Source: an uncultured bacterium (GTDB taxonomy: Bacteria; Elusimicrobiota; Elusimicrobia; Elusimicrobiales; Elusimicrobiaceae). Taken from it: DNA of 64,000 nt. Shown piece after piece: positions 1-64,000 of this stretch. The number at the start of each line of letters is the position of its first letter. Position 1 is the first letter of the stretch. Below the pieces are notes generated by a model, which was not told the DNA's origin, searched no databases, and saw only the letters and a list, made by a program, of their open reading frames with translations. Where the stretch lies: NCBI GenBank assembly GCA_949297775.1, contig CASFTM010000005.1, positions 26,605-90,604 on the forward strand. The letters run 5' to 3'. The position numbers and the translations under genes were made by a program.

Positions 1-90
1 CTGATGTTGGGCGGCTTCTGATTTTTTCCCGCTATACAAAGCATATTTTGTACAATAATAGAGTACCCTTTAAATTATAAGGAGAACCCA

Positions 91-1404
91 ATGACTTCAG
101 AAGTAGCAACCGTTAAAACCGAAAAGCAGCCCACCGGTTTATACATTTTGTTTCTGACCGAAATGTGGGAACGCTTCAGCTACTACGCCATGCGCGGTAT
201 TCTGGTGCTGTATTTGATTAAAGTTATGCAGTTTTCAGAATCGCACGCCAGCAAAATTTACGGCGCAGTAACCAGCCTTATTTACCTCAGCCCCTTACTG
301 GGCGGCTATATTGCCGACCGTTTTTGGGGCCAAAGACGTGCCATTATCGTGGGCGGCATTTTAATTGCCTTGGGCCAATTTGCCATCGCCTCCAACCCGA
401 CGCTGTCCTTTTTGTACACGGGGCTTTTCCTGCTGGTACTGGGGAACGGCCTGTTCAAGCCGAACATCTCTACTATCGTCGGCGAACTCTATGAAACCAA
501 CGACCCCCGCCGCGACGCCGGGTTTACCATTTTTTATATGGGCATCAACCTGGGTGCGTTTATCTGTAACTTTGTAGCGGGTACACTGGCCGAAAAAATT
601 GGTTTTGGCTGGGGTTTTGCCGCCGCCGGCGTGGGTATGATTGCCGGTTTGTGTGTGTTTATCTGGGGTAAAGACAAATATCTCCAGGGACAGGGCAAAA
701 AACCCAAAAAATTAACCAAAGAAGAAAAATTGCAGCACCCCAATACGCCGCTGACCACTGCCGAAAAGCAGCGCATTTTGGTCATTTTCATTATGGCGTT
801 TTTCAGCATTTTCTTCTGGTCCGCTTTTGAACAAGCCGGCGCTTCGCTGACGATTTTCGCCGAAAAATTTACCAACCGCTTTATCTTCGGTTGGGAAATG
901 CCGACCTCTTGGTTCCAGAGCGTCAACCCGATGTTTATTATCCTGTTTGCGCCGCTTTTCTCCAAGCTGTGGCTGAAACTGGCCAAAAAAGGGCTGGAAC
1001 CTTCCACCCCGGCTAAGTTCGTATGGGCGTTTATGTCGCTGGCGTTTGGGTTCTTAATCCTGGTTGTTGCGTCTTATGTTCTGCAGACCACCGGGGCGAA
1101 AGTAGGTATTTTCTGGCTGGTATTTGCGTATATGTTCCACACGACGGGTGAATTATGCTTGTCCCCGGTGGGGCTGTCGCTGGTAACCAAGCTGGCGCCT
1201 TTGCGCTTTGCGTCCTTGTTAATGGGTACCTGGTTCCTGGCCAACGCGCTGGCGAACTTTACCGCCGGTTTCTATTCCGGTTACTTCGGGCACATCAGCA
1301 ACATTCAGTTCTTTACGTGGCTGGTCGTAATGCCGGTGTGCGGCGGACTCATCCTGCTGTCCATCAAGAAGTACGTCATCAAATGGATGAACGGTATCCA
1401 ATAA
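91..1404 (+). CDS. POT/PTR-family proton-dependent oligopeptide MFS transporter
   Basis: ExxERFxYY motif (TEMWERFSYY), GNGLFKPN motif, many TM helices; AGGAG RBS. Confidence 0.93.
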   Translation: MTSEVATVKTEKQPTGLYILFLTEMWERFSYYAMRGILVLYLIKVMQFSESHASKIYGAVTSLIYLSPLLGGYIADRFWGQRRAIIVGGILIALGQFAIASNPTLSFLYTGLFLLVLGNGLFKPNISTIVGELYETNDPRRDAGFTIFYMGINLGAFICNFVAGTLAEKIGFGWGFAAAGVGMIAGLCVFIWGKDKYLQGQGKKPKKLTKEEKLQHPNTPLTTAEKQRILVIFIMAFFSIFFWSAFEQAGASLTIFAEKFTNRFIFGWEMPTSWFQSVNPMFIILFAPLFSKLWLKLAKKGLEPSTPAKFVWAFMSLAFGFLILVVASYVLQTTGAKVGIFWLVFAYMFHTTGELCLSPVGLSLVTKLAPLRFASLLMGTWFLANALANFTAGFYSGYFGHISNIQFFTWLVVMPVCGGLILLSIKKYVIKWMNGIQ

Positions 1405-1419
1405 GTATTTTACTACCGC

Positions 1420-1449
1420 AAAACCCCGCCTAACCGGCGGGGTTTTTTG
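1420..1449 (+). terminator. Intrinsic terminator (likely bidirectional)
   Basis: AAAACCCCGCC-taacc-GGCGGGGTTTT followed by T-run, between convergent genes. Confidence 0.8.
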
Positions 1450-1468
1450 TGGTATAGTTAATTCCGCC

Positions 1469-1996
1469 TTACAAACCCGACTTGCACAATTGGGTCCCCA
1501 AATCCGTTTTCCCCGTACAAGTAGTCTTGCCGGGATAAGAAGATTGATCCAGCCACACCGTATAGGAAAAATCAGCTTTTTCCAAACACGCTCCAAAGCT
1601 CAGTGTTTTGGCAAATGTCGGGCAATATAGCACACTCAAATATGCACTGCCCGGGGAAGCAGTATTATTTACACCTAGTAAAGGGTCCAACTGAAAGTCG
1701 TCGTCACAGACAAGCAAATCCCCCTGCAAAACAGAACAACTGGGGAATGCAATATCCATTTGCTGGATATCAACCGTATATTCCCCATTTGCCATATAAT
1801 AGGCTTCTTCCGCCGCCTTAAATTGCGCCGCAATTTGGCGCATATTGGCAAAGCGGGATTTTAATACCGCCAGTTGGTATTGCGGCAAAGCAATAGCCGC
1901 CAGGATACCAATGATTAAAACGACCACTAATAGTTCTATTAGCGTAAATCCGGCGTTTTCCCCCGCCGGGAAGGATTTTTGATAAATTTTGCTCAT
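1469..1996 (-). CDS. Type IV pilin-like (PilE-like) protein, palindrome class, copy 1
   Basis: Class III signal ENAG|[25 protein letters not shown]-terminal Cys pair; start placed at the ATG inside the inverted repeat. Confidence 0.9.
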   Translation of the reverse strand: MSKIYQKSFPAGENAGFTLIELLVVVLIIGILAAIALPQYQLAVLKSRFANMRQIAAQFKAAEEAYYMANGEYTVDIQQMDIAFPSCSVLQGDLLVCDDDFQLDPLLGVNNTASPGSAYLSVLYCPTFAKTLSFGACLEKADFSYTVWLDQSSYPGKTTCTGKTDLGTQLCKSGL

Positions 1997-2030
1997 AGCC
2001 AAAATTTATCAAAAAAAAAAAACAAATCAA
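1976..2030 (-). promoter_or_regulatory. Pilin start-site element copy 1: 16-bp IR, T12 tract, -35 TTGATT / -10 TAAATT
   Basis: Arms 1976-1991 and 2000-2015, spacer CTCATAGC, A12 at 2011-2022 on + strand; repeated at 4 other loci. Confidence 0.8.
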
Positions 2031-2188
2031 GGGGCGGGGCGCCCCTCCCCTCTTTTTACCCGTCAACGCGATTAGTTTAGGCCACACTGTTTGGGCACTG
2101 TCGCGCCCTTGCGTAACGGCCCAGAGGCTGGGCTCCCCACTCTATACCCGTTAGCGCGCTTAGCCTAGGCCACGCTGTTCCCGCACTG
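2031..2188. repeat. Pilin-upstream mosaic repeat (hairpin modules plus two 44-bp units)
   Basis: Segments shared with 14310-14379, 21379-21422 and 37508-37577. Confidence 0.75.
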
Positions 2189-2346
2189 CCGCTCTCCTAC
2201 GAAACAGCCCCAAACAGGGCCCCTGCCTACACCGCTCACACAACTGGCGGAACCGTACACTTATCCACAAACTGCGTAGTGCCCCATATAAAATGCCGCG
2301 GGGGCCTAGAGGCCCCGCAGACAAATGGTTATTGATAGCGTTTTGC

Positions 2347-2799
2347 TTATTCTTCGGGCATTTCCGTTTCGGGTTCTTCGGCCGGCTCTATGTGTAAAGA
2401 CGCCAGCAGCATATCCACCAATCGGATATCGCTGGGGTATTGCACCAACTCGCGCGCTTTTAGCAAAGAAACCCAGCGTATCGCCAAAATTTCGGAAGCG
2501 TCGTGCTTGCCGATGCGGCCCAGCTTTTTCATCAAATACCACTGCACCATTTTTTTGACGTAATTGCCCTGGAACGTAAAAGCATATTTCACCCGAATCA
2601 TCGGCCGGACGATAACGGCTTTGTAGCCGGTTTCTTCCAGCACTTCGCGCAGGGCGGCCTGCCGGGGCGTTTCGCCCGCTTCAATATGGCCTTTGGGGAA
2701 GGTCCAAATCTTTTTCCCCTTCATATTTTTGACTTGCACGAGCAACACTTTCCGCCCGTCCAAAATCACGCCGCCGCACGAAAATTCGGAAACGATCAT
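2347..2799 (-). CDS. NUDIX hydrolase
   Basis: Nudix box GHIEAGETPRQAALREVLEETG. Confidence 0.92.
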   Translation of the reverse strand: MIVSEFSCGGVILDGRKVLLVQVKNMKGKKIWTFPKGHIEAGETPRQAALREVLEETGYKAVIVRPMIRVKYAFTFQGNYVKKMVQWYLMKKLGRIGKHDASEILAIRWVSLLKARELVQYPSDIRLVDMLLASLHIEPAEEPETEMPEE

Positions 2800-4211
2800 A
2801 TGCTTTTCTCTAAGTTATACGCCGCGTTGAGAATTTTTTCCTCTTTCAAAATCGGTCCGTAGAACTGCACGCCGATCGGCAGGCCTTTTTCGTCCTTGCC
2901 GAACGGCACGCTGATCCCCGCCAGTCCGCCAATGTTACCCTGGCACGTGTACAAATCCGCCAGGTACAGCGCCAGCGGGTCCTCGTCGTGCTGGCCCAGT
3001 TTCAAAGCCGTCGTGGGCGAGGTCGGTGTCAGGAGGACGTCCACTTGCTCAAACGCTTTTTTAAAGTCATCGCGGATCAGTTCGCGCACTTTCATCGCTT
3101 TTAAAAAGCATTCTTCGTATCTTTCCGAAGTCAGCGCGTAAGTGCCGATAATCAAGCGTTTTTTTACTTCCAGCCCGAACGGCGCGCGGGAGCCTTCGTA
3201 ATAGGTGTTTAAATCTTTGGCTTCGTTGTCGGCATATCCGTAGCGGATGCCGTCATAACGGCCCAGGTTAGAGCTGGCCTCCGCGCTGGTAATGATATAG
3301 TAGCACGGCGCCGCATATTTAGCCAACGGGACTTCCACTTCCACCAGCTCAGCGCCCAATTCTTTTAAGCGCGCGGCGGCTTGGTTCATCTTTTCGGTAA
3401 TATCTTGGCCCAAGCCGTCCAAAAATCCTATGGGAAGGCCCACTTTTACGCCTTTTAACCCATCGGTGAACAAGGTGTCGTAGGCGGGCACGGGAGCGTC
3501 CAACGAAGTGGAATCGTGCACGTCTTTTCCGGCGATGACTTCCAACACTTTCGCCGAGTCCGCCACCGTGCGGGCCAAAATGCCCACTTGGTCGGCGCTG
3601 GACGCAAACGCAATCACGCCGTAGCGGGAAATGCGCCCGTAGCCGGGCTTAATGCCTACAACGCCGCAAAAGCCGGCCGGCTGGCGCACGGAACCGCCCG
3701 TATCCGTCCCAAGCGCAACGGGCACCATCCCCGCCGCCACCGCGGCTGCACTCCCGCCGGAAGAACCGCCGGGAACGCATTCCAAATTAACCGGGTTTTT
3801 AACGGGGCCGTACACGGAAGTTTGGTTCGTGCTGCCCATGGCAAATTCGTCCATATTGGCGCGCCCGATGATCACGGCGTCCGCCGCCAGCAGTTTTTCC
3901 ACCACGGTAGACGTATAAGACGCTACATAATTTTCCAGCATTTTGGAACAACAGGTGGCTTTGTGCCCTTTGTACAAAATGTTATCCTTAATCGCCACCG
4001 GCACGCCGGCTAAGGCGCCCAGTTTTTCGCCGCGGGCGCGTTTGGCGTCTATTTCTTTGGCGCGGGCCAACGCGTCGGCTTCAAACACTTCCACCAGCGC
4101 ATTAATAGAGGGGTTAAGTTCGGCAATTTTAGCCAGCGACTGGCGGGTAATCTGTTCGGCGGTTTGTTCGCCGGAAGAAACGGCTTTTACAATTTCCAAA
4201 GCGGTCATCAT
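2796..4211 (-). CDS. gatA: Asp/Glu-tRNA amidotransferase subunit A
   Basis: Amidase signature GGSSGGSAAAVAAG, GTDTGGSVRQP; next to gatC. Confidence 0.96.
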   Translation of the reverse strand: MMTALEIVKAVSSGEQTAEQITRQSLAKIAELNPSINALVEVFEADALARAKEIDAKRARGEKLGALAGVPVAIKDNILYKGHKATCCSKMLENYVASYTSTVVEKLLAADAVIIGRANMDEFAMGSTNQTSVYGPVKNPVNLECVPGGSSGGSAAAVAAGMVPVALGTDTGGSVRQPAGFCGVVGIKPGYGRISRYGVIAFASSADQVGILARTVADSAKVLEVIAGKDVHDSTSLDAPVPAYDTLFTDGLKGVKVGLPIGFLDGLGQDITEKMNQAAARLKELGAELVEVEVPLAKYAAPCYYIITSAEASSNLGRYDGIRYGYADNEAKDLNTYYEGSRAPFGLEVKKRLIIGTYALTSERYEECFLKAMKVRELIRDDFKKAFEQVDVLLTPTSPTTALKLGQHDEDPLALYLADLYTCQGNIGGLAGISVPFGKDEKGLPIGVQFYGPILKEEKILNAAYNLEKSI

Positions 4212-4212
4212 A

Positions 4213-4494
4213 TTACAATACCTTTTTTACTTTAGCGCACTGGTCCTGTTCTTGGTCAAATGCGCCGCGCAGTTCGGCGGCGAGGGCCGGATTGGTGACA
4301 GCCACATCCGGGCGGATGTGCGCACAGTGGTTTACGTTACGCAGCCGGACGGAATCCGTATTCACGGCGGAAAGTTCCTTCACCCATTTAAACAGGGCTT
4401 CCAGCTGTTCTTGGTAAATGGCGGCTTCCTGCCCGCTCACCCGCATTTTGGCAAGTTTGGCGGCCAGCTCTACGTCTTTTTTAGTTATTTCCAT
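4213..4494 (-). CDS. gatC: Asp/Glu-tRNA amidotransferase subunit C
   Basis: MEITKKDVELAAKLAK, about 93 aa, directly upstream of gatA; start moved to the ATG after AAGGAG. Confidence 0.88.
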   Translation of the reverse strand: MEITKKDVELAAKLAKMRVSGQEAAIYQEQLEALFKWVKELSAVNTDSVRLRNVNHCAHIRPDVAVTNPALAAELRGAFDQEQDQCAKVKKVL

Positions 4495-4610
4495 AAATAG
4501 AATACTCCTTCTGAAAGTATATTTTATATAATAATGGGGCCGTTTGGCTACCATTCCGCCCGTTCCTAAAACGCCTACGGAAAAACGCCTGCGGCAGGGG
4601 GGTTGTATAT

Positions 4611-4970
4611 ATGACGGAAGAAATCAAACACAAAGAACCGACGCAAAGCCAAAAGCGCGACGATTACCGCAACAATTTAAACGGCGGCGAATACATCAAC
4701 AGCCATTTTACGCTGTCTATTATCGCGGTCATCTTATCGTGCTTTACGGGGTTTTTTACGATACCGATTGCCCTGGCGGCGCTGATTTTATCGCTGCGGG
4801 CGCAGGATTGGGCGCGCGCTGACCGCCTGGAAGAAGCCCAGCGCGTAGCGTGGTGGGCCGCCTTTTGCGGCTGGCTGACGATACTTATTGCGGTAATCCC
4901 GCTGTTGTTTATTATTTTCTTTGGCGGCACGATTATCGCCTTCTTAACGGCCATGCTGGCCGCCGCCTGA
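4611..4970 (+). CDS. CD225/dispanin-like membrane protein
   Basis: Two hydrophobic segments with INSHFTLSIIAVILSC...ALILSLRAQ pattern typical of the family (by eye). Confidence 0.6.
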   Translation: MTEEIKHKEPTQSQKRDDYRNNLNGGEYINSHFTLSIIAVILSCFTGFFTIPIALAALILSLRAQDWARADRLEEAQRVAWWAAFCGWLTILIAVIPLLFIIFFGGTIIAFLTAMLAAA

Positions 4971-4985
4971 TTTAAGGCAACCGGC

Positions 4986-5014
4986 AAAAAGCCCCGGGAT
5001 TACCGGGGCTTTTT
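4986..5014. terminator. Bidirectional intrinsic terminator
   Basis: AAAAAGCCCCGG-gatta-CCGGGGCTTTTT between convergent genes. Confidence 0.85.
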
Positions 5015-5017
5015 GGT

Positions 5018-5539
5018 TTAGGAGTCTAAATTCATAGACTTACACAAATAATTGCCTAAATCGGTATAACCGGTGCATTCCTCTACATTGGGATAAGAAG
5101 AATGTTGCAGCCATAAACTGATGGTGGCATCGCATCCAGAAAAAAGGTTGCCTCCTATCCCGCGGGAATGATAAAAAATTCTTACGCGGTTGGCCCCGGC
5201 CACCGCATTGGGGCCGGTAATATTTGCCACATAAGCAAAAGGGCAATCCAACCGATGATCTGCTGAATCCAGTTCGCACACTTGGGTATAGTCTACATCC
5301 AAATCTTCCACCGGGATTGAATATTTTCCATTTGCCAAGTAATACATTTCCTGCGCCCGGCGAATACCCTGCGCCATTTGGTAATAATTCATTAGCCTCG
5401 TTTTCTGCACGGCGCGTTGGTATTGAGGAAGCGCTACCGCCGACAAAATACCAATGATTAAAACAACTACTAACAATTCTATTAGCGTAAATCCGGCGTT
5501 TTTCTTAGCCGGGAAGGGTTTTTGATAAATTTTGGTCAT
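5018..5539 (-). CDS. Type IV pilin-like protein, palindrome class, copy 2
   Basis: KNAG|[24 protein letters not shown]; C-terminal CTGYTDLGNYLC. Confidence 0.9.
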   Translation of the reverse strand: MTKIYQKPFPAKKNAGFTLIELLVVVLIIGILSAVALPQYQRAVQKTRLMNYYQMAQGIRRAQEMYYLANGKYSIPVEDLDVDYTQVCELDSADHRLDCPFAYVANITGPNAVAGANRVRIFYHSRGIGGNLFSGCDATISLWLQHSSYPNVEECTGYTDLGNYLCKSMNLDS

Positions 5540-5573
5540 AGCCAAAATTTATCAAAAAAAAAAAACGAGTCAA
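5519..5573 (-). promoter_or_regulatory. Pilin start-site element copy 2 (-35 TTGACT, T12, -10 TAAATT, IR)
   Basis: Arms 5519-5534 and 5543-5558, spacer GTCATAGC, A12 at 5554-5565. Confidence 0.8.
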
Positions 5574-5614
5574 GGCCCTTCAGCCAAGACCCGTTTTCAA
5601 ATAAAAAGACAGCC

Positions 5615-8092
5615 TTACAGCAATTCCAGCGGGGCGAATTTAAGCATAAACGTACGCCGCACGCCGTTGCCGAACAGCACGGTGATTTTGGCACTGTCGC
5701 CCGAACCGGCTACCGCCACAATTTTGCCCTGCCCAAACACGCCGTGCTTCACCAGCCCGCCTACCACAGGTTCCCCCGCTTTTTGGGAAGGCGCTTTATC
5801 CGGTGCGCCGCCCGACGACGGAGCGGAAGCGGGCGAAGCGGGTTTGGCAAAAGCGGGCCGCGCATATAACGAGCCTATGCCGGACGAACCGCCGTAGGAA
5901 GAAGAGGTATAATCCAAATCGTCGTCTTCCTGTATTTCGTAGCCGTCCTCGTCGTAGCGTTTTTGAAAGCGGCTCTTGGAGGCGTAGCCCTCAAACGGTT
6001 GGTAGCGGTTGGCGCCGAAATTGTTTTTGCCGCGGGCATACCCGCCGCCATAGTGCCCGCCCGAATACGAACCGCCGGCACCGGCGCCGTACAAGCCGTA
6101 TTTGGAACGGTAATCCGTATAGCGCGGCTGCACGCGGGACTCCTGCACCTCGTTTTCATCCAACAGGCCGCTTTCAAACAAAAAGCGCGAAGGCAGTGCG
6201 TCCTGCAGCTGGCCGAATTTGCGGCGCGTGCGGGCATAGGTTAAAAAGAGCTTTTCGCGGGCGCGGGTCATCGCTACGTAACACAGGCGGCGTTCTTCTT
6301 CCAAATCGTCCTCGTTGTCGCGCCCGATGGGGAAGAGGTTTTCCTCCAGCCCGGTTACAAAGACATTGTTAAATTCCAATCCTTTCGCCAGGTGGACGGT
6401 CATCAAGGTAACGGCGCCGTTTTCGTCCGCTTGGGAATCGTCCTCGCCGGACAAAAGAGAAATTTCCTGCAAAAAATCCGCCACGGACGGTTCCTTTTCC
6501 CCTTTATGGCAGCGGTCCTCATATTCTTTGACGGCGTTGATTAACGCGTCCAAGTTCTGCAGGCGGCTTTCGGCTTCGGGGTCTTTTTCCAATTCGGCTT
6601 TTACGGCATCTTCGTAGCCTGATTCCACCAGAATTTTACGAAAGATATCCGCCGGATCCGTCAACAGCATATCACCGCGCCAATTTTTAAACAGCTGCAC
6701 CAGCTTCGCCGCCGCCTTTATCGCGCCGGAGGTTAACCCCGGCACATACGCCGCCTGGTTAAGGGCTTCGTACAGCGAAATTTGTTTTTCTTCCGCATGC
6801 GCCAGCAAGCGGTCCTGCGCCACTTTGCCCAGGCCGCGGGTGGGCGTATTAATAATACGCAGCAAACTGACGTTATCGGCCGGGTTAACCAAAATGCGCG
6901 CATAGCACATAATGTCTTTAATTTCTTTGCGGTCGTAGAAGCGGACCGTCCCTACCAAGCGGTACGGAATTTGGTAGCGGCGGAAATATTCTTCAAAACT
7001 GCGGCTTTGTGCGTTGGTGCGGTAGAAGACGGCTATTTCTTTTAAGCTGGCACCTTCGTCCACCAGGGCTTTGATGTTTTGGCTGACCCAGCGCGCTTCG
7101 TCCCCCTCGCTTAACAGTTCGCGCACTTCAATCGGGTCGCCCTGGGATTTATCGGTAAAGAGATTTTTTTCCTTACGCTTTTTATTTTTGGTAATCAAGC
7201 GGTTGGACGCGTCCAAAATAACTTTGGTGGAGCGGTAATTCTGCTCCAGCGTGATGACTTTGGCATCCTGAAAATCTTTTTCAAATTCCAAGATATTGCG
7301 GATGTTCGCACCGCGCCACGAATAAATGCTCTGGTCCGGATCCCCCACTACGCACAGCTTGCGGTGTTTGGCGGCAAGCATTTTGGTAATTAGATATTGG
7401 GTATGGTTGGTGTCCTGGTATTCGTCCACCAAAATATACTGGAAAAAGTCCTGGTAATAGGTGCGGATGTCCTCGTGGTCGCGCAGCAGAACGACGGTTT
7501 TAACCAGCAAATCCCCGAAATCCAGCGCGCCCGCTTCTTTGAGTTTTTGCTCGTAACGGCGGTACACTTCCGCGGCGCGGATTTTGAAATCCAACCCGCT
7601 GGCGGTGGCGCTTTGCATCATCGTATCGGGCGTGACCATATCGTCCTTGGCGCGGGAAATTAAGCCGACGATTTGGTTGATTTCTTTCTTCGGGTCTTTA
7701 ATGCCCATTTGCTCCAAAATCAGGCTGACGACTTTCTTTTGGTCGGAATCGTCGTAAATGGCAAAATCGCGCGAGAGGCCAAGCGCCTCCGCATTTTGAC
7801 GCAGGATGCGCACGCCAAACGAGTGGAATGTGTGTATCCACACGCGGCGCCCGCAGCCGGGCTCCAGCGCTTCCACGCGTTCGCGCATTTCCTGGGCGGC
7901 TTTGTTGGTAAACGTAACGGCCAAAATGCGGGCCGGGTGACAGCCGTCCGCAATCAGTTTGGCGATTTTGGTTGTAAGCGTTTTGGTTTTGCCGGTGCCG
8001 GCGCCCGCCACAATTAAACACGGGCCTTCCGTATAATTAACGGCTTCCAGCTGTTGGGGGTTTAATGATTGTAAAGCTTCTTGCAAGTCCAT
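5615..8092 (-). CDS. pcrA: UvrD/PcrA DNA helicase
   Basis: AGAGTGKT, VDEYQD, EQNYRS, LMTVHLAKGLEF, EERRLCYVAMTRA motifs; Tudor-like C-terminus. Confidence 0.96.
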   Translation of the reverse strand: MDLQEALQSLNPQQLEAVNYTEGPCLIVAGAGTGKTKTLTTKIAKLIADGCHPARILAVTFTNKAAQEMRERVEALEPGCGRRVWIHTFHSFGVRILRQNAEALGLSRDFAIYDDSDQKKVVSLILEQMGIKDPKKEINQIVGLISRAKDDMVTPDTMMQSATASGLDFKIRAAEVYRRYEQKLKEAGALDFGDLLVKTVVLLRDHEDIRTYYQDFFQYILVDEYQDTNHTQYLITKMLAAKHRKLCVVGDPDQSIYSWRGANIRNILEFEKDFQDAKVITLEQNYRSTKVILDASNRLITKNKKRKEKNLFTDKSQGDPIEVRELLSEGDEARWVSQNIKALVDEGASLKEIAVFYRTNAQSRSFEEYFRRYQIPYRLVGTVRFYDRKEIKDIMCYARILVNPADNVSLLRIINTPTRGLGKVAQDRLLAHAEEKQISLYEALNQAAYVPGLTSGAIKAAAKLVQLFKNWRGDMLLTDPADIFRKILVESGYEDAVKAELEKDPEAESRLQNLDALINAVKEYEDRCHKGEKEPSVADFLQEISLLSGEDDSQADENGAVTLMTVHLAKGLEFNNVFVTGLEENLFPIGRDNEDDLEEERRLCYVAMTRAREKLFLTYARTRRKFGQLQDALPSRFLFESGLLDENEVQESRVQPRYTDYRSKYGLYGAGAGGSYSGGHYGGGYARGKNNFGANRYQPFEGYASKSRFQKRYDEDGYEIQEDDDLDYTSSSYGGSSGIGSLYARPAFAKPASPASAPSSGGAPDKAPSQKAGEPVVGGLVKHGVFGQGKIVAVAGSGDSAKITVLFGNGVRRTFMLKFAPLELL

Positions 8093-8157
8093 AAATCTTC
8101 CTACTTGCGCGGCGGAGGCCGCGCTTAAATTTGCGGGGCGGTTGCCCCCGGAAAAGG

Positions 8158-9378
8158 TTATTTCAGCTTAAGCTGTACGAACGTTTCAATATGTTCGCTG
8201 TGCGGGAAAAAATCAAACGCTTCCACGTGCAATATGTCGTAATGCGGCGTAAGGATTTTTAAATCCGCCGCCAGCGTAACGGGGTTGCAGGAAATATACA
8301 GCACGTTTTCCACGCCCGATTCCGCCACCGCTTTAGCCGCTTTGGGGTGCATTCCGCCGCGGGGCGGGTCCAAAATAATCAGCGCGTTTTTGCGTTCAAT
8401 CGGCTGTTGTTTAACGAAATCTTCCACCTTGGAGCAGAAAAATTGCACATTGTCCACGCCGTTTATTTTGGCGTTTTCAATCCCGTTGTATACGGCGGGG
8501 GCCACGCTTTCTACGCAAATGCTTTTTTCGCACAAGTCGGCGCACGAAAGCGAAAAGCTGCCCGCACCGCCGTACAAATCGTAAATGCGTTTGGGGGCCA
8601 GTTTTTTGACCACAGCCCGCACGCGGGAATACATTTTTTGCGCGGTGCGGGTGTTTGTCTGAAAAAACGACTGCGGCGAGAGCTTGAACGTCACTTCCCG
8701 TTCGGTTTTGCCGTCCGCCCCGGTTAAAAAGATTTTTTCAAAAATATGGTCCTTGCCTTTCAGCACGCGCAGGGATTCGGGGGCGGCGGTGTCCGCCAGC
8801 CCGGTGTTGACCGCCGCCATAATGTTGGCATTGGGCAGGACGCTTTCCACCGTTTGCACGAATGTTTTTTCGTTGAAATCGTCCGTTACAAACAGCACCA
8901 CAATTTCTTCGCCGGTGTTTTTGCCTTCGCGCACCATTAAATGGCGCAACACGCCGGTGTGTTTGCGTTGGTCGTAGTACTCCAAATTTTCGGCTTTGGC
9001 CCAGGCGCGGATAGCGTCCAACAGCGGGATGAGTTTATCGTTAAACAGGGCGCACTCGGCAATGTCCACTGCGCGGTCCCAACGGCCTTTTAGTTTAAAG
9101 CCCAGGGCGTTTTCAAATTCCAGCGGGCGGGTTTTGTTGGCGGGGTCTTTTTTATCGTAATCGTCGCGCCACTTTACCTGGTGGCAAAACCCCAGTTCCA
9201 CTTTATTGCGGAAGTTTTTCGGCTCGTCCGTTACGGTAACGGGAATATTCCCCGCCCAAAAATCTTTCAGCGTTTCCTGCAATTTGACGCTTTTTTTGGC
9301 TACCTGTTCTTCATAGGACAGGTGGAGCAGCGCACAGCCGCCGCACTGACCAAAATGTTTACAGGTAATGTTAGGCAT
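8158..9378 (-). CDS. rlmD: 23S rRNA m5U methyltransferase (RlmD/RumA family)
   Basis: CxxxxxCGGC cluster motif, SFFQTN, LDPPRGG, YISCNP, FDFFPHSEHIE. Confidence 0.92.
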   Translation of the reverse strand: MPNITCKHFGQCGGCALLHLSYEEQVAKKSVKLQETLKDFWAGNIPVTVTDEPKNFRNKVELGFCHQVKWRDDYDKKDPANKTRPLEFENALGFKLKGRWDRAVDIAECALFNDKLIPLLDAIRAWAKAENLEYYDQRKHTGVLRHLMVREGKNTGEEIVVLFVTDDFNEKTFVQTVESVLPNANIMAAVNTGLADTAAPESLRVLKGKDHIFEKIFLTGADGKTEREVTFKLSPQSFFQTNTRTAQKMYSRVRAVVKKLAPKRIYDLYGGAGSFSLSCADLCEKSICVESVAPAVYNGIENAKINGVDNVQFFCSKVEDFVKQQPIERKNALIILDPPRGGMHPKAAKAVAESGVENVLYISCNPVTLAADLKILTPHYDILHVEAFDFFPHSEHIETFVQLKLK

Positions 9379-10444
9379 TTACTTTAAACAGGCAAACATC
9401 GCCGTCCTTTACAATATAGTCTTTCCCTTCGGAACGGATTAAACCGTGCTCACGCAGGGCTTTTTCGCTGCCGTATTTGGCGAAATCGTCAAATGTGTAT
9501 ACATCGGCGCGGATGAAACCTTTTTCAAAATCGCTGTGGATTTTGCCCGCCGCCTGCGGGGCCGTACAGCCCACCGGGATCAGCCAGCTGCGCACTTCCA
9601 CTTCTTCGCCGGCGGTAAAATAGGTGCACAGGTTTAATAACTTCATTCCTTCGCGCACGATTTTTTCAAGCCCGGTGTAGTCGTTGCCGGTTTCCGCCAG
9701 GAAAGCTTTCTTTTCCTCTTCGGAAAATTCGGCAATGTCGGCTTCAAACTTCACGCACAGTTCCACAAAACCCGCGCCGTTTTCTTTGGCGTACTTTGCC
9801 ACTTTTTCGGCGTTTTCCACGTTGCGCTTTTCGGAATTGTTACCCACATACAGCACGGGTTTGGCGGTAAGAAATTGATAATCTTTTAAATCTTCCGGTT
9901 CCAGCCCCAGCGAACTGACGGGTTTGCCGTTTTCCAGCGCGGCTTTGATTTCTTTCATCCGTTCCCAGGCGGCTACGGCATCCTTCTTGCCGCTTTTGGC
10001 GTTGGAGCCCAGGCGGTCGCATACTTTGGTGGCGGTTTCCAGGTCGGCCAGCATCAGTTCGGTATTGATGATTTCAATATCGCGCAAAGGATCTACGGAG
10101 TTCATCACGTGTGTCACGTTATCATCATCAAACAGACGCACCACGTGGATAATCGCGTCCACTTCGCGGATATTGGCTAAAAATTTGTTCCCCAATCCTT
10201 CGCCTTGGCTCGCGCCTTTGACGATGCCGGCGATATCCACAAATTTGATAAACGCGGCGGTTTTCTTGGGCGGTTTGAACATTTCAAACAGTTTATCCAG
10301 CCGCTTGTCCGGTATCGGCACAATGCCGACGTTGGGTTCAATGGTGCAGAAAGGATAGTTGCTTGCTTCCGCACCCGCGCAGGTAAGGGCGTTAAAAAGG
10401 GTGGATTTGCCTACGTTAGGCAAGCCGACAATACCAATTTCCAT
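9371..10444 (-). CDS. ychF: Ribosome-binding ATPase YchF
   Basis: GIVGLPNVGKST, NYPFCTIEPN, GEGLGNKFL, YIVKDGD. Confidence 0.97.
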   Translation of the reverse strand: MEIGIVGLPNVGKSTLFNALTCAGAEASNYPFCTIEPNVGIVPIPDKRLDKLFEMFKPPKKTAAFIKFVDIAGIVKGASQGEGLGNKFLANIREVDAIIHVVRLFDDDNVTHVMNSVDPLRDIEIINTELMLADLETATKVCDRLGSNAKSGKKDAVAAWERMKEIKAALENGKPVSSLGLEPEDLKDYQFLTAKPVLYVGNNSEKRNVENAEKVAKYAKENGAGFVELCVKFEADIAEFSEEEKKAFLAETGNDYTGLEKIVREGMKLLNLCTYFTAGEEVEVRSWLIPVGCTAPQAAGKIHSDFEKGFIRADVYTFDDFAKYGSEKALREHGLIRSEGKDYIVKDGDVCLFKVNA

Positions 10445-10628
10445 AGATAAAACTCCTTAGGACTGATGATAAAACGGAATAATTACTTATATTTTACCAT
10501 TTTGCGTCGTTCCCCGGCACGCCGCACAAAGAAGACTTTCTCTTTTTCTCCCAAACTAACCATTTTTTCCCTCTATCCGGGGGCGCAAATAAAACTTATA
10601 ATAGGGCATCACACAAGGAGAACCCCCA

Positions 10629-13607
10629 ATGAAAAAACAACCCTTTTTAATATGCTGCCTGTTAGCCTTGGCCCTGCCCGTTTTGGCGTGCCCGGATAAC
10701 GACAGCAACAACATACTGACGTATGACGACCAAACGGTGGCCGGGTTGGAAGAAATCGTTGCCGGGCACGGCCAGCAAAACGCCGACGGCAACTCGGTCA
10801 TCATTACAAACAGCACCATTCAAGACAACGGCAGCCCGCTGCGCAATTCCCAGGTGGTCGGCGGCTGGGCGGTGGAAGAAACGGCCAACCAAAACCGTGT
10901 TGAAATTACCGATTCCACCGTTAACCGCAACATTGTGGGCGGTCAATCCACCTTCGGCACGCAGGCCAACGGCAACGTGGTCAGCATTACGCAATCCAAA
11001 GTAAACGAAGGCGCCGCCCTGCAGGATATGACCACTCTTTCGGCATATCAAGCCGAGCACCGCTACGATGCCATGGGAAACGACACTTATGTCCTTTCCA
11101 GTATGGCATCCGATTCGGTACAAACCGCGGGAAATATCACTCCGGAGTCTTCTCTCTACACCACCTACGGAGGTATGGTAGCTAACGGCGAAGCCTGCGG
11201 CAACCAAATTATTGTTACAGGCGATGGCAGCGTGATAGGCAACAACTTAATGGCGGCCTATTCCCCTTATTTGGAAGAAACCCACCTGCACGACAATTCC
11301 GTTACGGTAACCAATGCCCAAGTAACAGGTTTAATTACAGGCGCCGGCAGTTTGGGGGCCAATTGGAATACCACCATACAAGACCCGCTGACCGTCAACA
11401 ATAATTCGGTGACAATTACCGCTTCCCAAATTAACGACGCTATCGGCGCGTACGGCGGCTTAACCACCAACGGAAACCGCATTACGCTCGTAAATTCTTC
11501 AGCAGACAACTTATACGGCGTTTCCTTTGGGCAGGACATTTTCTACTCCGGTTCCCAACCCGCCACCATTGAAAACACCGCCAACAATAACAGCGTTCTC
11601 CTTTATAGCAATTCCTCCGCCACGGGCAATATCTACGGCGCCCAAAGCCACAGCGTGCAAGCCTACGGCAACCAAGTGGTGTTAGCCGGCGGTTCCTCCG
11701 CCCAAGGCGATATTTATGGGGCGCATGTTTCCAACGCCCGCGTGCAAACCAGCGATACTACCACAGATTGGAACACCGTGCAGACCGCGGCGGAAAACAA
11801 TACGCTTTCTCTCTCCGGGTCCACCGCCGGGAACGCTTCGGCCCATATAGCCGCCGCCAAAAACTTCAGCGGCTGGGCGAACAATAATACCGTAGACATT
11901 ACGGATTCCACCGTCAGCGCCGCCATTTTGGCGGGCGGCTGGGCCGAACACGAACGCCAAACGCTGACCACCAAAGGCCAGCAGAATTTTTCCATCGGCT
12001 ACCAAGCCGACGGCAACACCGTTTCCGCTGTCGGAAGCCAGTTTTCCGTCACTGTTTACGGCGGGTTCGTATCCACCAAAGACGATATCAATCCGGACGC
12101 CCTAACCGATGACACGCCTTCCTCCGCTTCGTCCAACCTGGTTCACTTAGACTCTTCCACCTTAACCGGCAACGTGTACGGCGGCGCCGCACAAGGGGAT
12201 TACACCGCGGCGAATAACAACCGCGTATGGTTAACAGACGCACAAGTAACAGGGAGTGTATATGGGGCGTTGGCGGAAGGGACCACTTCGTCCGCCGCAC
12301 AAAACGAAGTGATTTTGCAAAACAGCACCGTCACAGGGGACGTATACGCCGCGTCCGCCGCGCAAAGCGGCAGCAACACCGTCACGCTTTCGGGCCAAAG
12401 CCGTGTGGACGGCACGGTATATGGCGGCAACGGCGGGAACAACCAGCTGACACTGCTGAATTTCCAAAGCGACCAAGCGTTAAATGTAAGCGGGTTTGAC
12501 AAGCCATATATCATCTCCGGGGCGGATACGTCCGTGATTTTCGCCCAGGACGTAGCCCAAGGGGAAGTGTACGTGCAGGGCGTGGACGCCGTGGACGGCC
12601 GCGTGATTATCCAAACGCCGGACGAAAATTCCAGCTTTACCCTGCACGCCGCCGACTCCGGCGTGTATACCTATTCGCTGACGCCGCAGGCCCAGTCCAG
12701 CGGGCTTACCGGCTGGCTGCTGGCGGGCGGATTTTCCAGTGCGCGGGCCAAAACATACGCCCAAACAAGTATGGCCGCCTTGGCGTTGGCCAACGCCGGG
12801 GATAATTTACTGACCGATGCCGTCAGCGCCGCCTGGCAGAGCGACCAGGAAACCGGCTCTTTCCTGCAAAGCGGCTACGAAGAAACCCGCCACGAAACAG
12901 GCAGCGGCGTACACTTAAACGCCACCACCGTGCTAGGCGGCCTGTACGCCAAAACCGGCGACTGGCTGGGCGGTTTTTACGCCCGCTATGCTTATGGGGA
13001 CTATCACACCTACCCGGTACGGGCGGAAAGTTATGCTTCTTCCTGGGCGGGCGGCGTATTCGGCGCGTGGAACGGGGTGGAAAATCTCCGGCTGGGGGCC
13101 GATGCGCGCCTCGGCTGGCAAAGCACCAGCTACGGCGGATCGGAAGAAACAGGGGCGTCGTTTGATTACGAAAGCGTATTTACCTCGCTGCAAGCGTCGG
13201 CCCAATATGGATTTTGGCAGGATATGCAAGCCGAAGCCCGCCTGCGCTGGACACACATCCAAGGGGACAGCTTGACCGACAATTTAGGCGAAGCCGTTTC
13301 CCTGCACGCCAGCGACAGTTTGCTGAGCACCGTGGGCGTCACGTATGCGCCCCGCGCCCTGGCGTTTAACTATTTTACGCCGGAAGTGAAGGTGCAATGG
13401 CTGCACGAATTTAACGGGAAAGGCTCCGCCGATGTAGAAGGGCACCGCATAGACGGGCTTTCCCTGCGCGGCAGCACCGGGCGGGTAAGTTTGGGGCTTA
13501 ACTATCAACGCCCCGAACAAGGATTATTGGCGCGGCTGGCCGGCTTTGTGCAAGGCGGCCAGATGGACGGCTGGGGGCTGAAATTGGACGCCGCTCTGCG
13601 CTTTTAG
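10629..13607 (+). CDS. Autotransporter-like outer-membrane protein with beta-helical passenger
   Basis: Signal peptide, N/S/T/G-rich repeats (GNIYGA...ANNNxV), about 280-aa amphipathic beta C-terminus ending in Phe. Confidence 0.8.
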   Translation: MKKQPFLICCLLALALPVLACPDNDSNNILTYDDQTVAGLEEIVAGHGQQNADGNSVIITNSTIQDNGSPLRNSQVVGGWAVEETANQNRVEITDSTVNRNIVGGQSTFGTQANGNVVSITQSKVNEGAALQDMTTLSAYQAEHRYDAMGNDTYVLSSMASDSVQTAGNITPESSLYTTYGGMVANGEACGNQIIVTGDGSVIGNNLMAAYSPYLEETHLHDNSVTVTNAQVTGLITGAGSLGANWNTTIQDPLTVNNNSVTITASQINDAIGAYGGLTTNGNRITLVNSSADNLYGVSFGQDIFYSGSQPATIENTANNNSVLLYSNSSATGNIYGAQSHSVQAYGNQVVLAGGSSAQGDIYGAHVSNARVQTSDTTTDWNTVQTAAENNTLSLSGSTAGNASAHIAAAKNFSGWANNNTVDITDSTVSAAILAGGWAEHERQTLTTKGQQNFSIGYQADGNTVSAVGSQFSVTVYGGFVSTKDDINPDALTDDTPSSASSNLVHLDSSTLTGNVYGGAAQGDYTAANNNRVWLTDAQVTGSVYGALAEGTTSSAAQNEVILQNSTVTGDVYAASAAQSGSNTVTLSGQSRVDGTVYGGNGGNNQLTLLNFQSDQALNVSGFDKPYIISGADTSVIFAQDVAQGEVYVQGVDAVDGRVIIQTPDENSSFTLHAADSGVYTYSLTPQAQSSGLTGWLLAGGFSSARAKTYAQTSMAALALANAGDNLLTDAVSAAWQSDQETGSFLQSGYEETRHETGSGVHLNATTVLGGLYAKTGDWLGGFYARYAYGDYHTYPVRAESYASSWAGGVFGAWNGVENLRLGADARLGWQSTSYGGSEETGASFDYESVFTSLQASAQYGFWQDMQAEARLRWTHIQGDSLTDNLGEAVSLHASDSLLSTVGVTYAPRALAFNYFTPEVKVQWLHEFNGKGSADVEGHRIDGLSLRGSTGRVSLGLNYQRPEQGLLARLAGFVQGGQMDGWGLKLDAALRF

Positions 13608-13678
13608 CGGATTTTCCCCCTAACCAAACGGCCCGCCAACCGGCGGGCCGTGGCTTGTTCAACACGTAAAGTATCCTT

Positions 13679-14173
13679 TTATTTGATGCCATACCAATAG
13701 CCGGACGCTTTTACTCCGGCTAATGCGGCACATTTTTTCGCGCCATTCCAGTTATACCCGAAACACACTACATCTGTTTGCCTTTTTTCTATTTTTAAAT
13801 AATACAGATGATCTCTTCTCACTGCAAACCCGACACCGGCCTCGCCCCCCTGTTTCAAGCGATAACTAAAATCCTTTGTCTGTTTAGCCCGATAGCCGTC
13901 CACTTCAATCTCTTCCCCGGGAACGGTAATATCCAGCTCGTCTATATTAGAAGCATAAACACCATTCGCCAAGTAATAGGATTCCTGGGCCTGCATAATT
14001 TTGCGCAACATGGCTACCGCTTCCAATCCGCGGGCTTTGTCTACCGCCCGCTGGTACTGCGGCAACGCCACCGCCGCCAAAATACCAATAATTAAAACGA
14101 CTACTAACAGCTCTATTAGCGTGAAACCGGCGTTTTTCCCCGCCGGGTAGGATTTTTGATAAATTTTGCTCAT
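13679..14173 (-). CDS. Type IV pilin-like protein, palindrome class, copy 3
   Basis: KNAG|[24 protein letters not shown]; divergent C-terminal domain with Cys pair. Confidence 0.9.
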
Positions 14174-14207
14174 ACGCAAAATTTATCAAAAAAAAAAAAC
14201 AAATCAA
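14153..14207 (-). promoter_or_regulatory. Pilin start-site element copy 3
   Basis: Arms 14153-14168 and 14177-14192, spacer CTCATACG, A12 at 14188-14199, TTGATT at 14202-14207. Confidence 0.8.
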
Positions 14208-14309
14208 CCCCCTTGCCGGGGGCAGGCTTTTTGGCCCCGGCCAAGGGGGTTGCCTAATACGGTACTTACGCTATTAGGGAACAACTGGTTGAGGATGTTC
14301 CTGCAAGGG

Positions 14310-14641
14310 GCCCAGCGCCTGGGCCCCCACTCTAGGCCCACCAACACGACTAATTGGGCCACACTGTTTTGCCGCACTACTAAAAAAGGAAAGCCGTTTC
14401 CGCTTATGTTGTTGTCGTGGTTGTAGCCGTTGCCGTTGCCGTGGTTATGGCCGTTTAACCGGCCCATTTGCCCCGTCTATAAAAAGCCTTCCAAGCGGAA
14501 AAGAAATTTTATTGTTTGAGCGCGGGGCAAAGCCCGCGCGAGTTATAAAATTTCCCGCTGGGAAGTGATTTTTATGGGGCCCTGGGCCGGGGCAGAGCCT
14601 GCCCTCCCATCTTTGGTACTTTTTCCCGCCGGAAAAAGTAC
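14310..14641. repeat. Pilin-upstream mosaic repeat with long hairpin module
   Basis: Homologous to 2119-2188, 37534-37770, 21331-21354 and 21452-21476. Confidence 0.8.
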
Positions 14642-14676
14642 AAATAAATTTATTTCTCTGACAAAAAATACCAACA

Positions 14677-14704
14677 AAAAACCCCGCTTGAAGCGGGGTA
14701 AAAA
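14677..14704 (-). terminator. Terminator downstream of tRNA-Glu
   Basis: ACCCCGC-ttgaa-GCGGGGT flanked by A-runs. Confidence 0.7.
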
Positions 14705-14712
14705 GAGAAATA

Positions 14713-14786
14713 CGTCCCGTACGAGATTCGAACTCGTGATCTCCGCCTTGAGAGGGCGGCGTCCTGGGCCACTAGACGAACGGGAC
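14713..14786 (-). tRNA. tRNA-Glu(CTC), CCA not encoded
   Basis: Cloverleaf: GTCCCGT/ACGGGAC acceptor, CCGCC-CTCTCAA-GGCGG anticodon arm, TTCGAAT T-loop. Confidence 0.95.
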
Positions 14787-14913
14787 TCTTATATTTATTT
14801 TATCATATTTATTTTTATGCGTAAAAAGCGGGTGGGGTTGTGTATTTTATATAATTGTTGTGTAAACTTACACGAGGCCTAAACCGCCTCTTTTATCAAC
14901 CAAGAGGTATTGT

Positions 14914-15978
14914 ATGGAACTTTCCGTCGTACAGACGACGCTTTTGTCGTTGCTGATTGCCGTTGTATTATTTTTGCCGCTTACCGTGCATAAAGTAGAA
15001 GAAAACCTGGAAGCGTTTTTGTTTCTCTGCGGCGTGTTCGCCGTAACCGTATCCAAAGTATGGAGCGGGCACTTGGTGCTTACCGCACTGGAAGACCCCA
15101 TCAAAATCACCGTTGCGGTGTTGGTAGCGGGCTTGTTATTCCGCAAATTCAACAAACACCTGCAAAAACTGACGCAAAAAGCCGTCAAAACGCTCGGCCT
15201 GCGCTGGACGCTGTTTGCCATTGTCTTTCTGCTGGGCATAACGTCCAGTCTAATCACCGCCATCATTGCGGCGCTTGTCTTATCCGAAGTTACCGTTATG
15301 TTGCCGCTGGAGCGCAAAGGACGCGTAAAATTGGTGGTATATGCGTGTTTCTCTATCGGAATGGGCGCCGTGCTTACCTCTATTGGCGAACCGCTGGGAA
15401 CGGTGGTGCTGTCTAAGCTGTCCGGAGAGCCGCACAACGCAGACTTCTTCTTTTTAATTGACCATTTGGGCTGGTTTGTGTTGGGCGGTATTGTATTTAT
15501 GTCGGGCCTGGCCAGCGCCATCCGCGACAATACCATCCAAAAAGCCCCCGGCCCCAAACCGGCGGACGCTTCCGCCCCGGATGAACATTCCGTAAAAAGC
15601 ATTGTCATCCGCGCCGCCAAAGTGTATTTGTTTGTAATGGCTTTGGTATTTTTGGGGGACGGGTTAAAGCCCTTGGCTATGAAAACGATTTCACACCTGT
15701 CCGCCGGCTGGCTGTACTGGATTAACACCCTTTCTGCCGTGTTGGACAACGCCACCCTGGCCGCCATTGAAGTTACCCCGGACATCAGCACCCGCACACT
15801 TACGTTTTTGCTGATGAGCTTGATTGTTTCGGGCGGGATGTTAATCCCCGGCAACATTCCCAACATTATTTGCGCCTCCAAGCTGGGCATTAAAAGCAAA
15901 GAATGGGCCAAAGCCGCCGTGGGATTGGGCGCGGCCGTGATGGTGGCGTATTTTATTATTCTAACCGTTGTTTTATAA
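14914..15978 (+). CDS. DUF1646-family integral membrane protein (IT-superfamily-like)
   Basis: Multi-TM; VEENLEAFLF, GEPLGT, LDNATLAA, GGMLIPGNIPNII motifs. Confidence 0.75.
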   Translation: MELSVVQTTLLSLLIAVVLFLPLTVHKVEENLEAFLFLCGVFAVTVSKVWSGHLVLTALEDPIKITVAVLVAGLLFRKFNKHLQKLTQKAVKTLGLRWTLFAIVFLLGITSSLITAIIAALVLSEVTVMLPLERKGRVKLVVYACFSIGMGAVLTSIGEPLGTVVLSKLSGEPHNADFFFLIDHLGWFVLGGIVFMSGLASAIRDNTIQKAPGPKPADASAPDEHSVKSIVIRAAKVYLFVMALVFLGDGLKPLAMKTISHLSAGWLYWINTLSAVLDNATLAAIEVTPDISTRTLTFLLMSLIVSGGMLIPGNIPNIICASKLGIKSKEWAKAAVGLGAAVMVAYFIILTVVL

Positions 15979-15990
15979 AACAGCCCGCCG

Positions 15991-16025
15991 CAAAAAGCCG
16001 CTTCCTGCCGGGAAGCGGCTTTTTT
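15991..16025 (+). terminator. Intrinsic terminator
   Basis: AAAAAGCCGCTTCC...GGAAGCGGCTTTTT. Confidence 0.8.
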
Positions 16026-16099
16026 GCGCCCTTTTGCAAGGCAAGCCAGGCGGGAATTTTATATAATCTCTGTATATATAAAAATACAGGGGAGAATTT

Positions 16100-18655
16100 A
16101 TGAAAATCCATTCCTTTAACGTTCAGCCCAACCTGCCCGAAAACATCAAATTTTTGGAAGAGTTGGCCAATGATATGTGGTTCACGTGGAACTGGCAGGC
16201 CATTTTGCTTTTCGTGCAGGTGGACGCCAAACTGTGGACAGCCGCCAAACGCAACCCGAAATGGTTCCTGGGCTGCGTGCCGCAAAAACGGCTGGAAGAA
16301 CTGAGCAAAGACGAAACCTTCGTCAACAATTTAAATAAAGTCAAAGAAGCCTATTATAACTACAAAAACAACCAGCACACCTGGTATCATGAAAACCGCC
16401 GCGAAAACGGCAACCTGCTGACGGCGTATTTCTCCATGGAATACGGCATCGGCGAAGGGCTGCCCATCTATTCGGGCGGCTTGGGAATGCTGGCGGGCGA
16501 CCATATGAAATCCGCCAGCGACTTGGGAATGCCGATTATCGGTGTAGGGCTGTTCTATAAGCAAGGCTACGTCCAACAGGTGCTCAACCGCGAAGGTTGG
16601 CAAAATGAAGAATACCCCGATAACGACTGGGCCCATATGCCGGTGGAACGCGTGATGAAAGACGGCAAAGAAATTACCGTGGATATTCCGCTGGGTACGG
16701 AAACCGTCAAAGCCTGCATTTGGCGCGTACCCGTAGGGCGCACTTCACTCTATTTGCTGGACACCAACCTGCAGGAAAACACCCCCGCACAGCGCGCCAT
16801 TACCGAAAAACTCTACGGCGGCGACCGCGAAAACCGCATCCGCCAGGAAGTAGTACTGGGCATCGGCGGCGTAAAAGCGTTAACCGCTATGGGCATTCAC
16901 CCGACGGTATATCATATCAACGAAGGGCACAGCGCCTTCCTGCTATTCCAACGCATTATTGATATTATGAAGGAGAAAAATCTTTCCTTCGCCCAAGCGC
17001 GCGAAATTGTGTGGGCGTCCTCGGTATTTACCACGCATACGCCCGTCATCGCCGGCAACGAACACTTTGACCCGGCCCTCGTACGCAAATATATGGATTT
17101 TTATGCGCGGGAAATGGGTATTTCCTGGGATGAATTTTTGGCCCTCGGCAAAGAAACGCCCGAATCCGCCACCTATTGTATGACGGTTGTCGCGCTGCGG
17201 CTGTCGGCATTCTGCAACGGGGTTGCCAAACTGCACGGGCAGGTCAGCCGCGAAATGTGGCACAACCTGTGGCCCGGCCTTCCCATCAGCGAAGTACCGA
17301 TAACCAGCATTACCAACGGTATCCACAGCGCATCGTGGATTTCGCACGAACTCAACGAACTGTACCGCAAATACTTGGTTAACAACGACCAAAGCGGCGA
17401 AGTGGATCCGTCGGACCCCAAAATTTGGGAAAAAGTCCCCTCTATCCCGGATAACGAACTGTGGAATGTGCACACCATCCGCAAAAACAAGCTGATTGAT
17501 ATGGTGCGCGGGCGCGTTAAACGCCAGCTCACCCGCCAAGGCTTTGACGTAATGAGCGTAAAAAAAGCCAGCAAAGTACTGCGCCCCGATTTGTTAACCA
17601 TCGGTTTTGCGCGCCGCTTTGCCACGTACAAACGCGCCACCTTGTTGTTTAAAGATTTGAACCGCTTGGACAAAATCGTCAACAACCCGCAGCGCCCGGT
17701 ACAGTTTGTATTTGCCGGGAAAGCGCACCCCGCCGATACGGCCGGAAAAGAATTTATCAAAATGATTGTCAGCCTGACGCAAAATGACCCGCGCTTTAAA
17801 GGCAAAATCGTATTTGTGGAAGACTACAATATGAACACCGCCCGCTATATGGTGCAGGGGGTGGACGTATGGCTTAACAACCCCATCCGCCCAATGGAAG
17901 CCAGCGGCACCAGCGGGATGAAAGCGGCTTTAAACGGCGCGCTGGCGCTGTCTATTTTGGACGGCTGGTGGGACGAAGTCGGCCCGTGCGATTACGGATG
18001 GTCCATCGGCGGCGCGGAAAACTATAAAACCGAAGCCGAACGCGATGCCGTAGAATCCGAGGCCCTGTACAACTTAATTGAACAGGATATCGCCCCGGCC
18101 TATTACGCCAAAGAAGCCGGCGCGGAATATTCCCAGCCGTGGGTTTCGCTGATGAAAGAATCCATCCGCCATATTGCGCCTGTCTTTAACACGAACCGTA
18201 TGGTCAAGGAATATTACGAAAAATTCTATATTCCGGCCAACAACTTCGGCCTTATTTTAAACGAACCCGGCAAAGCCGAAGCCGTAGCCGCGTGGCGGCG
18301 CAAAATTGCCGAAAACTGGTACCGCGTGAACGTGACGGACATCACCCCGCAGCCTGAAACCGCCATTCTGATGGGCGATAAAGTAAACTTTAAAGCCCGC
18401 GTCGTTTTGGGCAGCCTGGCGCCGGAAGATATCCAGGTGGAACTGTACCTGGGCCAGCGCGGCAGTTTGGGCGACATCGTAAAAGAAGACGCCATTGATA
18501 TGACCTGCACCGGTAAAGACGGGGATGCGTATTTGTACGAAGTGTCTATGTCGCCGCTTAACAGCGGCCGCCAGGACTACGCCCTGCGCATTCTGCCGTT
18601 TAATAACGATATTCCGCACGTGCTTACGCCGTTGTTTATCCGCTGGGAAGAATAG
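16100..18655 (+). CDS. glgP: Alpha-glucan (glycogen) phosphorylase
   Basis: AYFSMEYG, YSGGLGMLAGD, HINEGH, GFARRFATYKR, EASGTSGMKA motifs. Confidence 0.96.
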   Translation: MKIHSFNVQPNLPENIKFLEELANDMWFTWNWQAILLFVQVDAKLWTAAKRNPKWFLGCVPQKRLEELSKDETFVNNLNKVKEAYYNYKNNQHTWYHENRRENGNLLTAYFSMEYGIGEGLPIYSGGLGMLAGDHMKSASDLGMPIIGVGLFYKQGYVQQVLNREGWQNEEYPDNDWAHMPVERVMKDGKEITVDIPLGTETVKACIWRVPVGRTSLYLLDTNLQENTPAQRAITEKLYGGDRENRIRQEVVLGIGGVKALTAMGIHPTVYHINEGHSAFLLFQRIIDIMKEKNLSFAQAREIVWASSVFTTHTPVIAGNEHFDPALVRKYMDFYAREMGISWDEFLALGKETPESATYCMTVVALRLSAFCNGVAKLHGQVSREMWHNLWPGLPISEVPITSITNGIHSASWISHELNELYRKYLVNNDQSGEVDPSDPKIWEKVPSIPDNELWNVHTIRKNKLIDMVRGRVKRQLTRQGFDVMSVKKASKVLRPDLLTIGFARRFATYKRATLLFKDLNRLDKIVNNPQRPVQFVFAGKAHPADTAGKEFIKMIVSLTQNDPRFKGKIVFVEDYNMNTARYMVQGVDVWLNNPIRPMEASGTSGMKAALNGALALSILDGWWDEVGPCDYGWSIGGAENYKTEAERDAVESEALYNLIEQDIAPAYYAKEAGAEYSQPWVSLMKESIRHIAPVFNTNRMVKEYYEKFYIPANNFGLILNEPGKAEAVAAWRRKIAENWYRVNVTDITPQPETAILMGDKVNFKARVVLGSLAPEDIQVELYLGQRGSLGDIVKEDAIDMTCTGKDGDAYLYEVSMSPLNSGRQDYALRILPFNNDIPHVLTPLFIRWEE

Positions 18656-18761
18656 CGGCACGCGTTTATAAAACGCTTGCTTTTAAAATAACCGGCCGGA
18701 AAGGACGCTTGCCCGCCAAGCCGATTTTCCGGCCGGTTTAATTTATCCGGAAACACTATTT

Positions 18762-19217
18762 ATGTTAAATATTGTACTTGTAAATCCTGAAATCCCGTTT
18801 AACACGGGCAATATCGGACGCTCCTGCGTGGCTACCGGTACGCGGCTGCATTTGGTGGGGAAATTAGGCTTTAAAATTGCTTCCAAAGAAATCCGCCGCT
18901 CCGGGCTGGACTATTGGCCTAACCTGGATTACCGCCGCCACGAAAACTGGGAAGCCTTCCTGGAAGCGGAACACCCGGCAGAGGACCAGATGTTCTTCCT
19001 GTCCACCAAGGGGAAAACCGCTTATTGGGACGCAGCCTTCCCGCCGGACGCTTACCTGGTATTCGGCGCCGAATCGTGCGGCCTTCCCAAAGAGTTTTAT
19101 GAACGCTACAAACACCGCCTGTTTACCATCCCCATGCCCGGACCGGTTCGTTCGCTGAATTTATCTTCCTCTGCGGCGATTGTGTTGTTTGAAGCCATCC
19201 GCCAAAACCGCCCGTAA
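18762..19217 (+). CDS. trmL: tRNA (cytidine/uridine-34-2'-O)-methyltransferase
   Basis: SPOUT motifs PEIPFNTGNIGR, FGAES, RSLNLS. Confidence 0.92.
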   Translation: MLNIVLVNPEIPFNTGNIGRSCVATGTRLHLVGKLGFKIASKEIRRSGLDYWPNLDYRRHENWEAFLEAEHPAEDQMFFLSTKGKTAYWDAAFPPDAYLVFGAESCGLPKEFYERYKHRLFTIPMPGPVRSLNLSSSAAIVLFEAIRQNRP

Positions 19218-19305
19218 AATAGGCAAGGGGTGGAGCCAAAAGCCCCGAAAAATACCCATAAAAAAGCCCGCTAAAAGCGGGCTTTCACACACACTTTTAT
19301 AAAAA

Positions 19306-19749
19306 TCAATTGGAAAAATCCATCCTATATCTGCCGCCCGATAAATCCATCCCGATATTTAAGCAGGTTTGGCCGTCACCTGTACACTCAATATAATTCA
19401 GATCTCCATTGGAATTATAAGCCTTTAGGGTATAGCTGCCATCCGCGCGGGACGTGGAAACCGTTACCGTATTCCCGGAAAAAGAAACAGTCGGCGTAGT
19501 AAAATAAGCGCTTTTGGTCACATCCCCCACCTGCAACGCGGAAGACCCCGTAATAGAGGACGGGTAGGAATTCCCATTAACCACGTATTGCGCATTGATT
19601 GCGTCGCTGGCGGCGCGCAGATTGGAAATGCCTTCCACGGAGCGGCCGCGCTCCAACGAGGCGTAATACTTCGGGAGAGCCACCGTTACCAATACGCCCA
19701 CTACCACCATGACAATTAACAATTCAATTAATGTAAAACCCTTGTTCAT
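19306..19749 (-). CDS. Type IV pilin-like protein, short-leader class
   Basis: MNKG|FTLIELLIVMVVVGVLVTVALPKY; AGGAGG RBS; no palindrome element. Confidence 0.88.
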   Translation of the reverse strand: MNKGFTLIELLIVMVVVGVLVTVALPKYYASLERGRSVEGISNLRAASDAINAQYVVNGNSYPSSITGSSALQVGDVTKSAYFTTPTVSFSGNTVTVSTSRADGSYTLKAYNSNGDLNYIECTGDGQTCLNIGMDLSGGRYRMDFSN

Positions 19750-19860
19750 AAATCCTCCTGGAATTTAATTATATAAATTTGCCCCTTTGATTAACAGTAT
19801 AATTCTTTTTTCGCCCTTTGCCAGTTTTTTTATAAAATGAAAAAAACGCCCGGGGGTAAG

Positions 19861-21069
19861 ATGAACATTAAAAAACTCTTTTGGATTTTATTTTTGCTTA
19901 ACCTGTTTAACTACATAGACCGGCAGGTGCTATATTCCGTATTCCCGCTGCTGCAGGCCGATTTAAACATTACCGATTTGCAGCTTGGTGCGTTGGCCTC
20001 GGTATTTATGTTGGTCTATATGTGTTATGCCCCATTGGTCGGCTATTTTGCCGACCGAACCCCCCGCCACAAATGGATTGGCTTCAGCGCACTGATTTGG
20101 AGCATTGCCACACTGGCCTGTGCCGGAGCCAAAAACTATGCGTCCCTTTTGGGTGCGCGGGGGCTCATCGGCGTAGGGGAAGCCGGGTTTACCACTATCG
20201 CCCAACCGTTTTTAGCTGAAAACTACCCCCCACAAAAACGCGCCTCCATATTGGCCATTTTTGGGTTGGCGCTCCCTCTAGGCAGTGCGCTTGGATATTT
20301 ATGGGGCGGCGTAATAGGCCTGCACTGGGGCTGGCGGGCGGCTTTTTTGCTGGCGGGCGTGCCGGGGTTAATCCTGGGTTTTTTGGCGTGGACGCAACTC
20401 CAGGATGTCCGCCGCGCCCAACAGCGCCCTTCCGAAAAACCCGGCTGGAACGATTATTGGGCATTGCTTTGCAACAAACCATTTTTATTTATCTGCCTGG
20501 CGCACGCAATGCTGACGTTTATTACCGGCGGGCTGTCCGCTTGGATGCCCACCTATCTGCACCGTTATTTAGGGATGGATGTAGCGCAGGCAGGCACGGT
20601 ATTTGGCGCGTTAGTAATCCTTTGCGGCGCGGCAGGCACCTACCTGGGAGGGAAAGGAGCCGATAAGCTGCTATCCTACACCCCAAAAGCCTATTTTTGG
20701 GTAATGCTCGTAGCTTTCGTCGGGATTTTGCTGCCCGCCTGGGTTGGGGTACAGGCTACGCACGCCCCGGCAGTTTTGGCGTGTTTTGGCGTGGCGATTG
20801 TATGCCTATTTTTGCCCACCGGCCCCATTGCTGCGGCGTTAGTAGCCACCACCCGGCAAAAAGTACAGGCGATGGCGTTTGCCGTAAATATCTTTCTGAT
20901 ACACGCACTGGGGGACGCCATTTCGCCGGTGCTGGTGGGGCACGCGTCGGACTTGTGGGGGCTCAAAACCGCCGTACTGCTGTGCACTGCCATTTCCTTG
21001 CCCGGCATACTGTTTGCCTGGCTGGCCTTCCGCCCAAACGGAACAAAGCATCAAGCGGACATTAATTAA
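19861..21069 (+). CDS. MFS transporter (spinster-like)
   Basis: LNLFNYIDR, GYFADR, RGLIGVGEA motifs, about 12 TM. Confidence 0.88.
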   Translation: MNIKKLFWILFLLNLFNYIDRQVLYSVFPLLQADLNITDLQLGALASVFMLVYMCYAPLVGYFADRTPRHKWIGFSALIWSIATLACAGAKNYASLLGARGLIGVGEAGFTTIAQPFLAENYPPQKRASILAIFGLALPLGSALGYLWGGVIGLHWGWRAAFLLAGVPGLILGFLAWTQLQDVRRAQQRPSEKPGWNDYWALLCNKPFLFICLAHAMLTFITGGLSAWMPTYLHRYLGMDVAQAGTVFGALVILCGAAGTYLGGKGADKLLSYTPKAYFWVMLVAFVGILLPAWVGVQATHAPAVLACFGVAIVCLFLPTGPIAAALVATTRQKVQAMAFAVNIFLIHALGDAISPVLVGHASDLWGLKTAVLLCTAISLPGILFAWLAFRPNGTKHQADIN

Positions 21070-21189
21070 TGTGGTAACGCTTGTAAACGGTATCTTCCCA
21101 AAACATCGGCCCATAGCCGGCGCATAAACGATTTGAAACGGCAGAAGAAGATTTACCCTCCTATATACCTACCATTGAACCCCGCTATT

Positions 21190-21269
21190 AGATATCCGGC
21201 GTTTTTCCCCCAGGGAGAAGGTTTTGATACATTTTGTGTATGAGCAAAATCTATCAAAAAACAAATCAA
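21190..21269 (-). pseudogene. Decayed pilin 5' end with degenerate start-site element (spacer inverted, tract of 6)
   Basis: GGAAAAACGCCGGA...CTAATAG remnant of KNAGFTLIE coding DNA; arms 21222-21236 and 21245-21259; rest of gene absent. Confidence 0.75.
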
Positions 21270-21476
21270 GGGGCGGGCCGGCGCTCTTTTTCGCCCTTTT
21301 TCTGGCGGCAGGAAAAGGGCTGTATAATTAGTGATTTTTGTTGCTCCCTGGGGCACCGGGCCGCTGTTCCCCTGCCTTTACCCGTTACCGCGATTCGTGG
21401 AGCCACCTTGCTTCCGCGTTGCCGCACGCTTGTCAGGTTCCCCCTTCTTGGATACTTTTTCCGCCGGAAAAAGTAT
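21270..21476. repeat. Pilin-upstream mosaic repeat, rearranged module order
   Basis: Modules shared with 37771-37819, 37747-37770, 2057-2100 and 14616-14641. Confidence 0.75.
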
Positions 21477-21497
21477 TGTTAAAAGGCATACGCATAA

Positions 21498-21529
21498 AAA
21501 AGGAACGGAATAAAAATTCCGTTCCTTTT
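21498..21529. terminator. Bidirectional intrinsic terminator
   Basis: AAAAGGAACGGAAT...ATTCCGTTCCTTTT. Confidence 0.8.
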
Positions 21530-21551
21530 AAATTTTTACCTTGCGGAAAAT

Positions 21552-21699
21552 TTACTTCACCGCGTTGTAACCAGCTTCCAACGCTTTTTTATTTTTATGG
21601 CATTAAAATCCCCTGGGCTTTCGCTCCAGGGGATAAATCTTCGCCTTCTAACGCACTTACTTCACCGCGTTGTAACCAGCTTCCAACGCTTTTTTATTT
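21552..21699. repeat. 43-bp perfect direct repeat duplicating the 3' end of the oxidoreductase gamma gene
   Basis: 21552-21594 is identical to 21657-21699. Confidence 0.92.
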
Positions 21700-22193
21700 A
21701 GTTCCAGCATTTCCGGTTTGGCACGCTTGTACACTTTCTTCATCGCGTGTTCCACGCTTTGCAGCGTTACCGCGCCGGTTTGCTTAATAAACGCACCCAG
21801 CGCCACTAAGTTGGCGATGCGGTCCATCCCCAATTCTTCCGCAATTTTGTTGCACGGCACGCATACAACAGTAATGTCGGTACGGGCCGGGCGGGAGTTA
21901 ATCAACGAGCTGTTGATAATCATCAGCCCGCCTTTTTTGAGCAGCGGTTCAAACTTAGGCAAGGACGGCTCGTTCATAACAATTACCGTATCGGGCACGG
22001 AAACAATAGGCGTATAGACTTCTCCGTCCGTTACCACCACCGAGCAGTTGGCGGTGCCGCCGCGCATTTCAGGCCCATACGAAGGCAGCCAGCTGGCGTT
22101 TTTCTTATCTTCCACACCGGCCTGCGCCAAGAGAATCCCCGCGGAAATAACACCCTGTCCGCCGAAACCGGCTATTCGGATACCTTGATACAT
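21657..22193 (-). CDS. 2-oxoacid:ferredoxin oxidoreductase gamma subunit
   Basis: IRIAGFGGQGV, PSYGPEMRGG. Confidence 0.93.
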   Translation of the reverse strand: MYQGIRIAGFGGQGVISAGILLAQAGVEDKKNASWLPSYGPEMRGGTANCSVVVTDGEVYTPIVSVPDTVIVMNEPSLPKFEPLLKKGGLMIINSSLINSRPARTDITVVCVPCNKIAEELGMDRIANLVALGAFIKQTGAVTLQSVEHAMKKVYKRAKPEMLELNKKALEAGYNAVK

Positions 22194-22936
22194 TATTTGC
22201 CTCCCTCGTCTTTGAATACGCCCAACGGATACTGCGGCATCATTTTAGTCCGTACAAATTCCAACGCCTGCGGCACGCTGGCATACCAGTTGGTGGGGCA
22301 CTGCGAAAGCACTTCCACCATAGAAAAGCCCACCCCTTTTACTTGGTTTTCAAACGCTTTTTTAATAGCTTTTTTGGCTTTCATCACGTTTTGGGGCGAA
22401 TCTACCGCTACGCGTTCCAAGTATTTGGCACCGGTAATTTGCGCAAGCATTTCGCACATATTAATCGGCCAGCCCTGCAGTTTGGGGTCCCGTCCTTTGG
22501 GGGCGGTGGTAGCCACTTGACCAACCAAGGTGGTTGGGGCCATTTGTCCGCCGGTCATACCGTAAATGGCGTTATTGATAAAAATGACGGTGATGTTTTC
22601 GCTGCGTACGGCGGCGTGTACAATTTCCGCCATACCAATAGAAGCCAAATCGCCGTCCCCTTGGTAGGAGAATACGATCGCTTCCGGTTTGGAGCGTTTA
22701 ATGCCCGTAGCGATAGCCGGGCCGCGCCCGTGCGCGCCCTGCACCATATCGCACGCGAAGTACGAATCCGCAAATACGGCACAGCCCACCGGGGCCACGC
22801 CGATTACGCGGTCTGCAATGTTCAGTTCGTCAATGGCTTCGCCCATCAAGCGGTGCACAATGCCGTGCCCGCAGCCGGGGCAATAATGCATCGGCAAATC
22901 GGTTAAACTGGCGGGTTTTTTGGCGATGATTGTCAT
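22193..22936 (-). CDS. 2-oxoacid:ferredoxin oxidoreductase beta subunit (TPP-binding)
   Basis: YCPGCGHG, YQGDGD, NNAIYGMTGGQ; start moved to the ATG after GGAGG. Confidence 0.93.
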   Translation of the reverse strand: MTIIAKKPASLTDLPMHYCPGCGHGIVHRLMGEAIDELNIADRVIGVAPVGCAVFADSYFACDMVQGAHGRGPAIATGIKRSKPEAIVFSYQGDGDLASIGMAEIVHAAVRSENITVIFINNAIYGMTGGQMAPTTLVGQVATTAPKGRDPKLQGWPINMCEMLAQITGAKYLERVAVDSPQNVMKAKKAIKKAFENQVKGVGFSMVEVLSQCPTNWYASVPQALEFVRTKMMPQYPLGVFKDEGGK

Positions 22937-22938
22937 AC

Positions 22939-24102
22939 TTATTTGCCTCCCTTTAAATCGCCCTGCATACCGAGCGATGTATCGCGCTTGCATTCATAGG
23001 TAAATCCCGCAGCGTGTTCCTGCAAATCAAATAACCCTTCTTTGCCGCCGTTTAAAATAGAGTGCACCGCGGTAAGAATGGTGTGTCCGTCCGGCTGACC
23101 GCCGGAAGGGTAAGCATTCAAATAAACAGGCGTTTTGCCGTTAATCGCCAGTTTTACATCTTGTACCAACTGGCCTAAACTCTGTTCCACCGTCAGTACG
23201 GCCTTGGCTTTAGACGCCAATTCCGCCAAGCGTTTGGACGGGAACGGCCACAGCGTGATCGGGCGGAAAAGGCCTACTTTCAGGCCTTCCTCTTTGGCGT
23301 GGTTGACGGCTTCCAGGCACGCACGGGAAGACAATCCGTACGCCACCAGCAGGACATCGCAGTCCTCGGCGTTGCGTTCTTCCCAGCGGGCTTCGGTTTT
23401 TTCAATCAGCCCGTAGCGTTTGGCACGTTCCACTACGTCCGCAATTAGGTTATCGCCTTTGTAGGAAAACACATTGTTTTTCTTGTGTCCGTTTTTGTGG
23501 ATGTCCACCGCCCAGTCAAATTTACCCAGTGCATTGGGATCAACCGGGTCAAAATTAAAAGACATACTTTCCATCATCTGTCCCAAAATACCGTCGGCCA
23601 AAATCATACAGGGCATCCGGTATTTTTCGGCCAGTTCAAAGCCCAGTTTCGGGAAGTTTCCCAACTCTTCCACCGAATTCGGAGCCAACACAATAACGTG
23701 ATAGTCCCCGTTACCGCCGCCGCGGGTGGCCTGGAAATAATCCCCCTGCGCGCCCGCAATGCTGCCCAACCCCGGGCCGCCGCGCATCACGTTAACGATT
23801 AAGCACGGCAAATCGGCGCTTGCCAAATAGGTAATGCCTTCCTGTTTTAAGCTGATACCCGGCGAAGAAGAAGACGTCATGCTGCGCGTACCGGTAGACG
23901 CAGCCCCATACACCATATTAATAGCCGCCAACTCGCTTTCCGCCTGCACAAACGCGCCGCCGGCCTCGGCCATATGGGCCGACATATATTCCGGCACTTC
24001 GTTTTGCGGGGTAATCGGATACCCGGCAAAAAAGCGCGCTCCGGCGCGGATGGCGCCTTCAGCCAAGGCTTCGTTGCCTTTTCGTAATGTTTTTTCTGTC
24101 AT
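22939..24102 (-). CDS. 2-oxoacid:ferredoxin oxidoreductase alpha subunit (VorB-like)
   Basis: KGNEALAEGA, GYPITPQ, QAESE, TSSSSPG. Confidence 0.93.
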   Translation of the reverse strand: MTEKTLRKGNEALAEGAIRAGARFFAGYPITPQNEVPEYMSAHMAEAGGAFVQAESELAAINMVYGAASTGTRSMTSSSSPGISLKQEGITYLASADLPCLIVNVMRGGPGLGSIAGAQGDYFQATRGGGNGDYHVIVLAPNSVEELGNFPKLGFELAEKYRMPCMILADGILGQMMESMSFNFDPVDPNALGKFDWAVDIHKNGHKKNNVFSYKGDNLIADVVERAKRYGLIEKTEARWEERNAEDCDVLLVAYGLSSRACLEAVNHAKEEGLKVGLFRPITLWPFPSKRLAELASKAKAVLTVEQSLGQLVQDVKLAINGKTPVYLNAYPSGGQPDGHTILTAVHSILNGGKEGLFDLQEHAAGFTYECKRDTSLGMQGDLKGGK

Positions 24103-24121
24103 GGTAAAATCCTCAAAATGA

Positions 24122-24328
24122 TTAATCTTTAATTACCGTGATGGCGATATCGGGGCACATCATATAGCACATCGCGCATCCGATACAATTTTCCGGGTGT
24201 TCCATTGTTGCTGGGAAATACCCTTTTTTACTGATGGTAGTGGATTTGCCCAAACATTTTTTCGGGCAGGCGTTGACGCACAGGTAGCAGGCTTTGCACT
24301 TGTTGGCGTCTACTTCTATTCTTGGCAT
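24122..24328 (-). CDS. 2x[4Fe-4S] ferredoxin / oxidoreductase delta subunit
   Basis: CKACYLCVNACP and CIGCAMCYMMCP; AGGAG RBS. Confidence 0.93.
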   Translation of the reverse strand: MPRIEVDANKCKACYLCVNACPKKCLGKSTTISKKGYFPATMEHPENCIGCAMCYMMCPDIAITVIKD

Positions 24329-24433
24329 AATTCTCCTGTGGGTCCGGGGGTTTTGCCGGAAAAACCCATATATAAAGTATATGTCTTTTGAAAGCCCAAA
24401 CGCAATAATTCTAATCTTTTTATACAATAAAGT

Positions 24434-24904
24434 ATGACTGATATACCTCAAACACCGTTTAATGAAATTTTATTGCCTCAGCTGCGCTCCCTGCTGGAGG
24501 CCGAACGCGACCCAGTGGCCAATATGGCCAATATGGCCGCGCTATTGTACCATTCCTTGCCGGAAATCAATTGGGCCGGATTTTATATTTTAAAAAACAA
24601 TCACTTGGTACTAGGGCCCTTTCAAGGCAAACCCGCCTGCGTGCGCATTCCGCTGGGCAAAGGCGTCTGCGGGACGGCCGCCGCACGCCAGGAAACGCTG
24701 CTGGTGCCCAATGTACACGAATTTACCGGGCATATTGCCTGCGACGGGGCTTCCAACAGCGAAATTGTGGTGCCCATTTTGCATAACGGGCAAACCTGGG
24801 GCGTGTTGGATATAGATTCCCCGGTGTTAAACCGCTTTGCCGAAGAGGACCGCCGCGGATTGGAACAAGCGGTGCATCTCTTTATAAAAGCCAGTGATTT
24901 ATAA
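24434..24904 (+). CDS. GAF-domain protein (free Met-R-sulfoxide reductase MsrC-like)
   Basis: NWAGFY, LGPFQGKPAC, GVCG, HIACD...SEIVVP, LDIDS. Confidence 0.88.
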   Translation: MTDIPQTPFNEILLPQLRSLLEAERDPVANMANMAALLYHSLPEINWAGFYILKNNHLVLGPFQGKPACVRIPLGKGVCGTAAARQETLLVPNVHEFTGHIACDGASNSEIVVPILHNGQTWGVLDIDSPVLNRFAEEDRRGLEQAVHLFIKASDL

Positions 24905-24991
24905 AAACAACCGTCCGGGGTGTAATTTCTCCGTCGGAAAATGAATTTTAATTGCCGAAGGTTTAGAAATTTGGTATTATATGTAGGTAAT

Positions 24992-25063
24992 GCCGAGGTA
25001 GCTCAGTGGTAGAGCACCGGTCTGAAAAACCGGGTGTCGACAGTTCGATCCTGTCCCTCGGCA
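24992..25063 (+). tRNA. tRNA-Phe(GAA), CCA not encoded
   Basis: GCCGAGG/CCTCGGC acceptor, CCGGT-CTGAAAA-ACCGG anticodon arm, TTCGATC T-loop. Confidence 0.95.
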
Positions 25064-25095
25064 TTTCTTTATGGATTTTCCGTTCATCTAAGTTC

Positions 25096-25118
25096 CCTGG
25101 GGTTCCCCAGGTTTTTTT
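25096..25118 (+). terminator. Terminator after tRNA-Phe
   Basis: CCTGGG-gttc-CCCAGG followed by T7. Confidence 0.75.
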
Positions 25119-25283
25119 ATTTCCCTTCCTCCGGGGAAGTTCCATGCCAAATCCCGCTGGAGGAAGAGCCTTTCCTTTTTGCCCCCTGGGCCACACCTAG
25201 ACTTATCCCCCAGGCTGGCTGAGTTTCACAACATACAAAAAACCCCGCGCAAAGCGGGGTTTCAGAAAAAACAAAGTAAAAAA

Positions 25284-25976
25284 TTAAAATTTTAAGGCAC
25301 TTGCCAGAAAATTATGTATAGACGTTTTCGCTAAAGCTTTTCTTCTTTCATCCAATCGCAAAGAAGTAAAAACTAACAGCTTTTCATAAAATTGGGAAAA
25401 ATTGCCGGATTGATACGAAATATTTAATTGGGTTTTTTCTGAGTCGGACAAATTCGCGCAGGCAGGGTCCATATTATAATTTTTTAAATACAGCAAATAG
25501 GATACTAATAAGGTTTCCAAGGATTCATCTTCTTTAAATAATTTTGTCAGGAAAGAATCAGCCAACAGGACGGCGTTATCGGGGTACAGTTTTAATAAAT
25601 CAATTAAGAAAGGCTTGTTGCGGGTGATTTTTTTCATGTTTTCTACAGGAAGCTGATTAAAAGTAAGAAACGGAACATTCTTCCCTTCCTTTACTTTTTT
25701 TAATTCTTCCCGTAATTCTTTTTTAAAAGCGCTTACGTCTTGCTGTCTTAAATTAAAATAATTTTCGTATAACTGTGTGCGGATTTTGCGGGCTTCTTTT
25801 TCTTTCATTAAGGCTATAACTCTGGGGGCCATTGGATTTTCGTTTTGCCAATTTAGGAGGGACCGTCTTTGTTTTAAGAGTTCATTATATTTAGCTTGCT
25901 GGGTAGTAGTATTTTGGGCAAACCCAACCCCTCCAACTAGGACTAGGCTGACTAGGGTAATCAAAACTTTGCGCAT
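25284..25976 (-). CDS. Secreted hypothetical protein, AT-rich gene
   Basis: Signal peptide MRKVLITLVSLVLVGGVGFA; AGGAGG RBS; no recognised domain. Confidence 0.7.
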   Translation of the reverse strand: MRKVLITLVSLVLVGGVGFAQNTTTQQAKYNELLKQRRSLLNWQNENPMAPRVIALMKEKEARKIRTQLYENYFNLRQQDVSAFKKELREELKKVKEGKNVPFLTFNQLPVENMKKITRNKPFLIDLLKLYPDNAVLLADSFLTKLFKEDESLETLLVSYLLYLKNYNMDPACANLSDSEKTQLNISYQSGNFSQFYEKLLVFTSLRLDERRKALAKTSIHNFLASALKF

Positions 25977-26171
25977 AAAATTCCTCCTGTAAAAAAGTTG
26001 CTCTTTCCTCCATTATGCCATAAATCCGATCTAAAAACAAGCAAAAAAATAAAGGCGTTCTTCTCCTTATTTTTTAATGATTTTTACTCTGCTTTTATTT
26101 TACAGTGCAACTTGTTCACTCATAAAAAACCCCGGGTTTAGAACACCCGGGGTTTTAGCAGATTTTTTGTT

Positions 26172-27365
26172 TTATCGCACTTGGACCAACGCAAAATGCA
26201 AATATTCTGTTTCCGGCATTCCGATTAATACGGGGTGGTCTTTTGCCTGCCCGCGGAGTTCCACCAGCACCGCCTTGCGCCCGGATTTACTGACGCCTTG
26301 GCGGATGATGTCCACAAACAATTCGCGTGAAATATGATGGGAACAGGTGGAAAAAGCCAAATACCCGCCGGCCTTTATGCCTTCTAGCGCCATTTTGACC
26401 AGCTTGACATACAGCCCCACCGCCTGCGGAAGCGCTTTGCGGCTTTTGACAAACGCCGGCGGGTCCAACAGCACAATATCCGGCTGGTCCGGCAGTTCGC
26501 CTTTTTTCATTGCGGAAAGTAACCGTTCCGCATCGTCACGGTGAAACACGGTAATATCCGATACGCCGTTTAGTTCGGCATTTTTCTGGGCCCATTCCAC
26601 TGCCGCGGCGGAACTGTCGCACCCCCACACCTGGCTGGCGCCGGCTAACGCCGCCGTAATGCCAAAGGACCCGATATACGAATACAAATCCAACACCAGT
26701 TTTTCTTTGAAATAGGGTTTTAAAAATTCGCGGTTTTCGCGCTGGTCAAAATAAAACCCCGTTTTCTGCCCGCCGCGCAGCGGCACCAAATACTTTACTT
26801 TGTTTTCTTCAATTTCCACCACATCGGGCACATCGCCAATAATTTCCGGCGTATTGGTCAGTCCTTCCAAGGCACGGAAAGAACTGTCGTTTTTGTAGTA
26901 AATGCCTTTGGGTTTAAAAATTTTCTGGCAGGCCTTGGAGATTTCGGGCTTTAATTTTTCCATGCCGGCCGTCAGCACATCAATTACCAACACATCGCCG
27001 TAGCGGTCAATCACCAAACCGGGCATATTGTCGGCTTCGCCGTAGCACATACGCCCGTATTTGCGCACGCCGATTTCTTTACGGTAGGAATAAGCATTGT
27101 CCAAATTTTCAAACACAAAATCTTTCGGCAAATCTTCTTCGCCTTTTTGAATAAGCCGTACGGAAATTAAACTGTGCGGATTAAAATATCCAATCCCTAC
27201 TTGTTTGCCCTCGTGGTTCATCACGCGGACCAGCGTACCGGGATCAATCGAGGTGTCCAGCCCGTCAATTTCGTTGGAAAATACCCACCAGTGTCCGGCC
27301 TGGAGGCGGCGTTCTTCTTTGGCTTTGAGTTTAATTTCTATCATACGGTTTCTATCCTTATTCAT
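26172..27365 (-). CDS. rlmI: 23S rRNA m5C1962 methyltransferase-like (RlmI family)
   Basis: PUA-like N-terminus GHWWVFSNE, QKTGFYFDQRENR, LDPPAF; start uncertain (27365 or 27344). Confidence 0.85.
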   Translation of the reverse strand: MNKDRNRMIEIKLKAKEERRLQAGHWWVFSNEIDGLDTSIDPGTLVRVMNHEGKQVGIGYFNPHSLISVRLIQKGEEDLPKDFVFENLDNAYSYRKEIGVRKYGRMCYGEADNMPGLVIDRYGDVLVIDVLTAGMEKLKPEISKACQKIFKPKGIYYKNDSSFRALEGLTNTPEIIGDVPDVVEIEENKVKYLVPLRGGQKTGFYFDQRENREFLKPYFKEKLVLDLYSYIGSFGITAALAGASQVWGCDSSAAAVEWAQKNAELNGVSDITVFHRDDAERLLSAMKKGELPDQPDIVLLDPPAFVKSRKALPQAVGLYVKLVKMALEGIKAGGYLAFSTCSHHISRELFVDIIRQGVSKSGRKAVLVELRGQAKDHPVLIGMPETEYLHFALVQVR

Positions 27366-27949
27366 TAATTGCCCTTTTCCGTTTCTTCCAGTTTGGAAAA
27401 CGGTATCTTGGCGGCGCAGAGCGGGCACTCTTTCGCCGAGAAAGTTTGCATCGGATAAGATAAAAGCGCCCGCAGCGGCACGGTAAGCGGCAAATACCCC
27501 ATAGAACGGTCCACCACCACGCCTACACCGATGACGTTCCCGCCCGCCTTGTTTACCAAGTCAATCGCGCGGTTAATTTTCCGTCCGGAAACGGCCACAT
27601 CATCTACGATGAGCACCTCTTCCCCTTCTTTAATCATAAAATTATGTTTCAAAATCATTTCACCAGTTTCGCTGCGCGACGCAAAAATGGCGCGCACCCC
27701 GCGCGCGCGGGCAACCTCCTGCGCCAATACCGAGTTGGACGGCGTAAGCGCCATCACGACATCGGCCTTTTTGGTGAATTTATCCGACAGCGCCCCCGCA
27801 ATGCGCTGGGCCAAATGCGGGTGCTGCATTAAAAGCGAGGTTTGGATATATGTTTGGCTATGAAAGCCGGAAGGCATTACAAAATGCCCTTCCAAAATGG
27901 CTCCGTGTTCCTGCAGGAGGCAAAGCACATCTATATTATTTCTTGGCAT
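27365..27949 (-). CDS. pyrE: Orotate phosphoribosyltransferase-like
   Basis: GHFVMPSGFHS, PRPP motif VLIVDDVAVSG. Confidence 0.8.
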   Translation of the reverse strand: MPRNNIDVLCLLQEHGAILEGHFVMPSGFHSQTYIQTSLLMQHPHLAQRIAGALSDKFTKKADVVMALTPSNSVLAQEVARARGVRAIFASRSETGEMILKHNFMIKEGEEVLIVDDVAVSGRKINRAIDLVNKAGGNVIGVGVVVDRSMGYLPLTVPLRALLSYPMQTFSAKECPLCAAKIPFSKLEETEKGN

Positions 27950-30236
27950 GAAAATCTCCTTGGATAAATTCCTGTGCGGCTTTAAAACTGGTTCCCAGTC
28001 CCTGCTCTTGGGCGGTGCGGATAGTTTCGCCGGTTTTTTTGGCGCGCAGCATTTCCAGCTTGGGTTTTAGCATAGAAGACGAAACCCGGAACGCCAACGC
28101 CGGATTGCCCGACTCATCCGTCAAGTTTTCCGCCAATGCGCCGGAGCGGGACGTATTGTTAAACATCGTCCATATAATGATATCAAAATTTTCGTTCACC
28201 CAGTCGGTCCACCCGCTGACCGCGGCTGAAATAGTGGGCCCCACCGTATAGGCGTTGTTGATTTGCATACGGCCTTTGTCAAAATCCACCGATACCGCCA
28301 TATCGTCAAACGGCACGTCTTTAAGCACTTGCCCCACTTTAAAGCTCCCGGCCCGTTCCATACGGTGCATCAAAATAAACGGCTGGAAGGTAATGTTTAG
28401 CGCCTGCTGTTCTTCCGCCAGTTTTTCCATTTGGTGGATAACCCCCCCTTCCAAACGCGCTTCCAGCGGGCCGGAGAGGTTTTTCATCCCGGCGCGCATA
28501 CCGGTAAAATCAAACTCAGCGCTGAAGCGGTTGCCAGACAAAACTTGCGTGGAAAAAGTATCCGCCGTCAAATTACCGGCAAAGTTGGGCATAAAAGCGG
28601 GCAGCCGGTCGCGGAAATTGCGCAGCCAAGCCAACTGCCCTTCCACAGGCTCCTTAAAATTGGGTTTCTTTTTAAGCAGCGGGGTAATTACCGTAACAAA
28701 ATCTTTAACCGTGCCGATAAAGGCCATCGGGTCCAAATCGCGCCAATAAATAGAGGTACGGATTTTGCGGCTGCGGCTTTTTAAATTATTTACCGACAGG
28801 CTTAATTTAAACGGCACCCGGTTGAGCTCAGTAGACGCAATATACGCATACAAATTGCCTTTGCGCCAACTGGCGCTCATATTGAGCTTATCAAAAACAG
28901 AATTATTCACCGTTACCTTTCCCGCCGAAGTATTGGCGTACAAATCGGTAAAGTTCGTCTTGGCCTGGAACTCGCCGCTTACGCCTTCGGCCTTAAACCC
29001 GTAAAAGAATCCGTCTACATTTTTCACCTGGGCGGTTAACAGCGGCAACGTATATTTGCCGTTTTGGCGCGTTACCCGGGCCGACACAGCCCCTGTCCCT
29101 TTCAGCTTATATGGGGCAATTGGGGCATAATAGGCCTCCTTCCCGGCCAACTTAAAGAAATTGGTTTCGCCCTGCAAATCCAGGGCAAACGGAGTTTGGG
29201 AAAAGTCCACACTGCCCGAAGCGGAAAGGGTTACATCCTCGGCGGACGCCGTTACTTTGGACAGTTTTAATAACTGGTAATCATTATCCAACATCCCTTG
29301 GACGGCAATTTCCGATTTCGGAAGCGAAAAGTCCATTCCTTCCGTATGGAAAAGCGATAAATTCTTGTCCGAAAATGCCGGCACGCTGGCCTTGATATTA
29401 AAATACGGCGTGCGCAAATTATCTAAATCAATCAGCAAATCCACCGGTTTTTGGAACAGAAACACCTGCGTACGCAGGCTGCGCAGGGCAAAGTTATTCC
29501 AGTCAAACCCCGCCAGATTCACGTGCCCTGTACCGGTAATTTCCATATCGGAAATATTATCCCCCCACTTGTTGCGCAATACCATTTCCGCCCGGAAACG
29601 GGAAAGCTCGTTAAACCGCAGCTGTTCAAATTGGACATTCAGCCCATACACCGCGTGCGATACACCGGAAGCCAAATCCTTATAGCTCAGCACGCCGTTG
29701 TGCACCGTCCAGTCCTCTACGCTTACCGCGAATTTTTTCCCGGTCAGTTCGCTGGTGTAAAACGATTTTTCTTTTGGGGTGCGCAGACGCGGCATATTGT
29801 AGCTCCCGTCTTTTAGCCGCACCACATTAAACCGCGGGGAATTTAAAGAAACCTCATCAATCACCAACTGCTGTTGTAAAAGCGGCAGCAACTGCAGGCG
29901 CAGGGTAACGGACTCGGTTGACAGCAACGGATACCCCGGCTGCCCTGTAGTATCCAATACCGAAAATCCTTTTAATTCCAATGTATTAATGAATTTTAAA
30001 TCCAAAGAAGTAATAATAACCGGGCGGTCCAGGCGTTTTTGCAGCTCTTCGGTAATCACTTCGCTGATGTGCTGGGCGTTAAATGTTTTTAAAAACAACA
30101 GCCACAGCCCCGCCACCAAAAGCAGCAAAAGCATCACAGCAAACAGCACCGTGCGGAAACTTAACAAAAAGCACGCTTTAAAAAACCGCCATAATCCAGC
30201 CCAAAAGCCGGTTTTCTTTTTATTTTTTTTGCTCAT
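27936..30236 (-). CDS. AsmA-family protein
   Basis: N-terminal TM anchor, IDEVSLNSP...DGSYN, long beta-rich body. Confidence 0.7.
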   Translation of the reverse strand: MSKKNKKKTGFWAGLWRFFKACFLLSFRTVLFAVMLLLLLVAGLWLLFLKTFNAQHISEVITEELQKRLDRPVIITSLDLKFINTLELKGFSVLDTTGQPGYPLLSTESVTLRLQLLPLLQQQLVIDEVSLNSPRFNVVRLKDGSYNMPRLRTPKEKSFYTSELTGKKFAVSVEDWTVHNGVLSYKDLASGVSHAVYGLNVQFEQLRFNELSRFRAEMVLRNKWGDNISDMEITGTGHVNLAGFDWNNFALRSLRTQVFLFQKPVDLLIDLDNLRTPYFNIKASVPAFSDKNLSLFHTEGMDFSLPKSEIAVQGMLDNDYQLLKLSKVTASAEDVTLSASGSVDFSQTPFALDLQGETNFFKLAGKEAYYAPIAPYKLKGTGAVSARVTRQNGKYTLPLLTAQVKNVDGFFYGFKAEGVSGEFQAKTNFTDLYANTSAGKVTVNNSVFDKLNMSASWRKGNLYAYIASTELNRVPFKLSLSVNNLKSRSRKIRTSIYWRDLDPMAFIGTVKDFVTVITPLLKKKPNFKEPVEGQLAWLRNFRDRLPAFMPNFAGNLTADTFSTQVLSGNRFSAEFDFTGMRAGMKNLSGPLEARLEGGVIHQMEKLAEEQQALNITFQPFILMHRMERAGSFKVGQVLKDVPFDDMAVSVDFDKGRMQINNAYTVGPTISAAVSGWTDWVNENFDIIIWTMFNNTSRSGALAENLTDESGNPALAFRVSSSMLKPKLEMLRAKKTGETIRTAQEQGLGTSFKAAQEFIQGDFHAKK

Positions 30237-30239
30237 AGC

Positions 30240-30926
30240 TTATGCTGCATTGACTGCTTTTTCTACTATATAGTTTACTATAATTCGCCAAATGTTGACG
30301 GTCCCCGCCAACACATTTTTCCCGGCCGCCCCCAGGCTGACCGCTTCCGGGAACAGGGCTTTTAGCACCACCGCCAGAATAATCAAATTAGCCAGCACAA
30401 TCATCACTACGGAAAAAACTTTCCCGCCGGCTAATTTTAAGTCAGGCTGTTCGGCTTCAAATAATGTTTTAAACGTCTGTACCAGGTGAAAGGCTATACA
30501 AAAACCCACCACAAACAAAAACGCCTGCCGGTAGGGCGTTATGTCCACAAACAAATTAACCAACAAATATACAAACGCCGCCAGCACCGCATAGGCCGGC
30601 ACAAAATACGGCGCCAGCACCACAAAGGCGTTGCAACGGTCCATTTTTACGTAGCCGCTGTCCCGCCCGACGGAAATATCTTTAATCCGGCACCCGCACA
30701 ACAACGCCGCCAGGGCGTGTGTCATTTCGTGTGCAAACACATATGGGCGCGAAAAATCATAATACCCGTAATGAATGCCGGAATACACCACCGCCCCGGC
30801 AACAAAACTGACGGCAGTTTGCAAATGCCCCAGTACAGCCAGCAAAATCCGCGCCGTTTCGGCAAAGGTCAAAACGGCCGTCGGCAATAACAGCAACGCT
30901 ACCAGCAATTTCACAAGGCGCACCAT
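30240..30926 (-). CDS. Membrane metallopeptidase, M50-like
   Basis: HEMTH motif, LAPYF, hydrophobic helices. Confidence 0.7.
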   Translation of the reverse strand: MVRLVKLLVALLLLPTAVLTFAETARILLAVLGHLQTAVSFVAGAVVYSGIHYGYYDFSRPYVFAHEMTHALAALLCGCRIKDISVGRDSGYVKMDRCNAFVVLAPYFVPAYAVLAAFVYLLVNLFVDITPYRQAFLFVVGFCIAFHLVQTFKTLFEAEQPDLKLAGGKVFSVVMIVLANLIILAVVLKALFPEAVSLGAAGKNVLAGTVNIWRIIVNYIVEKAVNAA

Positions 30927-31624
30927 TAAAATTTCTCCGTCCAGGCCGGCTGGGCATATTGTGTTTGGGCCAGCTTCCGGACCGCTTGCAGCAGGGATTG
31001 TTCGGCGCGGGCCGGTGTTAAGTCCGCCGCCAAAAATTCCCGCACCGCGTTAATAACAGCTGTTTTGTAAGCGGGGTTTTCGCGCGCACCGGGCAGCTGC
31101 AAAGAGCCTTGATAGAGCACCGTTTCGCCAAAGCGGCGAATGGCGCCGCCCAACACTTTGGCTCCGTCTGCGGAGAGCAAATCATTCTCCACCGGGTTAC
31201 TAAAGCACGCGCTGGCGGCGTGGTTTACGCTGGGTGCATACGCCGCGGCAGGCAGTTTTTGCCCGAATACGCAGTTTTGTGCCCCCAAGCGGGCCAGCTG
31301 TTCATGGATTTGCGCATGCAACCGGCGGTAAATTTCCGCCGGACGCCCGGGCGAGACAAACACCAACGAAAATGTTAAATCGTCCCGATGGAACACCACT
31401 CCCCCGCCGGTCGGTCGGCGCGCCAGCGGCCCGGCGCCGGGCACAGCCTGCACGGCGCGGCGGACCTCGCTTACAAACTGGGCATAGCCAAATGTAACGG
31501 CAGGTCCGTCCGTCCAGCGGTAAAAGCGCAGCGTGGTCTCACGCGGGCGCGCGCGTACAAGGCACTCGTCCAGAGCCATTTGTTCAAACACGTTTAAAGC
31601 CGGAACCGTCAGCAATATATCCAT
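30926..31624 (-). CDS. Lipoate-protein ligase / octanoyltransferase (LplA/LipM-like)
   Basis: MALDE, RRPTGGGVVFH, KVLGGA, YQGSL; downstream of gcv genes; start uncertain. Confidence 0.85.
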   Translation of the reverse strand: MDILLTVPALNVFEQMALDECLVRARPRETTLRFYRWTDGPAVTFGYAQFVSEVRRAVQAVPGAGPLARRPTGGGVVFHRDDLTFSLVFVSPGRPAEIYRRLHAQIHEQLARLGAQNCVFGQKLPAAAYAPSVNHAASACFSNPVENDLLSADGAKVLGGAIRRFGETVLYQGSLQLPGARENPAYKTAVINAVREFLAADLTPARAEQSLLQAVRKLAQTQYAQPAWTEKF

Positions 31625-31713
31625 AGGCAGACCCGCCGCCCGGGCACTCCAAGCGGCGCAAACATATTTCCGTGCGCCCGGCCCCGCCCAAACGGCGGGG
31701 CCGTACACACAGG

Positions 31714-33162
31714 TTACCAGCGCAAATTGGGTTCACGCGCGGCGGAAACCTCATCAATGCGGCACACGCACTGGCTGTGCGGTGCGTCCTTGACGGTTTG
31801 CGGTTCGGTTTGGATTTCCGCGTAGATTTGTTCCATCGCTTCCACAAACGCATCCATCATCTGCTTGCTTTCGGTTTCCGTCGGTTCCACCATCATTGCT
31901 TCCGGCACAATGAGCGGGAAGTAAATGGTGGGAGCATAAAAGCCGTAGTCCAAAAGGCGTTTGGCAATGTCGGACGTATGCACGCCGTTTGTTTCGGCCG
32001 GGTTGACGCTTAACACGCATTCGTGCATACAAACGCAGTCAAAAAACGCATTGAACTTGCCTTTGAGCGCGGCGCGGACGTAGTTGGCATTTAGAATGGC
32101 GTTTTCGGCAATTTGGCGGAAAGTGCTTCCGTCAAACTGGCGCAGGTAGCAGTACCCGCGCAAACACACCGCCGCGTTGCCAAAGAACGCTTTCATTTTG
32201 CCCAAGCTTTTGGGCATTTTGCCGCTTAAGGTATATTTGCCGTTTTTCAGTTCCACCATCGGTTTGGGCAGAAAAGGCGCCACGTGCGCCGCTGCGCCAA
32301 CCGGGCCTGCGCCGGGGCCGCCGCCGCCGTGCGGCGCGGCAAAACTTTTGTGCACGTTTAAGTGCATTAAGTCCGCCCCCATATCGGCGGGTTTAACCAG
32401 GCCCGCCAGGGCGTTAAAGTTGGCTCCGTCCAAATAAAAGAGCGCGCCGGCTTTGTGCACCATATCGGCAATTTCGCGGATGTCCGTTTCAAAAAGCCCC
32501 ACCGTGTTGGGCACGGTAAGCATGACCACCGCCGTTTTGGCCGACAGTGCCTGCCGTAAAGCTTCTTTATCCACGCGTCCGTCGGGCGCGGATTTGATGT
32601 TCACCACCGTGTATCCAGCCATATGCGCCGTGGCGGGGTTAGTGCCGTGGGCGGTGTCGGGCACGATGACTTCGGTACGGTTGAAATCTTTGCGCGCATC
32701 GTGATAGGCGCGGGCCGTTAAAATACCCGTCAACTCGCCGTGCGCGCCCGCCGCGGGCTGAAGCGTAAACGCCGCCAACCCCGTTACCTTTTTAAGCAGT
32801 TCCTGGAAGTTGTACAGCATTTCCAATGTGCCCTGCACCGAAGATTCCGGCGCCAGCGGATGCACGTTAGAAAACCCGGGCAAAGCGCTCAGCACATCGT
32901 AGGCTTTGGGGTTGTATTTCATCGTGCACGAGCCCAACGGATAAAACTCCCCGTCCAGGCAGTAGTTCAGCTCCGACAAACGCGTAAAATGGCGCACCGT
33001 TTCAAATTCCGAAAGTTCCGGCAGTTTCGGCGCGGTTTTGCGCAGATACGCTTCCGGCAGATAGGCCGGGGCGTGCTTTTGCACCGGTTCAAACCGTACG
33101 CCGCGGCGGCCGGGGCGTGATTTTTCCAACGATAACGCATTATGCGGCAAAACCGTTTTCAT
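31714..33162 (-). CDS. gcvPB: Glycine dehydrogenase subunit 2
   Basis: YPLGSCTMKYNP, QPAAGAHGE, HLNVHKSFAAPHGGGGPG; ATGA overlap with gcvPA. Confidence 0.95.
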   Translation of the reverse strand: MKTVLPHNALSLEKSRPGRRGVRFEPVQKHAPAYLPEAYLRKTAPKLPELSEFETVRHFTRLSELNYCLDGEFYPLGSCTMKYNPKAYDVLSALPGFSNVHPLAPESSVQGTLEMLYNFQELLKKVTGLAAFTLQPAAGAHGELTGILTARAYHDARKDFNRTEVIVPDTAHGTNPATAHMAGYTVVNIKSAPDGRVDKEALRQALSAKTAVVMLTVPNTVGLFETDIREIADMVHKAGALFYLDGANFNALAGLVKPADMGADLMHLNVHKSFAAPHGGGGPGAGPVGAAAHVAPFLPKPMVELKNGKYTLSGKMPKSLGKMKAFFGNAAVCLRGYCYLRQFDGSTFRQIAENAILNANYVRAALKGKFNAFFDCVCMHECVLSVNPAETNGVHTSDIAKRLLDYGFYAPTIYFPLIVPEAMMVEPTETESKQMMDAFVEAMEQIYAEIQTEPQTVKDAPHSQCVCRIDEVSAAREPNLRW

Positions 33163-34490
33163 TTTACACCTCCCAGCGCATCGGCATAGGCCTGCAAATC
33201 GTCCGCGGTTTTGGTTTCCGTGGCGCACACCAGCAGGCAGTTTTCCATTCCCTTAAAATCTTTCCCCAGCGCATAGCCCGCGCTGATGCCTTTCTTTTCC
33301 AGCTTTTGGATAATTTTCTTGGCGGGAAGCGGGCACTCCAACACAAATTCGTTAAAAAACGGCGCCGCAAATTTTACGCGGAACCCGGGCAAATGGCCCA
33401 ACTTTTCCGCCAGCTGATGGGCGCGTTCCAAATTCAGTTCGGCTACTTCCGCCAGCCCCGCGGGGCCCAAGAGCGTCAAGTAAATCACCGCGTTGAGCGC
33501 GCAGAGCGCTTCGTTGGAACAAATGTTGGAAGAAGCTTTTTCGCGGCGGATGTGCTGTTCGCGCGCCTGCAGGGTAAGCACGAAGGAGCGTTTGCCGTTT
33601 TTGTCTTTGGCAATGCCCACAATGCGCCCGGGCAGCTGGCGCATATAGGCTTTTTTAGCCGTCATAATGCCCAACCCGGGGCCGCCAAAGTTCATGGCAT
33701 TGCCCAAGGGCTGTCCTTCGGCTACGGCAAAATCGGCGTTGTACGAACCCGGCGTTTGCATCACGCCCAGGGCAATCGGGCTGAAAACAGCCGTCAGTAA
33801 AGCCCCCGCCTGGTGCACGCGCGAAGAAACTTCTTCCGCTTGCTCCACACAGCCAAAAAAGTTTGGCGTAGCCAGTACAAAACACGCGGTCTTATCGGAC
33901 AAGCGCTGTGAAAGCGCTTCCAAATCCAGCGTGCCGTCCGCGCCCAAGGGGGCTTCGCTAATACTCACGCCCGGCTGGTGGCGGACATACGTTTTAAGCA
34001 CTTCTTTGTAATGCGGGTGCAGGGCGGCGGAAATTAAAATTTCCGTCCGGCCCGTAAGGCGCAGGCACGCCAAAACGGCTTCGGCCAGGGCGGTGGCTCC
34101 GTCGTAGTGGGAAGCGGTAGCCACGTCCATATCCGTCAGCGCGCACATACAGCTTTGAAATTCGTAAATCGTCTGCAGTGTGCCCTGGCTGGCTTCGGCC
34201 TGGTAGGGTGTGTAGGCGGTTAAAAATTCCCCGCGGGAAGATAACGCGTTTACCGCGGCGGGAATGAAATGTTCGTAAATGCCCGCGCCGATAAAATTTT
34301 TAAGCGGTTTGTTGCGCGCGGACAAAGCCTTTACGTGTTCGGTCAGTTCCTGCTCGGTAAGGGCGCGGGGAAGGTCCAGCGCCGGGTACAGCAAGTCTTG
34401 CGGGATTTGCGAAAGCAGTTCTTTTACCGACGAAACGCCGATTTTTTGCAGCATTTCTTGCCGGTCTTGCTCGGTGTGGGGAATAAACAT
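33159..34490 (-). CDS. gcvPA: Glycine dehydrogenase subunit 1
   Basis: TAYTPYQAEASQG, QAREQHIRREKASSNICSN. Confidence 0.95.
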   Translation of the reverse strand: MFIPHTEQDRQEMLQKIGVSSVKELLSQIPQDLLYPALDLPRALTEQELTEHVKALSARNKPLKNFIGAGIYEHFIPAAVNALSSRGEFLTAYTPYQAEASQGTLQTIYEFQSCMCALTDMDVATASHYDGATALAEAVLACLRLTGRTEILISAALHPHYKEVLKTYVRHQPGVSISEAPLGADGTLDLEALSQRLSDKTACFVLATPNFFGCVEQAEEVSSRVHQAGALLTAVFSPIALGVMQTPGSYNADFAVAEGQPLGNAMNFGGPGLGIMTAKKAYMRQLPGRIVGIAKDKNGKRSFVLTLQAREQHIRREKASSNICSNEALCALNAVIYLTLLGPAGLAEVAELNLERAHQLAEKLGHLPGFRVKFAAPFFNEFVLECPLPAKKIIQKLEKKGISAGYALGKDFKGMENCLLVCATETKTADDLQAYADALGGVK

Positions 34491-34543
34491 AATAAAATCC
34501 TTGTAAAATCCCCCGCCGAAGCGGGGGATAACTAAAAGTCCGC

Positions 34544-34924
34544 TTATTTGTTCAGCGTCGCTTTGTAAGCGTTCAGGTCCAGCAGGTTTTCGTATTCCGC
34601 CGGGGCCGACATTTTGATTTTAAACAGCCAGCCGTTGCCGTGCGGTTCGCGGTTGACGAGGGCCGGGTCGTTGGCGAGGGCGGAGTTTACTTCCACCACT
34701 TCGCCGCTGACGGGGGCGTAAATTTCGGAGGCGGATTTGACCGACTCAATCACGCAGCAATTTTGGCCCGCGGTTACCTGTTGGCCCACTTTGGGCAGGT
34801 CCACAAACACAATATCGCTGATTTCTTCCTGCGCGTGGTTGCTGATGCCCACGGTGGCGATGTCGCCTTCCATATGGGCCCATTCGTGCGTTTTGGCAAA
34901 ACGGCAATTTTCTTCGTTGTGCAT
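34544..34924 (-). CDS. gcvH: Glycine cleavage H protein
   Basis: HEWA, IESVKSASEIYAPVSG lipoyl-Lys motif. Confidence 0.96.
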   Translation of the reverse strand: MHNEENCRFAKTHEWAHMEGDIATVGISNHAQEEISDIVFVDLPKVGQQVTAGQNCCVIESVKSASEIYAPVSGEVVEVNSALANDPALVNREPHGNGWLFKIKMSAPAEYENLLDLNAYKATLNK

Positions 34925-34939
34925 ATGCTCTCCTTTTGG

Positions 34940-36022
34940 TTAAACTCGGTTTTTATAAAACGGCGGTTTGACGACTTCGGCCTTGGCCCGCTTGCCGTGG
35001 ATTTCAATTTCCACTTCCGTACCGGGCACGGCTTCTTCAGCCGCCAGATACCCGACGGCAATCCCTTTAAATAAAGGGGAATACGTGCCGCTGGTCAGCA
35101 CGCCTTTTTCCGCACCGCCAGCAAACACTTTGCAGCCGGCGCGCGGCACGCCGGGGCTTTTAAGCACAAAGCCAATGAGTTTTTCCTTTACCCCCTGTGC
35201 TTTTTGCGCCGCCAGCGCGTCTTTGCCTACAAATTTTTCTTTGGCCAGTTTCACTACCCACCCGCAGCCGGCTTCGTACGGCGTGCGTGTTTGGTCCGCG
35301 TCCGCCCCGTTAAGCAGGTACCCGGCTTCCAGGCGCAGCACGTCGCGCGCGCCCAAGCCGCACGGCGTAACGCCTTGCTTTAAAAGCGCGTCCCACAGTT
35401 GGGCAATTTTATCCGAAGGCAGCATAATTTCCACACCGTCCTCGCCGGTGTACCCGGTGCGGGTCAAATAGCCTTTGGCGCCAAACAGTTCAATTTCCGC
35501 AATGTGGAAGCGCGCCGTCTGGGAAACCTGCGGCAACAATTTGGAAACCTGTTCCAATGCCTGCGGGCCCTGGACGGCAATCATCCCCCAGCGGGCGCTT
35601 TCGTTGCGCACGGTAACGTCAAAATTTTTGGCCTGTTTTTCAAACCAGGCGAAATCTTCCGCGGTGCAGGCGGCATTGACGACCACCAAAAATTTTTCCG
35701 GCGTTAAGCAGAACGAAATAGCGTCGTCAATAATCGTTCCCTTGTCAGTTAAGATATGGGAATAAACGCCCGCGCCGGGTTCATTTTTGATGTTATTGCA
35801 ATTAATATACTGCAAAAACGGCCACGCGTCTTTGCCTTCCACAAAGATTTGCCCCATATGGGACACATCAAACATTCCGGCGCTTTCGCGCACGGCTTTG
35901 TGTTCGGCGATGATGCCGGCAAACTGCACGGGCAAAAGCCAGCCGTGAAAGTCCACCATTTTTCCGCCGGCCGCTTCACACGCGGCGCAGAGCGGGGTTT
36001 TTTGCAAATCGGTATGGGTCAC
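34940..36022 (-). CDS. gcvT: Glycine cleavage T protein (aminomethyltransferase)
   Basis: FDVSHMG, TRTGYTGEDG, GLGARDVLRLEAG; GTG start after GGAGG. Confidence 0.95.
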   Translation of the reverse strand: MTHTDLQKTPLCAACEAAGGKMVDFHGWLLPVQFAGIIAEHKAVRESAGMFDVSHMGQIFVEGKDAWPFLQYINCNNIKNEPGAGVYSHILTDKGTIIDDAISFCLTPEKFLVVVNAACTAEDFAWFEKQAKNFDVTVRNESARWGMIAVQGPQALEQVSKLLPQVSQTARFHIAEIELFGAKGYLTRTGYTGEDGVEIMLPSDKIAQLWDALLKQGVTPCGLGARDVLRLEAGYLLNGADADQTRTPYEAGCGWVVKLAKEKFVGKDALAAQKAQGVKEKLIGFVLKSPGVPRAGCKVFAGGAEKGVLTSGTYSPLFKGIAVGYLAAEEAVPGTEVEIEIHGKRAKAEVVKPPFYKNRV

Positions 36023-36084
36023 AAACGCCTCCAAAAGTATACGACCATTGTATAAAATTTGACTGTTTTTTATACAATGTATAT

Positions 36085-36897
36085 ATGGCAGACACGCAGA
36101 CCGTTATCAGCGACGTAAAATTATTTATTGAACGGCTCAAAAAAGAGCTGCCGGAAGTGTTCGGCAATCCGAGCGCCCCGGCTGATGCGCATACCGCGCC
36201 AAATAGCCCGGCGGACGGCAACAAAGTTCTTTATAACGGGGACCTGTACGAAGCCCGTATGTACGTAACGCCCGACCAGGAAGAAGGCGTGGCGTTTGAC
36301 GGCACTATTTTCCACATTTACCTGCAGTCCAAAAATTCCGACCCGGCGGCGTTGGTAACGGCCTGGCTGAGAAACAAAGCCAACGAAACCTTAAAAGCCA
36401 AAACGAAAGAATGGGCGGAAAAAATCGGCGTGGAATACAATAACATCGTGATTAAGGACCAGCGAACCTGCTGGGCCAGTTGCTCGGGCAAGAAAAACAT
36501 TAACTATTCATACCGCATTGTCAAAATGCCGCTGGCGGTGCAGGACTATTTGATGGTGCACGAACTGTGCCACCTGGTGCATATGAACCACGGGCAGGAA
36601 TACTGGCAATTGGTGGCGCAGTTCTGCCCCGACTATAAAAGCCACCGCCGTTGGCTAAACGAAAATAAAGGCGCGGTATTTGCCGAAGTGGAACTTACCT
36701 ACCGCGAAACGCCCGAAGAAAATACCGACGGGGACACGGCCCACGCAGAGGCGGCCCCGACGCAAGAAATGTCCGCCCCGGAAACAACCGCGGCAAAAGC
36801 CGCTCCCGCGGAGGCGGAAGAGCGAGAAGTACCACAAGAGCAAGCCCCTCGGAATGCGACTTCCACCGGCGAAAACAAGCCAACGGAAAACGACTGA
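36085..36897 (+). CDS. M48/YgjP-like (DUF45) metallohydrolase with acidic tail
   Basis: WASCS, DYLMVHELCHLVHMNHG. Confidence 0.82.
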   Translation: MADTQTVISDVKLFIERLKKELPEVFGNPSAPADAHTAPNSPADGNKVLYNGDLYEARMYVTPDQEEGVAFDGTIFHIYLQSKNSDPAALVTAWLRNKANETLKAKTKEWAEKIGVEYNNIVIKDQRTCWASCSGKKNINYSYRIVKMPLAVQDYLMVHELCHLVHMNHGQEYWQLVAQFCPDYKSHRRWLNENKGAVFAEVELTYRETPEENTDGDTAHAEAAPTQEMSAPETTAAKAAPAEAEEREVPQEQAPRNATSTGENKPTEND

Positions 36898-36957
36898 TTT
36901 TCCCTACACATAACACAACGCCCCGGTTTTGCCGGGGCGTTGTTCATTTGGTAAATG

Positions 36958-37473
36958 CTAAAAATGAAGCGCTTTGCACAACCGGCGGCCGCGGTCGGTT
37001 GTGGCATCGCAAGTGATTGCGTTTGGATTGGAAGAATTGGCAAAAAATACATGCGCGGTAGCAATACGGGAGGAAGAACAAGTTCCGTCACCGGGGCAAT
37101 AAATGGCCCGCACCTGGTGCTGTGCTAAAGCGGGTTGTATTGACCCGTGGATATTATCCAGCTGTCCGTTTTCGCAGCGTATTTGGCTGGAATCATTGGC
37201 AAGAAGTTGACACGCCGAAGAATAATCCACATCCAAGTCCGCAAGCTTGATTGTATACGATCCGTTTGCCATATAATAAACTTCCTGCGCTTTGCGGATA
37301 TCCGACGCCATTTGGATGAGCGTCATCATACGAGATTTGTCCACCGCCAGTTGGTATTGCGGAAGCGCCACCGCCGACAAAATACCAATGATTAAAACAA
37401 CCACTAACAGCTCTATTAACGTAAATCCGGCGTTTTTCCCCGCCGGGAAGGATTTTTGATAAATTTTGGTCAT
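36958..37473 (-). CDS. Type IV pilin-like protein, palindrome class, copy 4
   Basis: KNAG|[24 protein letters not shown]; C-terminal CDATTDRGRRLC. Confidence 0.9.
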   Translation of the reverse strand: MTKIYQKSFPAGKNAGFTLIELLVVVLIIGILSAVALPQYQLAVDKSRMMTLIQMASDIRKAQEVYYMANGSYTIKLADLDVDYSSACQLLANDSSQIRCENGQLDNIHGSIQPALAQHQVRAIYCPGDGTCSSSRIATAHVFFANSSNPNAITCDATTDRGRRLCKALHF

Positions 37474-37507
37474 AGCCAAAATTTATCAAAAAAAAAAAAC
37501 AAATCAA
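37453..37507 (-). promoter_or_regulatory. Pilin start-site element copy 4
   Basis: Arms 37453-37468 and 37477-37492, spacer GTCATAGC, A12 at 37488-37499. Confidence 0.8.
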
Positions 37508-37819
37508 GGGGCGAGCCGCCCCTCCCCTCTTTTTACCCGTCAACACGATTAGCTTAGGCCACACTGCTCCTGCAATGTTGCACTGTTTCAAAAAGGAAGT
37601 TTTTCCGCTTGTATTTATGTCGTAGCCGTGGTTGTTGCCGTTTATCCGCCCCTTTAGAGCCGTCTACAAAAAGCCTTTCAAACGGATTAGAAATTTTATT
37701 GTTTGAGCGCGGGGACCGCGTGAGTTATAAAATTTCCCGTTTGAAAGTGATTTTTGTGGCTCCCTGGGGCGGCGCTCTTTTTCGCCCTTTTTCTGGCGTC
37801 AGAAAAAGGGCTATATAAT
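37508..37819. repeat. Pilin-upstream mosaic repeat (most complete copy)
   Basis: Contains modules also seen at about 2.0, 14.3-14.6 and 21.3 kb. Confidence 0.8.
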
Positions 37820-37955
37820 GAAGCTGTGCCCTTACGCAACAGCCCCGAGCCGGGGCTCCCCCTGGGCCGCCAACAATAAATAAAACCGCCGGGTGCGAAT
37901 GCCGGCGGTTTATAGGAGACCCCCTCGTCCCTGGCTTTAGGAAGAGGAAGCAAAT

Positions 37956-38726
37956 TTATTTGGCGGCTAATAAATTATCGTGTATACCAGTGTGGAAAAC
38001 AGCCAGATGCTCTTCCGACACGCCGCCCCAAAAGGACACCGGCAACCGCCGGGGAACCTCATTCACCAAAGCAACCGCTTTCCCTTGGTAAAAGAAAGGC
38101 TCCCCTTTTTGGAGCGTATTTTTTACGCCCGCCAGCCGGCTGGCACGCGGCGAAACAACCCCCCGATTTACAAAAAATTCCAATAATTTTTGCTGTACGC
38201 CTTTTCCAAAAACCTCATAAAGCGTTTCTCCTTCCGGCACAGCCGCCACCGGCACACCTTGTAACCCTTCCGTCAACCGGGAAGAAACAGCCACTCCGGC
38301 AAAATTTCCATTTATGCTTACGCTTCCCGCCGGGCCGCTCCCGCGGCGGCCATTGGCTAATTGTACACGTACTTTTTTTAAGGAAAATCCACTCGGTGCC
38401 TGGGCACACGAAGCCGTGGTAAGGATGCGGTTTTCCCCCGCCAACAATACCCCGCGGCAGGCCGTCGTTTGGCGCTCCGTTTTAACCAACACATCCCTGA
38501 ATCCGGGCCGGCGGGGCCGGCGGACGGTATCGCTTAAATAAACCGGTTTTTCCCATTCAAATACAAGCGTTGCCACCGCTTGTTCCTGGCGGTGCAGTTT
38601 TTCCGCCTCTACAGCCTGCCGGGTAAGCGCCGGCAGCATGCCGGCAGATTCCTGGGCAGATACATTTCCAGCGGCGCAAAGGGCAACGGTTGCGAACAAC
38701 ATTTTAATATACTGATTCCTTTTCAT
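37956..38726 (-). CDS. Secreted hypothetical protein, possible degenerate trypsin-like fold
   Basis: Signal peptide; CRGVLL...ILTTASC and GEPFFYQGKAV resemble trypsin motifs lacking the catalytic His and Ser. Confidence 0.6.
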   Translation of the reverse strand: MKRNQYIKMLFATVALCAAGNVSAQESAGMLPALTRQAVEAEKLHRQEQAVATLVFEWEKPVYLSDTVRRPRRPGFRDVLVKTERQTTACRGVLLAGENRILTTASCAQAPSGFSLKKVRVQLANGRRGSGPAGSVSINGNFAGVAVSSRLTEGLQGVPVAAVPEGETLYEVFGKGVQQKLLEFFVNRGVVSPRASRLAGVKNTLQKGEPFFYQGKAVALVNEVPRRLPVSFWGGVSEEHLAVFHTGIHDNLLAAK

Positions 38727-38869
38727 AAGACCTCGCTTTTGTTTGATAAATTTATTATACAAAAGTTAGGCAAAACTAACAAGTATTTTTCTAAAAACAA
38801 ATAACGCCCTTATAAAAAGGACGTTATTATGCATTAATAAACTAAAAAATAAAGTTAGCTAAAGCTATC

Positions 38870-39397
38870 TTATAAATATACTATCCACCCCGCCGCACCG
38901 CACAGAGCAAGCACGCCAATGGGGCCTGTTTTCTTTTTCCACACCAGCATAAATGCGCCGGCAAAAAACACCAAGCTCTTATAATCCACAAAATTTTCCG
39001 CGTTGCACAAAACTAATGCCGCCGCGGCAATCAGCCCGATTACCGCCGGGCGCAGCCCCGCAAACACCCCTTCCACCGCCGGAGCATGGCGGTATTTTAA
39101 AAAATACTGGCTGACCGCCAACATCAAAATAAACGAAGGCAAACACACGGCAAACGTCGCCACCGCCGCACCCAGCACGCCGTCCGCCGCCGTATACCCG
39201 GTATAAGTAGCCAAGTTAATCCCCACCGGGCCAGGCGTCACCTGGCTGATGGCCACCACATCGGTAAATTCCGCCGTCGTCAGCCACGCGTGTTTGTGCA
39301 CCACTTCGTTTTGGATAAACGAAATCATCGCGTATCCGCCGCCAAAGTTAAAGAGGCCAATTTTAAAAAAAGTAACAAACAATTTCCAGTAAATCAC
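38870..39397 (-). CDS. chrA: Chromate transporter (short-chain CHR, second half)
   Basis: FFKIGLFNFGGGYAMI, SQVTPGP; GTGA overlap with upstream paralog. Confidence 0.9.
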   Translation of the reverse strand: MIYWKLFVTFFKIGLFNFGGGYAMISFIQNEVVHKHAWLTTAEFTDVVAISQVTPGPVGINLATYTGYTAADGVLGAAVATFAVCLPSFILMLAVSQYFLKYRHAPAVEGVFAGLRPAVIGLIAAAALVLCNAENFVDYKSLVFFAGAFMLVWKKKTGPIGVLALCGAAGWIVYL

Positions 39398-39933
39398 GGC
39401 ATCCTCCGCTTGCGCGCATACAACCAGCCGCCCAAGCCGGCCGCCAGCACAATGTACACCGGCGATACCTTCAGCAGCCACACCAACACCGCGCACACCA
39501 CTGGTATCCAAACGGTTCTATAATTAATTCCCGCCGTTTTGGCTAAGTTAAACACCGGCACGGCAATCAAGGCCACCACCGCCGGACGGATGCCCATAAA
39601 AATACGCCGCACGGTAGGATTATCTTGATATCCGTGAAAAAACAACGCTATCAGCAAAATAATAATAAACGACGGCAAGGCCGCGCCCAAAGAAGCCGCC
39701 GTGCTGCCCCAAAAGCCTTTCATTTTGTAGCCGGATAAAATGGCCACATTAATTGCCAAAATGCCCGGCGCAGCCTGGGCAACGGCAACACAATCTAAAA
39801 ATTCCCCGCGGTCCAGCCAGGATTTTTTATCCACCAATTCCCGTTCAATAAGCGGCAGCATCGCATAGCCGCCGCCTAAGGTAAACGTGCCGATTTTGGC
39901 AAAAATCCAAAATAAAGAAAAATAGTCTTTCAT
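39394..39933 (-). CDS. chrA: Chromate transporter (short-chain CHR, first half)
   Basis: FAKIGTFTLGGGYAML, AQAAPG. Confidence 0.9.
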   Translation of the reverse strand: MKDYFSLFWIFAKIGTFTLGGGYAMLPLIERELVDKKSWLDRGEFLDCVAVAQAAPGILAINVAILSGYKMKGFWGSTAASLGAALPSFIIILLIALFFHGYQDNPTVRRIFMGIRPAVVALIAVPVFNLAKTAGINYRTVWIPVVCAVLVWLLKVSPVYIVLAAGLGGWLYARKRRMP

Positions 39934-39971
39934 TGGTTATATTTTACTATTTCCCCATAACGAAAAGGACA

Positions 39972-40199
39972 CTAAAATAAATCACGCTCTTTTACGCCCA
40001 GCCCTTTTGCTATTTTGCGTATGTTAAGCAACGCCAAATTGCGTTCCCCACGCTCTACTCCTCCCATATACGTCCGGTCCAGCCCGATTTCCAAGGCAAA
40101 ATCCTCCTGGGAAAACCCCGCCTGCCGGCGCAGTGCCCGCACTCGCGCGCCAAACGCCTTTAAATACTTTTTGTCCGCCTGCGAATAATTGTTTTTCAT
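39972..40199 (-). CDS. XRE-family HTH protein resembling R-M controller (C) proteins
   Basis: FGARVRALR...SQEDFA...[18 protein letters not shown] pattern; 75 aa. Confidence 0.85.
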
Positions 40200-40222
40200 A
40201 CTTCAAGGATAGCTGTATGATA

Positions 40223-40247
40223 TCTATAAGTACACGGACTATAAGTA
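40223..40247 (-). promoter_or_regulatory. C-box-type double operator
   Basis: Minus strand TACTTATAGTCC-GTG-TACTTATAGA matches the GACT-TAT-AGTC/GTG C-box architecture, just upstream of the HTH gene. Confidence 0.75.
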
Positions 40248-40293
40248 TCTTTTTTTTGTTATAATAAAGCTACATTTAATATGCGGAGGTTTT

Positions 40294-40776
40294 ATGCAAA
40301 AAGGTTTTACGCTGATAGAATTATTAGTGGTTGTGCTGATTATCGGCATATTGGCGGCGGTCGCTCTGCCGCAGTATCAGCTGGCGGTGGACAAAAGCCG
40401 CCTGGCGGGAGCAATTTCGTTGGCGCAGTCTTTGCGCAAAGCGCAGGAAATTTATTATATGTCCAATAACGCTTACAGTGTGGATTTGGAAAATTTTGAT
40501 ATTGATTTATCTAAATCCTGCCGCCGTTCCGCCCCGGGAATGATTAATTGCCACCACTATATTGTTGACAACATCTACGGCGACCTAAATACTTCCGAAG
40601 AAGTCAACCAAGTGGCTATTTTCTATGTGCCTTCCAACCCCGGACAGACCGCCCAAAAAGACGCCCTTATCCATGTGTATCTGGAACATTCTTCCCTCCC
40701 CAACGAAATTACCTGCGAGGGCTTTACCGACCGCGGCAAAAAATTGTGCCGTGCTTCGGGCTATACAGTCATTTAA
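40294..40776 (+). CDS. Type IV pilin-like protein, short-leader class
   Basis: MQKG|[24 protein letters not shown]; GGAGG RBS; C-terminal CEGFTDRGKKLC. Confidence 0.9.
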   Translation: MQKGFTLIELLVVVLIIGILAAVALPQYQLAVDKSRLAGAISLAQSLRKAQEIYYMSNNAYSVDLENFDIDLSKSCRRSAPGMINCHHYIVDNIYGDLNTSEEVNQVAIFYVPSNPGQTAQKDALIHVYLEHSSLPNEITCEGFTDRGKKLCRASGYTVI

Positions 40777-40807
40777 GGCACGCTGCTTATCCGCCCGCTT
40801 TCCAGCA

Positions 40808-40834
40808 AAAAGCCCCGGCCAAACCGGGGCTTTT
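40808..40834. terminator. Bidirectional intrinsic terminator
   Basis: AAAAGCCCCGG-ccaaa-CCGGGGCTTTT. Confidence 0.85.
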
Positions 40835-40855
40835 GCACGCTAAAACTTGCGGAGG

Positions 40856-42532
40856 TTACTCTATCCAGCCTTCTTTTTTGGCGTAATCGCGGATACCGTT
40901 GTAAATGCCTTGGGCCATCCGGTCGCGCACGGTACCGTTAGAAAGGCGGCCTCTGTCTTTATTGCTGCTGATGTAGCCCATCTCCACCAAAATAGCCGGG
41001 CTGTTGACACCCTTGAGTACGTAGAAGTTAGCCTGGCGGACGCTGTTGTTGCGGTTAACGGCAATCCCGATACCCGGCTGTTTATAAACGGCGTTACGCA
41101 CATAGCCGGCAAGTTTGGAACTTTCGTTAATGTATTCGTTTTTCGCCAAGGATTGCAGCAACGCGTCTACAAAATTATAGTGCACCTCTTCATATTGCAT
41201 TGCTTCGTTTTCCAAGGCGGCGACTTCGGCGGCTTCTTTGTCGGTCGCTTTCTCGGAGCGGAAATATACCTGGAAGCCGTTGGCGCTGCGGTTTCTAGAA
41301 GCGTTGGTATGGATGGAAACAAATAAATCCGCTTTGAACTTGTTGGATTTTTTGGAACGTTCGGAAAGGGCGATAAAGCTATCGTTATCCCGCGTCATTT
41401 GCACTTCAAACCCGCCCTTTTTAAGTAAGCGCGTAAGCTCCTTGGCAACGTCCAAGTTCCAATCTTTTTCGCGGTAACGGCTGCGCACGGCACCAGGGTC
41501 CCGCCCGCCGTGCCCGGGGTCCACCATAATGCGCATTTTTTTGCGCGCGGTGCTGACCGCCACCGGGTTAGGCTCCGCTTTCATCACGGGCGCCGGCTTG
41601 GGGGCCGGTTCCGGCTTGGCGGACGATACCGCCGTCGGCTTGGGGGAAACAGCGGACATCACAGGAGTATCGTCGGCTTCCATTAACACAGAGGGTTTTT
41701 CGTTCCCCAACGCCGCTTGAGGAGAGGGCTCCTTCTCTTTTACGCTCTCCGGCTCCGGCTTGACCACCGGCACCGGCTTTGCCGCCAGTACTGGCGCGGC
41801 TTTTTGCGCACCGGCGCGGAATACGAGTTTTCCCGCTGTTTCGCCAAAGCTCCAGTCCCGGGCGTTTTTACCTAAAATCACTTTTAAAACAGCTTCGCCG
41901 TTGCGTCCCTGGCGCACATCCATAGAGGATATGTAATCCGTTTTTACGCGCAAATGCAAATCCCGCTTAAGCACCACATTTGGGAAGGTTACCTGCACCG
42001 TATGTTTATTAAGTTGCTTGGTTTGGTAAGAAATGGATTTAAGAGCGTCAAACACCAGCAAGGTATCCTGTGCGCTTTTTTGAGTGTCTGTAAAAGCAAA
42101 ATTGAAGCGCCGCTCCACATAAAAAGCGCCGTCTTTAAAAGACACATACCGGTCTACCGCTTCCTGAAACTGGGGCAGCAGGAAAAATTCTGCCGGCACC
42201 ATCATTTTACCGCCGTCAATTTGCACCGGGGCGGATAAAGTTTTGGGCTGGGCGTTGACGATAATTTCCGCCAGCGGGGCCGTTAAAATAGCATAAAATC
42301 CTTTGGCAGAAATGCGGGCTTGCTTGGATTGGGCAAACAGCTCTACCCCCGCGCCGAATTTGCGGGCGGTTTTTTGCAGGTTCACGTAAGTAACGCCGCC
42401 GGACTGCATAGCGGCCACCGAGCCTTTATCCCGCCCGGAAACGATAAAATCCACTTTTTCCGCCGCGTATCCCGCCGCGGAAAAAGCCATACACAATAAG
42501 CCCGATAAGAAAATTCTGCCCCAACGTTTCAT
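40856..42532 (-). CDS. N-acetylmuramoyl-L-alanine amidase (Amidase_3)
   Basis: VDPGHGGRDPGA, E(K)DWNL, FVSIHTNA, ILVEMGYISS; Pro/Ala-rich linker. Confidence 0.92.
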   Translation of the reverse strand: MKRWGRIFLSGLLCMAFSAAGYAAEKVDFIVSGRDKGSVAAMQSGGVTYVNLQKTARKFGAGVELFAQSKQARISAKGFYAILTAPLAEIIVNAQPKTLSAPVQIDGGKMMVPAEFFLLPQFQEAVDRYVSFKDGAFYVERRFNFAFTDTQKSAQDTLLVFDALKSISYQTKQLNKHTVQVTFPNVVLKRDLHLRVKTDYISSMDVRQGRNGEAVLKVILGKNARDWSFGETAGKLVFRAGAQKAAPVLAAKPVPVVKPEPESVKEKEPSPQAALGNEKPSVLMEADDTPVMSAVSPKPTAVSSAKPEPAPKPAPVMKAEPNPVAVSTARKKMRIMVDPGHGGRDPGAVRSRYREKDWNLDVAKELTRLLKKGGFEVQMTRDNDSFIALSERSKKSNKFKADLFVSIHTNASRNRSANGFQVYFRSEKATDKEAAEVAALENEAMQYEEVHYNFVDALLQSLAKNEYINESSKLAGYVRNAVYKQPGIGIAVNRNNSVRQANFYVLKGVNSPAILVEMGYISSNKDRGRLSNGTVRDRMAQGIYNGIRDYAKKEGWIE

Positions 42533-42573
42533 AAGCGTGCCCAACCGGCGCCCGGCTGCCGCCGGGCGTACGG

Positions 42574-44028
42574 TTACTCTAACACAATTTTGTAATCTTC
42601 CCAGGGCAGCTGCGGGTCCGCCTGGATTTTAAGCGTGCGGTGGATATTCTGTTCAATATCCTCCTGGCGGTTTTTAATGGCTTCCGCCAGCACGGGGTGG
42701 AGCACCACGCGCAAGTTGCCGCCGGGGCGTCCGCTGGTTAAATCGTAAATTTCGCGCTGGATTTTAATGCGCATACTTTCCGCCGAAAGCACCCGCCCGG
42801 AACCGTGGCACTGAGGGCATTCTTCGCTGATAAAACTGCCCGTGCTGGCGCGTTTGCGTTCGCGGGTCATTTCCACCAAGCCCAGGCGCGTGATGGGAAG
42901 AATGCGGATTTTGGCGCGGTCCCCGTGCACGGCCTGCGCCAAGGCTTCCACCACGCGGTGGCGGCTGGAGGCTTTGCGCATATCAATAAAGTCAATCACG
43001 ATAATCCCCCCAATGTTGCGCAGGCGCAGCTGGTGGGCGATTTCGTTGGCGGCCTCAATATTGGTTTGGGTAACGGTTTCTTCCTGCGATTTGTTGCCGG
43101 TAAATTTGCCGGTGTTTACGTCAATGGCGCAGAGGGATTCTGCTTCCTGGATGATGATACTGCCGCCGTTAGGCAGGGGCAGTTTGGTTTTGCGCAGGTT
43201 GTCAATTTCCGTTTCAATGTTATAGGCTTCAAAAATGGGCGTTTTCCCTTTGTACAGCTTCACGCGGTCCGCCAAATCGGGAGAGTTCTTTTCCACAAAG
43301 TCCAGCACGCGTTCATAATCTTTTTTGCTGTCCAGCAAGTAGACCTTGGCGTTTTCCGACAGGACATCGCGGGCCACCTGCAGCACGGCGTCCATATCTT
43401 CGTGCAAGAGTTTAGGCGCGCGGGACGCTTCAAACTTTTTGACGATGGACTGCCACTGGCGGTACAGGTATTTTACTTCGCGTTCCAACTCGTCTTTGGT
43501 GGCTTCTTCGGCCTCCGTACGCACAATGCAGCCCATACCGTCCAAATGTTTAGCGGCTAATTCCTGCATAATTTCATTCAGTTTGTGGCGCGCTTCGGAA
43601 TCTTCAATATTTTTGGAAACCCCCACAAAACTCTGGTGCGGCGTAAGCACTAAATAACGGCCGGGCAAGGTAACGTCCATCGTTACTTTCATTCCTTTAG
43701 TGCTGATGGCGTCCTTTACCACCTGCACCATTACTTCCTGGCCCTTGTGGAGCACTTTGTCTATATTCTTTTTGTCGCCGCCCAACACATCGGAGATATA
43801 CAAATAGGCGTTCTTTTCGTAACCGATGTTCAAAAACGCGCTGGAAATGCCGGGCAGTACGTTTTCCACCACGCCTTTATAGATGTTTCCTACAATGTTG
43901 AGCGAGCCGCGGCGTTCCCAAATCAATTCGTTGACGCGTTCATCCTCCAAAATGGCGATGCGCGTTTCTTCAAAAGACGTATTCACCAACACTTCTACAG
44001 TGGGCTGTCCTTCCAAATTTTTACTCAT
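42574..44028 (-). CDS. Ribonuclease E/G family
   Basis: S1 domain GNIYKGVV, IDVNTG, RLRNIGGIIVIDFIDM, CPQCHGSG. Confidence 0.95.
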   Translation of the reverse strand: MSKNLEGQPTVEVLVNTSFEETRIAILEDERVNELIWERRGSLNIVGNIYKGVVENVLPGISSAFLNIGYEKNAYLYISDVLGGDKKNIDKVLHKGQEVMVQVVKDAISTKGMKVTMDVTLPGRYLVLTPHQSFVGVSKNIEDSEARHKLNEIMQELAAKHLDGMGCIVRTEAEEATKDELEREVKYLYRQWQSIVKKFEASRAPKLLHEDMDAVLQVARDVLSENAKVYLLDSKKDYERVLDFVEKNSPDLADRVKLYKGKTPIFEAYNIETEIDNLRKTKLPLPNGGSIIIQEAESLCAIDVNTGKFTGNKSQEETVTQTNIEAANEIAHQLRLRNIGGIIVIDFIDMRKASSRHRVVEALAQAVHGDRAKIRILPITRLGLVEMTRERKRASTGSFISEECPQCHGSGRVLSAESMRIKIQREIYDLTSGRPGGNLRVVLHPVLAEAIKNRQEDIEQNIHRTLKIQADPQLPWEDYKIVLE

Positions 44029-44061
44029 ATCAAATTCCTCTCTCCCCAGCCGGGGTTAAAA

Positions 44062-44757
44062 TTAAATCAAATGGAGCGCTCCGGCTCCGTCCTGCCAAAA
44101 AAGTCCTTCCCGGACAAACGCAAATTCTTCCAACAGCGGGGCGTCTTCCTGCAGCGGAATTTCCACCCCCAGCCACGCCGCCAACAATAGCTGCGGACGC
44201 AGCCATTTGCCTTCCACACACGCCAACGTCAAGTGCAGTACACGCGGAGAAAGCAACTGGGCCTCCCGGACAAACGGTTTGGCGTTTTGCGTAAACGTCA
44301 GGCCGTTTTCCGCCTGGCGGACAATTTCAATCCGGGCGGCGTTAAAAAAAGTTTCTGCCGGCTGCGCGGGTGCATAGGCGGCGAAGTCGCCTTCTATGCA
44401 GTAGCGGGCCGCCACAGCCAAGTTTTGCACCGACGGCAATGCATACGGTACCCGCTGTACGCTCAAAAGCTGTATACCCGCCGGCGCGGCCTGCTCCAAA
44501 GCCGGGCGGACCTGCTCCGCCGGAACCGGCTCGGTTAAATAAATGTCCAGATACTCCCGCTCGGCTTCCTGCCCTTTTGCCGGGGCCGGCCCATACGCCA
44601 GCCGGGGCCAGTTTGGGTTTACTTTGGCTTTTTCAAAAGGAAGTCCGCTTGAAAGCACCATTTTGCGTACGGCATTAAAAACAAAAGTCGTTCCCGCAGT
44701 TTTTTGGGGCCCGCGGAACACTATACGCATTTTATAAATTTTTGGCGTGTTTATCAT
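44062..44757 (-). CDS. DUF2344/TIGR03936-like protein
   Basis: VLSSGLPF...NPNWPRLAYGPA...AEREYLDI pattern; upstream of RNase E/G as is usual for the family. Confidence 0.6.
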   Translation of the reverse strand: MINTPKIYKMRIVFRGPQKTAGTTFVFNAVRKMVLSSGLPFEKAKVNPNWPRLAYGPAPAKGQEAEREYLDIYLTEPVPAEQVRPALEQAAPAGIQLLSVQRVPYALPSVQNLAVAARYCIEGDFAAYAPAQPAETFFNAARIEIVRQAENGLTFTQNAKPFVREAQLLSPRVLHLTLACVEGKWLRPQLLLAAWLGVEIPLQEDAPLLEEFAFVREGLFWQDGAGALHLI

Positions 44758-44761
44758 CTTT

Positions 44762-46105
44762 TTATGCCCGTATCCGGCGTGCATACACGGATTGCACCAC
44801 TCCCAGCGCCCACAAGCTGGACACCAGGTTGGACCCTCCGTACGAAATAAACGGCAATGGAATGCCTGCCACCGGCACAATACCGATAAGCATGCCAAAA
44901 TTTACCAGCATATAGGTAAAAAACATCCCAAATATGCCCGAACAGACCAAATAACCGTATCGGTCACTGGCGCTATACGCCACCATAATCGTCCGCCATA
45001 AAATCAGCAAATACAACCCCAACACCAAAAGGGTGCCCCACAAGCCGAGCTCTTCCCCCACTACGGCCAAGATAAAGTCGGTGTGTTTTTCGGGCACGAA
45101 CCCCAGGCGCGACTGGGTGCCGGAAAAGAGCCCTTTTCCCCAAATGCCGCCCGCCCCCATGGCAATTTGGGCTTGCAGTACATTGTAGCCGGCGCCCTGC
45201 GGGTCCGAACGGGGAGCCAAAAACGTTTCTACGCGCTTGCGTTGGTGGGGTTTCATTTGGTGGTCCACAAAAATACCGCCAAACAGCCCCGCCAGCACCA
45301 CCAGCGTTGCCAGCACAAAGTAAAACGACGGCAGAAAAATGCGCAGCTGCTTAAAAATCCACCACGTCAAATAACCGCCCAATATCACCAACACGGAAAA
45401 CCCCGCCATATACCACGGGCTGTGCGCCAGCTGATAAAACGCGTTTACAATCCAAATATCCATTAGCTCCGGGTGGAGATAGATATATGTCCAGGCAACC
45501 GTAAAAAAGCCCGTCACGCCTGCAAAAAGACCGATTAACCCCAAATAAAACACATTCACCCCAGTGCAAAAAAGCAACACCAACACAGCCGGGAAGGTAA
45601 CCACTACGGAAGAAAAATCCGGCTGCATCATAATCAGGCCGAAAATCGGCACCAACAGCGCCCCCAAGCCAAACAAGGTGGACACTTCCCTAATGCGCTG
45701 GCCGCGGCGGTCCAAATACGCCGCCGCCACCAAAATCGTACAGACGCGGCAAATTTCGGACGGCTGCATAGAAAAAAACGGCAAGACAAACCACGAACGG
45801 CTGCCCCGCTGGTAGGAGCCAAACAACAGCACCCCAATCAATAAAGCCAAAATAAAGCCATACAGGTATTGCCACTGCTCATCAAAAATTTGATAATTAA
45901 AACTCCACCCCACAAAAAACGCCAGCGCTCCAATAGGCAAGGCCACCAAGTGGGTACGCACTACAGAGTTGGACCACGACAGACTGTTTACGGCGGACAT
46001 AATACACAGCGCCCCCAACACCACCAGTCCAATCATTGCCCCAAACAGGACATAGTCCAACCGGCTCCGTCCTGCAGGCCGGCTAAAATTTCTAAATGCT
46101 GCCAT
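44762..46105 (-). CDS. rodA: Rod shape-determining protein RodA (SEDS)
   Basis: QPSE, QPDF, GYNVLQAQIAMG, PEKHTDFI, PFISYGGS. Confidence 0.95.
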   Translation of the reverse strand: MAAFRNFSRPAGRSRLDYVLFGAMIGLVVLGALCIMSAVNSLSWSNSVVRTHLVALPIGALAFFVGWSFNYQIFDEQWQYLYGFILALLIGVLLFGSYQRGSRSWFVLPFFSMQPSEICRVCTILVAAAYLDRRGQRIREVSTLFGLGALLVPIFGLIMMQPDFSSVVVTFPAVLVLLFCTGVNVFYLGLIGLFAGVTGFFTVAWTYIYLHPELMDIWIVNAFYQLAHSPWYMAGFSVLVILGGYLTWWIFKQLRIFLPSFYFVLATLVVLAGLFGGIFVDHQMKPHQRKRVETFLAPRSDPQGAGYNVLQAQIAMGAGGIWGKGLFSGTQSRLGFVPEKHTDFILAVVGEELGLWGTLLVLGLYLLILWRTIMVAYSASDRYGYLVCSGIFGMFFTYMLVNFGMLIGIVPVAGIPLPFISYGGSNLVSSLWALGVVQSVYARRIRA

Positions 46106-47951
46106 TTTCTTCTCCTGACGTCAAAAGTTCTTGATAATCTTCCTCCGTCCGTTCAGGCGCTTGCGGCCCTCCGGCGGTTTTGGCAGAGGCAGGCTCGTCT
46201 AAATCAAAATACGCCTCCAACATAGCGCGGGCGATGGGGCCGGCGGCGGAGCTGCCACCCTCGCCAAATTCCACAAACACCGCCAAAGCGATGGAAGGCT
46301 CTTCCCCTTCCCTCCCGGCAAAAGCCATAAACCAGCCGTGATCCTCCCCGTGCGGGTTTTGGGCCGTCCCGGTTTTACCGTATACGTCCAGTCCTTTAAT
46401 CCACACGCGGGCAGCAGTGCCGCCTTCCACGGTGTGCTTTAGGGCCTTAAAAAGCAAATCATACGTTTCGGGTTTTAAATCGGCTTTCTGCAAAATTTCC
46501 GTTTTGCCTAATACTTCGGTCTTGCCCGTTTGGTTACTGACGATTTTTTCCACATAATACGGGCGATACACGTTGCCGCGGCTGGCAATAGCGGCGGCAA
46601 ACTGGGCCATTTTCAGCGGGGTAAACAACAGTTCGCCCTGCCCGATAGACAAATTCAGCGTATCGCCAATAAACCAATACGTTTTGTTACGTGCACGGCG
46701 GGTAGGTCCGTAGAGGTTGCCGGCTTTTTCGCCCGGCAGGTCAATGCCTGTCTGGCGGCCGATCATAAACTCGCGTTCTATGCGCTCAATCGCGGCGGAA
46801 CCCGTCTGCGCAGCCACTTGGTAAAAATAAACGTCGCACGAATGGCCCATTCCGTCAAACAAATCTACCGGGCCGTGTTTGCCCCAACATCTAAATACGC
46901 GCGGACCGGAATCATAATATCCCGGACATTTGATTTTTTCGTTTACATCCAAATGCCCGTACTCCAAAGCGGCTGCCGCCGTAATAATCTTAAAAGTAGA
47001 AGCCGGCGGATAAATACCCTGTATGGCCAAATTATATTCATTGATTTTTTTGGATTGCTTGGGGGTGTCCTCATCGCTGTAGGGAACAAAGATATTCGGG
47101 TCATACGCGGGAGCACTGGCTAACGCCAAAACCGCCCCCGTGCGCGGATCCAGCGCTACGGCGGCGCCGCGGCCGGTTTTGGAGTTTTTGAGTCCTTCCT
47201 CGGCAGCGCGCTGCAGCTTAAAGTCCAACGTCAAATATACATCACTGCCGGCCGACCATTTTTTATCCTGAATAATACTTTTGACGCGCCCCCGGTAGTC
47301 CACTTCCAAGTATACGCCGCCATCGGTACCTTTCAGTTCTTTTTCAAATTTCTTTTCAATACCGTTTTTGCCGATTTTGGACGTCAGCCGGTACCCTAAC
47401 CGCGGATCGCGGTTGCGCCATTCGTGGTCGTCCATACTGCCAATATAGCCCAATAGGTGGCTGGCAAACCCGCCGTACGGATAACTGCGCTTGGTTTCTT
47501 CAATCAAATAGACACCCGGATAATACAGCCGCAGTTCCTGCAATGCCACGGTGCTTTTGGTAGATAAATTTTCCGCCAGCAGGATTGCTTTTCCAGTTTT
47601 GGTGCCTTCCTCCAGCTTAGCCAAAATATCCTCCGGCTCCATATGCAGCCGCGGGGCGAAGTCTTGTGCCAAACGCCCCAGATACATAGGGTCCTGGTTC
47701 CCGCCTAAATAATAAAAACTAAACGACGGTGCGTTGGACGCAACCGCTACCCCATCCGAGGTAAACACACGCCCGCGGGGGGCCGTTTGGTAAATAATTT
47801 GCGTGCGGTTCCGCTCCGCCATTTCCAAATACGCTTGGTGGCGCAGCACCTGAATATCTACCAAGCGCAGCGCTATCACGCCGCCCGCCACTGCGGCCAG
47901 TACCATCATAAACTTTAAGCGCGTATTAAAGAAAAGTTTTGTAACCGCCAT
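46092..47951 (-). CDS. mrdA: Penicillin-binding protein 2
   Basis: PASTFK (SxxK), SCDVYFY, KTGTAQ. Confidence 0.95.
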   Translation of the reverse strand: MAVTKLFFNTRLKFMMVLAAVAGGVIALRLVDIQVLRHQAYLEMAERNRTQIIYQTAPRGRVFTSDGVAVASNAPSFSFYYLGGNQDPMYLGRLAQDFAPRLHMEPEDILAKLEEGTKTGKAILLAENLSTKSTVALQELRLYYPGVYLIEETKRSYPYGGFASHLLGYIGSMDDHEWRNRDPRLGYRLTSKIGKNGIEKKFEKELKGTDGGVYLEVDYRGRVKSIIQDKKWSAGSDVYLTLDFKLQRAAEEGLKNSKTGRGAAVALDPRTGAVLALASAPAYDPNIFVPYSDEDTPKQSKKINEYNLAIQGIYPPASTFKIITAAAALEYGHLDVNEKIKCPGYYDSGPRVFRCWGKHGPVDLFDGMGHSCDVYFYQVAAQTGSAAIERIEREFMIGRQTGIDLPGEKAGNLYGPTRRARNKTYWFIGDTLNLSIGQGELLFTPLKMAQFAAAIASRGNVYRPYYVEKIVSNQTGKTEVLGKTEILQKADLKPETYDLLFKALKHTVEGGTAARVWIKGLDVYGKTGTAQNPHGEDHGWFMAFAGREGEEPSIALAVFVEFGEGGSSAAGPIARAMLEAYFDLDEPASAKTAGGPQAPERTEEDYQELLTSGEENGSI

Positions 47952-47959
47952 CTTTATTC

Positions 47960-48454
47960 CTATCCCTGCCGGCTAAAAGTGCCCCCGCCCATCAGCAGGC
48001 GCACTAATCCAAACACAACCGGCGAAAAAACCGCCGTTACCAGCGAACCTCCGGCTAAACTCCAGAAGCCGGGCCACATATCGGTAGAAGCAAACCACAA
48101 AAACAACAAGCTATTGAGCGCTCCGACCAAAAAAGTCAGCACAAACACGGTAACCATTTGGGGAGGAACGGCATCAAAATCAAACCGGTCGGATAAGGTA
48201 TACACCACACACGCCGCGACGGTAAAGGTAAAGGCGTTATTGCCAAACAATTTAGCTCCAAAAAAATCCAAGAAAAGCCCGCAAATAAAAGCCGCCGGAT
48301 AACCGAACCCCGGTTTTAATACGGCACAAAAAGCAATGGCAAAGGCTAAAATCATATTAACGCTTAAACCCCAATACGAAAATACGGAAGCAAAAGCCCA
48401 GTGAACCACGGTAGCTAAAATAAATAAAAACATCAGTTTAATTAAATTCCACAT
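47960..48454 (-). CDS. mreD: Rod shape-determining protein MreD
   Basis: Hydrophobic, GLFLDFF motif, between mreC and mrdA. Confidence 0.82.
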   Translation of the reverse strand: MWNLIKLMFLFILATVVHWAFASVFSYWGLSVNMILAFAIAFCAVLKPGFGYPAAFICGLFLDFFGAKLFGNNAFTFTVAACVVYTLSDRFDFDAVPPQMVTVFVLTFLVGALNSLLFLWFASTDMWPGFWSLAGGSLVTAVFSPVVFGLVRLLMGGGTFSRQG

Positions 48455-48455
48455 A

Positions 48456-49316
48456 TTATTTGTCGCCCCCGTCACCTAAAATCACAAACACTTCTTTTAC
48501 GGAAGAAGAATGCACCTGCGGTTCTACGTTCACCGTCAACGCCGTTTGGAAGCTTTCATCCTCCCGCACTCCGCTTACTTCCCCCACTAAAATCCCCGCC
48601 GGGAAAATACTGCTGGTAGAGGCCGTGAACACTTTGTCGCCTTTCTCCACTTTCGTTAACAGCGGAATATACTTAATCCGAACCGGACGCAGCCCATTGC
48701 CCACCAACAAGCCTTCTTCCTGGCCACGCTCTAAATAAACCGCGGCGGAAAAATCTTCATCCCGCACCAACAGGACTTTAGCGGTGTTTTCCGTCACTTC
48801 CACAACAACCCCCGCCAAGCCTTCTTTGCCGGCTTCCATAGAAATCACCGCACTGCGCTCCCGGATTCCGTCCCGGCTGCCTTTGTCTATAATAACGGTG
48901 TTCCATTGGGTGGGCTCCCGGTATGCCACTTTGGCCCATACCCCCGTCCAACGCTTGGCAGGCTTTAATTGCAAAATTTCCGTCAAGCGGCCGTTTTCAT
49001 CCAAAATGGCTTCCGCTTGCGAAGCCAACAGTTTGGTCATTTCAATTTCCTGCTTTAAGGCGCGGTTTTCCCGGTGGGTTTCCAACAATTCACGTACGGT
49101 TTGGCTTACATCTTCCGCATATTTGGCAGTTCCGTGGGCCAACCGCACTTGGGGAATAAATACATACGCCAGTACCGCTTTCACGGATGAAACAAAGCCT
49201 TCCAACGGCAAAATCATCAGTAAAAACGACAAGAGCAAAAAAGATACCGGCAGCAACAGCCGCTGGCGCACAGCGGGATCTGCCTGTTTTTTAGAAGATT
49301 TTTTACGGGGTAACAT
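48456..49316 (-). CDS. mreC: Rod shape-determining protein MreC
   Basis: TM plus coiled coil, IIDKGSRDG, FPAGILVGEV. Confidence 0.92.
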   Translation of the reverse strand: MLPRKKSSKKQADPAVRQRLLLPVSFLLLSFLLMILPLEGFVSSVKAVLAYVFIPQVRLAHGTAKYAEDVSQTVRELLETHRENRALKQEIEMTKLLASQAEAILDENGRLTEILQLKPAKRWTGVWAKVAYREPTQWNTVIIDKGSRDGIRERSAVISMEAGKEGLAGVVVEVTENTAKVLLVRDEDFSAAVYLERGQEEGLLVGNGLRPVRIKYIPLLTKVEKGDKVFTASTSSIFPAGILVGEVSGVREDESFQTALTVNVEPQVHSSSVKEVFVILGDGGDK

Positions 49317-49461
49317 ATATCAAATTCACCTGCCGCCTTTCCGGGCGGCGCATATAATTTCAGCACGTCGTCCTGTGCTGATAAGCCCTTTGCGGGCTGC
49401 CCCGCCCAGCAGTATACAGCTGAGCGGGCGGTTCAAAAACAATCGCAGGTAAAGACCCAAA

Positions 49462-49497
49462 AAGCGGACACGGTCCCCAAAAGAACTGTGTCCGCTT
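49462..49497 (-). terminator. Terminator-like hairpin after mreB
   Basis: AAGCGGACAC...GTGTCCGCTT with T5 on the minus strand. Confidence 0.65.
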
Positions 49498-49517
49498 AAA
49501 TTTTTCAGCAGCTCAAG

Positions 49518-50561
49518 CTAGAAAGATTTACCACGGGAGCTGAAGAAACGGGACCCTTTCTCGTTCAACTGTTCCAAGAATTTACCCGTTCCGAGCGCCA
49601 CACAGCTAAGTGGGTCAGCCGCGCGGTGAACGGGGATGTCCGTTTCCTTGCGGATGAGCTCAGTAATGCCTCTTAGCAAGCTGCCGCCTCCGGCCACCAC
49701 CAAGCCTCTGTCCACCAAATCGGCGGCCAGTTCCGGCGGGGTTTCTTCCAAGGTGCTCTTAATGACGTCAATAATCAGCCGCACCGGCTCCATCAGCGCC
49801 TGACGGATTTCTTCCGAAGTAACCGTCAGCGTCCGGGGCAACCCTTGCGTCTGGTCGCGTCCTTTGACTTCCATGGATTTTTCTTCTTTCAGCGGATAGA
49901 CGGAGCCTAAATTAATTTTTACTTCTTCGGCTGTCGTTTCGCCAATAATCAGGTTGTATTTTTTGCGGAAATACTGCACGATGCATTCCGTCAGTTCATC
50001 GCCGGCAACGTCGATGGATTTCGCCACCACCATACCGCCTAACGAAATAACGGCTACTTCCGTCGTGCCGCCGCCAATGTCTACAATCATACTGGCATGC
50101 GGTTCCGCAATCGGCAAATCGGCACCCATGGCCGAAGCCATGGGTTCTTCGATCAAATAGACCTCGCGTGCACCCGCCTGGCGGGCAGCGTCGTCTACCG
50201 CGCGTCTTTCTACGCCGGTAATATCCGAGGGAATGCCGATCACAATTCTAGGGCGTAACAGACTGCTTCTGCTGTGGACTTTGCGGATAAAATAACGAAT
50301 CATCTCTTGTGTTACTTCAAAATCCGCAATCACACCGTTCTTCATCGGGCGCACGGCCACGATGTTGGCAGGGGTTCTGCCAAGCATTTGCTTGGCTTTT
50401 GCGCCTACGGCTTTTACTTCGCCGGTTTCTCTTTCCACGGCTACCACAGAAGGTTCGCGCAGGACAATGCCCTTATCTTTTACATAAATCAGGCAGTTGG
50501 CCGTACCCAAATCCATTCCCAGGTCCGAGGAAAAAAGCCCCCCGAGATAGTCTATTACCAT
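49518..50561 (-). CDS. mreB: Rod shape-determining protein MreB
   Basis: [24 protein letters not shown]. Confidence 0.97.
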
Positions 50562-50569
50562 ATTCGCCC

Positions 50570-50914
50570 CTATTCTACCAATTTAACGATGGCTACTTGG
50601 GCATTGTCGCCTTGGCGCAGCCCCGCGCGGTAAATGCGGCAGAAACCGCCGGCGCGGTTGGCATAGCGGGCAGCCAGCACTTCAAACAATTTCTTCAGCG
50701 CAGCCGCATCTTTGAGCGTATCTTTGGCGGCGCGTTCGTTGTTGGCTTTGGCCAGGGTAATCAACCCTTCCACTACGCGGCGCACTTCTTTGGCTTTGGG
50801 CAAGGTGGTCTTCACTTCTTCGTGAAGAATGATGCTCGTGGCCATATTATTCAGCATCGCTTTGCGGTGGGACGCAGTCTTGCCAAGTTTTCTGTATCCG
50901 GTATTTTTAATCAT
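50570..50914 (-). CDS. rplQ: 50S ribosomal protein L17
   Basis: [17 protein letters not shown]; operon position. Confidence 0.96.
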
Positions 50915-50929
50915 ACTAAAACTTACTCC

Positions 50930-51928
50930 TTAAATTTTCATACCGAGCGAAAGTTTCATCTCGGCAAGTCTTTCTTTGATTTCGTCCATCGATTTGGCAC
51001 CGAAGTTCTTAATCATTTTTAAGTCGTCTTCGGACATTTTAACCAAATCACGCACCGTGTTGATGTTTTCGGACTTGAGGCAGTTGATGGAACGGGAAGA
51101 CAATTCAATAAACTCAATGGACTGATTAAGCAATTCGTCCATTTTGGAATTGACATTCGCCCCCGCCACGGAACCAGTCATAGACACGGGTTCTTCCACC
51201 GCTTCGTCGCTGGTGGTGGCTACGCAGTCATCTTCGCCTTCAATCGTGAAAATATGCAGGGAGCTGGACAGCAACACCGCCGCGCGGTGGAGCGCACGGG
51301 CCGGCACCAGAGTACCGTCGGTGGTGATTTCCAAAATCAAGCGGTCATAGTCGGTTTTCTGCCCCACGCGGGCGGGTTCCACATCGTAGTGAACCTTCAC
51401 GATAGGAGAGAAAAGAGCATCCACCGGGATAAAACCCGCCGGACGTTGGATTTTGGCTAAATCTTCGGCCGGCACATAACCTTTGCCGCGGGAAATTTCA
51501 ATTTCCATTTCCAGGCTGCCGCCCACTTCCAGCGTAGCCAGGGCCAGGTCTTTATTGACAATTTCCACACCGTCCACTTCTTCAATATCCGCAGCGGTAA
51601 CTACTCCCGGCTTGGTGACATGCAGCTGCAGGTATTCGCGGTTTTTGCTTTCCATCTTCACACGCAGGTGCTTCAAGTTCAGCAAAATATTAATAACGTC
51701 TTCCCGTACATTCGGAATGGTGCTAAATTCATGCACCGCCCCCGCGATTCTGACGGCGGTAACGGCAGCCCCTTCCATACCGGACAGCAAAATCCGGCGC
51801 AGCGAGTTGCCCACCGTGTGGCCATAACCGCTTTCGTACGGTTCTGCGATAAATTTACCGTAGAAGTCGGACGCGGTTTTTTCTTCCAACTGAATCTTTT
51901 GCGGAAGGACTAATTCGTTAAAAGCCAT
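50930..51928 (-). CDS. rpoA: RNA polymerase alpha subunit
   Basis: GYGHTVGNSLRRILL, LSSRSINCLK, NFGAKS. Confidence 0.98.
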   Translation of the reverse strand: MAFNELVLPQKIQLEEKTASDFYGKFIAEPYESGYGHTVGNSLRRILLSGMEGAAVTAVRIAGAVHEFSTIPNVREDVINILLNLKHLRVKMESKNREYLQLHVTKPGVVTAADIEEVDGVEIVNKDLALATLEVGGSLEMEIEISRGKGYVPAEDLAKIQRPAGFIPVDALFSPIVKVHYDVEPARVGQKTDYDRLILEITTDGTLVPARALHRAAVLLSSSLHIFTIEGEDDCVATTSDEAVEEPVSMTGSVAGANVNSKMDELLNQSIEFIELSSRSINCLKSENINTVRDLVKMSEDDLKMIKNFGAKSMDEIKERLAEMKLSLGMKI

Positions 51929-51943
51929 TGCAAATCCTCCAAA

Positions 51944-52573
51944 CTATTTAGAGTAGTATTCGACGATGAGCTGCTCGTTGACAGGGTAGGACATTTCCGC
52001 TCTGTCGGGCCATCTTAAAAGTTTACCGGTTAATTTCTCCGCGTCATATTCCAAAAAGCTGGGCCGCTGGTTGCGTTTTTCGGCTTCGGTCAGCGCTTGT
52101 TTCACCTGGGCGTTTTCCGCCAAGGCGCTGTTTAACGCCACTTTATCGCCGATGCGCAGCTGGTAAGAGGGAACATTGACGGCTTTGCCGTTAACGGTCA
52201 CATATCCGTGCAGCACAATTTGGCGCGCAGCTTTCAAAGAAACAGCAAAGCCCAAGCGGCGGACAACATTGTCTAAGCGGGTTTCCAGTTTGCGCAAGAA
52301 GTTTTCGCCCGTCTGGCCTTCGGCTTTAGCGGCGGCGTCAAACAAATTGCGGAACGGAATTTCCGACATGCCGGACTGCAGTCTGGCTTTCTGTTTTTCC
52401 TGCAAGCGAATGCCGTATTCGGAGACTTTGGCCTTTCTAACTTTGCCGCCGCGTTTGGTTACGGCCGCCAACTTGTCAATAACGCAGTTGGTGTAGCATT
52501 TGGTTCCTTTCAAGAAAAGTTTGCAATCTAATTTTCTGCACTTTTTGCAGCTGGGTCCTGTATATCTAGACAT
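51944..52573 (-). CDS. rpsD: 30S ribosomal protein S4
   Basis: MSRYTGP, LETRLDNVV, EQLIVEYYS. Confidence 0.98.
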   Translation of the reverse strand: MSRYTGPSCKKCRKLDCKLFLKGTKCYTNCVIDKLAAVTKRGGKVRKAKVSEYGIRLQEKQKARLQSGMSEIPFRNLFDAAAKAEGQTGENFLRKLETRLDNVVRRLGFAVSLKAARQIVLHGYVTVNGKAVNVPSYQLRIGDKVALNSALAENAQVKQALTEAEKRNQRPSFLEYDAEKLTGKLLRWPDRAEMSYPVNEQLIVEYYSK

Positions 52574-52579
52574 AAATTT

Positions 52580-53002
52580 TTATACTCTCCTGGCTTTGGG
52601 CGGTCTGCATCCGTTGTGGGGGATGGGGGTGATGTCTTTAATAGAAGACACGGTTAAACCGGCTTGCTGTACGGCGCGCACGGCAGTTTCTCTGCCCTGG
52701 CCCGGGCCGCAAACTTTTACGGCTACTTCGCGCATACCCATCGCCACGGCTTTTTCGGCCGCTTTGTTGCTGGTAATTTGCGCAGCAAACGGAGTGCTTT
52801 TCTTGGTGCCTTTAAAGCCGTGGGAACCGGCGGTGGACCAAGCAATCGTATTGCCCTTGTCGTCCGAAACAGTCACGATCGTGTTGTTGAACGAGCAATA
52901 AATATGCACCACGCCGAATACCGGCGCTTTGGCGTTTTTCTTTTTTCCTTTCGCCGCCGGGGCTTTCGCCGCGGGGGCCGTTTTCACTTTTTCTTCTGCC
53001 AT
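52580..53002 (-). CDS. rpsK: 30S ribosomal protein S11
   Basis: [24 protein letters not shown]. Confidence 0.98.
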
Positions 53003-53028
53003 ATGTTTTAAATTCCTAATCTCTAAAT

Positions 53029-53403
53029 TTATTTGGTTTTAGAACCCACGGTTTTTCTTCTGCCGCGGCGGGTTCTGCTGTTGGTTTTGGTGCGCTGTCC
53101 GCGGACCGGCAGGTTGCGGCGGTGGCGCTGGCCTCTGTAAGAACCAATCTCAATAGAGCGGTGAATGTTTTGCGCTACTTCGCGGCGCAGTTCACCTTCC
53201 ACTTTGTATTCTTTCTGCAAAATGGTGTTAAGCAAACCGGCCTGCTGTTCGGTCAAGTCTTTCACGCGGGTGGCGGGATCAATCTGGCCGTCTAATTTGG
53301 CAAGCACTTCTTTCGCGTTTTTCTTGCCGATGCCATAAATGTATTCCAACGCGACATCTATTCTTTTGTTTTTCGGTAAATCAATACCTGCGACTCTAGC
53401 CAT
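53029..53403 (-). CDS. rpsM: 30S ribosomal protein S13
   Basis: [20 protein letters not shown]. Confidence 0.98.
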
Positions 53404-53424
53404 ATCTTATAAAACTCCTATAAA

Positions 53425-53538
53425 TTAACCTTGGCGCTGTTTGTGTTTCGCGACTTCGCAAACCACCCGCACAACACCGTTGCGTTTAATGATTTTGCAT
53501 TTCTGACATATCTTCTTTACACTGGCTCTGACTTTCAT
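53425..53538 (-). CDS. rpmJ: 50S ribosomal protein L36 (not in ORF track)
   Basis: Hand translation [37 protein letters not shown]. Confidence 0.96.
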
Positions 53539-53751
53539 TTATTTCTCCCTATAAGTTATTCTCCCACGGGTCAAGTCATACGGAGAAAGTTCCAGCCTGA
53601 CCTTGTCGCCCGGAAGAATTCTTATATGATGAACTCTCATTTTGCCGGATATATGTCCCAGAATAATTTTGCCGCCCGGTATTTCTATTTTAAACATCGC
53701 GTTGGGCAGCGCTTCCAAGACTTTACCTTCAATTTCGATTTTATCGCTCAT
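53539..53751 (-). CDS. infA: Translation initiation factor IF-1
   Basis: [24 protein letters not shown]. Confidence 0.98.
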
Positions 53752-53827
53752 ACAACTCCGAGTTCGGATTAAATCTCAGAACAAACGTCCGCCCGCGCCA
53801 TTTTTCCTTCAAATGCGCGGCCGAATG

Positions 53828-54580
53828 TTATTCAAAAGCAGTGAAAATCTCACTGCCGTTAGCCGTTACGGCTACCGTGTGCTCAAAGTGGGCCGCATAA
53901 CTGCCGTCCCGGGTCACCACGGTCCAACCGTCGTCCAGCTCCCTGACTCTGAATGTTCCCGCAGTAAGCATAGGTTCTATGGCCAGGACCATTCCTTTCT
54001 CCAACAACGGCCCCGTGCCCGGTTTCCCGAAATTCGGGATACTGGGCTCCTCGTGCATATTACGGCCGATTCCGTGCCCGCAATAGTCACGCACCACGCC
54101 CATACCTTGGGATATGGCAAAAGTTTCCACCGCGTGTTGTACATCGCCTAAGCGATTACCCGGTTTGACTTGCCCGATTGCCTTATATAAAGACTTTTTG
54201 GTAACGTCCATCAGTCTTTGGGCTTCGTCGGAAACTTTCCCCACACCGAGGGTGATTGCGGCATCCGAACAGAAGCCGTCAAGGCGGGCCCCTGTATCGA
54301 TACTGATAATATCACCACTCTTTAATATTCTATCTTTTTTTGGGATTCCGTGCACGACTTCTTCGTTTACCGAAGCACAAATACTACCCGGAAACCCATA
54401 ATAACCCAGAAACAACGGCGTCGCCCCGAAGGAGCGAATCGTTTTCTCGGCTGCTTGGTCCAAATCCAGCGTGGAAATGCCGGGCTTTACCATTTCGGTC
54501 ATCAACTTGAGTACCGCCGCGGTTACTTTGCCCGCTTCCCGCATTTTTTGGAGTTCGCTATCGTTTTTTACTTCTATCAT
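53828..54580 (-). CDS. map: Methionine aminopeptidase type I
   Basis: SVNEEVVHGIP, GHGIG, HEEP, AIEPM, HFEHT. Confidence 0.97.
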   Translation of the reverse strand: MIEVKNDSELQKMREAGKVTAAVLKLMTEMVKPGISTLDLDQAAEKTIRSFGATPLFLGYYGFPGSICASVNEEVVHGIPKKDRILKSGDIISIDTGARLDGFCSDAAITLGVGKVSDEAQRLMDVTKKSLYKAIGQVKPGNRLGDVQHAVETFAISQGMGVVRDYCGHGIGRNMHEEPSIPNFGKPGTGPLLEKGMVLAIEPMLTAGTFRVRELDDGWTVVTRDGSYAAHFEHTVAVTANGSEIFTAFE

Positions 54581-55215
54581 TTTACCTTCTTGAGGACATT
54601 TACAATGTCTTCAAAAACTTGTTCGGGCGTTTGGTTCCCTTTAATTTCCACATACTTGCCGCTGTTTTGGTAATAACTCTTTACCGGCAGCGTTTCCGTG
54701 TGGTATACTTCCAACCGGTGTTTTACGCGTTCTGCCGTATCGTCCGGGCGCGTATAGAGCTCCCCGCCGCACACCGGGCATTTGTTAGCCGGTGCCTCCG
54801 GCGAAACGTGCAAAATCTCACCGCATTGGCGGCATTGGCGGCGCGAAGTAATGCGTCTGACGACTTCGCTTTCCGGCAAGTCAATCATTACCACTTCCGA
54901 AATTTCGCGGCCCAGCCGCGTCATCATCCCGTCCAGCGCCTTTGCTTGCGCTACGGTGCGAGGAAATCCGTCAAAGATGATGCCTTTGTCGGTCCCTTTG
55001 ACGATATTTTCCAACATAGAAATCATCAATTCGTCCGGCACCAAATTGCCTTTGTTGATAATTCCGGCAATCTCTTTGCCTAAAGCCGAACCGGATGCAA
55101 TTTCCGCGCGGAGCACATCCCCGGTGGAAATATGTTTTAAATGAAATTTATCCTGCAATTTAGCCGACTGAGTGCCTTTTCCGGCACCGGGGCAGCCCAT
55201 TAATACAATATTCAC
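54577..55215 (-). CDS. adk: Adenylate kinase
   Basis: GCPGAGKGTQ, FDGFPRT, Cys4 LID. Confidence 0.97.
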   Translation of the reverse strand: MNIVLMGCPGAGKGTQSAKLQDKFHLKHISTGDVLRAEIASGSALGKEIAGIINKGNLVPDELMISMLENIVKGTDKGIIFDGFPRTVAQAKALDGMMTRLGREISEVVMIDLPESEVVRRITSRRQCRQCGEILHVSPEAPANKCPVCGGELYTRPDDTAERVKHRLEVYHTETLPVKSYYQNSGKYVEIKGNQTPEQVFEDIVNVLKKVK

Positions 55216-55354
55216 TTGAAAAACCTTCTTTCTAAAGAACTTCAGACAACTTTGCGTTTAGACCCCGTAAGATCTAAACGCAAAATAGTTTTGTTCCCGT
55301 TAAAACGGAAAACGGGGAGCGCTGCTTTTGGCGGCAGGCTCCCCTTTTACAAAA

Positions 55355-56692
55355 TTACTGACCAACGTTAAACCAGCGGCCTTTGATGCGTTTGCTGCCT
55401 TTCATCAGCGGTTCATAGTTGCGGGCCAACAGATGGGCTTGTACCTGCCCCACCGTATCTAATGCCACACCGACTACGATCAACAGCGCCGTTCCGCCGA
55501 AGTAGAAGTCCACCCCAAACTCCGCACGGAAAAAGTCCGGCAATACCGCAATCAGACACACAAAAATCGCACCGCAGAACGTCAAGCGGTTCATCACCCA
55601 CTCAATGTAGTTCTTGGTCGGTTCGCCGGGGCGAATACCCGGAATAAAGCCGCCCCACTTCTTCATATTATCCGCCAAATCCGACGGGTTAATCGTCATA
55701 GAGTTGTAGAAATAGCAGAAGAAAATAATGAGCGCGGAAAAAATCGCCATATACAGCACGCTGCTGTGGCTCATCGCCTCCAGCATTTTCTGCGCCCAAG
55801 GGGCTTCCTGGTTAAAGCTGGCAATCGTCAGCGGCAGGGAGATAACGGACGAGGCAAAGATTACCGCAATTACGCCGCTCTGATCTATTTTAAGCGGCAA
55901 ATAGCTGGTCTGCCCGCCATAGGTTTTGTTCCCTACCTGGCGTTTGGCGTATTGAACCGGAATTTGGCGTTGGGCCGTTTCCAGCCACACCACCAGCGCG
56001 GTAATCACTACAGCCGCCGCAAAAATAACCAAAGCCATAAAGAAATCCATTTCTTCGGTTTTTACGCGGTTGACTACTTCCATAATCGCGCCCGGCAAGC
56101 GGTCCACGATCCCGGCAAAGATGATGAGCGAAATACCGTTGCCCACCCCTTTTTCCGTAATCTGTTCGCCCAGCCACATCACAAACATCGTACCGGCCGC
56201 CAAGGTCAATACGGTGGTGATGAAAAACATAAAAGACGGATTAACTACCGCAGATACGCCGCCCGCGCCTTCCACTTTCGTGATGGCGAACGTCATCATC
56301 GCGCCCTGCAGCAACGCTAAAAACAGTGCAAAAATACGGGTAATCTGGTTTTCTTTTCTTCTGCCGGATTCGCCCTCTTTGTGCATTCTGTCCAGCGCAG
56401 GGAAAATATGCGCCCCGCGCACGAGGCCCATAATGATGGACGCGTTGATGTACGGCATAATACCCAGCGCCAAAATGGAGAACTTGCCCAACGCCCCGCC
56501 CGAAAAGATATTCATAAAGCCTAAAATACCGTTTTGGTGCGCGGCAAAAAGTTGTTTCAAGACGTCCGTGTTAATGCCGGGTATTGGGATTGCGGCCGCA
56601 ATCCGGAAAACAGCCAACGCCCCGATCAAGAAGAGAAGTCTCTTCTTGAGTTCGGGGGCGTTAAAGATATTTGCAACTGTGTTGTTAGCCAT
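55355..56692 (-). CDS. secY: Preprotein translocase SecY
   Basis: LGIMPYINASI, GNGISLII, FIPGIRPG, GGTALLI. Confidence 0.98.
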   Translation of the reverse strand: MANNTVANIFNAPELKKRLLFLIGALAVFRIAAAIPIPGINTDVLKQLFAAHQNGILGFMNIFSGGALGKFSILALGIMPYINASIIMGLVRGAHIFPALDRMHKEGESGRRKENQITRIFALFLALLQGAMMTFAITKVEGAGGVSAVVNPSFMFFITTVLTLAAGTMFVMWLGEQITEKGVGNGISLIIFAGIVDRLPGAIMEVVNRVKTEEMDFFMALVIFAAAVVITALVVWLETAQRQIPVQYAKRQVGNKTYGGQTSYLPLKIDQSGVIAVIFASSVISLPLTIASFNQEAPWAQKMLEAMSHSSVLYMAIFSALIIFFCYFYNSMTINPSDLADNMKKWGGFIPGIRPGEPTKNYIEWVMNRLTFCGAIFVCLIAVLPDFFRAEFGVDFYFGGTALLIVVGVALDTVGQVQAHLLARNYEPLMKGSKRIKGRWFNVGQ

Positions 56693-57153
56693 TATTTGGT
56701 CTTCTGTTCAAGCACGGTCACAGTGCCGCCGGCTTTTTCAATCGCCGCTTTTGCAGTGGCGGAAAAACCATGTGCAGACACTTTCAAAGCCTTGGTCAAA
56801 GACCCATTCGCCAACACTTTCACGCGCGAAGCGTCGTGAATAATGCCGGCTTTTTTCAAGGCTTCCGGGGTGACTTCCGCACCCGCCGCAAACGCTTTTT
56901 CCAACGAGCCGACGTTTACATAATCGTAGCGTCTGGCAAAATCTTTATTGGAAAAACCGCTTTTCGGCGTGTGGCGGATAAGAGGCATCTGACCGCCTTC
57001 TTTGCTTTCTTTGCGGGTGTTGCCGGAGCGGGAGGTTTGGCCTTTCATACCTTTGGTGCAGTAGTTGCCCAAACCAGAACCCGGGCCCAAGCCCAAGCGT
57101 CTTTTTTCTTTTCTGGAACCATGTTTAGGGAAAAGTTTATTTAAAGTTACCAT
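56692..57153 (-). CDS. rplO: 50S ribosomal protein L15
   Basis: GPGSGLG, EGGQMPL, KAAIEKAGG. Confidence 0.97.
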   Translation of the reverse strand: MVTLNKLFPKHGSRKEKRRLGLGPGSGLGNYCTKGMKGQTSRSGNTRKESKEGGQMPLIRHTPKSGFSNKDFARRYDYVNVGSLEKAFAAGAEVTPEALKKAGIIHDASRVKVLANGSLTKALKVSAHGFSATAKAAIEKAGGTVTVLEQKTK

Positions 57154-57171
57154 TTTATTCTCTCCACAAAA

Positions 57172-57774
57172 CTATTCGGCCTTGGCGGCGTCGTTGGTTT
57201 CTTCCGCTTTCGGGGCTTCAGCGGCCGGCTTTTCGGCCTTGCCGCGCAACACGTTTACCGCTTCTTTGCTCTTCAATTGTTTGAAGGCTTCCATCGTGGC
57301 GTACACGAGGTTGCACGGGTTGGAGCTGCCCAGGCTTTTGGCCAAGACGTCTTTAATACCGGCGGCTTCAAACAATAAGCGCGCACCGCTGCCGGCGATT
57401 ACACCGGTACCGGGGGCGGCGGGCTTCATCCACACGGAAGCGGCACCAAATTTGCCGATAACTTCGTGCGGAATCGTTTCACCCACGATGGGGAACGTGA
57501 TCATATGTTTTCTCGCGTGGGATTCGGCCTTGGCGATTGCCAGCTGAACCTGATTCGCCTTGCCAATAGCAACGCCCACTTTGCCCTGGCCGTTTCCGAC
57601 CACTACCAGCGCGCGGAAGCCAAAGCGTTTACCGCCTTTGACTACCTTGGCCGTTCTGGCTACGTGGATGACCGTCGTCTTGCCTTCGGCGAGCGGTCTT
57701 GCTTTTTGAAACTCGGCTCTTTTGCCTTTCGCTTCTTTTCTGTTGTCGCTTTTCACTAGCGTTTCATTGGACAT
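57172..57774 (-). CDS. rpsE: 30S ribosomal protein S5
   Basis: [17 protein letters not shown]. Confidence 0.97.
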
Positions 57775-57790
57775 TAAATTCACCTAAACC

Positions 57791-58156
57791 TTAGAATTTC
57801 AATCCTGCTTCTCTGGCGGAATCCGCAAGCGCTTTGATTCTGCCGTGGTACACGCGCCCGCCGCGGTCAAACATCACTTCGCTGATGCCTTTTTCCAACG
57901 CTTTTTTGGCGATGGCGGCACCCAACGCTTTGGCGGCTTCTACGCTTTTGGCGGAGGTGTCAAACTTGCCTTCAAATTCTTTGGACAACGTCGTAGCAGA
58001 CACCAAGGTGCTGTGGGTGTTGTCGTCAATGATTTGGGCGTAAATGTATTTCAAGCTTCTGTATACGGAAAGGCGCGGGCGGTGGGCACCGTTTTTCAAA
58101 AGATGCCCGCGGCTGCGGTCCTTTCTGAACTGATATCTTTCTTGTTTAGTGGCCAT
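57791..58156 (-). CDS. rplR: 50S ribosomal protein L18
   Basis: [21 protein letters not shown]. Confidence 0.97.
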
Positions 58157-58158
58157 AA

Positions 58159-58710
58159 TTATTTGCCTCCCGCCGCAGTCTTACCGGCTTTGCGGGCAAT
58201 GTGTTCGCCCTGGTATTTAATACCGCTGCCTTTATAGGGCTCCGGAGGTCTGATTCTTCTGATCTTGGCCGCGAAATCGCCTACTTTAAACTTGTCGCTG
58301 CCTTTAATCGTCACCGCGCCGGATTTCGGATCCACCACGACCGTAAGGCCCGCGGGGATATCCAAATTGACGGGGTGAGAGAAGCCCAATTCCAAATTGA
58401 GTTTTTGCCCGGCTACGCTCGCGCGGTACCCCAGCCCGTTGATTTCCAACGTTTTGGAGAAGCCGTTCGTTACGCCTTCAATGATGTTGAATACGTTCGC
58501 GCGGGTAGTGCCGTGCAGGGCATTGAGTTCTTTCACGCGGTTTTCCGGAATGGAAAACGTCAATACGGCGCCTTCCAATTTCGGCGTGATGCCTTCCGGA
58601 ATGGTGTAAGACAAGGTGCCCAGAGCGCCAGTGGCGGTCAGCACGCTGTCTTTAATTTCCACTTTCGTCTTGGCGGGAATATTGATTATTTTTTTACCGA
58701 TTCTGCTCAT
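58159..58710 (-). CDS. rplF: 50S ribosomal protein L6
   Basis: [19 protein letters not shown]. Confidence 0.98.
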
Positions 58711-58719
58711 ATTCCCCCC

Positions 58720-59112
58720 TTACCAGACCTGGCACAACAGCTCGCCGCCGATTTTTTCGGCTTTGGCCTGCGCATCGGTCATCAAACCTTTAGAAGTGGA
58801 AAGAATGGAAATACCGAACGCACCGCGCACTTTCGGAATGTTGTTGTACGCGCTGTACACGCGGGAACCCGGTTTGGAAATTCTCTTCAAACCTTGGATG
58901 ACGCATTCGTTGTCGGGCGTGTATTTCAAAAATACTCTTACCACGCCGCCCTTCGTTTCGTTGTGGACGGCTTTGAAATTGGCGATATAGCCTTCTTCTT
59001 TCAGGATGCGCGCAATTTCAGTTTTGATTTTAGAAAAAGGGATATCCACTTTTTCTTTCTTTTTCATATTGGCGTTTCTTATTCTAGTTAAGAAATCTGC
59101 GATTGGATCCAT
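58720..59112 (-). CDS. rpsH: 30S ribosomal protein S8
   Basis: [26 protein letters not shown]. Confidence 0.98.
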
Positions 59113-59183
59113 ATTCTAGGTTATCGTCCCAAGCCACTTTCCGTTTGTCGGAGTTGGCCCGAAAGCGATACCTCCTCCTGTAA

Positions 59184-59369
59184 TTACCAGCTCGATTTTC
59201 TCAGACCCGGGATAAGACCCTGGTGTGCCATTTTTCTCAGGCAGATACGGCAAAGGCCGAAGTCGCGGTAGTAACCTCTCGCGCGTCCGCAGATTTGGCA
59301 TCTGTTGTGGTAGCGCACGGCGAACTTTTGGTCTTTAGCCATTTTTGCAACCCATGCTTTAGTAGCCAT
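59184..59369 (-). CDS. rpsN: 30S ribosomal protein S14 (Zn-binding type Z)
   Basis: RCQICGR...LCRICLR, 61 aa. Confidence 0.97.
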
Positions 59370-59387
59370 AAAGTTTTCTTGCTCCTA

Positions 59388-59981
59388 TTATTTAGCCGAT
59401 TTGCGGAAAGGCATACCCATATAATCCATGAGCAGGCGGCCGCTTTCATCGTTCTTGGCCGTGGTTACAAACGTAATGTTCATACCGTGGGCTTTGGGTG
59501 ATTTTTCAACATCAATTTCCGGAAAAATATAATGTTCTTTAATACCCAGGTTCAAATTGCCTTTTCCGTCAAAGCTCGGGTTAAAACCCTGGAAGTCGCG
59601 GATGCGGGGGCAGGCGATGCAGATGAAGCGTTCCATAAACTCATACATCTTCGCGCCGCGCAGCGTCACACGCACACCAATGGGCATACCTTCTCTGAGT
59701 TTGAAGTTGGAAATGGACTTTTTGGCCCGTCTTACTTGGGCGGCTTGTCCGGCGATGGCGGTCAAATCTTCTTTGGCGATTTCCATCGCTTTAATGTCTT
59801 CGCGGGCTTCTTTCACACCGATGTTGATGACGATTTTCGTCAATTTCGGCGCGGCCATCGGGCTCTTTACGCCCATTTCTTTGAGCAAGGCCGGAAGCAC
59901 TTTTTCTTTGTAAAGCACCTGGAGTCTGGGCTGATAGCCTTCCGGCGCTTTCGTCACGTTTTTGGTTTCTTTCTTAGTCAT
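59388..59981 (-). CDS. rplE: 50S ribosomal protein L5
   Basis: KIVINIG, FKLREGMPIG, PRIRDFQG. Confidence 0.98.
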   Translation of the reverse strand: MTKKETKNVTKAPEGYQPRLQVLYKEKVLPALLKEMGVKSPMAAPKLTKIVINIGVKEAREDIKAMEIAKEDLTAIAGQAAQVRRAKKSISNFKLREGMPIGVRVTLRGAKMYEFMERFICIACPRIRDFQGFNPSFDGKGNLNLGIKEHYIFPEIDVEKSPKAHGMNITFVTTAKNDESGRLLMDYMGMPFRKSAK

Positions 59982-59998
59982 TTTAATTCGTACCTAGA

Positions 59999-60307
59999 TT
60001 AAATGATCGGCTCGTTGCATTTGCGGCAGACGCGCACTTTCTTGCCGTCGGCCGAAACTTGCACTTTGGGCGTCATCGCTTTTTTGCATTTGCTGCATAC
60101 TACCGCCACGTTGGAAGCATCCATCGCAGCTTCTACCTGCACAATGCCGCCTTGCTTGTTTTGGGAAGGTTTCACGTGTTTGGAAACCATATTCACACCC
60201 GCCACTACTACTTTGTTTTTGGCCAGGTTGACCGATTTCACTTCGCCCTTCTTGCCTTTATCTTTACCAGCTAACACCAGAACGGTATCTTTCGTCTTGA
60301 TAATCAT
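59999..60307 (-). CDS. rplX: 50S ribosomal protein L24
   Basis: AGKDKGKKG KOW motif, SNVAV. Confidence 0.97.
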   Translation of the reverse strand: MIIKTKDTVLVLAGKDKGKKGEVKSVNLAKNKVVVAGVNMVSKHVKPSQNKQGGIVQVEAAMDASNVAVVCSKCKKAMTPKVQVSADGKKVRVCRKCNEPII

Positions 60308-60310
60308 ACT

Positions 60311-60679
60311 CTATACCACCTCAGGCGCCAGGGAAATGATTTTCAAAAAGTTCTTTTCTCTGAGTTCTCTGGCAATCGGCCCGAACACGCGGGTGCCTTT
60401 GGGTTCCCCGTTATCGTTGATGATGCAGACAGCGTTGTCATCAAAGCGGATATAGGAACCGTCTTTTCTTCTTTTTTCGCGGGCCACGCGGACAACTACC
60501 GCGCGGACTACGTCGCCTTTCTTAATGGCGGAGGTAGGGATCGCATCTCTGACGGAGCACATCACGACATCTCCCAAAGTTGCGATATCCCGGTGGTGGC
60601 CGCCGCGCACTTTAAAGCATTGCACTTTACGGGCGCCGGAATTGTCGGCCACATTGACTATGCTTCTTAATTGAATCAT
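60311..60679 (-). CDS. rplN: 50S ribosomal protein L14
   Basis: VADNSGA, FDDNA, RVFGP. Confidence 0.98.
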
Positions 60680-60706
60680 ACTTTAATAACTCCGTAGTTT
60701 TAAAAA

Positions 60707-60976
60707 CTAAGCTCTGGCTTTTTCCACAATTTTGGAAATGCGCCATTTCGTCGTTTTGGAAACCGGGCGGGTGCTCATAATTTCCACTTTATCGCCGATT
60801 TTGCTTTCGTTGGCCTCGTCGTGCGCGTGGAATTTGGCCGCTCTTTTGAGCGTTTTGCCGTAGCGGGCATCATGCACCAGGCGTTCCACCGTCACGGTGC
60901 GAGTTTTGTCCATTTTGTCGGACACCACTACACCGGTGAGGACCTTTCTTTTAGCACGGGATTCTTGATTTTCCAT
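60707..60976 (-). CDS. rpsQ: 30S ribosomal protein S17
   Basis: GVVVSDKMDKT, TRPVSKT. Confidence 0.97.
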   Translation of the reverse strand: MENQESRAKRKVLTGVVVSDKMDKTRTVTVERLVHDARYGKTLKRAAKFHAHDEANESKIGDKVEIMSTRPVSKTTKWRISKIVEKARA

Positions 60977-60987
60977 GGTTCAAACCT

Positions 60988-61194
60988 CTATTTCTGCTCT
61001 TTCTTCTGATTGATCAGCGTTTGCAAAAGAGCAATCTCACGTCTTACAGCTCTGATTTCCATCGGGTTGGCGATGGGAGTGGTGGTGCTGTGTTTGAAAA
61101 GAAGATTGAACTTCTTTTCCTGGGCTTTGCCGAGCGCTTCGTTCAGTTCGGCCAACGTTTTGTTTTTCAAAGCTTCTTTTTCGTTCGTTTTCAT
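60988..61194 (-). CDS. rpmC: 50S ribosomal protein L29
   Basis: Size, helical pattern, position between rplP and rpsQ. Confidence 0.92.
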   Translation of the reverse strand: MKTNEKEALKNKTLAELNEALGKAQEKKFNLLFKHSTTTPIANPMEIRAVRREIALLQTLINQKKEQK

Positions 61195-61197
61195 AAA

Positions 61198-61608
61198 CTA
61201 CCTTCTGGTTACCAGTTTTGTCTTAATCGGCAGTTTGTCGGAAGCCAAACGCATAGCTCTTTTAGTGTCTTCCACAGAAGCGCCTTCCAGTTCAAACAAA
61301 ATTCTGCCGGGCTTCACGACCGCGGCCCAGTATTCGGGCGCGCCTTTACCTTTACCCATACGGGTTTCGGCGGGGTGTTTCGTGATCGCTTTATCCGGGA
61401 AAATGCGGATCCAAAGTTTACCTTTCTTTTTAATAAAGCGGGACAAGGTAATACGGGCAGCTTCAATCTGCCGGGCGGTAATCCATTTGGGTTCCAACGC
61501 TTTCAACCCAAATTCGCCAAATACCACTTCCGTGCCGCGTTTGGCATTGCCTTTAATGCGGGGCGCGCTGAAGGGTTTGCGATATTTAACTCTCTTAGGC
61601 ATCAACAT
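61198..61608 (-). CDS. rplP: 50S ribosomal protein L16
   Basis: [18 protein letters not shown]. Confidence 0.98.
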
Positions 61609-61621
61609 ATGTCAAAGTCCT

Positions 61622-62356
61622 CTATTTGGTTTCTTCGGCCGCGGCGGCAACGGGTTCCGTTACCACGGAGGCGGAAGCGTTTTCCATGTCGCGATGTTTC
61701 TTGAGTTCATTCATAATCTCTTTCGGAGATTTGGCGAAATGGGTTCTCTTGAAAATCCAGACTTTAATGCCGATTTTACCGCTGATGGTATTGGCTTCGG
61801 TAAAGCCATAGTCAATATCGGCGCACAAGGTATGCAGCGGAACGCGTCCTTCGCGTTTCCATTCGGTGCGGGCGATTTCCGCCCCGCCGAGTCTGCCGGA
61901 CACCATGATTTTAATACCCAGCGCTTTGCCGGACAAGGCCTTTTCAATCGCTTTCTTGATAGCGGCACCGTAGTGGGCGCGTTTTTCAAGCTGCATGGCG
62001 ATATTCTGGGCAACCAGCTGAGCGTCCGTTTCCGGATTTTTAATTTCAATCACGTTCACAAACGTTTTGCTGCCGGTCATCGCTTCCAATTCTTTGCGAA
62101 GCGCTTCAATATCGGCGCCTTTTTTGCCGATTACCACGCCCGGGCGGGCCGTGTGGATGTTTACGCGCAAGAACGCACCGGCTCTTTCAATGCCGACGTA
62201 GCTGACAGCCGCCATTTTGAATTTGTCGTCAATAAGTTTGCGGATCTGGAAATCTTCCATGATCAGCGCGGGCATATTCTTAGGCGCGAACCATTTGGAG
62301 CGCCAATCCTGAATATAACCCAATCTGATTGACCGGGGATGAATCTTGTGTCCCAT
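61622..62356 (-). CDS. rpsC: 30S ribosomal protein S3
   Basis: MGHKIHP, RPGVVIGKKG, GRLGGAEIAR. Confidence 0.98.
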   Translation of the reverse strand: MGHKIHPRSIRLGYIQDWRSKWFAPKNMPALIMEDFQIRKLIDDKFKMAAVSYVGIERAGAFLRVNIHTARPGVVIGKKGADIEALRKELEAMTGSKTFVNVIEIKNPETDAQLVAQNIAMQLEKRAHYGAAIKKAIEKALSGKALGIKIMVSGRLGGAEIARTEWKREGRVPLHTLCADIDYGFTEANTISGKIGIKVWIFKRTHFAKSPKEIMNELKKHRDMENASASVVTEPVAAAAEETK

Positions 62357-62359
62357 AAA

Positions 62360-62719
62360 TTAGCGACCTCCCTTTTTTTCGTCGGTGACGATAACAGTCA
62401 AATGACACATACTTTTCTTGTAAGGCATCGCGCGGCCTTGCGGACCGGGCTGCACTCTTTTCAAGTGGCCGCTGGGGCCGAGATTCGCAAACGCTTCTTT
62501 AATGAAGACTTTGCTGAAGTCCAGCTTTTTACCGGCTTTCACTTCCAAGTTGGCAGCGGCGCTGTGTAAGGTTTTGGCTACCAAATCCGAGGTGCGTTTG
62601 GCTACGAAAGGAAGTACTTCTTCCGCCGCCTTGACGTTTTTACCGCGGATTTGATCCAACACCAGGTTTACCTTGCGGCTACCAAACCGTTGAAATTTAG
62701 CTTTTGCACAAGCTTCCAT
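62360..62719 (-). CDS. rplV: 50S ribosomal protein L22
   Basis: [22 protein letters not shown]. Confidence 0.96.
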
Positions 62720-62735
62720 ATCAAATCCTCAACTC

Positions 62736-63020
62736 TTATTTCAGGGCGGTGGAATCTTTCGTCATACCACCGTGACCTTTGAACAAACGGGTGAACGAAA
62801 ATTCACCGAGCTTGTATCCTACCATTCTTTCGGAAACGTAAATGGGAAGAAATTTTCTGCCATTGTGCACTAAAAATGTGTGTCCCACAAATTCAGGCAC
62901 GATGGTGCAGGCTCTTGCCCACGTCTTGATAGGTTTCTTTTCGTTGGAAGCGTTCATCGCTTGAACTTTTTCCAACAGGTTTAAATCCACAAACGGACCT
63001 TTCTTAGTTGATCTTCCCAT
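62736..63020 (-). CDS. rpsS: 30S ribosomal protein S19
   Basis: [19 protein letters not shown]. Confidence 0.98.
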
Positions 63021-63022
63021 AA

Positions 63023-63862
63023 TTACTTAACCTTGTTTTTTCTTCTGTCGCTGACAATCATCCAACCGAACGCTTTCTTGGTGGAGCGCGTCTTCAGACC
63101 GCGGGTCTGCTGGTTCCAGGGAGAGCGCGGAATGTTGCCGCCTTTACCGTGCCCGCGGCCACCGCCCATCGGGTGGTCTACCGCGTTCATGGCGCTACCG
63201 CGGACGGTAGGTCTTTCACCGCGGTGTCTGTTTCTGCCGGCGTTACCAATCACAATGTTGCCGTGATCAATATTGCCCACCTGGCCGATCGTCGCGCAGC
63301 AAGCGCTGGGTACCAGGCGGATTTCGCCGGACGGCATTTTGATATGGGCGTAGTCCGATTCTTTGGCCATAAGCTGGGCTTGGCTGCCGGCGCTGCGCGC
63401 CAACTGCGCACCTTTGCCGACTTTCAGCTCAATCGCGTGGATAAAAGTACCTTCAGGGATATATTTTAAAGCAAGGCAGTTACCCACTTTAATATCTGCG
63501 GCCGGGCCGGACATCAATACGTCGCCCACCTTTACGCCGAGCGGATGGAGAATGTATCTCTTTTCGCCGTCAGCATAATTTAAGAGGCAAATGCGGGCGC
63601 TTCTGTTCGGGTCGTATTCAATAGAAACGACTTTCGCCGGAATGCCGTATTTTTCTCTCTTAAAATCAATTTGTCTGTAAGCACGTCTGTGGCCGCCGCC
63701 AATGTGGCGGACCATAATCATACCGGTGTTGTTTCTGCCGCCGGTTTTGCGCAGACCTTTAGTTAAGCTCTTCTCCGGAGTGGTTTTGGTAATGTCGGAA
63801 TAATCCGAAACCGTAATCGTTCTGCGGGAAGGGGTGTAAGGTCTAAATGACTTGATAGGCAT
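63023..63862 (-). CDS. rplB: 50S ribosomal protein L2
   Basis: [25 protein letters not shown]. Confidence 0.98.
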
Positions 63863-63884
63863 AGTTAGTAGTTTCTCCTTTCAG

Positions 63885-64000
63885 CTACTTTGAAGTGGCT
63901 TCCACCATTTCAATTTTATCGCCTTCTTTCAAGGTTACAAAAGCCTTTTTATAGTCGGGTCTTTTGCCCTCAAAGCGACCCATACGGCGGGTCTTGCCCG
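63885..64000 (-). CDS. rplW: 50S ribosomal protein L23 (3' part, cut by window edge)
   Basis: Hand translation [26 protein letters not shown]. Confidence 0.93.

What the first reader, a model, noticed from the sequence alone, without database searches (positions are those of the whole stretch)
1976..2030. Perfect 16-bp palindrome centred on the start codon of four dispersed pilin genes (loxP/FRT-like geometry)
Seen: TTTTTGATAAATTTTG-N8-CAAAATTTATCAAAAA occurs at 1976-2015, 5519-5558, 14153-14192 and 37453-37492. The pilin ATG lies inside the asymmetric 8-bp spacer. One arm is non-coding and the other encodes K-I-Y-Q-K, yet both are invariant while neighbouring codons vary. The spacer-edge bases covary (G..C in copies 2 and 4, C..G in copy 3). 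At copy 2 this element is the only part conserved, with pcrA ending 75 bp upstream. Known: long arms around an 8-bp directional spacer is the geometry of tyrosine-recombinase sites such as loxP and FRT; dimeric repressors also bind palindromes. Inferred: a pilin-specific switch. It could be a recombination site, a shared operator, a cruciform that removes the -10, or a hairpin that hides the AUG in read-through mRNA from pcrA or tRNA-Glu.
Basis: partly seen in the sequence, partly recalled or inferred. Interest (0 to 1): 0.92.

Follow-up and report, generated by a model that had tools for sequence, protein, structure and literature searches.

The report
Promoter palindrome of leaderless pilin genes
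The 40-bp palindrome is real, but it is a conserved promoter element of a large pilin gene family in gut Elusimicrobia, not a loxP-like recombination site; in this lineage the start codon has moved to the transcription start at its centre, so half of a probable regulator-binding site is translated as K-I-Y-Q-K.

Summary
TTTTTGATAAATTTTG-N8-CAAAATTTATCAAAAA occurs exactly four times (0 expected by chance), each time on the ATG of a minus-strand prepilin gene. A fifth, decayed copy lies at 21221-21260.

The upstream arm is the core promoter. A -35 TTG hexamer, a 16-bp spacer ending in T12 and an extended -10 (TGaTAAATT) put the A of ATG at +1. There is no Shine-Dalgarno sequence, so these are predicted leaderless mRNAs. 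The dyad spans about -19 to +21.

In more distant Elusimicrobiales the same palindrome lies wholly upstream of an SD and a later ATG (leader MKN..GRLGG). The downstream arm is therefore a nucleotide-level element. The ATG in the spacer is derived, through ATA to ATG, and transitional forms exist.

The motif is specific to pilin genes. In a metagenome scan keyed on the promoter arm alone, 49 of 51 assessable Elusimicrobia-type promoters kept the other arm.

Symmetry is actively kept: some changes are compensated in both arms, and KIYQK codons are about 6 times less variable at synonymous sites than control codons.

Best guess is an operator for a symmetric regulator of the pilin family (about 0.4). 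Rivals are a cruciform switch, a self-homogenising palindrome and a mirror promoter. A recombinase site is not supported.

The parts
1976..2015 (-). Palindrome copy 1. The promoter-side arm is 2000-2015, the spacer is 1992-1999 (GCTATGAG on the gene strand) and the coding-side arm is 1976-1991 (codons K3-K7).
   Evidence: single-strand DNA hairpin -13.3 kcal/mol, z -5.8
2025..2030 (-). -35 hexamer TTGATT of the pil1 promoter.
   Evidence: Read. TTG lies 16 bp from the -10 in 24 of 37 unique related sites.
2011..2022 (-). T12 tract filling the -35/-10 spacer. Its last five T are the outer end of the promoter-side arm.
   Evidence: Tract length is 9-13 in relatives and compensates for the length of the -35-proximal segment.
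2003..2011 (-). Extended -10, TGaTAAATT (hexamer at 2003-2008). Six bases then separate it from the ATG, so the A of ATG (1996) is the predicted +1.
   Evidence: The promoter scan calls the same arrangement at copy 2 (TTGACT-16-TAAATT, TG present).
1469..1996 (-). pil1, a prepilin of 175 aa ([16 protein letters not shown]|FTLIELL...). No SD is present, so the mRNA is predicted to be leaderless.
1950..1969 (-). Second conserved hairpin, CCGGCG-N8-CGCCGG, in the leader-coding mRNA (+28 to +47). It follows 27 unstructured nucleotides.
   Evidence: The stem is kept with changed bases in L010 and L088.
2029..2047 (.). GC-rich hairpin directly upstream of the -35. It is terminator-like on both strands and probably acts as an insulator.
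   Evidence: Hairpins of different sequence sit at the same place in copies 3 and 4 and in L003, L005 and L010.
5519..5558 (-). Palindrome copy 2 (spacer GCTATGAC). The -10 is at 5546-5551, the -35 TTGACT at 5568-5573 and the ATG at 5537-5539.
5018..5539 (-). pil2, a prepilin of 173 aa, 75 nt downstream of pcrA. The locus is syntenic with L001-L004.
14153..14192 (-). Palindrome copy 3 (spacer CGTATGAG). The ATG is at 14171-14173 and the -35 at 14202-14207.
13679..14173 (-). pil3, a prepilin of 164 aa.
37453..37492 (-). Palindrome copy 4 (spacer GCTATGAC). The ATG is at 37471-37473 and the -35 at 37502-37507.
36958..37473 (-). pil4, a prepilin of 171 aa.
21221..21260 (-). Decayed fifth copy with 3 arm mismatches, T6 instead of T12, and the pilin gene truncated after the leader. 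Its 8-bp spacer (21237-21244) is inverted relative to its own flanks.
   Evidence: On the gene strand the spacer is CTCATACA; its reverse complement matches copy 3 at 7 of 8 positions against 3 of 8 directly. It is fixed in the source population (one contig, 0 differences).

Best explanation
The element is the core promoter plus the first 21 transcribed bases of a multigene pilin family in gut Elusimicrobiaceae.

Step 1 is read from sequence and comparison, with about 0.85 confidence. The upstream arm together with the T-tract is a sigma-70-type promoter. It consists of a -35 TTGnnn hexamer, a 16-bp spacer ending in T12 and an extended -10, TGaTAAATT.

Step 2 is inferred, with about 0.7 confidence. 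Transcription starts at the A of the ATG, 7 nt after the -10. These four genes therefore make leaderless mRNAs, and the dyad runs from about -19 to +21, centred on +1/+2.

Step 3 is shown by comparison. The downstream arm is conserved as DNA and not as protein. In relatives it is untranslated 5' leader followed by an SD and a later ATG. In this lineage an ATA-to-ATG change in the spacer moved the start codon to +1, so the arm is now read as K-I-Y-Q-K in a signal leader that prepilin peptidase removes.

Step 4 is inferred, with about 0.4 confidence. The two arms are half-sites of an operator for an unidentified symmetric (dimeric or tetrameric) DNA-binding regulator. A protein bound from -19 to +21 would block RNA polymerase. 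The most likely role is therefore a repressor that switches the whole dispersed pilin family together.
For: Promoter:
- The TTG hexamer lies 16 bp from TAAATT in 24 of 37 unique sites. T-tract length (9-13) compensates for the length of the adjacent segment.
- The TG extension is present throughout, and the scan tool calls TTGACT-16-TAAATT at copy 2.

Leaderless mRNA:
- No SD-like sequence precedes any of the four genes, whereas 28 of 48 other window genes and both short-leader pilins have one.
- The -10 to ATG distance is fixed at 6 nt.
- The first 27 nt of the predicted mRNA are unstructured.
- Two other window genes show TATACAAT-N5/6-ATG.

Nucleotide-level constraint on the downstream arm:
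- Codons 3-7 deviate from the modal codon in 4 of 73 cases. The 16 invariant mature residues deviate in 81 of 240 (Fisher p = 3e-7).
- The arms are nearly invariant over about 70-190 times single-copy depth in community contigs, while the leader codons beside them vary.
- The same arm is non-coding in L009, L012, L021, L031, L033 and about 35 metagenome loci.
- Transitional genes have the old ATG mutated to ATA and a new in-frame ATG in the spacer (L114, L133, L149, L198).

Regulon-like distribution:
- All five window copies, and 49 of the 51 assessable Elusimicrobia-type promoters found with the promoter arm alone, carry the second arm and precede pilin genes.
- Short-leader pilins with ordinary promoters lack it.

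Precedent: palindromic repressor sites at promoters of a regulon in a bacterium rich in leaderless mRNAs, namely RDRM/DdrO in Deinococcus (PMC5552922, PMC6868357, PMC4007540).
Against: - No start of transcription was measured. Only assembled contigs of public runs were available, and two contigs of a metatranscriptome run cross the whole palindrome and 70-85 nt upstream. That means either read-through RNA or contaminating DNA.
- No binding protein is identified. The only HTH gene seen in the window (39972-40199) has no link to the motif.
- Arm spacing varies between 7, 8 and 9 bp, and 7 and 8 occur on one contig (L143). This is awkward for a rigid dimer.
- Some sites on one contig differ by compensated changes in both arms: GATAAA/TTTATC against GCTAAA/TTTAGC in L031, and G-C against A-T at position 16 in L143. 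The covariation score exceeds the shuffled and slid controls. This is expected for base pairing or for palindrome self-correction, not for a plain operator.
- Forty base pairs is long for a single dimer.
Confidence: 0.4

Rival explanations
1. DNA structural switch. Under negative supercoiling the AT-rich dyad extrudes as a cruciform and takes the -10 and +1 into hairpin stems. Promoter activity then depends on superhelical tension, including the tension left behind by each departing polymerase.
For: - The arms are perfect 16-17 bp, and the single-strand hairpin is -13 to -15 kcal/mol with z of -5.8 to -7.7.
- In relatives the symmetry often runs almost through the centre, as in GCTTATAAGC, GCGTATACGC and GTT-TAT-AAC.
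- Both-arm compensated changes occur at positions 7, 10, 16, 17 and 18, and the covariation score is 0.081 against 0.055 +/- 0.006 in shuffles.
- Loop length is free to vary (7-9).
- The inverted spacer of the decayed copy shows that the arms have paired at least once in evolution.
Against: - In close relatives the arms drift without compensation (L001, L003, L005).
- About 10 single-arm changes stand against 5-6 compensated ones.
- Natural promoters controlled by cruciforms are, to my knowledge, essentially unproven in vivo.
- The exact sequence, and not only the pairing, is conserved.
- Central bases that would lie in the loop are often symmetric too, which pairing does not explain.
Confidence: 0.2
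2. Self-perpetuating palindrome. Only the promoter arm is selected. The downstream arm is kept as its mirror image by quasipalindrome template switching during replication and by gene conversion among paralogues, and has little or no function of its own.
For: - Template-switch correction of imperfect inverted repeats is an established mutational class (PMC7202029, PMC6357072).
- It would produce exactly the both-arm changes seen, as well as the spacer inversion of the decayed copy.
- Modules are near-identical within a genome while the rest of each gene diverges.
- Intact-looking genes that have lost the arm exist (L107, a 10-nt deletion; L207 site at 16850).
Against: The arm is retained in 49 of 51 assessable promoters across lineages whose pilins are only 40-50% identical. 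It also survives inside coding sequence against synonymous drift. That is hard to maintain without selection, given that palindromes are deletion-prone.
Confidence: 0.12
3. Mirror promoter. The downstream arm is a second extended -10 (TGaTAAATT) on the other strand, facing the first. Polymerase bound there competes with the pilin promoter, or makes a short antisense RNA that ends at the GC hairpin.
For: - Read on the other strand, the arm is an identical TGnTAAATT with its own predicted +1 one base from the sense +1.
- Polymerase can engage symmetric promoters in either orientation, and one binding event excludes the other (PMC12825309).
- The GC hairpin upstream of the -35 is terminator-like on the + strand as well.
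- In the decayed copy the flipped ATG sits at the mirror +1 and opens an 80-codon ORF (21240-21482).
Against: There is no -35-like TTG and no long T-tract on the mirror side, either in this window or in the SD-type relatives. The geometry differs from described bidirectional promoters, which share one -10 between divergent starts about 18 bp apart (PMC12825309). No antisense RNA evidence was obtainable.
Confidence: 0.1
4. RNA hairpin. In transcripts that begin upstream, by read-through or from a second promoter, the two arms pair and hide the AUG or change mRNA stability.
For: The RNA hairpin is stable: the 91-nt upstream-extended RNA folds at -28.5 kcal/mol, z -3.8. Metatranscriptome contigs cross the whole dyad. 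Several arm mismatches are G-U type on the sense strand.
Against: - The conserved -35/-10 geometry puts the main start inside the spacer, so the upstream arm is not transcribed.
- A terminator-like hairpin precedes the promoter in this clade.
- An internal AUG without an SD would be poorly used anyway.
- Mismatches of the A-C type, which pair only on the antisense strand, are about as frequent as G-U types. There is therefore no strand bias.
Confidence: 0.06
5. Site-specific recombination site, or programmed spacer flip. A tyrosine recombinase (loxP/FRT-like) or another invertase acts on the dyad to rearrange pilin genes, or to invert the 8-bp spacer and turn the start codon off.
For: The 16-8-16 geometry fits. 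One copy (21221-21260) does have its spacer, and only its spacer, inverted.
Against: - Three different spacers occur among four copies, and spacer length of 7-9 occurs in one genome.
- The pcrA-pilin-gatCA order is conserved between species.
- No recombinase domain was found in 40 window ORFs.
- No flipped spacer reaches 2% of contig depth in four metagenomes.
- The one flipped copy is a fixed, decayed pseudogene.
- An 8-bp segment between 16-bp arms is too short for a synaptic inversion.
Confidence: 0.03

Closest known systems
Palindromic repressor operators on core promoters of regulons with leaderless mRNAs, e.g. RDRM bound by the XRE-family dimer DdrO in Deinococcus (PMC5552922, PMC6868357, PMC4007540)
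   Same: A conserved palindrome is shared by many dispersed genes at or near their promoters, in an organism that uses leaderless mRNAs. A dimeric repressor would explain both the symmetry and the family-wide distribution.
   Different: RDRM is 17 bp and sits at variable positions. This element is 40 bp and sits at one fixed position, centred on +1. No binding protein is known, arm spacing varies by 1 bp, and both-arm compensated changes occur.
loxP / FRT core sites of tyrosine recombinases (13-bp arms and an 8-bp asymmetric spacer; own knowledge)
   Same: Inverted arms flank an 8-bp asymmetric spacer, and there are several copies per genome.
   Different: Spacers are not identical between copies and vary in length. 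No recombinase gene is nearby, and no rearrangement appears between species at the orthologous locus. The site coincides with a promoter and a start codon.
Bidirectional (pseudo-symmetric) bacterial promoters (Warman et al. 2021, cited in PMC12825309)
   Same: Promoter symmetry allows polymerase to bind in either orientation, and one binding excludes the other.
   Different: Those promoters share a single -10 between divergent starts about 18 bp apart. Here two separate -10-like elements face each other, with coincident predicted starts at the dyad centre.
Quasipalindrome template-switch hotspots (PMC7202029, PMC6357072)
   Same: Inverted repeats correct themselves toward perfect symmetry, and loop inversion is a possible outcome. 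This accounts for the both-arm changes and the flipped spacer.
   Different: That is a mutational process and not a function. Here the palindrome is retained at one gene class over long divergence.
Phase-variable promoters with a homopolymer tract between -35 and -10 (e.g. Neisseria porA and opc, Mycoplasma vlp; own knowledge)
   Same: A T9-T13 run fills the -35/-10 spacer of surface-protein genes. Near-identical promoters differ only in run length.
   Different: No within-population length heterogeneity could be shown. +1 and -1 variants make up only about 2% of pooled contig depth.
H-NS high-affinity motif tCGATAAATT (Lang et al. 2007; recalled from memory, a lead only)
   Same: The arm TTGATAAATT matches 9 of 10 positions. 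The module is an AT-rich island of about 50 bp in a genome of 51% G+C.
   Different: H-NS is proteobacterial. No analogue was looked for or found here, and the resemblance may simply reflect similarity to a -10.

Membership tests
Tyrosine-recombinase core site (loxP/FRT type) | Two inverted arms around a 6-8 bp asymmetric spacer | tested here: met
   16+8+16 in four copies
Tyrosine-recombinase core site (loxP/FRT type) | Partner sites share an identical spacer of fixed length | tested here: not met
   The spacers are GCTATGAG, GCTATGAC (twice) and CGTATGAG. Lengths of 7, 8 and 9 occur in relatives, and 7 and 8 occur on one contig.
Tyrosine-recombinase core site (loxP/FRT type) | A cognate recombinase is encoded nearby or co-distributed | tested here: inconclusive
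   No integrase or recombinase domain in the 40 window ORFs scanned. The rest of the genome was not available.
Tyrosine-recombinase core site (loxP/FRT type) | Rearrangements with breakpoints at the site | tested here: not met
   The pcrA-pilin-gatC-gatA order is kept in L001-L004. No flipped or joined forms reach 2% in contigs of four runs. Raw reads were not available.
Sigma-70-type promoter with extended -10 | -35 TTGnnn, a 16-18 bp spacer and TGnTAnnnT, conserved in position among homologues | tested here: met
   Spacing is 16 in 24 of 37 sites, and T-tract length compensates.
Leaderless mRNA | The -10 lies about 6-7 nt upstream of the start codon and there is no SD | tested here: met
   TAAATT-N6-ATG in all four copies, with no SD-like motif.
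Leaderless mRNA | The mapped 5' end of the transcript lies at the start codon | not testable with these tools
   Only assembled contigs of public runs were held. RNA-run contigs cross the site, which is ambiguous.
Operator of a dimeric transcription factor | A dyad-symmetric site shared by the promoters of a gene set | tested here: met
Operator of a dimeric transcription factor | Fixed half-site spacing | tested here: inconclusive
   Mostly 8 bp, but a large 7-bp family and one 9-bp site exist.
Operator of a dimeric transcription factor | A specific binding protein | not testable with these tools
   No candidate could be linked to the motif. The XRE HTH gene at 39972-40199 is only a neighbour of a pilin gene without the palindrome.
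Bidirectional promoter (shared -10) | One pseudo-symmetric -10 lies between divergent starts about 10-23 bp apart | tested here: not met
   There are two -10-like hexamers 20 bp apart that face inward, with coincident predicted starts (definition from PMC12825309).
Structured RNA or DNA hairpin under selection for pairing | Compensatory changes that keep the pairs | tested here: inconclusive
   5 of 18 pairs show both-side changes, and the score is above shuffled and slid controls. Uncompensated changes are more numerous, however, and most sequences were selected by one arm.
Rfam RNA families | A match to a curated model | tested here: not met
   Only two tRNAs reach the gathering threshold in the window.
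Slipped-strand phase-variable promoter | A homopolymer tract of 9 or more in the -35/-10 spacer | tested here: met
   T12 in all four copies and T9-T13 in relatives.
Slipped-strand phase-variable promoter | Length heterogeneity within one population at one locus | not testable with these tools
   Contigs drop rare variants. Pooled +1 and -1 variants are about 2% each.

The most novel reading that the evidence does not exclude
The dyad works through its own base pairing. It would be a promoter that senses supercoiling by extruding as a cruciform. Alternatively, its 8-bp centre would invert by template switching or short-patch conversion from an oppositely oriented copy. Such an inversion moves the leaderless ATG to the other strand and switches that pilin gene off, as has happened at 21221-21260. 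Together with slippage of the T12 tract, this would give each of the many pilin genes its own stochastic on/off switch.
Probability: 0.12. Interest if true: 0.8.

Novelty: new variant of a known kind. Interest (0 to 1): 0.45.

Why it matters
Gut Elusimicrobia are almost unstudied and carry very large families of pilin-like genes. This gives a defined, testable cis element for that family, of about 60 bp: a -35, a T-tract, an extended -10 and a dyad centred on +1.

It also shows an unusual evolutionary event. A start codon was captured at the transcription start, which turned an SD-led gene into a leaderless one and forced a regulatory half-site to be translated. The event is tolerated because the prepilin leader is cleaved off.

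The finding is a caution for annotation as well. The conserved 'KIYQK' leader is a DNA signal and not a peptide motif. If the symmetry turns out to work through DNA structure or spacer inversion, it would be a new kind of phase switch.

Tried and rejected
1. Recombination site: rejected on spacer heterogeneity, conserved synteny and the absence of a recombinase.
2. Mapping the transcription start and testing phase variation with public reads: every run that holds this DNA is kept only as assembled contigs. These break at the repeat and drop rare variants. The single metatranscriptome run gave two low-depth contigs that cross the site. This is inconclusive.
3. Rfam: nothing apart from tRNAs.
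4. Literature: no paper on an Elusimicrobia pilin promoter or palindrome was found.
5. Intrinsic terminator: rejected. The T-run lies 5' of the hairpin and the A-run 3' of it on both strands, which is the wrong polarity.
6. Peptide-level conservation of KIYQK: rejected, because the same DNA is untranslated in most lineages.
7. Strand bias of wobble mismatches as a test for an RNA hairpin: no bias was found.
8. A regulator or recombinase among the neighbours: only housekeeping genes and one XRE HTH gene that is not linked to the motif.
Only about 35 Elusimicrobia loci were usable.
10. The L012 lineage with altered arms was followed through its relative L207. There the downstream arm is partly or largely lost, so it gave no clean covariation series.
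Full report
**Observation**

The pattern TTTTTGATAAATTTTG-N8-CAAAATTTATCAAAAA is present exactly at 1976, 5519, 14153 and 37453, and none was found in 100 dinucleotide-preserving shuffles. A fifth copy with three arm mismatches lies at 21221-21260.

The genes are on the minus strand. Read on that strand, each site is ...TTGATT TG T12 GATAAATTTTG GCT ATG AGC AAA ATT TAT CAA AAA... It opens a prepilin ORF of the form M[ST]KIYQK(S/P)(F/Y)PA(G/K)(K/E)NAG|[16 protein letters not shown]. The dyad centre lies between the A and the T of the ATG.

A six-frame scan for the prepilin cleavage motif finds six pilin genes in the window. Four have the long leader and the palindrome. Two (40294-40776 +, 19306-19749 -) have short leaders (MQKG, MNKG), a GGAGG ribosome site, a TATAAT-type -10 and no palindrome. 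Arm-only searches give no other good match. Within the window, the motif is therefore confined to one class of pilin gene.

**Organism and family**

The pilins belong to Elusimicrobia, and named relatives are Elusimicrobium/Elusimicrobiaceae MAGs. The DNA is found in chicken-gut metagenomes.

Among the 120 best homologues, most carry M[STN]KIYQK followed by a variable leader, and others have short leaders. The window is otherwise housekeeping: pcrA, gatCA, ychF, the glycine cleavage genes, mreBC, PBP2/RodA, RNase G and ribosomal proteins. The 40 ORFs scanned contain no recombinase.

**The upstream arm is the promoter**

The sequence reads as a -35 (TTGATT or TTGACT), a 16-bp spacer that ends in T12, and an extended -10, TGaTAAATT. 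The scan tool calls this at copy 2.

Across 37 unique related sites the TTG hexamer lies 16 bp from TAAATT in 24, and 14, 15 or 17 bp in another 10. Families with a longer segment after the -35 have a shorter T-run: TTGCCTAATG+T10, TTGACATCG+T11 and TTGACTCG+T12. That compensation is what a real -35/-10 pair predicts.

The -10 is followed by six bases and then ATG, so the A is the expected +1.

- None of the four genes has an SD-like sequence, while 28 of 48 other genes and both short-leader pilins do.
- The first 27 nt of the predicted mRNA are unstructured.
- Two other genes in the window show TATACAAT-N5/6-ATG.

I therefore read these as leaderless mRNAs. This is an inference from geometry, and no 5' end was measured.

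**The downstream arm is a DNA element and not a peptide**

In the orthologous pcrA-pilin locus of related species the module is kept, with single-arm drift (L001-L006, L010).

In more distant Elusimicrobiales the same dyad lies wholly upstream of the coding sequence. The layout is T-run, GATAAATTTTG, N7-8, CAAAATTTATCAAAAA(A), GGAG, about 6 nt, then ATG AAA AAC... (leader MKNxxxGRLGG). This is seen in L009, L012, L021, L031 (twice) and L033.

A metagenome scan keyed only on the promoter arm (T9GATAAATTTTG) returned 120 loci.

- About 54 have the Elusimicrobia-type -35.
- Of the 51 that can be assessed, 49 carry the downstream arm with at most 2 mismatches at offset 7-8.
- All of these precede pilin-type starts.
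- The remaining hits are unrelated AT-rich DNA without the arm.
- The two exceptions are a 10-nt deletion (L107) and a degenerate copy (L099).

Spacers of the SD-type genes read cgTATAgg, while those with the start in the spacer read cgTATGag. In L114, L133, L149 and L198 the old start is ATA and a new in-frame ATG sits in the spacer, giving the leader MSKIYQKKNRSIKNRVKGRLGG.

The arrangement in the window is therefore derived. One transition at +3 created a start codon at the transcription start, the SD decayed, and the arm became codons 3-7.

Within coding sequence the arm still behaves as a nucleotide signal.

- In 15 distinct genes, codons 3-7 depart from the modal codon 4 times in 73. The 16 invariant mature residues depart 81 times in 240 (p = 3e-7).
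- In community contigs the arms are almost invariant over 70-190 times single-copy depth, while the adjacent leader codons vary.

**Is the symmetry itself maintained?**

Largely yes. On 36 distinct sites, 92% of cells are standard pairs. Five of 18 pairs show changes on both sides:

- position 7, A-T to C-G, twice;
- position 10, A-T to G-C;
- position 16, G-C to A-T, twice;
- positions 17 and 18, several pair types.

The covariation score is 0.081, against 0.055 +/- 0.006 in shuffles (0 of 500) and 0.02-0.06 for slid partners. Single contigs hold both variants (L031, L143). L033 has lost one base from each arm symmetrically.

Against this, uncompensated changes are more frequent, especially in close relatives. 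Most sequences were selected by one arm. Mismatches show no strand bias. Arm spacing is 7, 8 or 9 bp.

These data fit selection for pairing. They fit equally well the known tendency of quasipalindromes to correct themselves by template switching (PMC7202029). They do not sit easily with a rigid dimeric operator alone.

**Mechanism**

What is solid is that the dyad spans about -19 to +21 of a strong promoter that is specific to one pilin class.

My preferred reading, at about 0.4, is an operator for a symmetric regulator. Such a protein would occlude polymerase and co-regulate the dispersed family, as in the RDRM/DdrO regulon of Deinococcus, an organism rich in leaderless mRNAs (PMC5552922, PMC4007540).

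The rivals are as follows.

- A supercoil-driven cruciform over the -10 and +1 (0.2).
- A self-homogenising palindrome whose downstream arm has little function (0.12).
- A mirror extended -10 that competes for polymerase or makes an antisense RNA (0.1). The geometry differs from described bidirectional promoters (PMC12825309).
- An RNA hairpin in read-through transcripts (0.06).
- A recombination or flip site (0.03).

A terminator reading is excluded by polarity, because the T-run lies 5' and the A-run 3' on both strands.

**The fifth copy**

At 21221-21260 the flanks are in normal order: the GC hairpin, TTGATTTG and a T6 run on one side, and the leader remnant CTTCTCCCTGGGGGAAAAACGCCGGAT on the other. 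The 8-bp spacer, however, is inverted. CTCATACA on the gene strand has a reverse complement that matches copy 3 at 7 of 8 positions, against 3 of 8 directly.

The gene is truncated, and the site is fixed in the source population. This shows that the arms have interacted at least once, by template switching or by short-patch conversion from an oppositely oriented copy. It is evidence of a mutational event and not of a programmed switch. No flipped spacer reaches 2% of depth in four metagenomes.

**Comparison and novelty**

The components are known kinds: an extended -10 promoter, a leaderless mRNA and a promoter-overlapping dyad. The combination appears undescribed. I found no literature on it and no Rfam match.

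The combination has three features:

- a 40-bp dyad centred exactly on +1 and shared by a very large pilin family;
- a start codon captured at its centre;
- a half-site translated into a cleaved leader.

I rate it a new variant of a known kind and of moderate interest. The interest would be high only if the symmetry proves to act through DNA structure or spacer inversion.

Noticed in passing
window 2011-2022, 5554-5565, 14188-14199, 37488-37499; loci L121/L168, L114/L198, L105/L124/L144: A T12 homopolymer fills the -35/-10 spacer of every palindrome-type pilin promoter. Near-identical promoters from different samples differ mainly in run length (T12 vs T10, T12 vs T9), which changes the spacing from 16 bp to 13-15 bp. 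This is the classic layout of slipped-strand phase variation.
   Followed up: partly
window 21221-21260 (spacer 21237-21244); ORF 21240-21482 +: A decayed pilin start has an 8-bp spacer inverted relative to its flanks. The ATG now faces the other way, at the mirror +1, and opens an 80-codon ORF. The site is fixed in the source metagenome.
   Followed up: yes
window 1950-1969, 5493-5512, 14127-14146, 37427-37446 (minus strand): A second conserved inverted repeat, CCGGCG-N8-CGCCGG, lies in the leader-coding mRNA just before the cleavage-site Gly codon (+28 to +47). The stem is kept with changed bases in relatives (UCGGCA/UGCCGG in L010, CUGGCGG/CCGCCGG in L088).
   Followed up: partly
window 2029-2047, about 14208-14250, about 37508-37525; L003 about 9950-9975: GC-rich hairpins of unrelated sequence abut the -35 of each promoter. 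In L003/L004 the -35 hexamer itself forms the 3' half of the stem. They look like terminators or insulators placed against the promoter.
   Followed up: partly
window 21270-21330, 37740-37790, 14530-14570: A short hairpin repeat (CCCTTTTTC-TGnCGCCA-GAAAAAGGG type) shows 20-150 times single-copy depth in metagenome contigs. It is a REP-like high-copy element upstream of several pilin genes.
   Followed up: no
window 2048-2346, 14200-14700, 37525-37960, 21265-21660: About 300-500 bp of shared sequence lies upstream of pil1, pil3, pil4 and the decayed copy. Copy 2 lacks it. Contigs of the RNA run X21 map to 14429-14642. Small ORFs here (14204-14467, 37696-37953) have no Pfam match.
   Followed up: no
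L207:10030-10140, L208:10040-10150; many proteins (e.g. P0028, P0102, P0195): A repeated element of about 100 nt with an internal inverted repeat (GTCATTCCCGA...TCGGGAATC) is inserted between the start and the mature pilin coding region of many Elusimicrobia pilin genes. It is read in various frames as a 40-130 aa 'leader'.
   Followed up: no
window 39972-40199 (-) and intergenic 40200-40293: A 75-aa XRE-family HTH gene is divergent from the short-leader pilin gene. The 94-bp intergenic region holds a direct repeat, CTATAAGTA, twice. This is a possible local regulator, unrelated to the palindrome.
   Followed up: no
window 36065-36087 and 24414-24436: TATACAAT-N6-ATG and TATACAAT-N5-ATG occur without an SD, in front of a YgjP-like gene and a GAF-domain gene. 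These are further candidate leaderless genes in this genome.
   Followed up: partly
window 10445-14712 vs L001:4802-5116: The segment that holds a 992-aa ORF without a Pfam match (10629-13607) and pil3 is absent from the syntenic locus of a related species. There, tRNA-Glu alone lies between DUF1646 and ychF. This is an indel next to the 3' end of the tRNA.
   Followed up: partly

What the first reader, a model, noticed from the sequence alone, without database searches (positions are those of the whole stretch)
14310..14641. Mosaic of shuffled hairpin modules upstream of the pilin loci
Seen: the upstream regions are built from shared blocks in different combinations and orders. Block B (GGGGCG..CGCCCC hairpin) is at 2031 and 37508. 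Block C (44-bp unit) is at 2057, 2145, about 14335, about 21379 and 37534. Block D (GCCCAG..CTGGGC hairpin) is at 2119 and 14310. Block E (long hairpin) is at 14489 and 37676. Block F (GTGATTTTT..CCCTGGG) is at 14565, 21331 and 37747. Block G is at 21293 and 37784, and block H at 14616 and 21452. Order is C-E-F-G at 37.5 kb but G-F-C-H at 21.3 kb. Stems are conserved while loops vary; block H has a compensatory outer pair (G-C versus A-T). Inferred: a BIME/REP-like or Neisseria-style inter-pilin repeat family, rearranged by recombination between loci, or a structured RNA family.
Basis: partly seen in the sequence, partly recalled or inferred. Interest (0 to 1): 0.72.

Follow-up and report, generated by a model that had tools for sequence, protein, structure and literature searches.

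The report
Ordered repeat array upstream of pilin genes
The "shuffled hairpin blocks" are real, but they are one strictly oriented, ordered set of repeat modules, including a previously undescribed 125-nt hairpin, that sits upstream of the promoter of many pilin-like genes in a group of gut Elusimicrobia; what it does is still unproven.

Summary
Every block exists at the stated coordinates and matches far beyond chance.

The blocks lie upstream of pilin-like genes on the minus strand of a bird-gut Elusimicrobiales genome. The same modules recur in at least 10 related species, and 478 of 478 directional modules share the orientation of their array, which is that of the pilin gene. They follow a fixed order: short hairpin G/H, long hairpin LH (blocks F+E+E2), C/A-rich spacer N, 73-nt element C, 15-nt GC hairpin, K, J, then a conserved promoter.

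There is no true shuffling. The G-F versus F-G order arises because an F-like copy flanks G on both sides. The 21.3-kb locus is the canonical order with a deletion.

LH is a strongly covarying hairpin that is absent from Rfam. C is conserved in sequence but shows no structure, and it sits 57±1 bp from the -35 element.

At the tRNA-Glu site, array plus gene is present in some species and absent in others, and the array differs between orthologous sites.

My best reading is an insulator and regulatory region of self-contained pilin expression cassettes. Unequal recombination and deletion between repeated units produce the mosaic. Function is inferred, because the RNA data are inconclusive.

The parts
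14613..14644 (-). H hairpin (GTACTTTTTCC-GGCG-GGAAAAAGTAC). It is the distal end of the U3 array, and G (37780-37813, 21289-21320) is the same hairpin type.
   Evidence: It is usually the first module of an array (GH->E 46, GH->F 26, GH->C 26). It is shared with the ortholog L159.
14589..14603 (-). Short GC hairpin GGGCAGGCTCTGCCC between H and the long hairpin.
   Evidence: The same hairpin occurs in L010, L087 and L133.
14462..14587 (-). Its core GGGAAATTTTATAACTCG is nearly invariant: the 18-mer used as an exact search pattern found it 77 times. An inner stem is flanked by A5 and T5 tracts.
   Evidence: RNA fold -60.6 kcal/mol with z -4.6 (sense) and z -5.4 (antisense). RNAalifold on 17 copies gives 41 pairs, 13 with compensatory double changes. 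Over 71 copies the stem cells are 2297 Watson-Crick, 31 G.U and 22 A.C.
14402..14461 (-). N, a C/A-rich, T-poor spacer of variable length built from CAAC/CGGC-like repeats.
   Evidence: There is no conserved start codon or open frame (and direct reading).
14382..14401 (-). Small hairpin GGAAACGGCTTTCC followed by T6, which forms the 5' edge of the 'type 2' C unit.
14325..14389 (-). C unit: sequence-conserved with no supported structure. The best-conserved parts are GTGTGGC, TCG, CGGG and GGGGA.
   Evidence: nhmmer E 9e-12. All C hits in the first profile search are co-oriented with the pilin gene (68 of 68), and about 200 C hits across all loci show no exception. RNAalifold gives -2 kcal/mol. 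Information profile.
14307..14327 (-).
   Evidence: Across copies the stems are GCCCAG/CTGGGC, GGGGCG/CGCCCC, GGCCAG/CTGGCC or GCACCG/CGGTGC, with a constant 6+3+6 size.
14252..14305 (-). K module (CTTGCAGGAACATCCTCAACCAGTTGTTCCC... followed by the small inverted repeat CCTAATA..TATTAGG).
   Evidence: 25 of 25 hits are co-oriented. It follows C in 56 arrays.
14207..14253 (-). J, a 17-bp GC-rich hairpin that abuts the -35 element. With the T-rich run after it, it looks like an intrinsic terminator in the pilin sense.
   Evidence: Terminator-like site 14223..14207. It is 100% identical to L159.
14171..14207 (-). Promoter module A: TTGATTTG-T12-GATAAATTTTGCGT-ATG. Read as -35 TTGATT, a 16-bp spacer that includes the T12 run, -10 TAAATT, and the ATG 7 nt downstream.
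   Evidence: The T run is exactly 12 in 64 of 88 copies. There is no Shine-Dalgarno motif, although 23 of 36 other window genes have one.
13679..14173 (-). Pilin-like gene served by this array.
   Evidence: Pfam N_methyl and ComP_DUS. Aligned with its paralogs.
2031..2225 (-). U1 array: GC hairpin B (2031-2045), C (2046-2119), hairpin D (2119-2133), C (2134-2207) and a further hairpin (2208-2225), upstream of the pilin gene at 1469-1996.
21270..21476 (-). U4 array: H (21447-21476), C (21368-21431), F-like copy (21330-21354), G (21289-21320), then a deletion junction straight into a degenerate promoter (T6) and a 13-codon pilin remnant (21194-21250).
37508..37858 (-). U5 array: D-like hairpin (37843-37858), G (37780-37813), LH (37646-37772), N (37603-37644), C (37523-37596) and B (37508-37522), upstream of promoter A (37474-37507) and the pilin gene at 36958-37473.
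   Evidence: DNA fold of LH -39.1 kcal/mol, z -8.9.

Best explanation
The region is the upstream part of a self-contained pilin expression cassette.

Shown:
- A clade of gut Elusimicrobiaceae carries, upstream of many pilin-like genes, a strictly co-oriented array.
- The array is built from tandem, variably truncated iterations of one composite unit: G/H hairpin, 125-135-nt long hairpin LH (blocks F+E+E2), C/A-rich spacer N, 73-nt element C, 15-nt GC hairpin, K, then J.
- Every array ends in a GC hairpin that abuts a conserved promoter-like module, TTGAYTYG-T12-GATAAATTTTGnnT-ATG.

Inferred mechanism:
1. The gene is driven by its own sigma-70-type promoter (-35 TTGAYT, 16-bp spacer holding the T12 run, -10 TAAATT). 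The ATG lies 7 nt after the -10, and there is no Shine-Dalgarno motif.
2. The hairpins insulate this promoter from outside transcription. LH has an inner stem flanked by A5 and T5 tracts and can fold on both strands, as a bidirectional terminator would. The last hairpin plus the T-rich run is terminator-like in the sense direction.
3. C is a sequence-specific, probably protein-bound, upstream element held 57±1 bp from the -35.
4. The mosaic look comes from unequal recombination, tandem duplication and deletion between repeated units, and from segment exchange between paralogous cassettes. It does not come from permutation.
For: Orientation and grammar:
- 478 of 478 directional modules agree in orientation within their array.
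- The adjacency matrix is strongly constrained: E->E2 85, N->C 43, C->A 59, C->K 56 (maps).
- LH copies found by an 18-mer alone, without reference to pilin genes, are followed by E2-(N)-C-...-A in the window's clade.

Conservation:
- The modules keep 75-95% identity across at least 10 species-level genomes.

Promoter:
- TTGA and GATAAATTTTG are near-invariant, and the T run is exactly 12 in 64 of 88 copies.
- Locus U2 has only this module in a 69-bp intergenic region.
- There is no Shine-Dalgarno motif, although most other genes have one.
- The tRNA-Glu promoter reads TTTACG-17-TAAAT-like, showing sigma-70-type signals in this organism (direct reading).

C spacing:
- GTGTGGC lies 56-59 bp from the -35, and exactly 57 bp in 24 of 39 arrays, despite different hairpin sequences in between.

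LH:
- 13 or more covarying pairs; z -4.6 to -8.9.
- G.U and A.C are about equally rare, as expected if both strands must pair.
- In rumen and other relatives, lone G/H+LH units sit downstream of co-oriented genes in 8 of 9 cases.
- One such unit lies in the glgP-trmL spacer, where the window has an ordinary hairpin terminator instead.

Terminator-like sites:
- Sites directly before the promoter at 14223..14207 and 37524..37506.

Dynamics:
- The 1,022-bp unit 13652-14673 is missing in L158 and L167, where the flanking terminators abut.
- The orthologous arrays of the window and L159 differ internally.
- U4 is the canonical string with a deletion.
Against: - No transcription start or end has been mapped, so the promoter, insulator and protein-site roles are all inferences.
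- Metatranscriptome contigs cover the T12 tract and sequence upstream of it at the same low depth as pilin coding sequence. If these derive from RNA, they argue against a strictly leaderless start.
- The nearly invariant 18-nt core and the asymmetric internal loops of LH are more than a terminator needs.
- Outer LH pairs beyond the T5 tract also covary, which termination alone does not explain.
- The pilin genes and their neighbours already have ordinary terminators, so the need for extra insulators is unclear.
- Conservation in C shows no 10-11-bp periodicity.
- No candidate binding protein was identified.
Confidence: 0.42

Rival explanations
1. The array is transcribed in the pilin sense as a structured leader or as separate small RNAs. 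The last hairpin plus the U-rich run acts as an attenuator that controls read-through into the pilin gene, and LH and C are RNA elements bound by a protein or ligand.
For: - The hairpins covary.
- A terminator-like hairpin plus T-run lies 25 nt before the ATG.
- Low-depth metatranscriptome contigs join E2-N-C and cover LH and the T12 region.
- Hand-drawn helices in C pair in 84% of cells, with many sense-strand G.U pairs.
Against: - For C, shuffles reach 82% pairing, and RNAalifold finds only 4 pairs at -2 kcal/mol.
- The N-C-K part is no more stable than shuffled sequence on either strand (mean z 0.05 and -0.08).
- LH shows no G.U excess over A.C (31 versus 22).
- About half of the pilin loci have the promoter module alone.
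- An exact T12 is not needed for a terminator.
- The multi-copy repeats could reach assembly depth from trace DNA, and the contigs carry no strand information.
- There is no Rfam match.
Confidence: 0.22
2. The modules are selfish or recombination-promoting intergenic repeats (REP/BIME-, NIME-, BOX-, ERIC- or MITE-like). Their main effect is to provide homology for gain, loss and exchange of pilin cassettes, giving surface variation.
For: - Array plus gene is present in some species and absent in others at one site.
- Orthologous arrays differ by a replaced segment.
- There is a truncated pilin remnant with a deleted array.
- One genome carries dozens of copies; about 35 LH copies are in CALUQD.
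- Lone LH copies occur in other intergenic regions of relatives.
- LH is close to ERIC in size and shape.
Against: - Orientation relative to the pilin gene is 100% fixed, the order is fixed, and C sits at a fixed distance from the -35.
- Position-specific subtypes are shared across species rather than homogenised within a genome.
- No terminal inverted repeats or target duplications appear at the cassette junctions.
- No transposase, RAYT or recombinase is among the flanking genes.
- None were found in viral contigs.
Confidence: 0.2
3. The blocks are decayed fragments of a former gene, of a pilin gene, or of an insertion sequence.
For: The blocks become collinear once many copies are aligned. 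One pilin remnant exists at 21194-21250.
Against: - There is no significant DNA or protein similarity between the arrays and the pilin genes (best E 0.01 for a 13-nt match).
- There is no conserved open frame.
- Cross-species conservation and stem covariation indicate selection, not decay.
Confidence: 0.02

Closest known systems
BIME/REP elements of enterobacteria
   Same: Both are intergenic mosaics built from short GC-rich palindromic units combined with other short motifs. They occur many times per genome and are often terminator-like.
   Different: REPs have a conserved GTAG head and occur in alternating orientations. They sit mostly at the 3' ends of genes and are linked to RAYT transposases. 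Here the orientation is uniform, the units sit upstream of one gene family, and no RAYT gene lies beside them.
Neisseria intergenic mosaic elements (NIME: RS units flanked by dRS3) near pilE/pilS
   Same: Both are repeat mosaics concentrated near pilin and other surface-protein genes, and both are thought to favour recombination.
   Different: NIME units are bounded by one conserved 20-bp inverted repeat. Here the separators are 15-nt hairpins whose sequence varies. The order is fixed and ends in a promoter at fixed spacing.
BOX elements of Streptococcus pneumoniae (boxA-boxB(n)-boxC)
   Same: Both have an ordered modular build with variable repetition of internal modules, and both are hairpin-forming and intergenic.
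   Different: The sequences are unrelated. BOX elements are dispersed in both orientations near many kinds of genes.
ERIC/IRU 127-bp imperfect palindromes; Correia elements
   Same: LH is a long imperfect palindrome of about 125-135 nt, found in many copies in intergenic DNA. In relatives it also occurs as lone copies downstream of genes.
   Different: There is no sequence relation and no terminal repeats or TA duplication. LH has a nearly invariant 18-nt core and stems that covary between subtypes, and in this clade it is locked into the pilin array.
Phase-variable promoters with a homopolymer in the -35/-10 spacer (Mycoplasma hyorhinis vlp poly-A; Bordetella fim poly-C; from my own knowledge)
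   Same: In both, a multigene surface-protein family shares a conserved promoter whose spacer is a long homopolymer. Copy-to-copy lengths range from 6 to 16 around a sharp optimum.
   Different: Switching has not been shown here, and no within-population length variation could be read from contigs.

Membership tests
REP/BIME | About 35-bp imperfect palindrome with a conserved GTAG-type head | tested here: not met
   The hairpins are 15 nt (6+3+6) with variable stems preceded by GGGGAG. No GTAG head is present.
REP/BIME | Units in alternating (inverted) orientation within a cluster | tested here: not met
   478 of 478 directional modules are co-oriented, and tandem C units lie head-to-tail.
REP/BIME | Associated RAYT (Y1 transposase) gene | tested here: inconclusive
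   The genes flanking the five window loci are housekeeping genes or give no Pfam match (POT, NUDIX, amidase, UvrD, DUF1646, MFS, POR, YgjP-like, and two ORFs without a match); none is a transposase. The whole genome was not searched.
NIME (Neisseria) | Repeat units each flanked by the same ~20-bp inverted repeat (dRS3) | tested here: not met
   The separators differ in sequence between units (GCCCAG.., GGGGCG.., GGCCAG.., GCACCG..).
MITE / Correia-like element | Terminal inverted repeats plus target-site duplication at insertion junctions | tested here: not met
   The filled-versus-empty comparison at the tRNA-Glu site shows no TIR and at most a 3-4-nt ambiguous match. The lone LH copies were not tested this way.
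Any Rfam RNA family | Match to a curated covariance model | tested here: not met
   At gathering thresholds only two tRNAs are found in the 64 kb. The E-value scan of 14150-14720 gives only weak chance hits.
Structured RNA (generic) | Base pairs supported by compensatory changes | tested here: met
   Met for LH only: 13 of 41 pairs have double changes in 17 copies, and at least 12 pairs covary in 71 copies. Not met for C or for N-C-K.
Structured RNA (generic) | Strand-specific tolerance of G.U over A.C, and evidence of transcription | tested here: inconclusive
   G.U 31 versus A.C 22 of 2414 stem cells. Only low-depth, unstranded contigs of a multi-copy sequence are available.
Intrinsic terminator | GC-rich stem followed directly by a T run | tested here: met
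   The last hairpin before the promoter qualifies (14223..14207; 37524..37506). The inner LH stem is flanked by A5 and T5 tracts. Function was not tested.
Phase-variable promoter with homopolymer spacer | Homopolymer between -35 and -10 whose length varies within a population and switches expression | not testable with these tools
   Length varies between paralogous copies (6-16, mode 12). Contigs give no within-population variants.

The most novel reading that the evidence does not exclude
The arrays, together with the T12-spacer promoter, form a dedicated pilin-variation system of gut Elusimicrobia. In this reading each pilin cassette is switched on or off by slippage in the T tract. The LH and C modules are recognition sites, for a still unidentified protein or as RNA, that coordinate which of the dozens of cassettes is expressed or exchanged. 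LH would then be a new class of conserved nucleic-acid element with a sequence-specific partner.
Probability: 0.15. Interest if true: 0.8.

Novelty: new variant of a known kind. Interest (0 to 1): 0.58.

Why it matters
Gut Elusimicrobia carry dozens of pilin-like genes whose roles and control are unknown.

This work shows that many of these genes come as discrete cassettes. Each has a near-identical promoter with no ribosome-binding site and an exact T12 spacer, preceded by a conserved, ordered array of repeats. That gives concrete, testable elements for how a large surface-protein family is insulated, regulated, gained and lost in an uncultivated gut lineage:
- the T tract;
- the 73-nt C element at fixed spacing;
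- the 125-nt covarying hairpin.

The long hairpin is not in Rfam and I found no description of it, so it is a candidate for a new curated motif.

The result also corrects an attractive but wrong impression of module shuffling.

Tried and rejected
- **Known RNA families.** The Rfam gathering scan of the window and an E-value scan of the region gave nothing.
- **C as a structured RNA.** RNAalifold gave 4 pairs at -2 kcal/mol. My hand-drawn helices pair in 84% of cells against 82% in shuffles. Rejected.
- **Choosing the strand from G.U versus A.C.**
  - In the short GC hairpins the count was confounded by the conserved flanks and was about equal inside the stems.
  - In LH the counts were 31 versus 22.
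  - No decision was possible.
- **Sense versus antisense folding of the N-C-K part.** Neither strand beats shuffled sequence.
- **Small ORFs in N.** The ATG in the window copy is not conserved, and in-frame stops occur upstream (and direct reading).
- **Modules as decayed pilin genes.** No significant blastn or tblastn match. The 13-nt similarity of H to the pilin 5' coding hairpin has E 2.3.
- **A conserved motif at pilin 3' ends that would mark a cassette border.** Only ordinary terminators are present.
- **Sigma-54 or ECF-type promoter in C.** By eye, the spacing and conservation do not fit.
- **Strict sigma-70 scan.** It found no promoter because the window copies score 8 of 12.
- **10-11-bp periodicity of conservation in C.** Absent.
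- **RNA evidence.** Six metatranscriptome runs were laid on the window in five calls, alongside DNA or untyped runs. They gave only low-depth unstranded contigs.
- **A second orthologous comparison through the gene at 37956-38762.** Only two distant hits.
- **LH in viral contigs.** None.
- **Literature.** Three searches found no description.

Full report
**Setting**

The window (51.5% G+C) comes from an Elusimicrobiales bacterium of bird or chicken gut metagenomes. It carries four pilin-like genes of one family on the minus strand: 1469-1996, 5018-5539, 13679-14173 and 36958-37473. All have the Pfam N_methyl domain and align well with one another. A 13-codon remnant lies at 21194-21250.

The finding (14310-14641) lies in the 533-bp spacer between the pilin gene at 13679-14173 and tRNA-Glu at 14713-14786, which has its own terminator at 14674-14699. 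Read in the pilin sense, this spacer is the upstream region of the gene.

**Check of the observation**

The compensatory outer pair in H is also real.

The matches are far beyond chance:
- A profile of block C finds the five window copies with E-values from 7e-18 to 1e-9, and nothing else in the 64 kb.
- In 80 loci (about 640 kb) of related genomes chosen through the unrelated DUF1646 gene, modules appear at four pilin-type promoters, three of which carry only the promoter module. Three lone long-hairpin copies were also found.

**The family beyond the window**

I fetched 80 pilin loci from other Elusimicrobiales genomes. The same modules are present in many of them, often several times.

Profiles for each block show that every non-palindromic module is co-oriented with the pilin gene:

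| Module | Co-oriented hits |
|---|---|
| C | 68 of 68 |
| K | 25 of 25 |
| E2 | 19 of 19 |
| F | 14 of 14 |
| N | 11 of 11 |
| J | 8 of 8 |

A scan with the nearly invariant 18-mer of block E, made without reference to pilin genes, returned 77 loci. About 72 are Elusimicrobiales, and roughly 35 come from one genome. In the window's clade these copies are again followed by E2-(N)-C-...-promoter.

Over all loci, 478 of 478 directional modules agree in orientation within their array. The adjacency matrix is tightly constrained:
- E->E2: 85
- E2->N: 48; E2->C: 26
- N->C: 43
- C->promoter: 59; C->K: 56; C->G/H: 24; C->C: 23; C->F: 20
- K->C: 27; K->promoter: 21; K->J: 15
- F->E: 27; F->G/H: 20

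The arrays are therefore tandem, variably truncated iterations of one composite unit: G/H, F-E-E2, N, C, GC hairpin, K, then J. Every array ends at the promoter.

**No true shuffling**

The C-E-F-G versus G-F-C-H contrast is explained by an extra F-like copy that precedes G in the canonical string, C-F'-G-F-E. The 21.3-kb array aligns collinearly with L005 through C, F', G and the foot of the long hairpin (GAAAAAGAGCGCCGGCCC). It then jumps straight to the promoter-proximal hairpin, which marks a deletion.

**Anatomy of the modules**

*Long hairpin (LH).* Blocks F, E and the 60 nt after E form one long hairpin.
- RNAalifold on 17 copies gives 41 pairs at -39 kcal/mol, with compensatory double changes in 13 pairs.
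- In 71 copies at least 12 pairs switch between different Watson-Crick pairs.
- The window copies fold with z -4.6 (sense RNA), -5.4 (antisense RNA) and -8.9 (DNA).
- Stem cells are 2297 Watson-Crick, 31 G.U and 22 A.C. The data therefore do not say which strand folds, or whether RNA or DNA does.
- The inner stem is flanked by A5 and T5 tracts that pair with each other, which is the layout of a bidirectional terminator.
- The core GGGAAATTTTATAACTCG..CTCAAACAATAAAATTTC and its asymmetric loops are nearly invariant.

*C unit.* C is 73 nt long and conserved in sequence (GTGTGGC, TCG, CGGG, GGGGA), but it has no supported structure.

*N-C-K stretch.* This part is no more stable than shuffled sequence on either strand.

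*Short GC hairpins.* They keep a 6+3+6 size while their stems change by compensation.

*Other checks.* Nothing matches Rfam. The modules are not related to pilin coding sequence and carry no conserved open frame.

**The promoter module**

All loci, including those without arrays, share TTGAYTYG-T(n)-GATAAATTTTGnnT-ATG. The T run is exactly 12 in 64 of 88 distinct copies, with a range of 6 to 16.

I read this as -35 TTGAYT, a 16-bp spacer, -10 TAAATT, and the ATG 7 nt downstream. There is no Shine-Dalgarno motif, although 23 of 36 other genes in the window have one. This points to a leaderless or near-leaderless mRNA. It also points to a spacer whose length could switch expression.

The proximal C core lies 56-59 bp from the -35, and exactly 57 bp in 24 of 39 arrays. 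The hairpin between them, together with the T-rich run, is terminator-like in the sense direction.

**Evolutionary dynamics**

At the tRNA-Glu/DUF1646 site:
- In L158 and L167 the 1,022 bp from 13652 to 13673... see next line.
- Correction of the span: the missing segment is window 13652-14673 (array, promoter and gene), and in L158 and L167 the two flanking terminators abut directly.
- Most other close relatives also show no modules at this site.
- L164 has the promoter and gene only.
- L159 has H-C-K-J-promoter.

The window and L159 share H on one side and K-J-promoter on the other, with 100% identity over about 120 bp. The segment between them differs. Recombination and deletion between paralogous arrays are therefore real.

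In more distant relatives (rumen, mouse and bird MAGs), the G/H+LH pair occurs alone in other intergenic regions. In 8 of 9 cases it sits downstream of a co-oriented gene. One example is the glgP-trmL spacer, where the window has an ordinary hairpin terminator instead. LH is therefore older than the pilin arrays and occupies terminator-like positions.

**Expression data**

Only Logan contigs of metatranscriptomes were available. Low-depth contigs (2-13) cover LH, join E2-N-C, and cover the pilin 5' end including the T12 tract. Coverage of this organism is sparse. The sequences are multi-copy, so trace DNA could produce them, and there is no strand information. I treat this evidence as inconclusive. 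It does, however, count mildly against a strictly leaderless start.

**Interpretation**

The best-supported reading is a cis-acting insulator and regulatory region of self-contained pilin cassettes. The hairpins block outside transcription from both sides. C acts as a sequence-specific upstream site. The promoter carries a length-critical T tract. The mosaic arises by unequal recombination and deletion.

The main rivals are a transcribed leader or small-RNA system with an attenuator, and a REP/NIME/ERIC-like repeat family whose main effect is cassette exchange. None of the tested defining features of REP/BIME, NIME or MITEs is met. The resemblance to those families lies in general style, not in membership.

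I found no description of these elements in three literature searches.

Noticed in passing
window 1997-2030, 5540-5573, 14174-14207, 37474-37507 (degenerate copy 21226-21270): The pilin promoter module has a T run of exactly 12 in 64 of 88 copies across genomes (range 6-16). It has invariant TTGA and GATAAATTTTG and no Shine-Dalgarno motif. This suggests a leaderless mRNA and a possibly phase-variable -35/-10 spacer.
   Followed up: partly
window 14160-14194 and the equivalent positions at the other pilin starts: A 14-nt inverted repeat, TTTGATAAATTTTG-N8-CAAAATTTATCAAA, brackets the start codon. The upstream arm is invariant, and changes in the coding arm are not compensated. It is therefore more likely an operator or promoter feature than an RNA hairpin.
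   Followed up: partly
window 21194-21250: A pilin remnant of only about 13 codons lies behind a degenerate promoter (T6) and an internally deleted array.
   Followed up: yes
window 13652-14673 versus L158 and L167: The whole array-plus-pilin unit is an insertion/deletion polymorphism between the terminator of the 992-aa gene and the tRNA-Glu terminator. No clear target duplication is visible.
   Followed up: yes
L181:7150-7330, L194, L198, L098 (rumen Elusimicrobium MAGs); window 18656-18761: A lone G-hairpin plus long-hairpin unit lies between glgP and the SpoU/TrmL methylase gene in distant relatives. The window has an unrelated long hairpin terminator in the same spacer.
   Followed up: partly
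window 21552-21594 and 21657-21699: A perfect 43-nt direct repeat duplicates the 3' end of the pyruvate:ferredoxin oxidoreductase gamma gene 105 bp downstream.
   Followed up: no
window 10629-13607: A 992-aa repeat-rich ORF has no Pfam match. It may be an autotransporter-like surface protein. It is 81-94% identical in DNA to relatives.
   Followed up: no
window 19306-19749 (minus strand): A second kind of pilin-like gene has the N_methyl motif at residues 2-25. It did not come up in the profile searches for the shared promoter module and arrays.
   Followed up: no
window 13679-14173: This pilin matches Pfam ComP_DUS (the DNA-uptake-sequence receptor minor pilin) at 31.3 bits, above the gathering score. 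The paralogs do not match it.
   Followed up: no

What the first reader, a model, noticed from the sequence alone, without database searches (positions are those of the whole stretch)
21222..21269. Flipped start codon: the 8-bp spacer is inverted at the decayed fifth pilin locus
Seen: both flanks keep the orientation of the other copies, but the spacer reads TGTATGAG. Its reverse complement CTCATACA matches 7/8 of the copy-3 spacer CTCATACG. The ATG therefore points away from the pilin remnant and starts the + strand ORF MSKIYQK (21240). The two paired arm positions are both mutated, and one change creates a new in-frame ATG (ATT to ATG) on the pilin strand. The downstream gene is lost. Inferred: micro-inversion between the arms removes the start codon while keeping the promoter, an ON/OFF mechanism I do not know from any described pilin system. 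It could also be a one-off hairpin-loop inversion in a pseudogene.
Basis: partly seen in the sequence, partly recalled or inferred. Interest (0 to 1): 0.85.

Follow-up and report, generated by a model that had tools for sequence, protein, structure and literature searches.

The report
One-off spacer flip in dead pilin gene
The 8-base spacer really is flipped, but it sits in a long-dead, partly deleted pilin gene whose promoter is also broken, and no intact copy in about 190 related sites is flipped, so it is an ordinary replication accident and not a genetic switch.

Summary
At 21222-21259 a 15-8-15 palindrome keeps both outer flanks in the orientation of the four intact pilin loci, but its spacer is reverse-complemented, so the ATG faces away from the pilin remnant.

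The ON/OFF interpretation is not supported.
- The locus is a pseudogene. Its orthologs in seven related assemblies are intact 164-169 aa pilin genes with normal spacers. The window lineage has lost about 330 nt of coding sequence.
- The promoter was not kept. Six T of the -35/-10 tract are gone (spacing 16 to 10), and the -10 changed from TAAATT to TAGATT.
- The same inverted, decayed allele is fixed in three independent samples or strains.
- None of 194 non-identical palindromes from gut Elusimicrobiales genomes and metagenomes has an inverted spacer.
- No recombinase gene lies in the 64 kb window.

The best explanation is a single template-switch (hairpin-loop) inversion between the arms, which is a known class of mutation. 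Raw reads were not available, so rare switching within a population is not strictly excluded.

Two side results are more interesting. The palindrome is a conserved pilin promoter element that apparently produces leaderless mRNA. Its poly-T tract varies in length between strains.

The parts
21245..21259 (-). Promoter-side arm of the decayed palindrome. The pilin strand reads TTTTGATAGATTTTG and contains the mutated -10 hexamer TAGATT (+ coordinates 21248-21253; family consensus TAAATT).
21237..21244 (-). Inverted 8-bp spacer. It reads CTCATACA on the pilin strand and TGTATGAG on the + strand, so the former start codon now lies on the + strand at 21240-21242.
21222..21236 (-). Coding-side arm. 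The pilin strand reads CAAAATGTATCAAAA. The T to G change at mirror position 9 creates an in-frame ATG that opens only 14 codons.
21260..21269 (-). Shortened poly-T tract plus the -35 hexamer TTGATT (+ 21264-21269). The -35/-10 spacing is 10 nt here, against 16 nt in the four intact copies.
   Evidence: alignment
21062..21221 (-). Pilin pseudogene remnant. It comprises a frameshifted N-terminal fragment (21178-21221), a 14-nt middle fragment (21164-21177) and the last 33 codons plus stop (21062-21163, ...CAGYGPMFWEDTVYKRYHIN*). About 330 nt are missing in two blocks relative to ortholog L116.
21240..21482 (+). Fortuitous + strand ORF (MSKIYQKTNQ..., 80 aa) opened by the flipped ATG. It has no family match and is frameshifted by a 1-nt A-run difference in the X2 strain.
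1977..2014 (-). Intact palindrome of pilin copy 1 (gene 1469-1996), spacer GCTATGAG, promoter TTGATT-N16-TAAATT.
5520..5557 (-). Intact palindrome of pilin copy 2 (gene 5018-5539), spacer GCTATGAC. The scan tool calls the promoter TTGACT-16-TAAATT with a TG extended -10.
14154..14191 (-). Intact palindrome of pilin copy 3 (gene 13679-14173), spacer CGTATGAG. A terminator-like GC hairpin lies directly upstream of the -35.
37454..37491 (-). Intact palindrome of pilin copy 4 (gene 36958-37473), spacer GCTATGAC.
21552..21699 (.). 43-nt perfect direct repeat (21552-21594 and 21657-21699) that duplicates the 3' end of the kor-gamma (POR) gene. It is a scar of the rearrangement that removed a 369-aa response-regulator-like gene, which sits between the pilin and kor genes in relatives.

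Best explanation
The fifth locus is a dead paralog of a family of type IV pilin-like genes in a chicken-gut Elusimicrobiales bacterium.

In the living copies, a perfect 15-bp inverted repeat brackets an 8-bp spacer that holds the start codon. The upstream arm carries an extended -10 element (TG-n-TAAATT). A -35 (TTGAYT) lies 16 nt further up, across a poly-T tract. The ATG begins 7 nt after the -10, so the mRNA is predicted to be leaderless (inferred from geometry; there is no RNA data).

At the fifth locus, a single non-programmed event reverse-complemented the spacer, using the two arms as the switch points. The most likely route is a replication template switch in which the nascent strand jumps to the complementary arm, copies the spacer backwards and jumps back. 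The donor could be the locus itself or a paralogous palindrome aligned antiparallel, since all arms are identical and self-complementary.

For a leaderless gene this removes the start codon and is a null mutation. Either it was the first inactivating hit, or it happened after the gene was already dead; the order cannot be resolved. The locus then decayed, or had already decayed: 6 T lost from the promoter tract, a -10 mutation, frameshifts and about 330 nt of internal deletion.

The allele became fixed and has stayed in one orientation in all sampled strains of this lineage.

Shown: the inversion, the pseudogene state, fixation, and the absence of inversion elsewhere. Inferred: the template-switch mechanism, the leaderless start and the order of events.
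For: - Anatomy: only the spacer is reverse-complemented; both flanks keep their orientation.
- Chance: substitutions alone give this pattern in at most 0.2% of simulations.
- Hairpin potential: the arms fold as single-stranded DNA at -15.1 kcal/mol in intact copies and -9.5 at the fifth copy.
- Orthology: the convergent MFS gene and the kor genes flank the site. At the same position L083, L116, L123, L124, L125, L127 and L128 carry intact 164-169 aa N_methyl pilin genes with normal spacers (GCTATGA[ACG] on the pilin strand), perfect arms and full T tracts.
- Decay in the window lineage: -35/-10 spacing of 10 instead of 16, TAGATT instead of TAAATT, indels and about 330 nt deleted.
- Fixation: the identical allele is in L114 (another sample, 99.5% identity) and in L115. 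Run X2 carries the same pseudogene and deletion junction, with spacer TATATGAG (still inverted).
- Census: 0 inverted among 194 non-identical sites (137 with a TATG core, 53 with non-ATG spacers). There were 0 metagenome hits for an inverted spacer in an intact context, against 64 orientation-defined copies. Independent assemblies of intact copies 1 and 2 (L193, L194, L197) have normal spacers.
- No recombinase: none was found among the 63 ORFs of at least 110 aa in the window.
- Literature: template switching between short inverted repeats causes spacer inversion. [quoted passage not shown] Quasipalindrome template switching is established in E. coli (PMC7202029). Inversions of 4-50 bp at hairpins are pervasive in plastid DNA (PMC12371153).
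Against: - The reverse complement of the spacer matches a paralog (7/8) better than the orthologs (5-6/8). So extra substitutions or an ectopic donor are needed.
- Both arms carry a change at the same mirror position, giving a G/G mismatch. A template switch does not produce this; it would homogenise the arms. Under uniform neutral mutation, two hits at mirror positions have a chance of about 1/29. This is softened by the fact that position 9 is the one variable arm position family-wide (8 of 11 left-arm and 14 of 22 right-arm changes).
- Only assembled contigs were available, not raw reads, so low-frequency inversion at intact loci was not tested directly. The contig pile-ups have limited sensitivity, because many contigs break inside the palindrome.
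Confidence: 0.87

Rival explanations
1. Reversible micro-inversion switch. The palindrome is a flip-flop. Inversion of the 8-bp spacer toggles the start codon of a leaderless pilin mRNA ON or OFF at an appreciable rate, and the fifth locus is a copy caught, or stuck, in OFF.
For: - The start codon sits exactly in the invertible spacer of a perfect 15-bp palindrome at every intact window copy.
- Spacer inversions by template switching are in principle reversible (PMC8604942).
- Multi-copy pilin families are typical targets of phase variation (general knowledge).
Against: - 0 of 194 non-identical sites are inverted, including 7 orthologs and 3 other-sample assemblies of intact window loci.
- The only inverted copy is a deleted pseudogene with a broken promoter.
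- The inverted state shows no reversion in three samples or strains.
- In a whole class of related loci the spacer holds no ATG and translation starts downstream from an SD. The palindrome is equally conserved there, so its function is not to hold a flippable start codon.
- No recombinase is nearby, and 8 bp is far too short for recombinase-mediated inversion.
Confidence: 0.04
2. Ectopic short-patch conversion. The spacer was imported, backwards, from a paralogous palindrome that paired antiparallel through the identical self-complementary arms, rather than being inverted in place.
For: - The reverse complement of the spacer is closest to the CGTATGAG type carried by copy 3 and by L193/L194 (7/8), not to the ortholog type GCTATGAC/G (5-6/8).
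- All arms are identical across many copies per genome.
Against: - Spacers differ between orthologs of the same locus anyway. Copy 1 is GCTATGAG in the window and CGTATGAG in L193/L194, so resemblance to a paralog is weak evidence.
- The outcome is indistinguishable from an in-place inversion followed by 2-3 substitutions.
- This is a sub-variant of the best explanation (one-off, non-programmed) and its probability is counted inside that explanation.
Confidence: 0.15
3. No inversion at all. Independent point substitutions in a decaying pseudogene happen to resemble a reverse complement.
For: - The locus is a pseudogene with many other changes.
- The family core TATG and its reverse complement CATA share the central AT, so only two core changes are needed.
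Against: - It needs 6 of 8 spacer positions changed relative to the orthologs, while the adjacent 30 arm positions have 2 changes and the 10 nt upstream have none.
- In simulation, the probability of an apparent inversion is 8e-5 at 10% divergence and never exceeds 0.23%.
Confidence: 0.02
4. Assembly or sequencing artefact at a palindrome, such as a fold-back chimera.
For: Palindromes are prone to chimeric reads, and Logan contigs often break inside this palindrome.
Against: The same allele is recovered by different assemblers from different samples: the window, Logan contig L115, and ENA contig L114 with 12 SNPs. A diverged version occurs in another study's run X2.
Confidence: 0.01

Closest known systems
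Inverted-repeat spacer inversion by DNA polymerase template switching (Ripley-type quasipalindrome mutagenesis; 'minute inversions' at hairpins in plastid DNA)
   Same: A short segment (8 bp) bounded by inverted repeats longer than 9 bp is exactly reverse-complemented while the flanks stay put. No recombinase is involved, and it is a rare one-off mutation that can become fixed (PMC8604942, PMC7202029, PMC12371153).
   Different: Here the spacer contains the start codon of a predicted leaderless gene, so the inversion is an immediate null mutation. The arms now carry a mirror-position mismatch that template switching does not explain.
Recombinase-driven invertible promoter switches (E. coli fimS/FimBE, Salmonella hin, Bacteroides invertible promoters)
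   Same: The idea is similar: inversion of a segment between inverted repeats turns a surface-structure gene off. (Comparison from general knowledge.)
   Different: Those switches invert a segment of hundreds of bp that carries a promoter, need a dedicated recombinase encoded nearby, and show both orientations in every population. Here the segment is 8 bp, no recombinase is present in 64 kb, only one orientation is seen, and the gene is destroyed.
lox/FRT/dif-type tyrosine recombinase core sites
   Same: The form is the same: two inverted arms of about 13-15 bp around an asymmetric 6-8 bp spacer that gives the site its polarity. (Comparison from general knowledge.)
   Different: No cognate recombinase was found. 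Synteny is conserved on both sides of every palindrome compared, so the sites are not rearrangement breakpoints. A recombinase cannot invert the spacer of a single site.
Slipped-strand phase variation at homopolymer tracts in promoter spacers (Bordetella fim poly-C, Mycoplasma hyorhinis vlp poly-A; recalled from general knowledge)
   Same: The pilin promoters here have a 12-T tract between the -35 and the -10. Its length differs between sites and between assemblies of the same locus. The decayed locus has lost 6 T.
   Different: Heterogeneity within a population and its effect on expression are untested. Most sites (87%) have the canonical spacing of 15-17.

Membership tests
IR spacer inversion by template switching (mutational class) | The inverted segment is bounded on both sides by inverted repeat arms (arms longer than 9 bp in documented cases) | tested here: met
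   15-bp arms, perfect in the intact copies and 14/15 in the fifth copy; 8-bp spacer; criterion from PMC8604942
IR spacer inversion by template switching (mutational class) | The segment equals the reverse complement of the ancestral or orthologous sequence, while the flanks outside the arms keep their orientation | tested here: met
   Flanks are collinear with 7 orthologs. The reverse complement matches family spacers at 7/8 and orthologs at 5-6/8, against 2/8 when read directly. The match is not perfect, so 1-3 later substitutions are needed.
IR spacer inversion by template switching (mutational class) | The event happens during replication by two polymerase jumps | not testable with these tools
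   The mechanism is inferred from anatomy and literature only.
Programmed invertible-element phase variation | Both orientations coexist in populations or among close strains | tested here: not met
   0 inverted among 194 non-identical sites and 0 metagenome hits. The fifth locus is in the same orientation in 3 samples or strains. Contig pile-ups showed no central-spacer variants at the 1% threshold, but their sensitivity is limited. No raw reads were available.
Programmed invertible-element phase variation | A dedicated site-specific recombinase is encoded at or near the element | tested here: not met
   Pfam scan of 63 window ORFs found no integrase, invertase or transposase. None appears in the gene tables of the orthologous loci.
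Programmed invertible-element phase variation | The controlled gene is intact and expressible in the ON orientation | tested here: not met
   About 330 nt deleted, frameshifts, promoter spacing of 10 nt
lox/FRT-type recombinase core site | Sites act as breakpoints of inversions or deletions between copies | tested here: not met
   Synteny is conserved across the palindromes in relatives.
Type IV pilin-like proteins (prepilin N-terminal methylation motif) | Pfam N_methyl (PF07963) above the gathering score, with G-F-T-L-I-E-L after a leader peptide | tested here: met
   Met for the four intact window genes and for ortholog L116 (30.6-35.8 bits against a cut-off of 21.2). The fifth locus keeps only fragments.
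Leaderless mRNA | The transcription start coincides with the start codon, with no Shine-Dalgarno sequence | not testable with these tools
   Geometry fits: TTGAYT-N16-TG-n-TAAATT-N6-ATG, with only the T tract and arm upstream. No RNA runs hold the locus.
Slipped-strand promoter-spacer phase variation | A homopolymer tract between -35 and -10 whose length varies between and within populations | tested here: inconclusive
   The tract is 6-15 T with a mode of 12. 13% of sites have spacing outside 15-17. Copy 1 differs between assemblies (16, 13 and 12). Variation within a population is not testable without raw reads.

The most novel reading that the evidence does not exclude
The 15-8-15 palindrome with the start codon in its spacer could be a recombinase-independent flip-flop. 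Rare, reversible template-switch inversions would stochastically silence and reactivate individual leaderless pilin genes within a population. The rate would be too low to appear in consensus assemblies, and the fifth locus would be a fossil of a copy that stayed OFF long enough to decay.
Probability: 0.04. Interest if true: 0.75.

Novelty: already known. Interest (0 to 1): 0.2.

Why it matters
As a switch it would have been a new, enzyme-free way to phase-vary a surface protein, but the evidence does not support that. What remains is a clean bacterial example of a known mutation class (inverted-repeat spacer inversion) knocking out a gene in one step, because the start codon lies in the hairpin loop. 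That is mainly of interest to people who annotate pseudogenes or study template-switch mutagenesis.

The side observations may be more useful for understanding how these little-studied gut bacteria control their many pilin genes. One is a strictly conserved palindromic pilin promoter that apparently gives leaderless mRNA across gut Elusimicrobiales. The other is a poly-T tract between the -35 and -10 that varies in length.

Tried and rejected
- Rfam scan of the window found only two tRNAs and no RNA family at the palindromes.
- Exact-protein look-up of the MFS neighbour from the first ATG found nothing, because the called gene starts 8 codons later. I used neighbouring genes and homologs instead.
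- No RNA runs hold the locus, so the transcription start and the leaderless prediction could not be tested.
- All DNA runs are held only as Logan contigs, not raw reads, so minority alleles within a sample could not be tested.
- Contig pile-ups on intact copies 3 and 4 in eight samples showed no central-spacer variants at a 1% threshold. Many contigs break inside the palindrome and differences near contig ends are not listed, so I treat this as weak support only.
- I considered a lox-like recombination site and rejected it: no recombinase, conserved synteny, and a single site cannot invert its own spacer.
- I considered inversion of a large segment between two palindromes and rejected it. That would join the promoter flank to another copy's promoter flank, whereas here the pilin-coding flank is retained.
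- I considered that the arm is conserved because it encodes the leader peptide KIYQK and rejected it. The arm is equally conserved where it is untranslated.
- The promoter scan tool does not call copy 3 (8 of 12 matches, threshold 9) but does call copy 2. The promoter reading for TTGATT copies rests on conserved geometry.
- The E. minutum genome paper (PMC2681670) is not held.

Full report
**What is in the sequence**

The window carries five copies of a 38-bp element: two 15-bp arms (TTTTGATAAATTTTG / CAAAATTTATCAAAA) around an 8-bp spacer. The left arms start at 1977, 5520, 14154, 21222 and 37454. That gives 10 arm matches where 0.38 are expected by chance.

Four copies sit at the 5' end of intact genes on the - strand (1469-1996, 5018-5539, 13679-14173, 36958-37473). 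Their products begin M[ST]KIYQK...[10 protein letters not shown] and match Pfam N_methyl above its cut-off, so they are type IV pilin-like proteins. On the pilin strand their spacers read GCTATGAG, GCTATGAC, CGTATGAG and GCTATGAC, so the ATG lies in the spacer.

The fifth copy reads, on the pilin strand, TTGATTTGTT-TTTTGATAGATTTTG-CTCATACA-CAAAATGTATCAAAA-CCTTCTCCCTGGGGGAAAAACGCCGG. The upstream flank (-35 region) and the downstream flank (remnant of the leader-peptide coding sequence) are in the normal orientation. The spacer is the reverse complement of a normal one: TGTATGAG matches copy 3 at 7/8. Both arms are changed at mirror position 9, and one of these changes turns ATT into an in-frame ATG.

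**Is it more than chance?**

Against the true orthologs (spacers GCTATGAC and GCTATGAG), the observed spacer differs at 6 of 8 positions when read directly and at 2-3 of 8 when reverse-complemented. The neighbouring 30 arm positions carry only two changes. Simulated substitutions alone give an apparent inversion in 8e-5 of trials at 10% divergence and never in more than 0.23%.

It is not an assembly artefact. The identical allele is present in an ENA contig from another sample (L114, 12 mismatches in 2644 nt) and in the Logan contig of the source run (L115). Run X2, from a different study, has a diverged version: spacer TATATGAG on the + strand (still inverted), one extra A in the A-run, and the same deletion junction.

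**What the locus is**

The organism is a gut member of the Elusimicrobiales. The closest assemblies are chicken-gut and other gut MAGs.

The fifth locus lies between a convergent MFS transporter gene (19837-21069) and the kor/POR gamma gene (21657-22193). At exactly this position the related assemblies L083, L116 (MFS protein 96% identical), L123, L124, L125, L127 and L128 carry an intact 164-169 aa pilin gene. In each, the spacer is normal, the arms are perfect A/T arms and the poly-T tract is full length. L126, another ortholog, also has a normal spacer and an intact gene, but its promoter-side arm is truncated.

Aligned to L116, the window lineage shows these lesions:
- 6 T lost from the tract between -35 and -10, so the spacing falls from 16 to 10.
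- The -10 hexamer is TAGATT instead of TAAATT.
- The spacer is inverted.
- The coding-side arm has a T to G change.
- The leader region has frameshifting indels.
- Two deletion blocks together remove about 330 nt.

Only the last 33 codons (...CAGYGPMFWEDTVYKRYHIN*) remain recognisable. The new ATG opens 14 codons and then a stop.

Relatives also have a 369-aa response-regulator-like gene between the pilin and kor genes. The window has lost it, leaving a 43-nt perfect duplication of the kor-gamma 3' end as a scar. Another lineage (L119-L122) has lost this pilin gene completely. This pilin paralog is therefore dispensable and has been lost more than once. The statement that the promoter is kept is wrong.

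**Is spacer inversion a recurring switch?**

- A metagenome scan for an inverted spacer (NNCATANN) behind a long T tract and perfect arms found nothing. The same pattern with a free spacer found 64 sites.
- Pooling all fetched loci gives 194 non-identical palindromes: 137 with the normal TATG core, 53 with other non-ATG spacers, 4 that could not be oriented, and none inverted.
- Independent assemblies of the window's own intact copies 1 and 2 from other samples (L193, L194, L197) have normal spacers.
- Contig pile-ups from eight samples on intact copies 3 and 4 show variation only at the outermost spacer positions at a 1% threshold. These contigs often break inside the palindrome, so this is weak evidence.
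- No raw-read runs were available.
- No integrase, invertase or transposase is encoded anywhere in the window, which is a housekeeping region: ribosomal protein operon, mreBC-PBP2-rodA, glycine cleavage, uvrD, gatA.
- In one class of related loci the spacer has no ATG at all (for example CGTATAGG or AGTTGTAG). A Shine-Dalgarno sequence plus ATG follows 10-15 nt after the arm, yet the palindrome is just as conserved. Its function is therefore not to present a flippable start codon.

**Most likely mechanism**

The most likely mechanism is a single replication template switch between the arms. Intermolecular template switching between short inverted repeats is documented to invert the spacer. [quoted passage not shown] Quasipalindrome template switching is an established mutational pathway in E. 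coli (PMC7202029). Hairpin-associated inversions of 4-50 bp are pervasive in plastid genomes (PMC12371153).

The intact palindrome is a strong single-strand hairpin: -15.1 kcal/mol, z = -8.3. Because the arms of all copies are identical and self-complementary, the donor could also have been a paralog aligned antiparallel. That would explain why the flipped spacer resembles the CGTATGAG type more than the ortholog type. The two routes cannot be told apart.

Whether the inversion killed the gene or hit an already dead gene is unresolved. All sampled members of the lineage share both the inversion and the deletions.

**An unexplained detail**

Both arms are changed at the same mirror position, giving a G/G mismatch. 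Template switching does not produce this. Under uniform neutral mutation the chance is about 1 in 29.

Position 9 is, however, the only frequently variable arm position in the family. It accounts for 8 of 11 left-arm and 14 of 22 right-arm changes, including compensated C-G (6) and G-C (2) pairs. It is also the third base of the -10 hexamer. One or both changes may therefore predate the decay.

The T to G change that creates an ATG could have been a short-lived rescue of the start codon. That is speculation and cannot be tested here.

**What the palindrome is in the living genes (side result)**

In all four intact window copies the geometry is TTGAYT - 16 nt (mostly T) - TG-n-TAAATT - 6 nt - ATG. 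The scan tool calls copy 2 as TTGACT-16-TAAATT with a TG extended -10. Copy 3 scores 8 of 12 and is not called. Across the related loci, 116 of 158 sites with a recognisable -35 have a spacing of 16.

The upstream arm is thus the extended -10 element. The ATG lies where transcription would start and there is no Shine-Dalgarno sequence, which predicts a leaderless mRNA. This is inferred; no RNA data exist. A GC hairpin followed by the T tract directly upstream looks like a terminator. That argues against an RNA hairpin containing both arms.

The downstream arm is conserved even where it is not translated, so the symmetry acts at the DNA level. It could be an operator for a dimeric regulator, or it could be maintained by arm homogenisation. 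I found no paper describing this element.

The poly-T tract is length-polymorphic: 6-15 T with a mode of 12. About 13% of sites have spacing outside 15-17, including some with open pilin frames. The copy-1 locus has spacing 16, 13 and 12 in three assemblies. If these pilin genes phase-vary, tract slippage is a better candidate mechanism than spacer inversion.

**Verdict**

The interpretation as a new ON/OFF mechanism is not supported. The phenomenon belongs to a known mutational class. Interest is low (0.2). A rare reversible switch is not strictly excluded without raw reads (probability about 0.04).

Noticed in passing
window 1977-2030, 5520-5573, 14154-14207, 37454-37507 (- strand); loci L001-L192: The 15-8-15 palindrome is a strictly conserved promoter-proximal element of long-leader pilin genes across gut Elusimicrobiales. 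The geometry is TTGAYT-N16-TG-n-TAAATT-N6-ATG, which predicts leaderless mRNA. A second class has no ATG in the spacer and an SD plus ATG just after the right arm, with the arm equally conserved, so the symmetry acts at the DNA level. I found no description of it in the searched literature.
   Followed up: partly
window 2015-2024, 5558-5567, 14192-14201, 37492-37501 (the A-runs on the + strand); L193 2352-2371, L194 2358-2372: The poly-T tract between the -35 and -10 is length-polymorphic (6-15 T, mode 12). It differs between assemblies of the same locus: copy-1 spacing is 16 in the window, 13 in L194 and 12 in L193. This is a candidate for slipped-strand phase variation of the pilin promoters. 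Heterogeneity within a population was not testable.
   Followed up: partly
window 21552-21594 and 21657-21699: A perfect 43-nt direct repeat duplicates the 3' end of the kor-gamma (POR) gene. It is probably a scar of the deletion that removed a 369-aa response-regulator-like gene, which lies between the pilin and kor genes in relatives (L123-L128).
   Followed up: partly
window 21275-21320: A short GC-rich segment (GGGCGGGCCGGCGCTCTTTTTCGCCCTTTTTCTGGCGGCAGG...) piles up at very high depth (up to about 1700x against about 10x for the flanks) in several gut metagenomes. It looks like a dispersed short repeat, also seen upstream of other pilin promoters in variant form.
   Followed up: no
window 14207-14223 (- strand): A GC-rich hairpin followed by the T tract sits immediately upstream of, and overlaps, the -35 of pilin copy 3. 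It looks like an intrinsic terminator that insulates the promoter. Similar GC palindromes precede copies 1 and 4.
   Followed up: partly
L126 4690-4740: In one ortholog of the fifth locus the promoter-side arm is truncated (TATC lost, A-run of 18), while the spacer is normal and the gene intact. This is either a natural variant that breaks the palindrome or a homopolymer assembly error.
   Followed up: no
L193 2391-2420: The ortholog of pilin copy 1 in another sample has one A fewer in the A-run right after the coding-side arm, which frameshifts the gene after codon 7. It also has a shortened promoter spacer. It may be an OFF or decaying allele.
   Followed up: no
window 19306-19749 (-) and 40294-40776 (+): Two further N_methyl pilin-like genes have a short leader (MNKGFTLIEL...) and no palindrome. 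The palindrome therefore marks only the long-leader subfamily.
   Followed up: partly
L011, L030, L033, L044, L046, L053 (CAVHDF01 contigs): A MAG labelled Eggerthellaceae carries many copies of this Elusimicrobiales pilin palindrome. The bin is probably mislabelled or contaminated.
   Followed up: no
window 10629-13607 (+): A 992-aa ORF has no Pfam match at E<=1e-5. It is the largest uncharacterised gene in the window.
   Followed up: no
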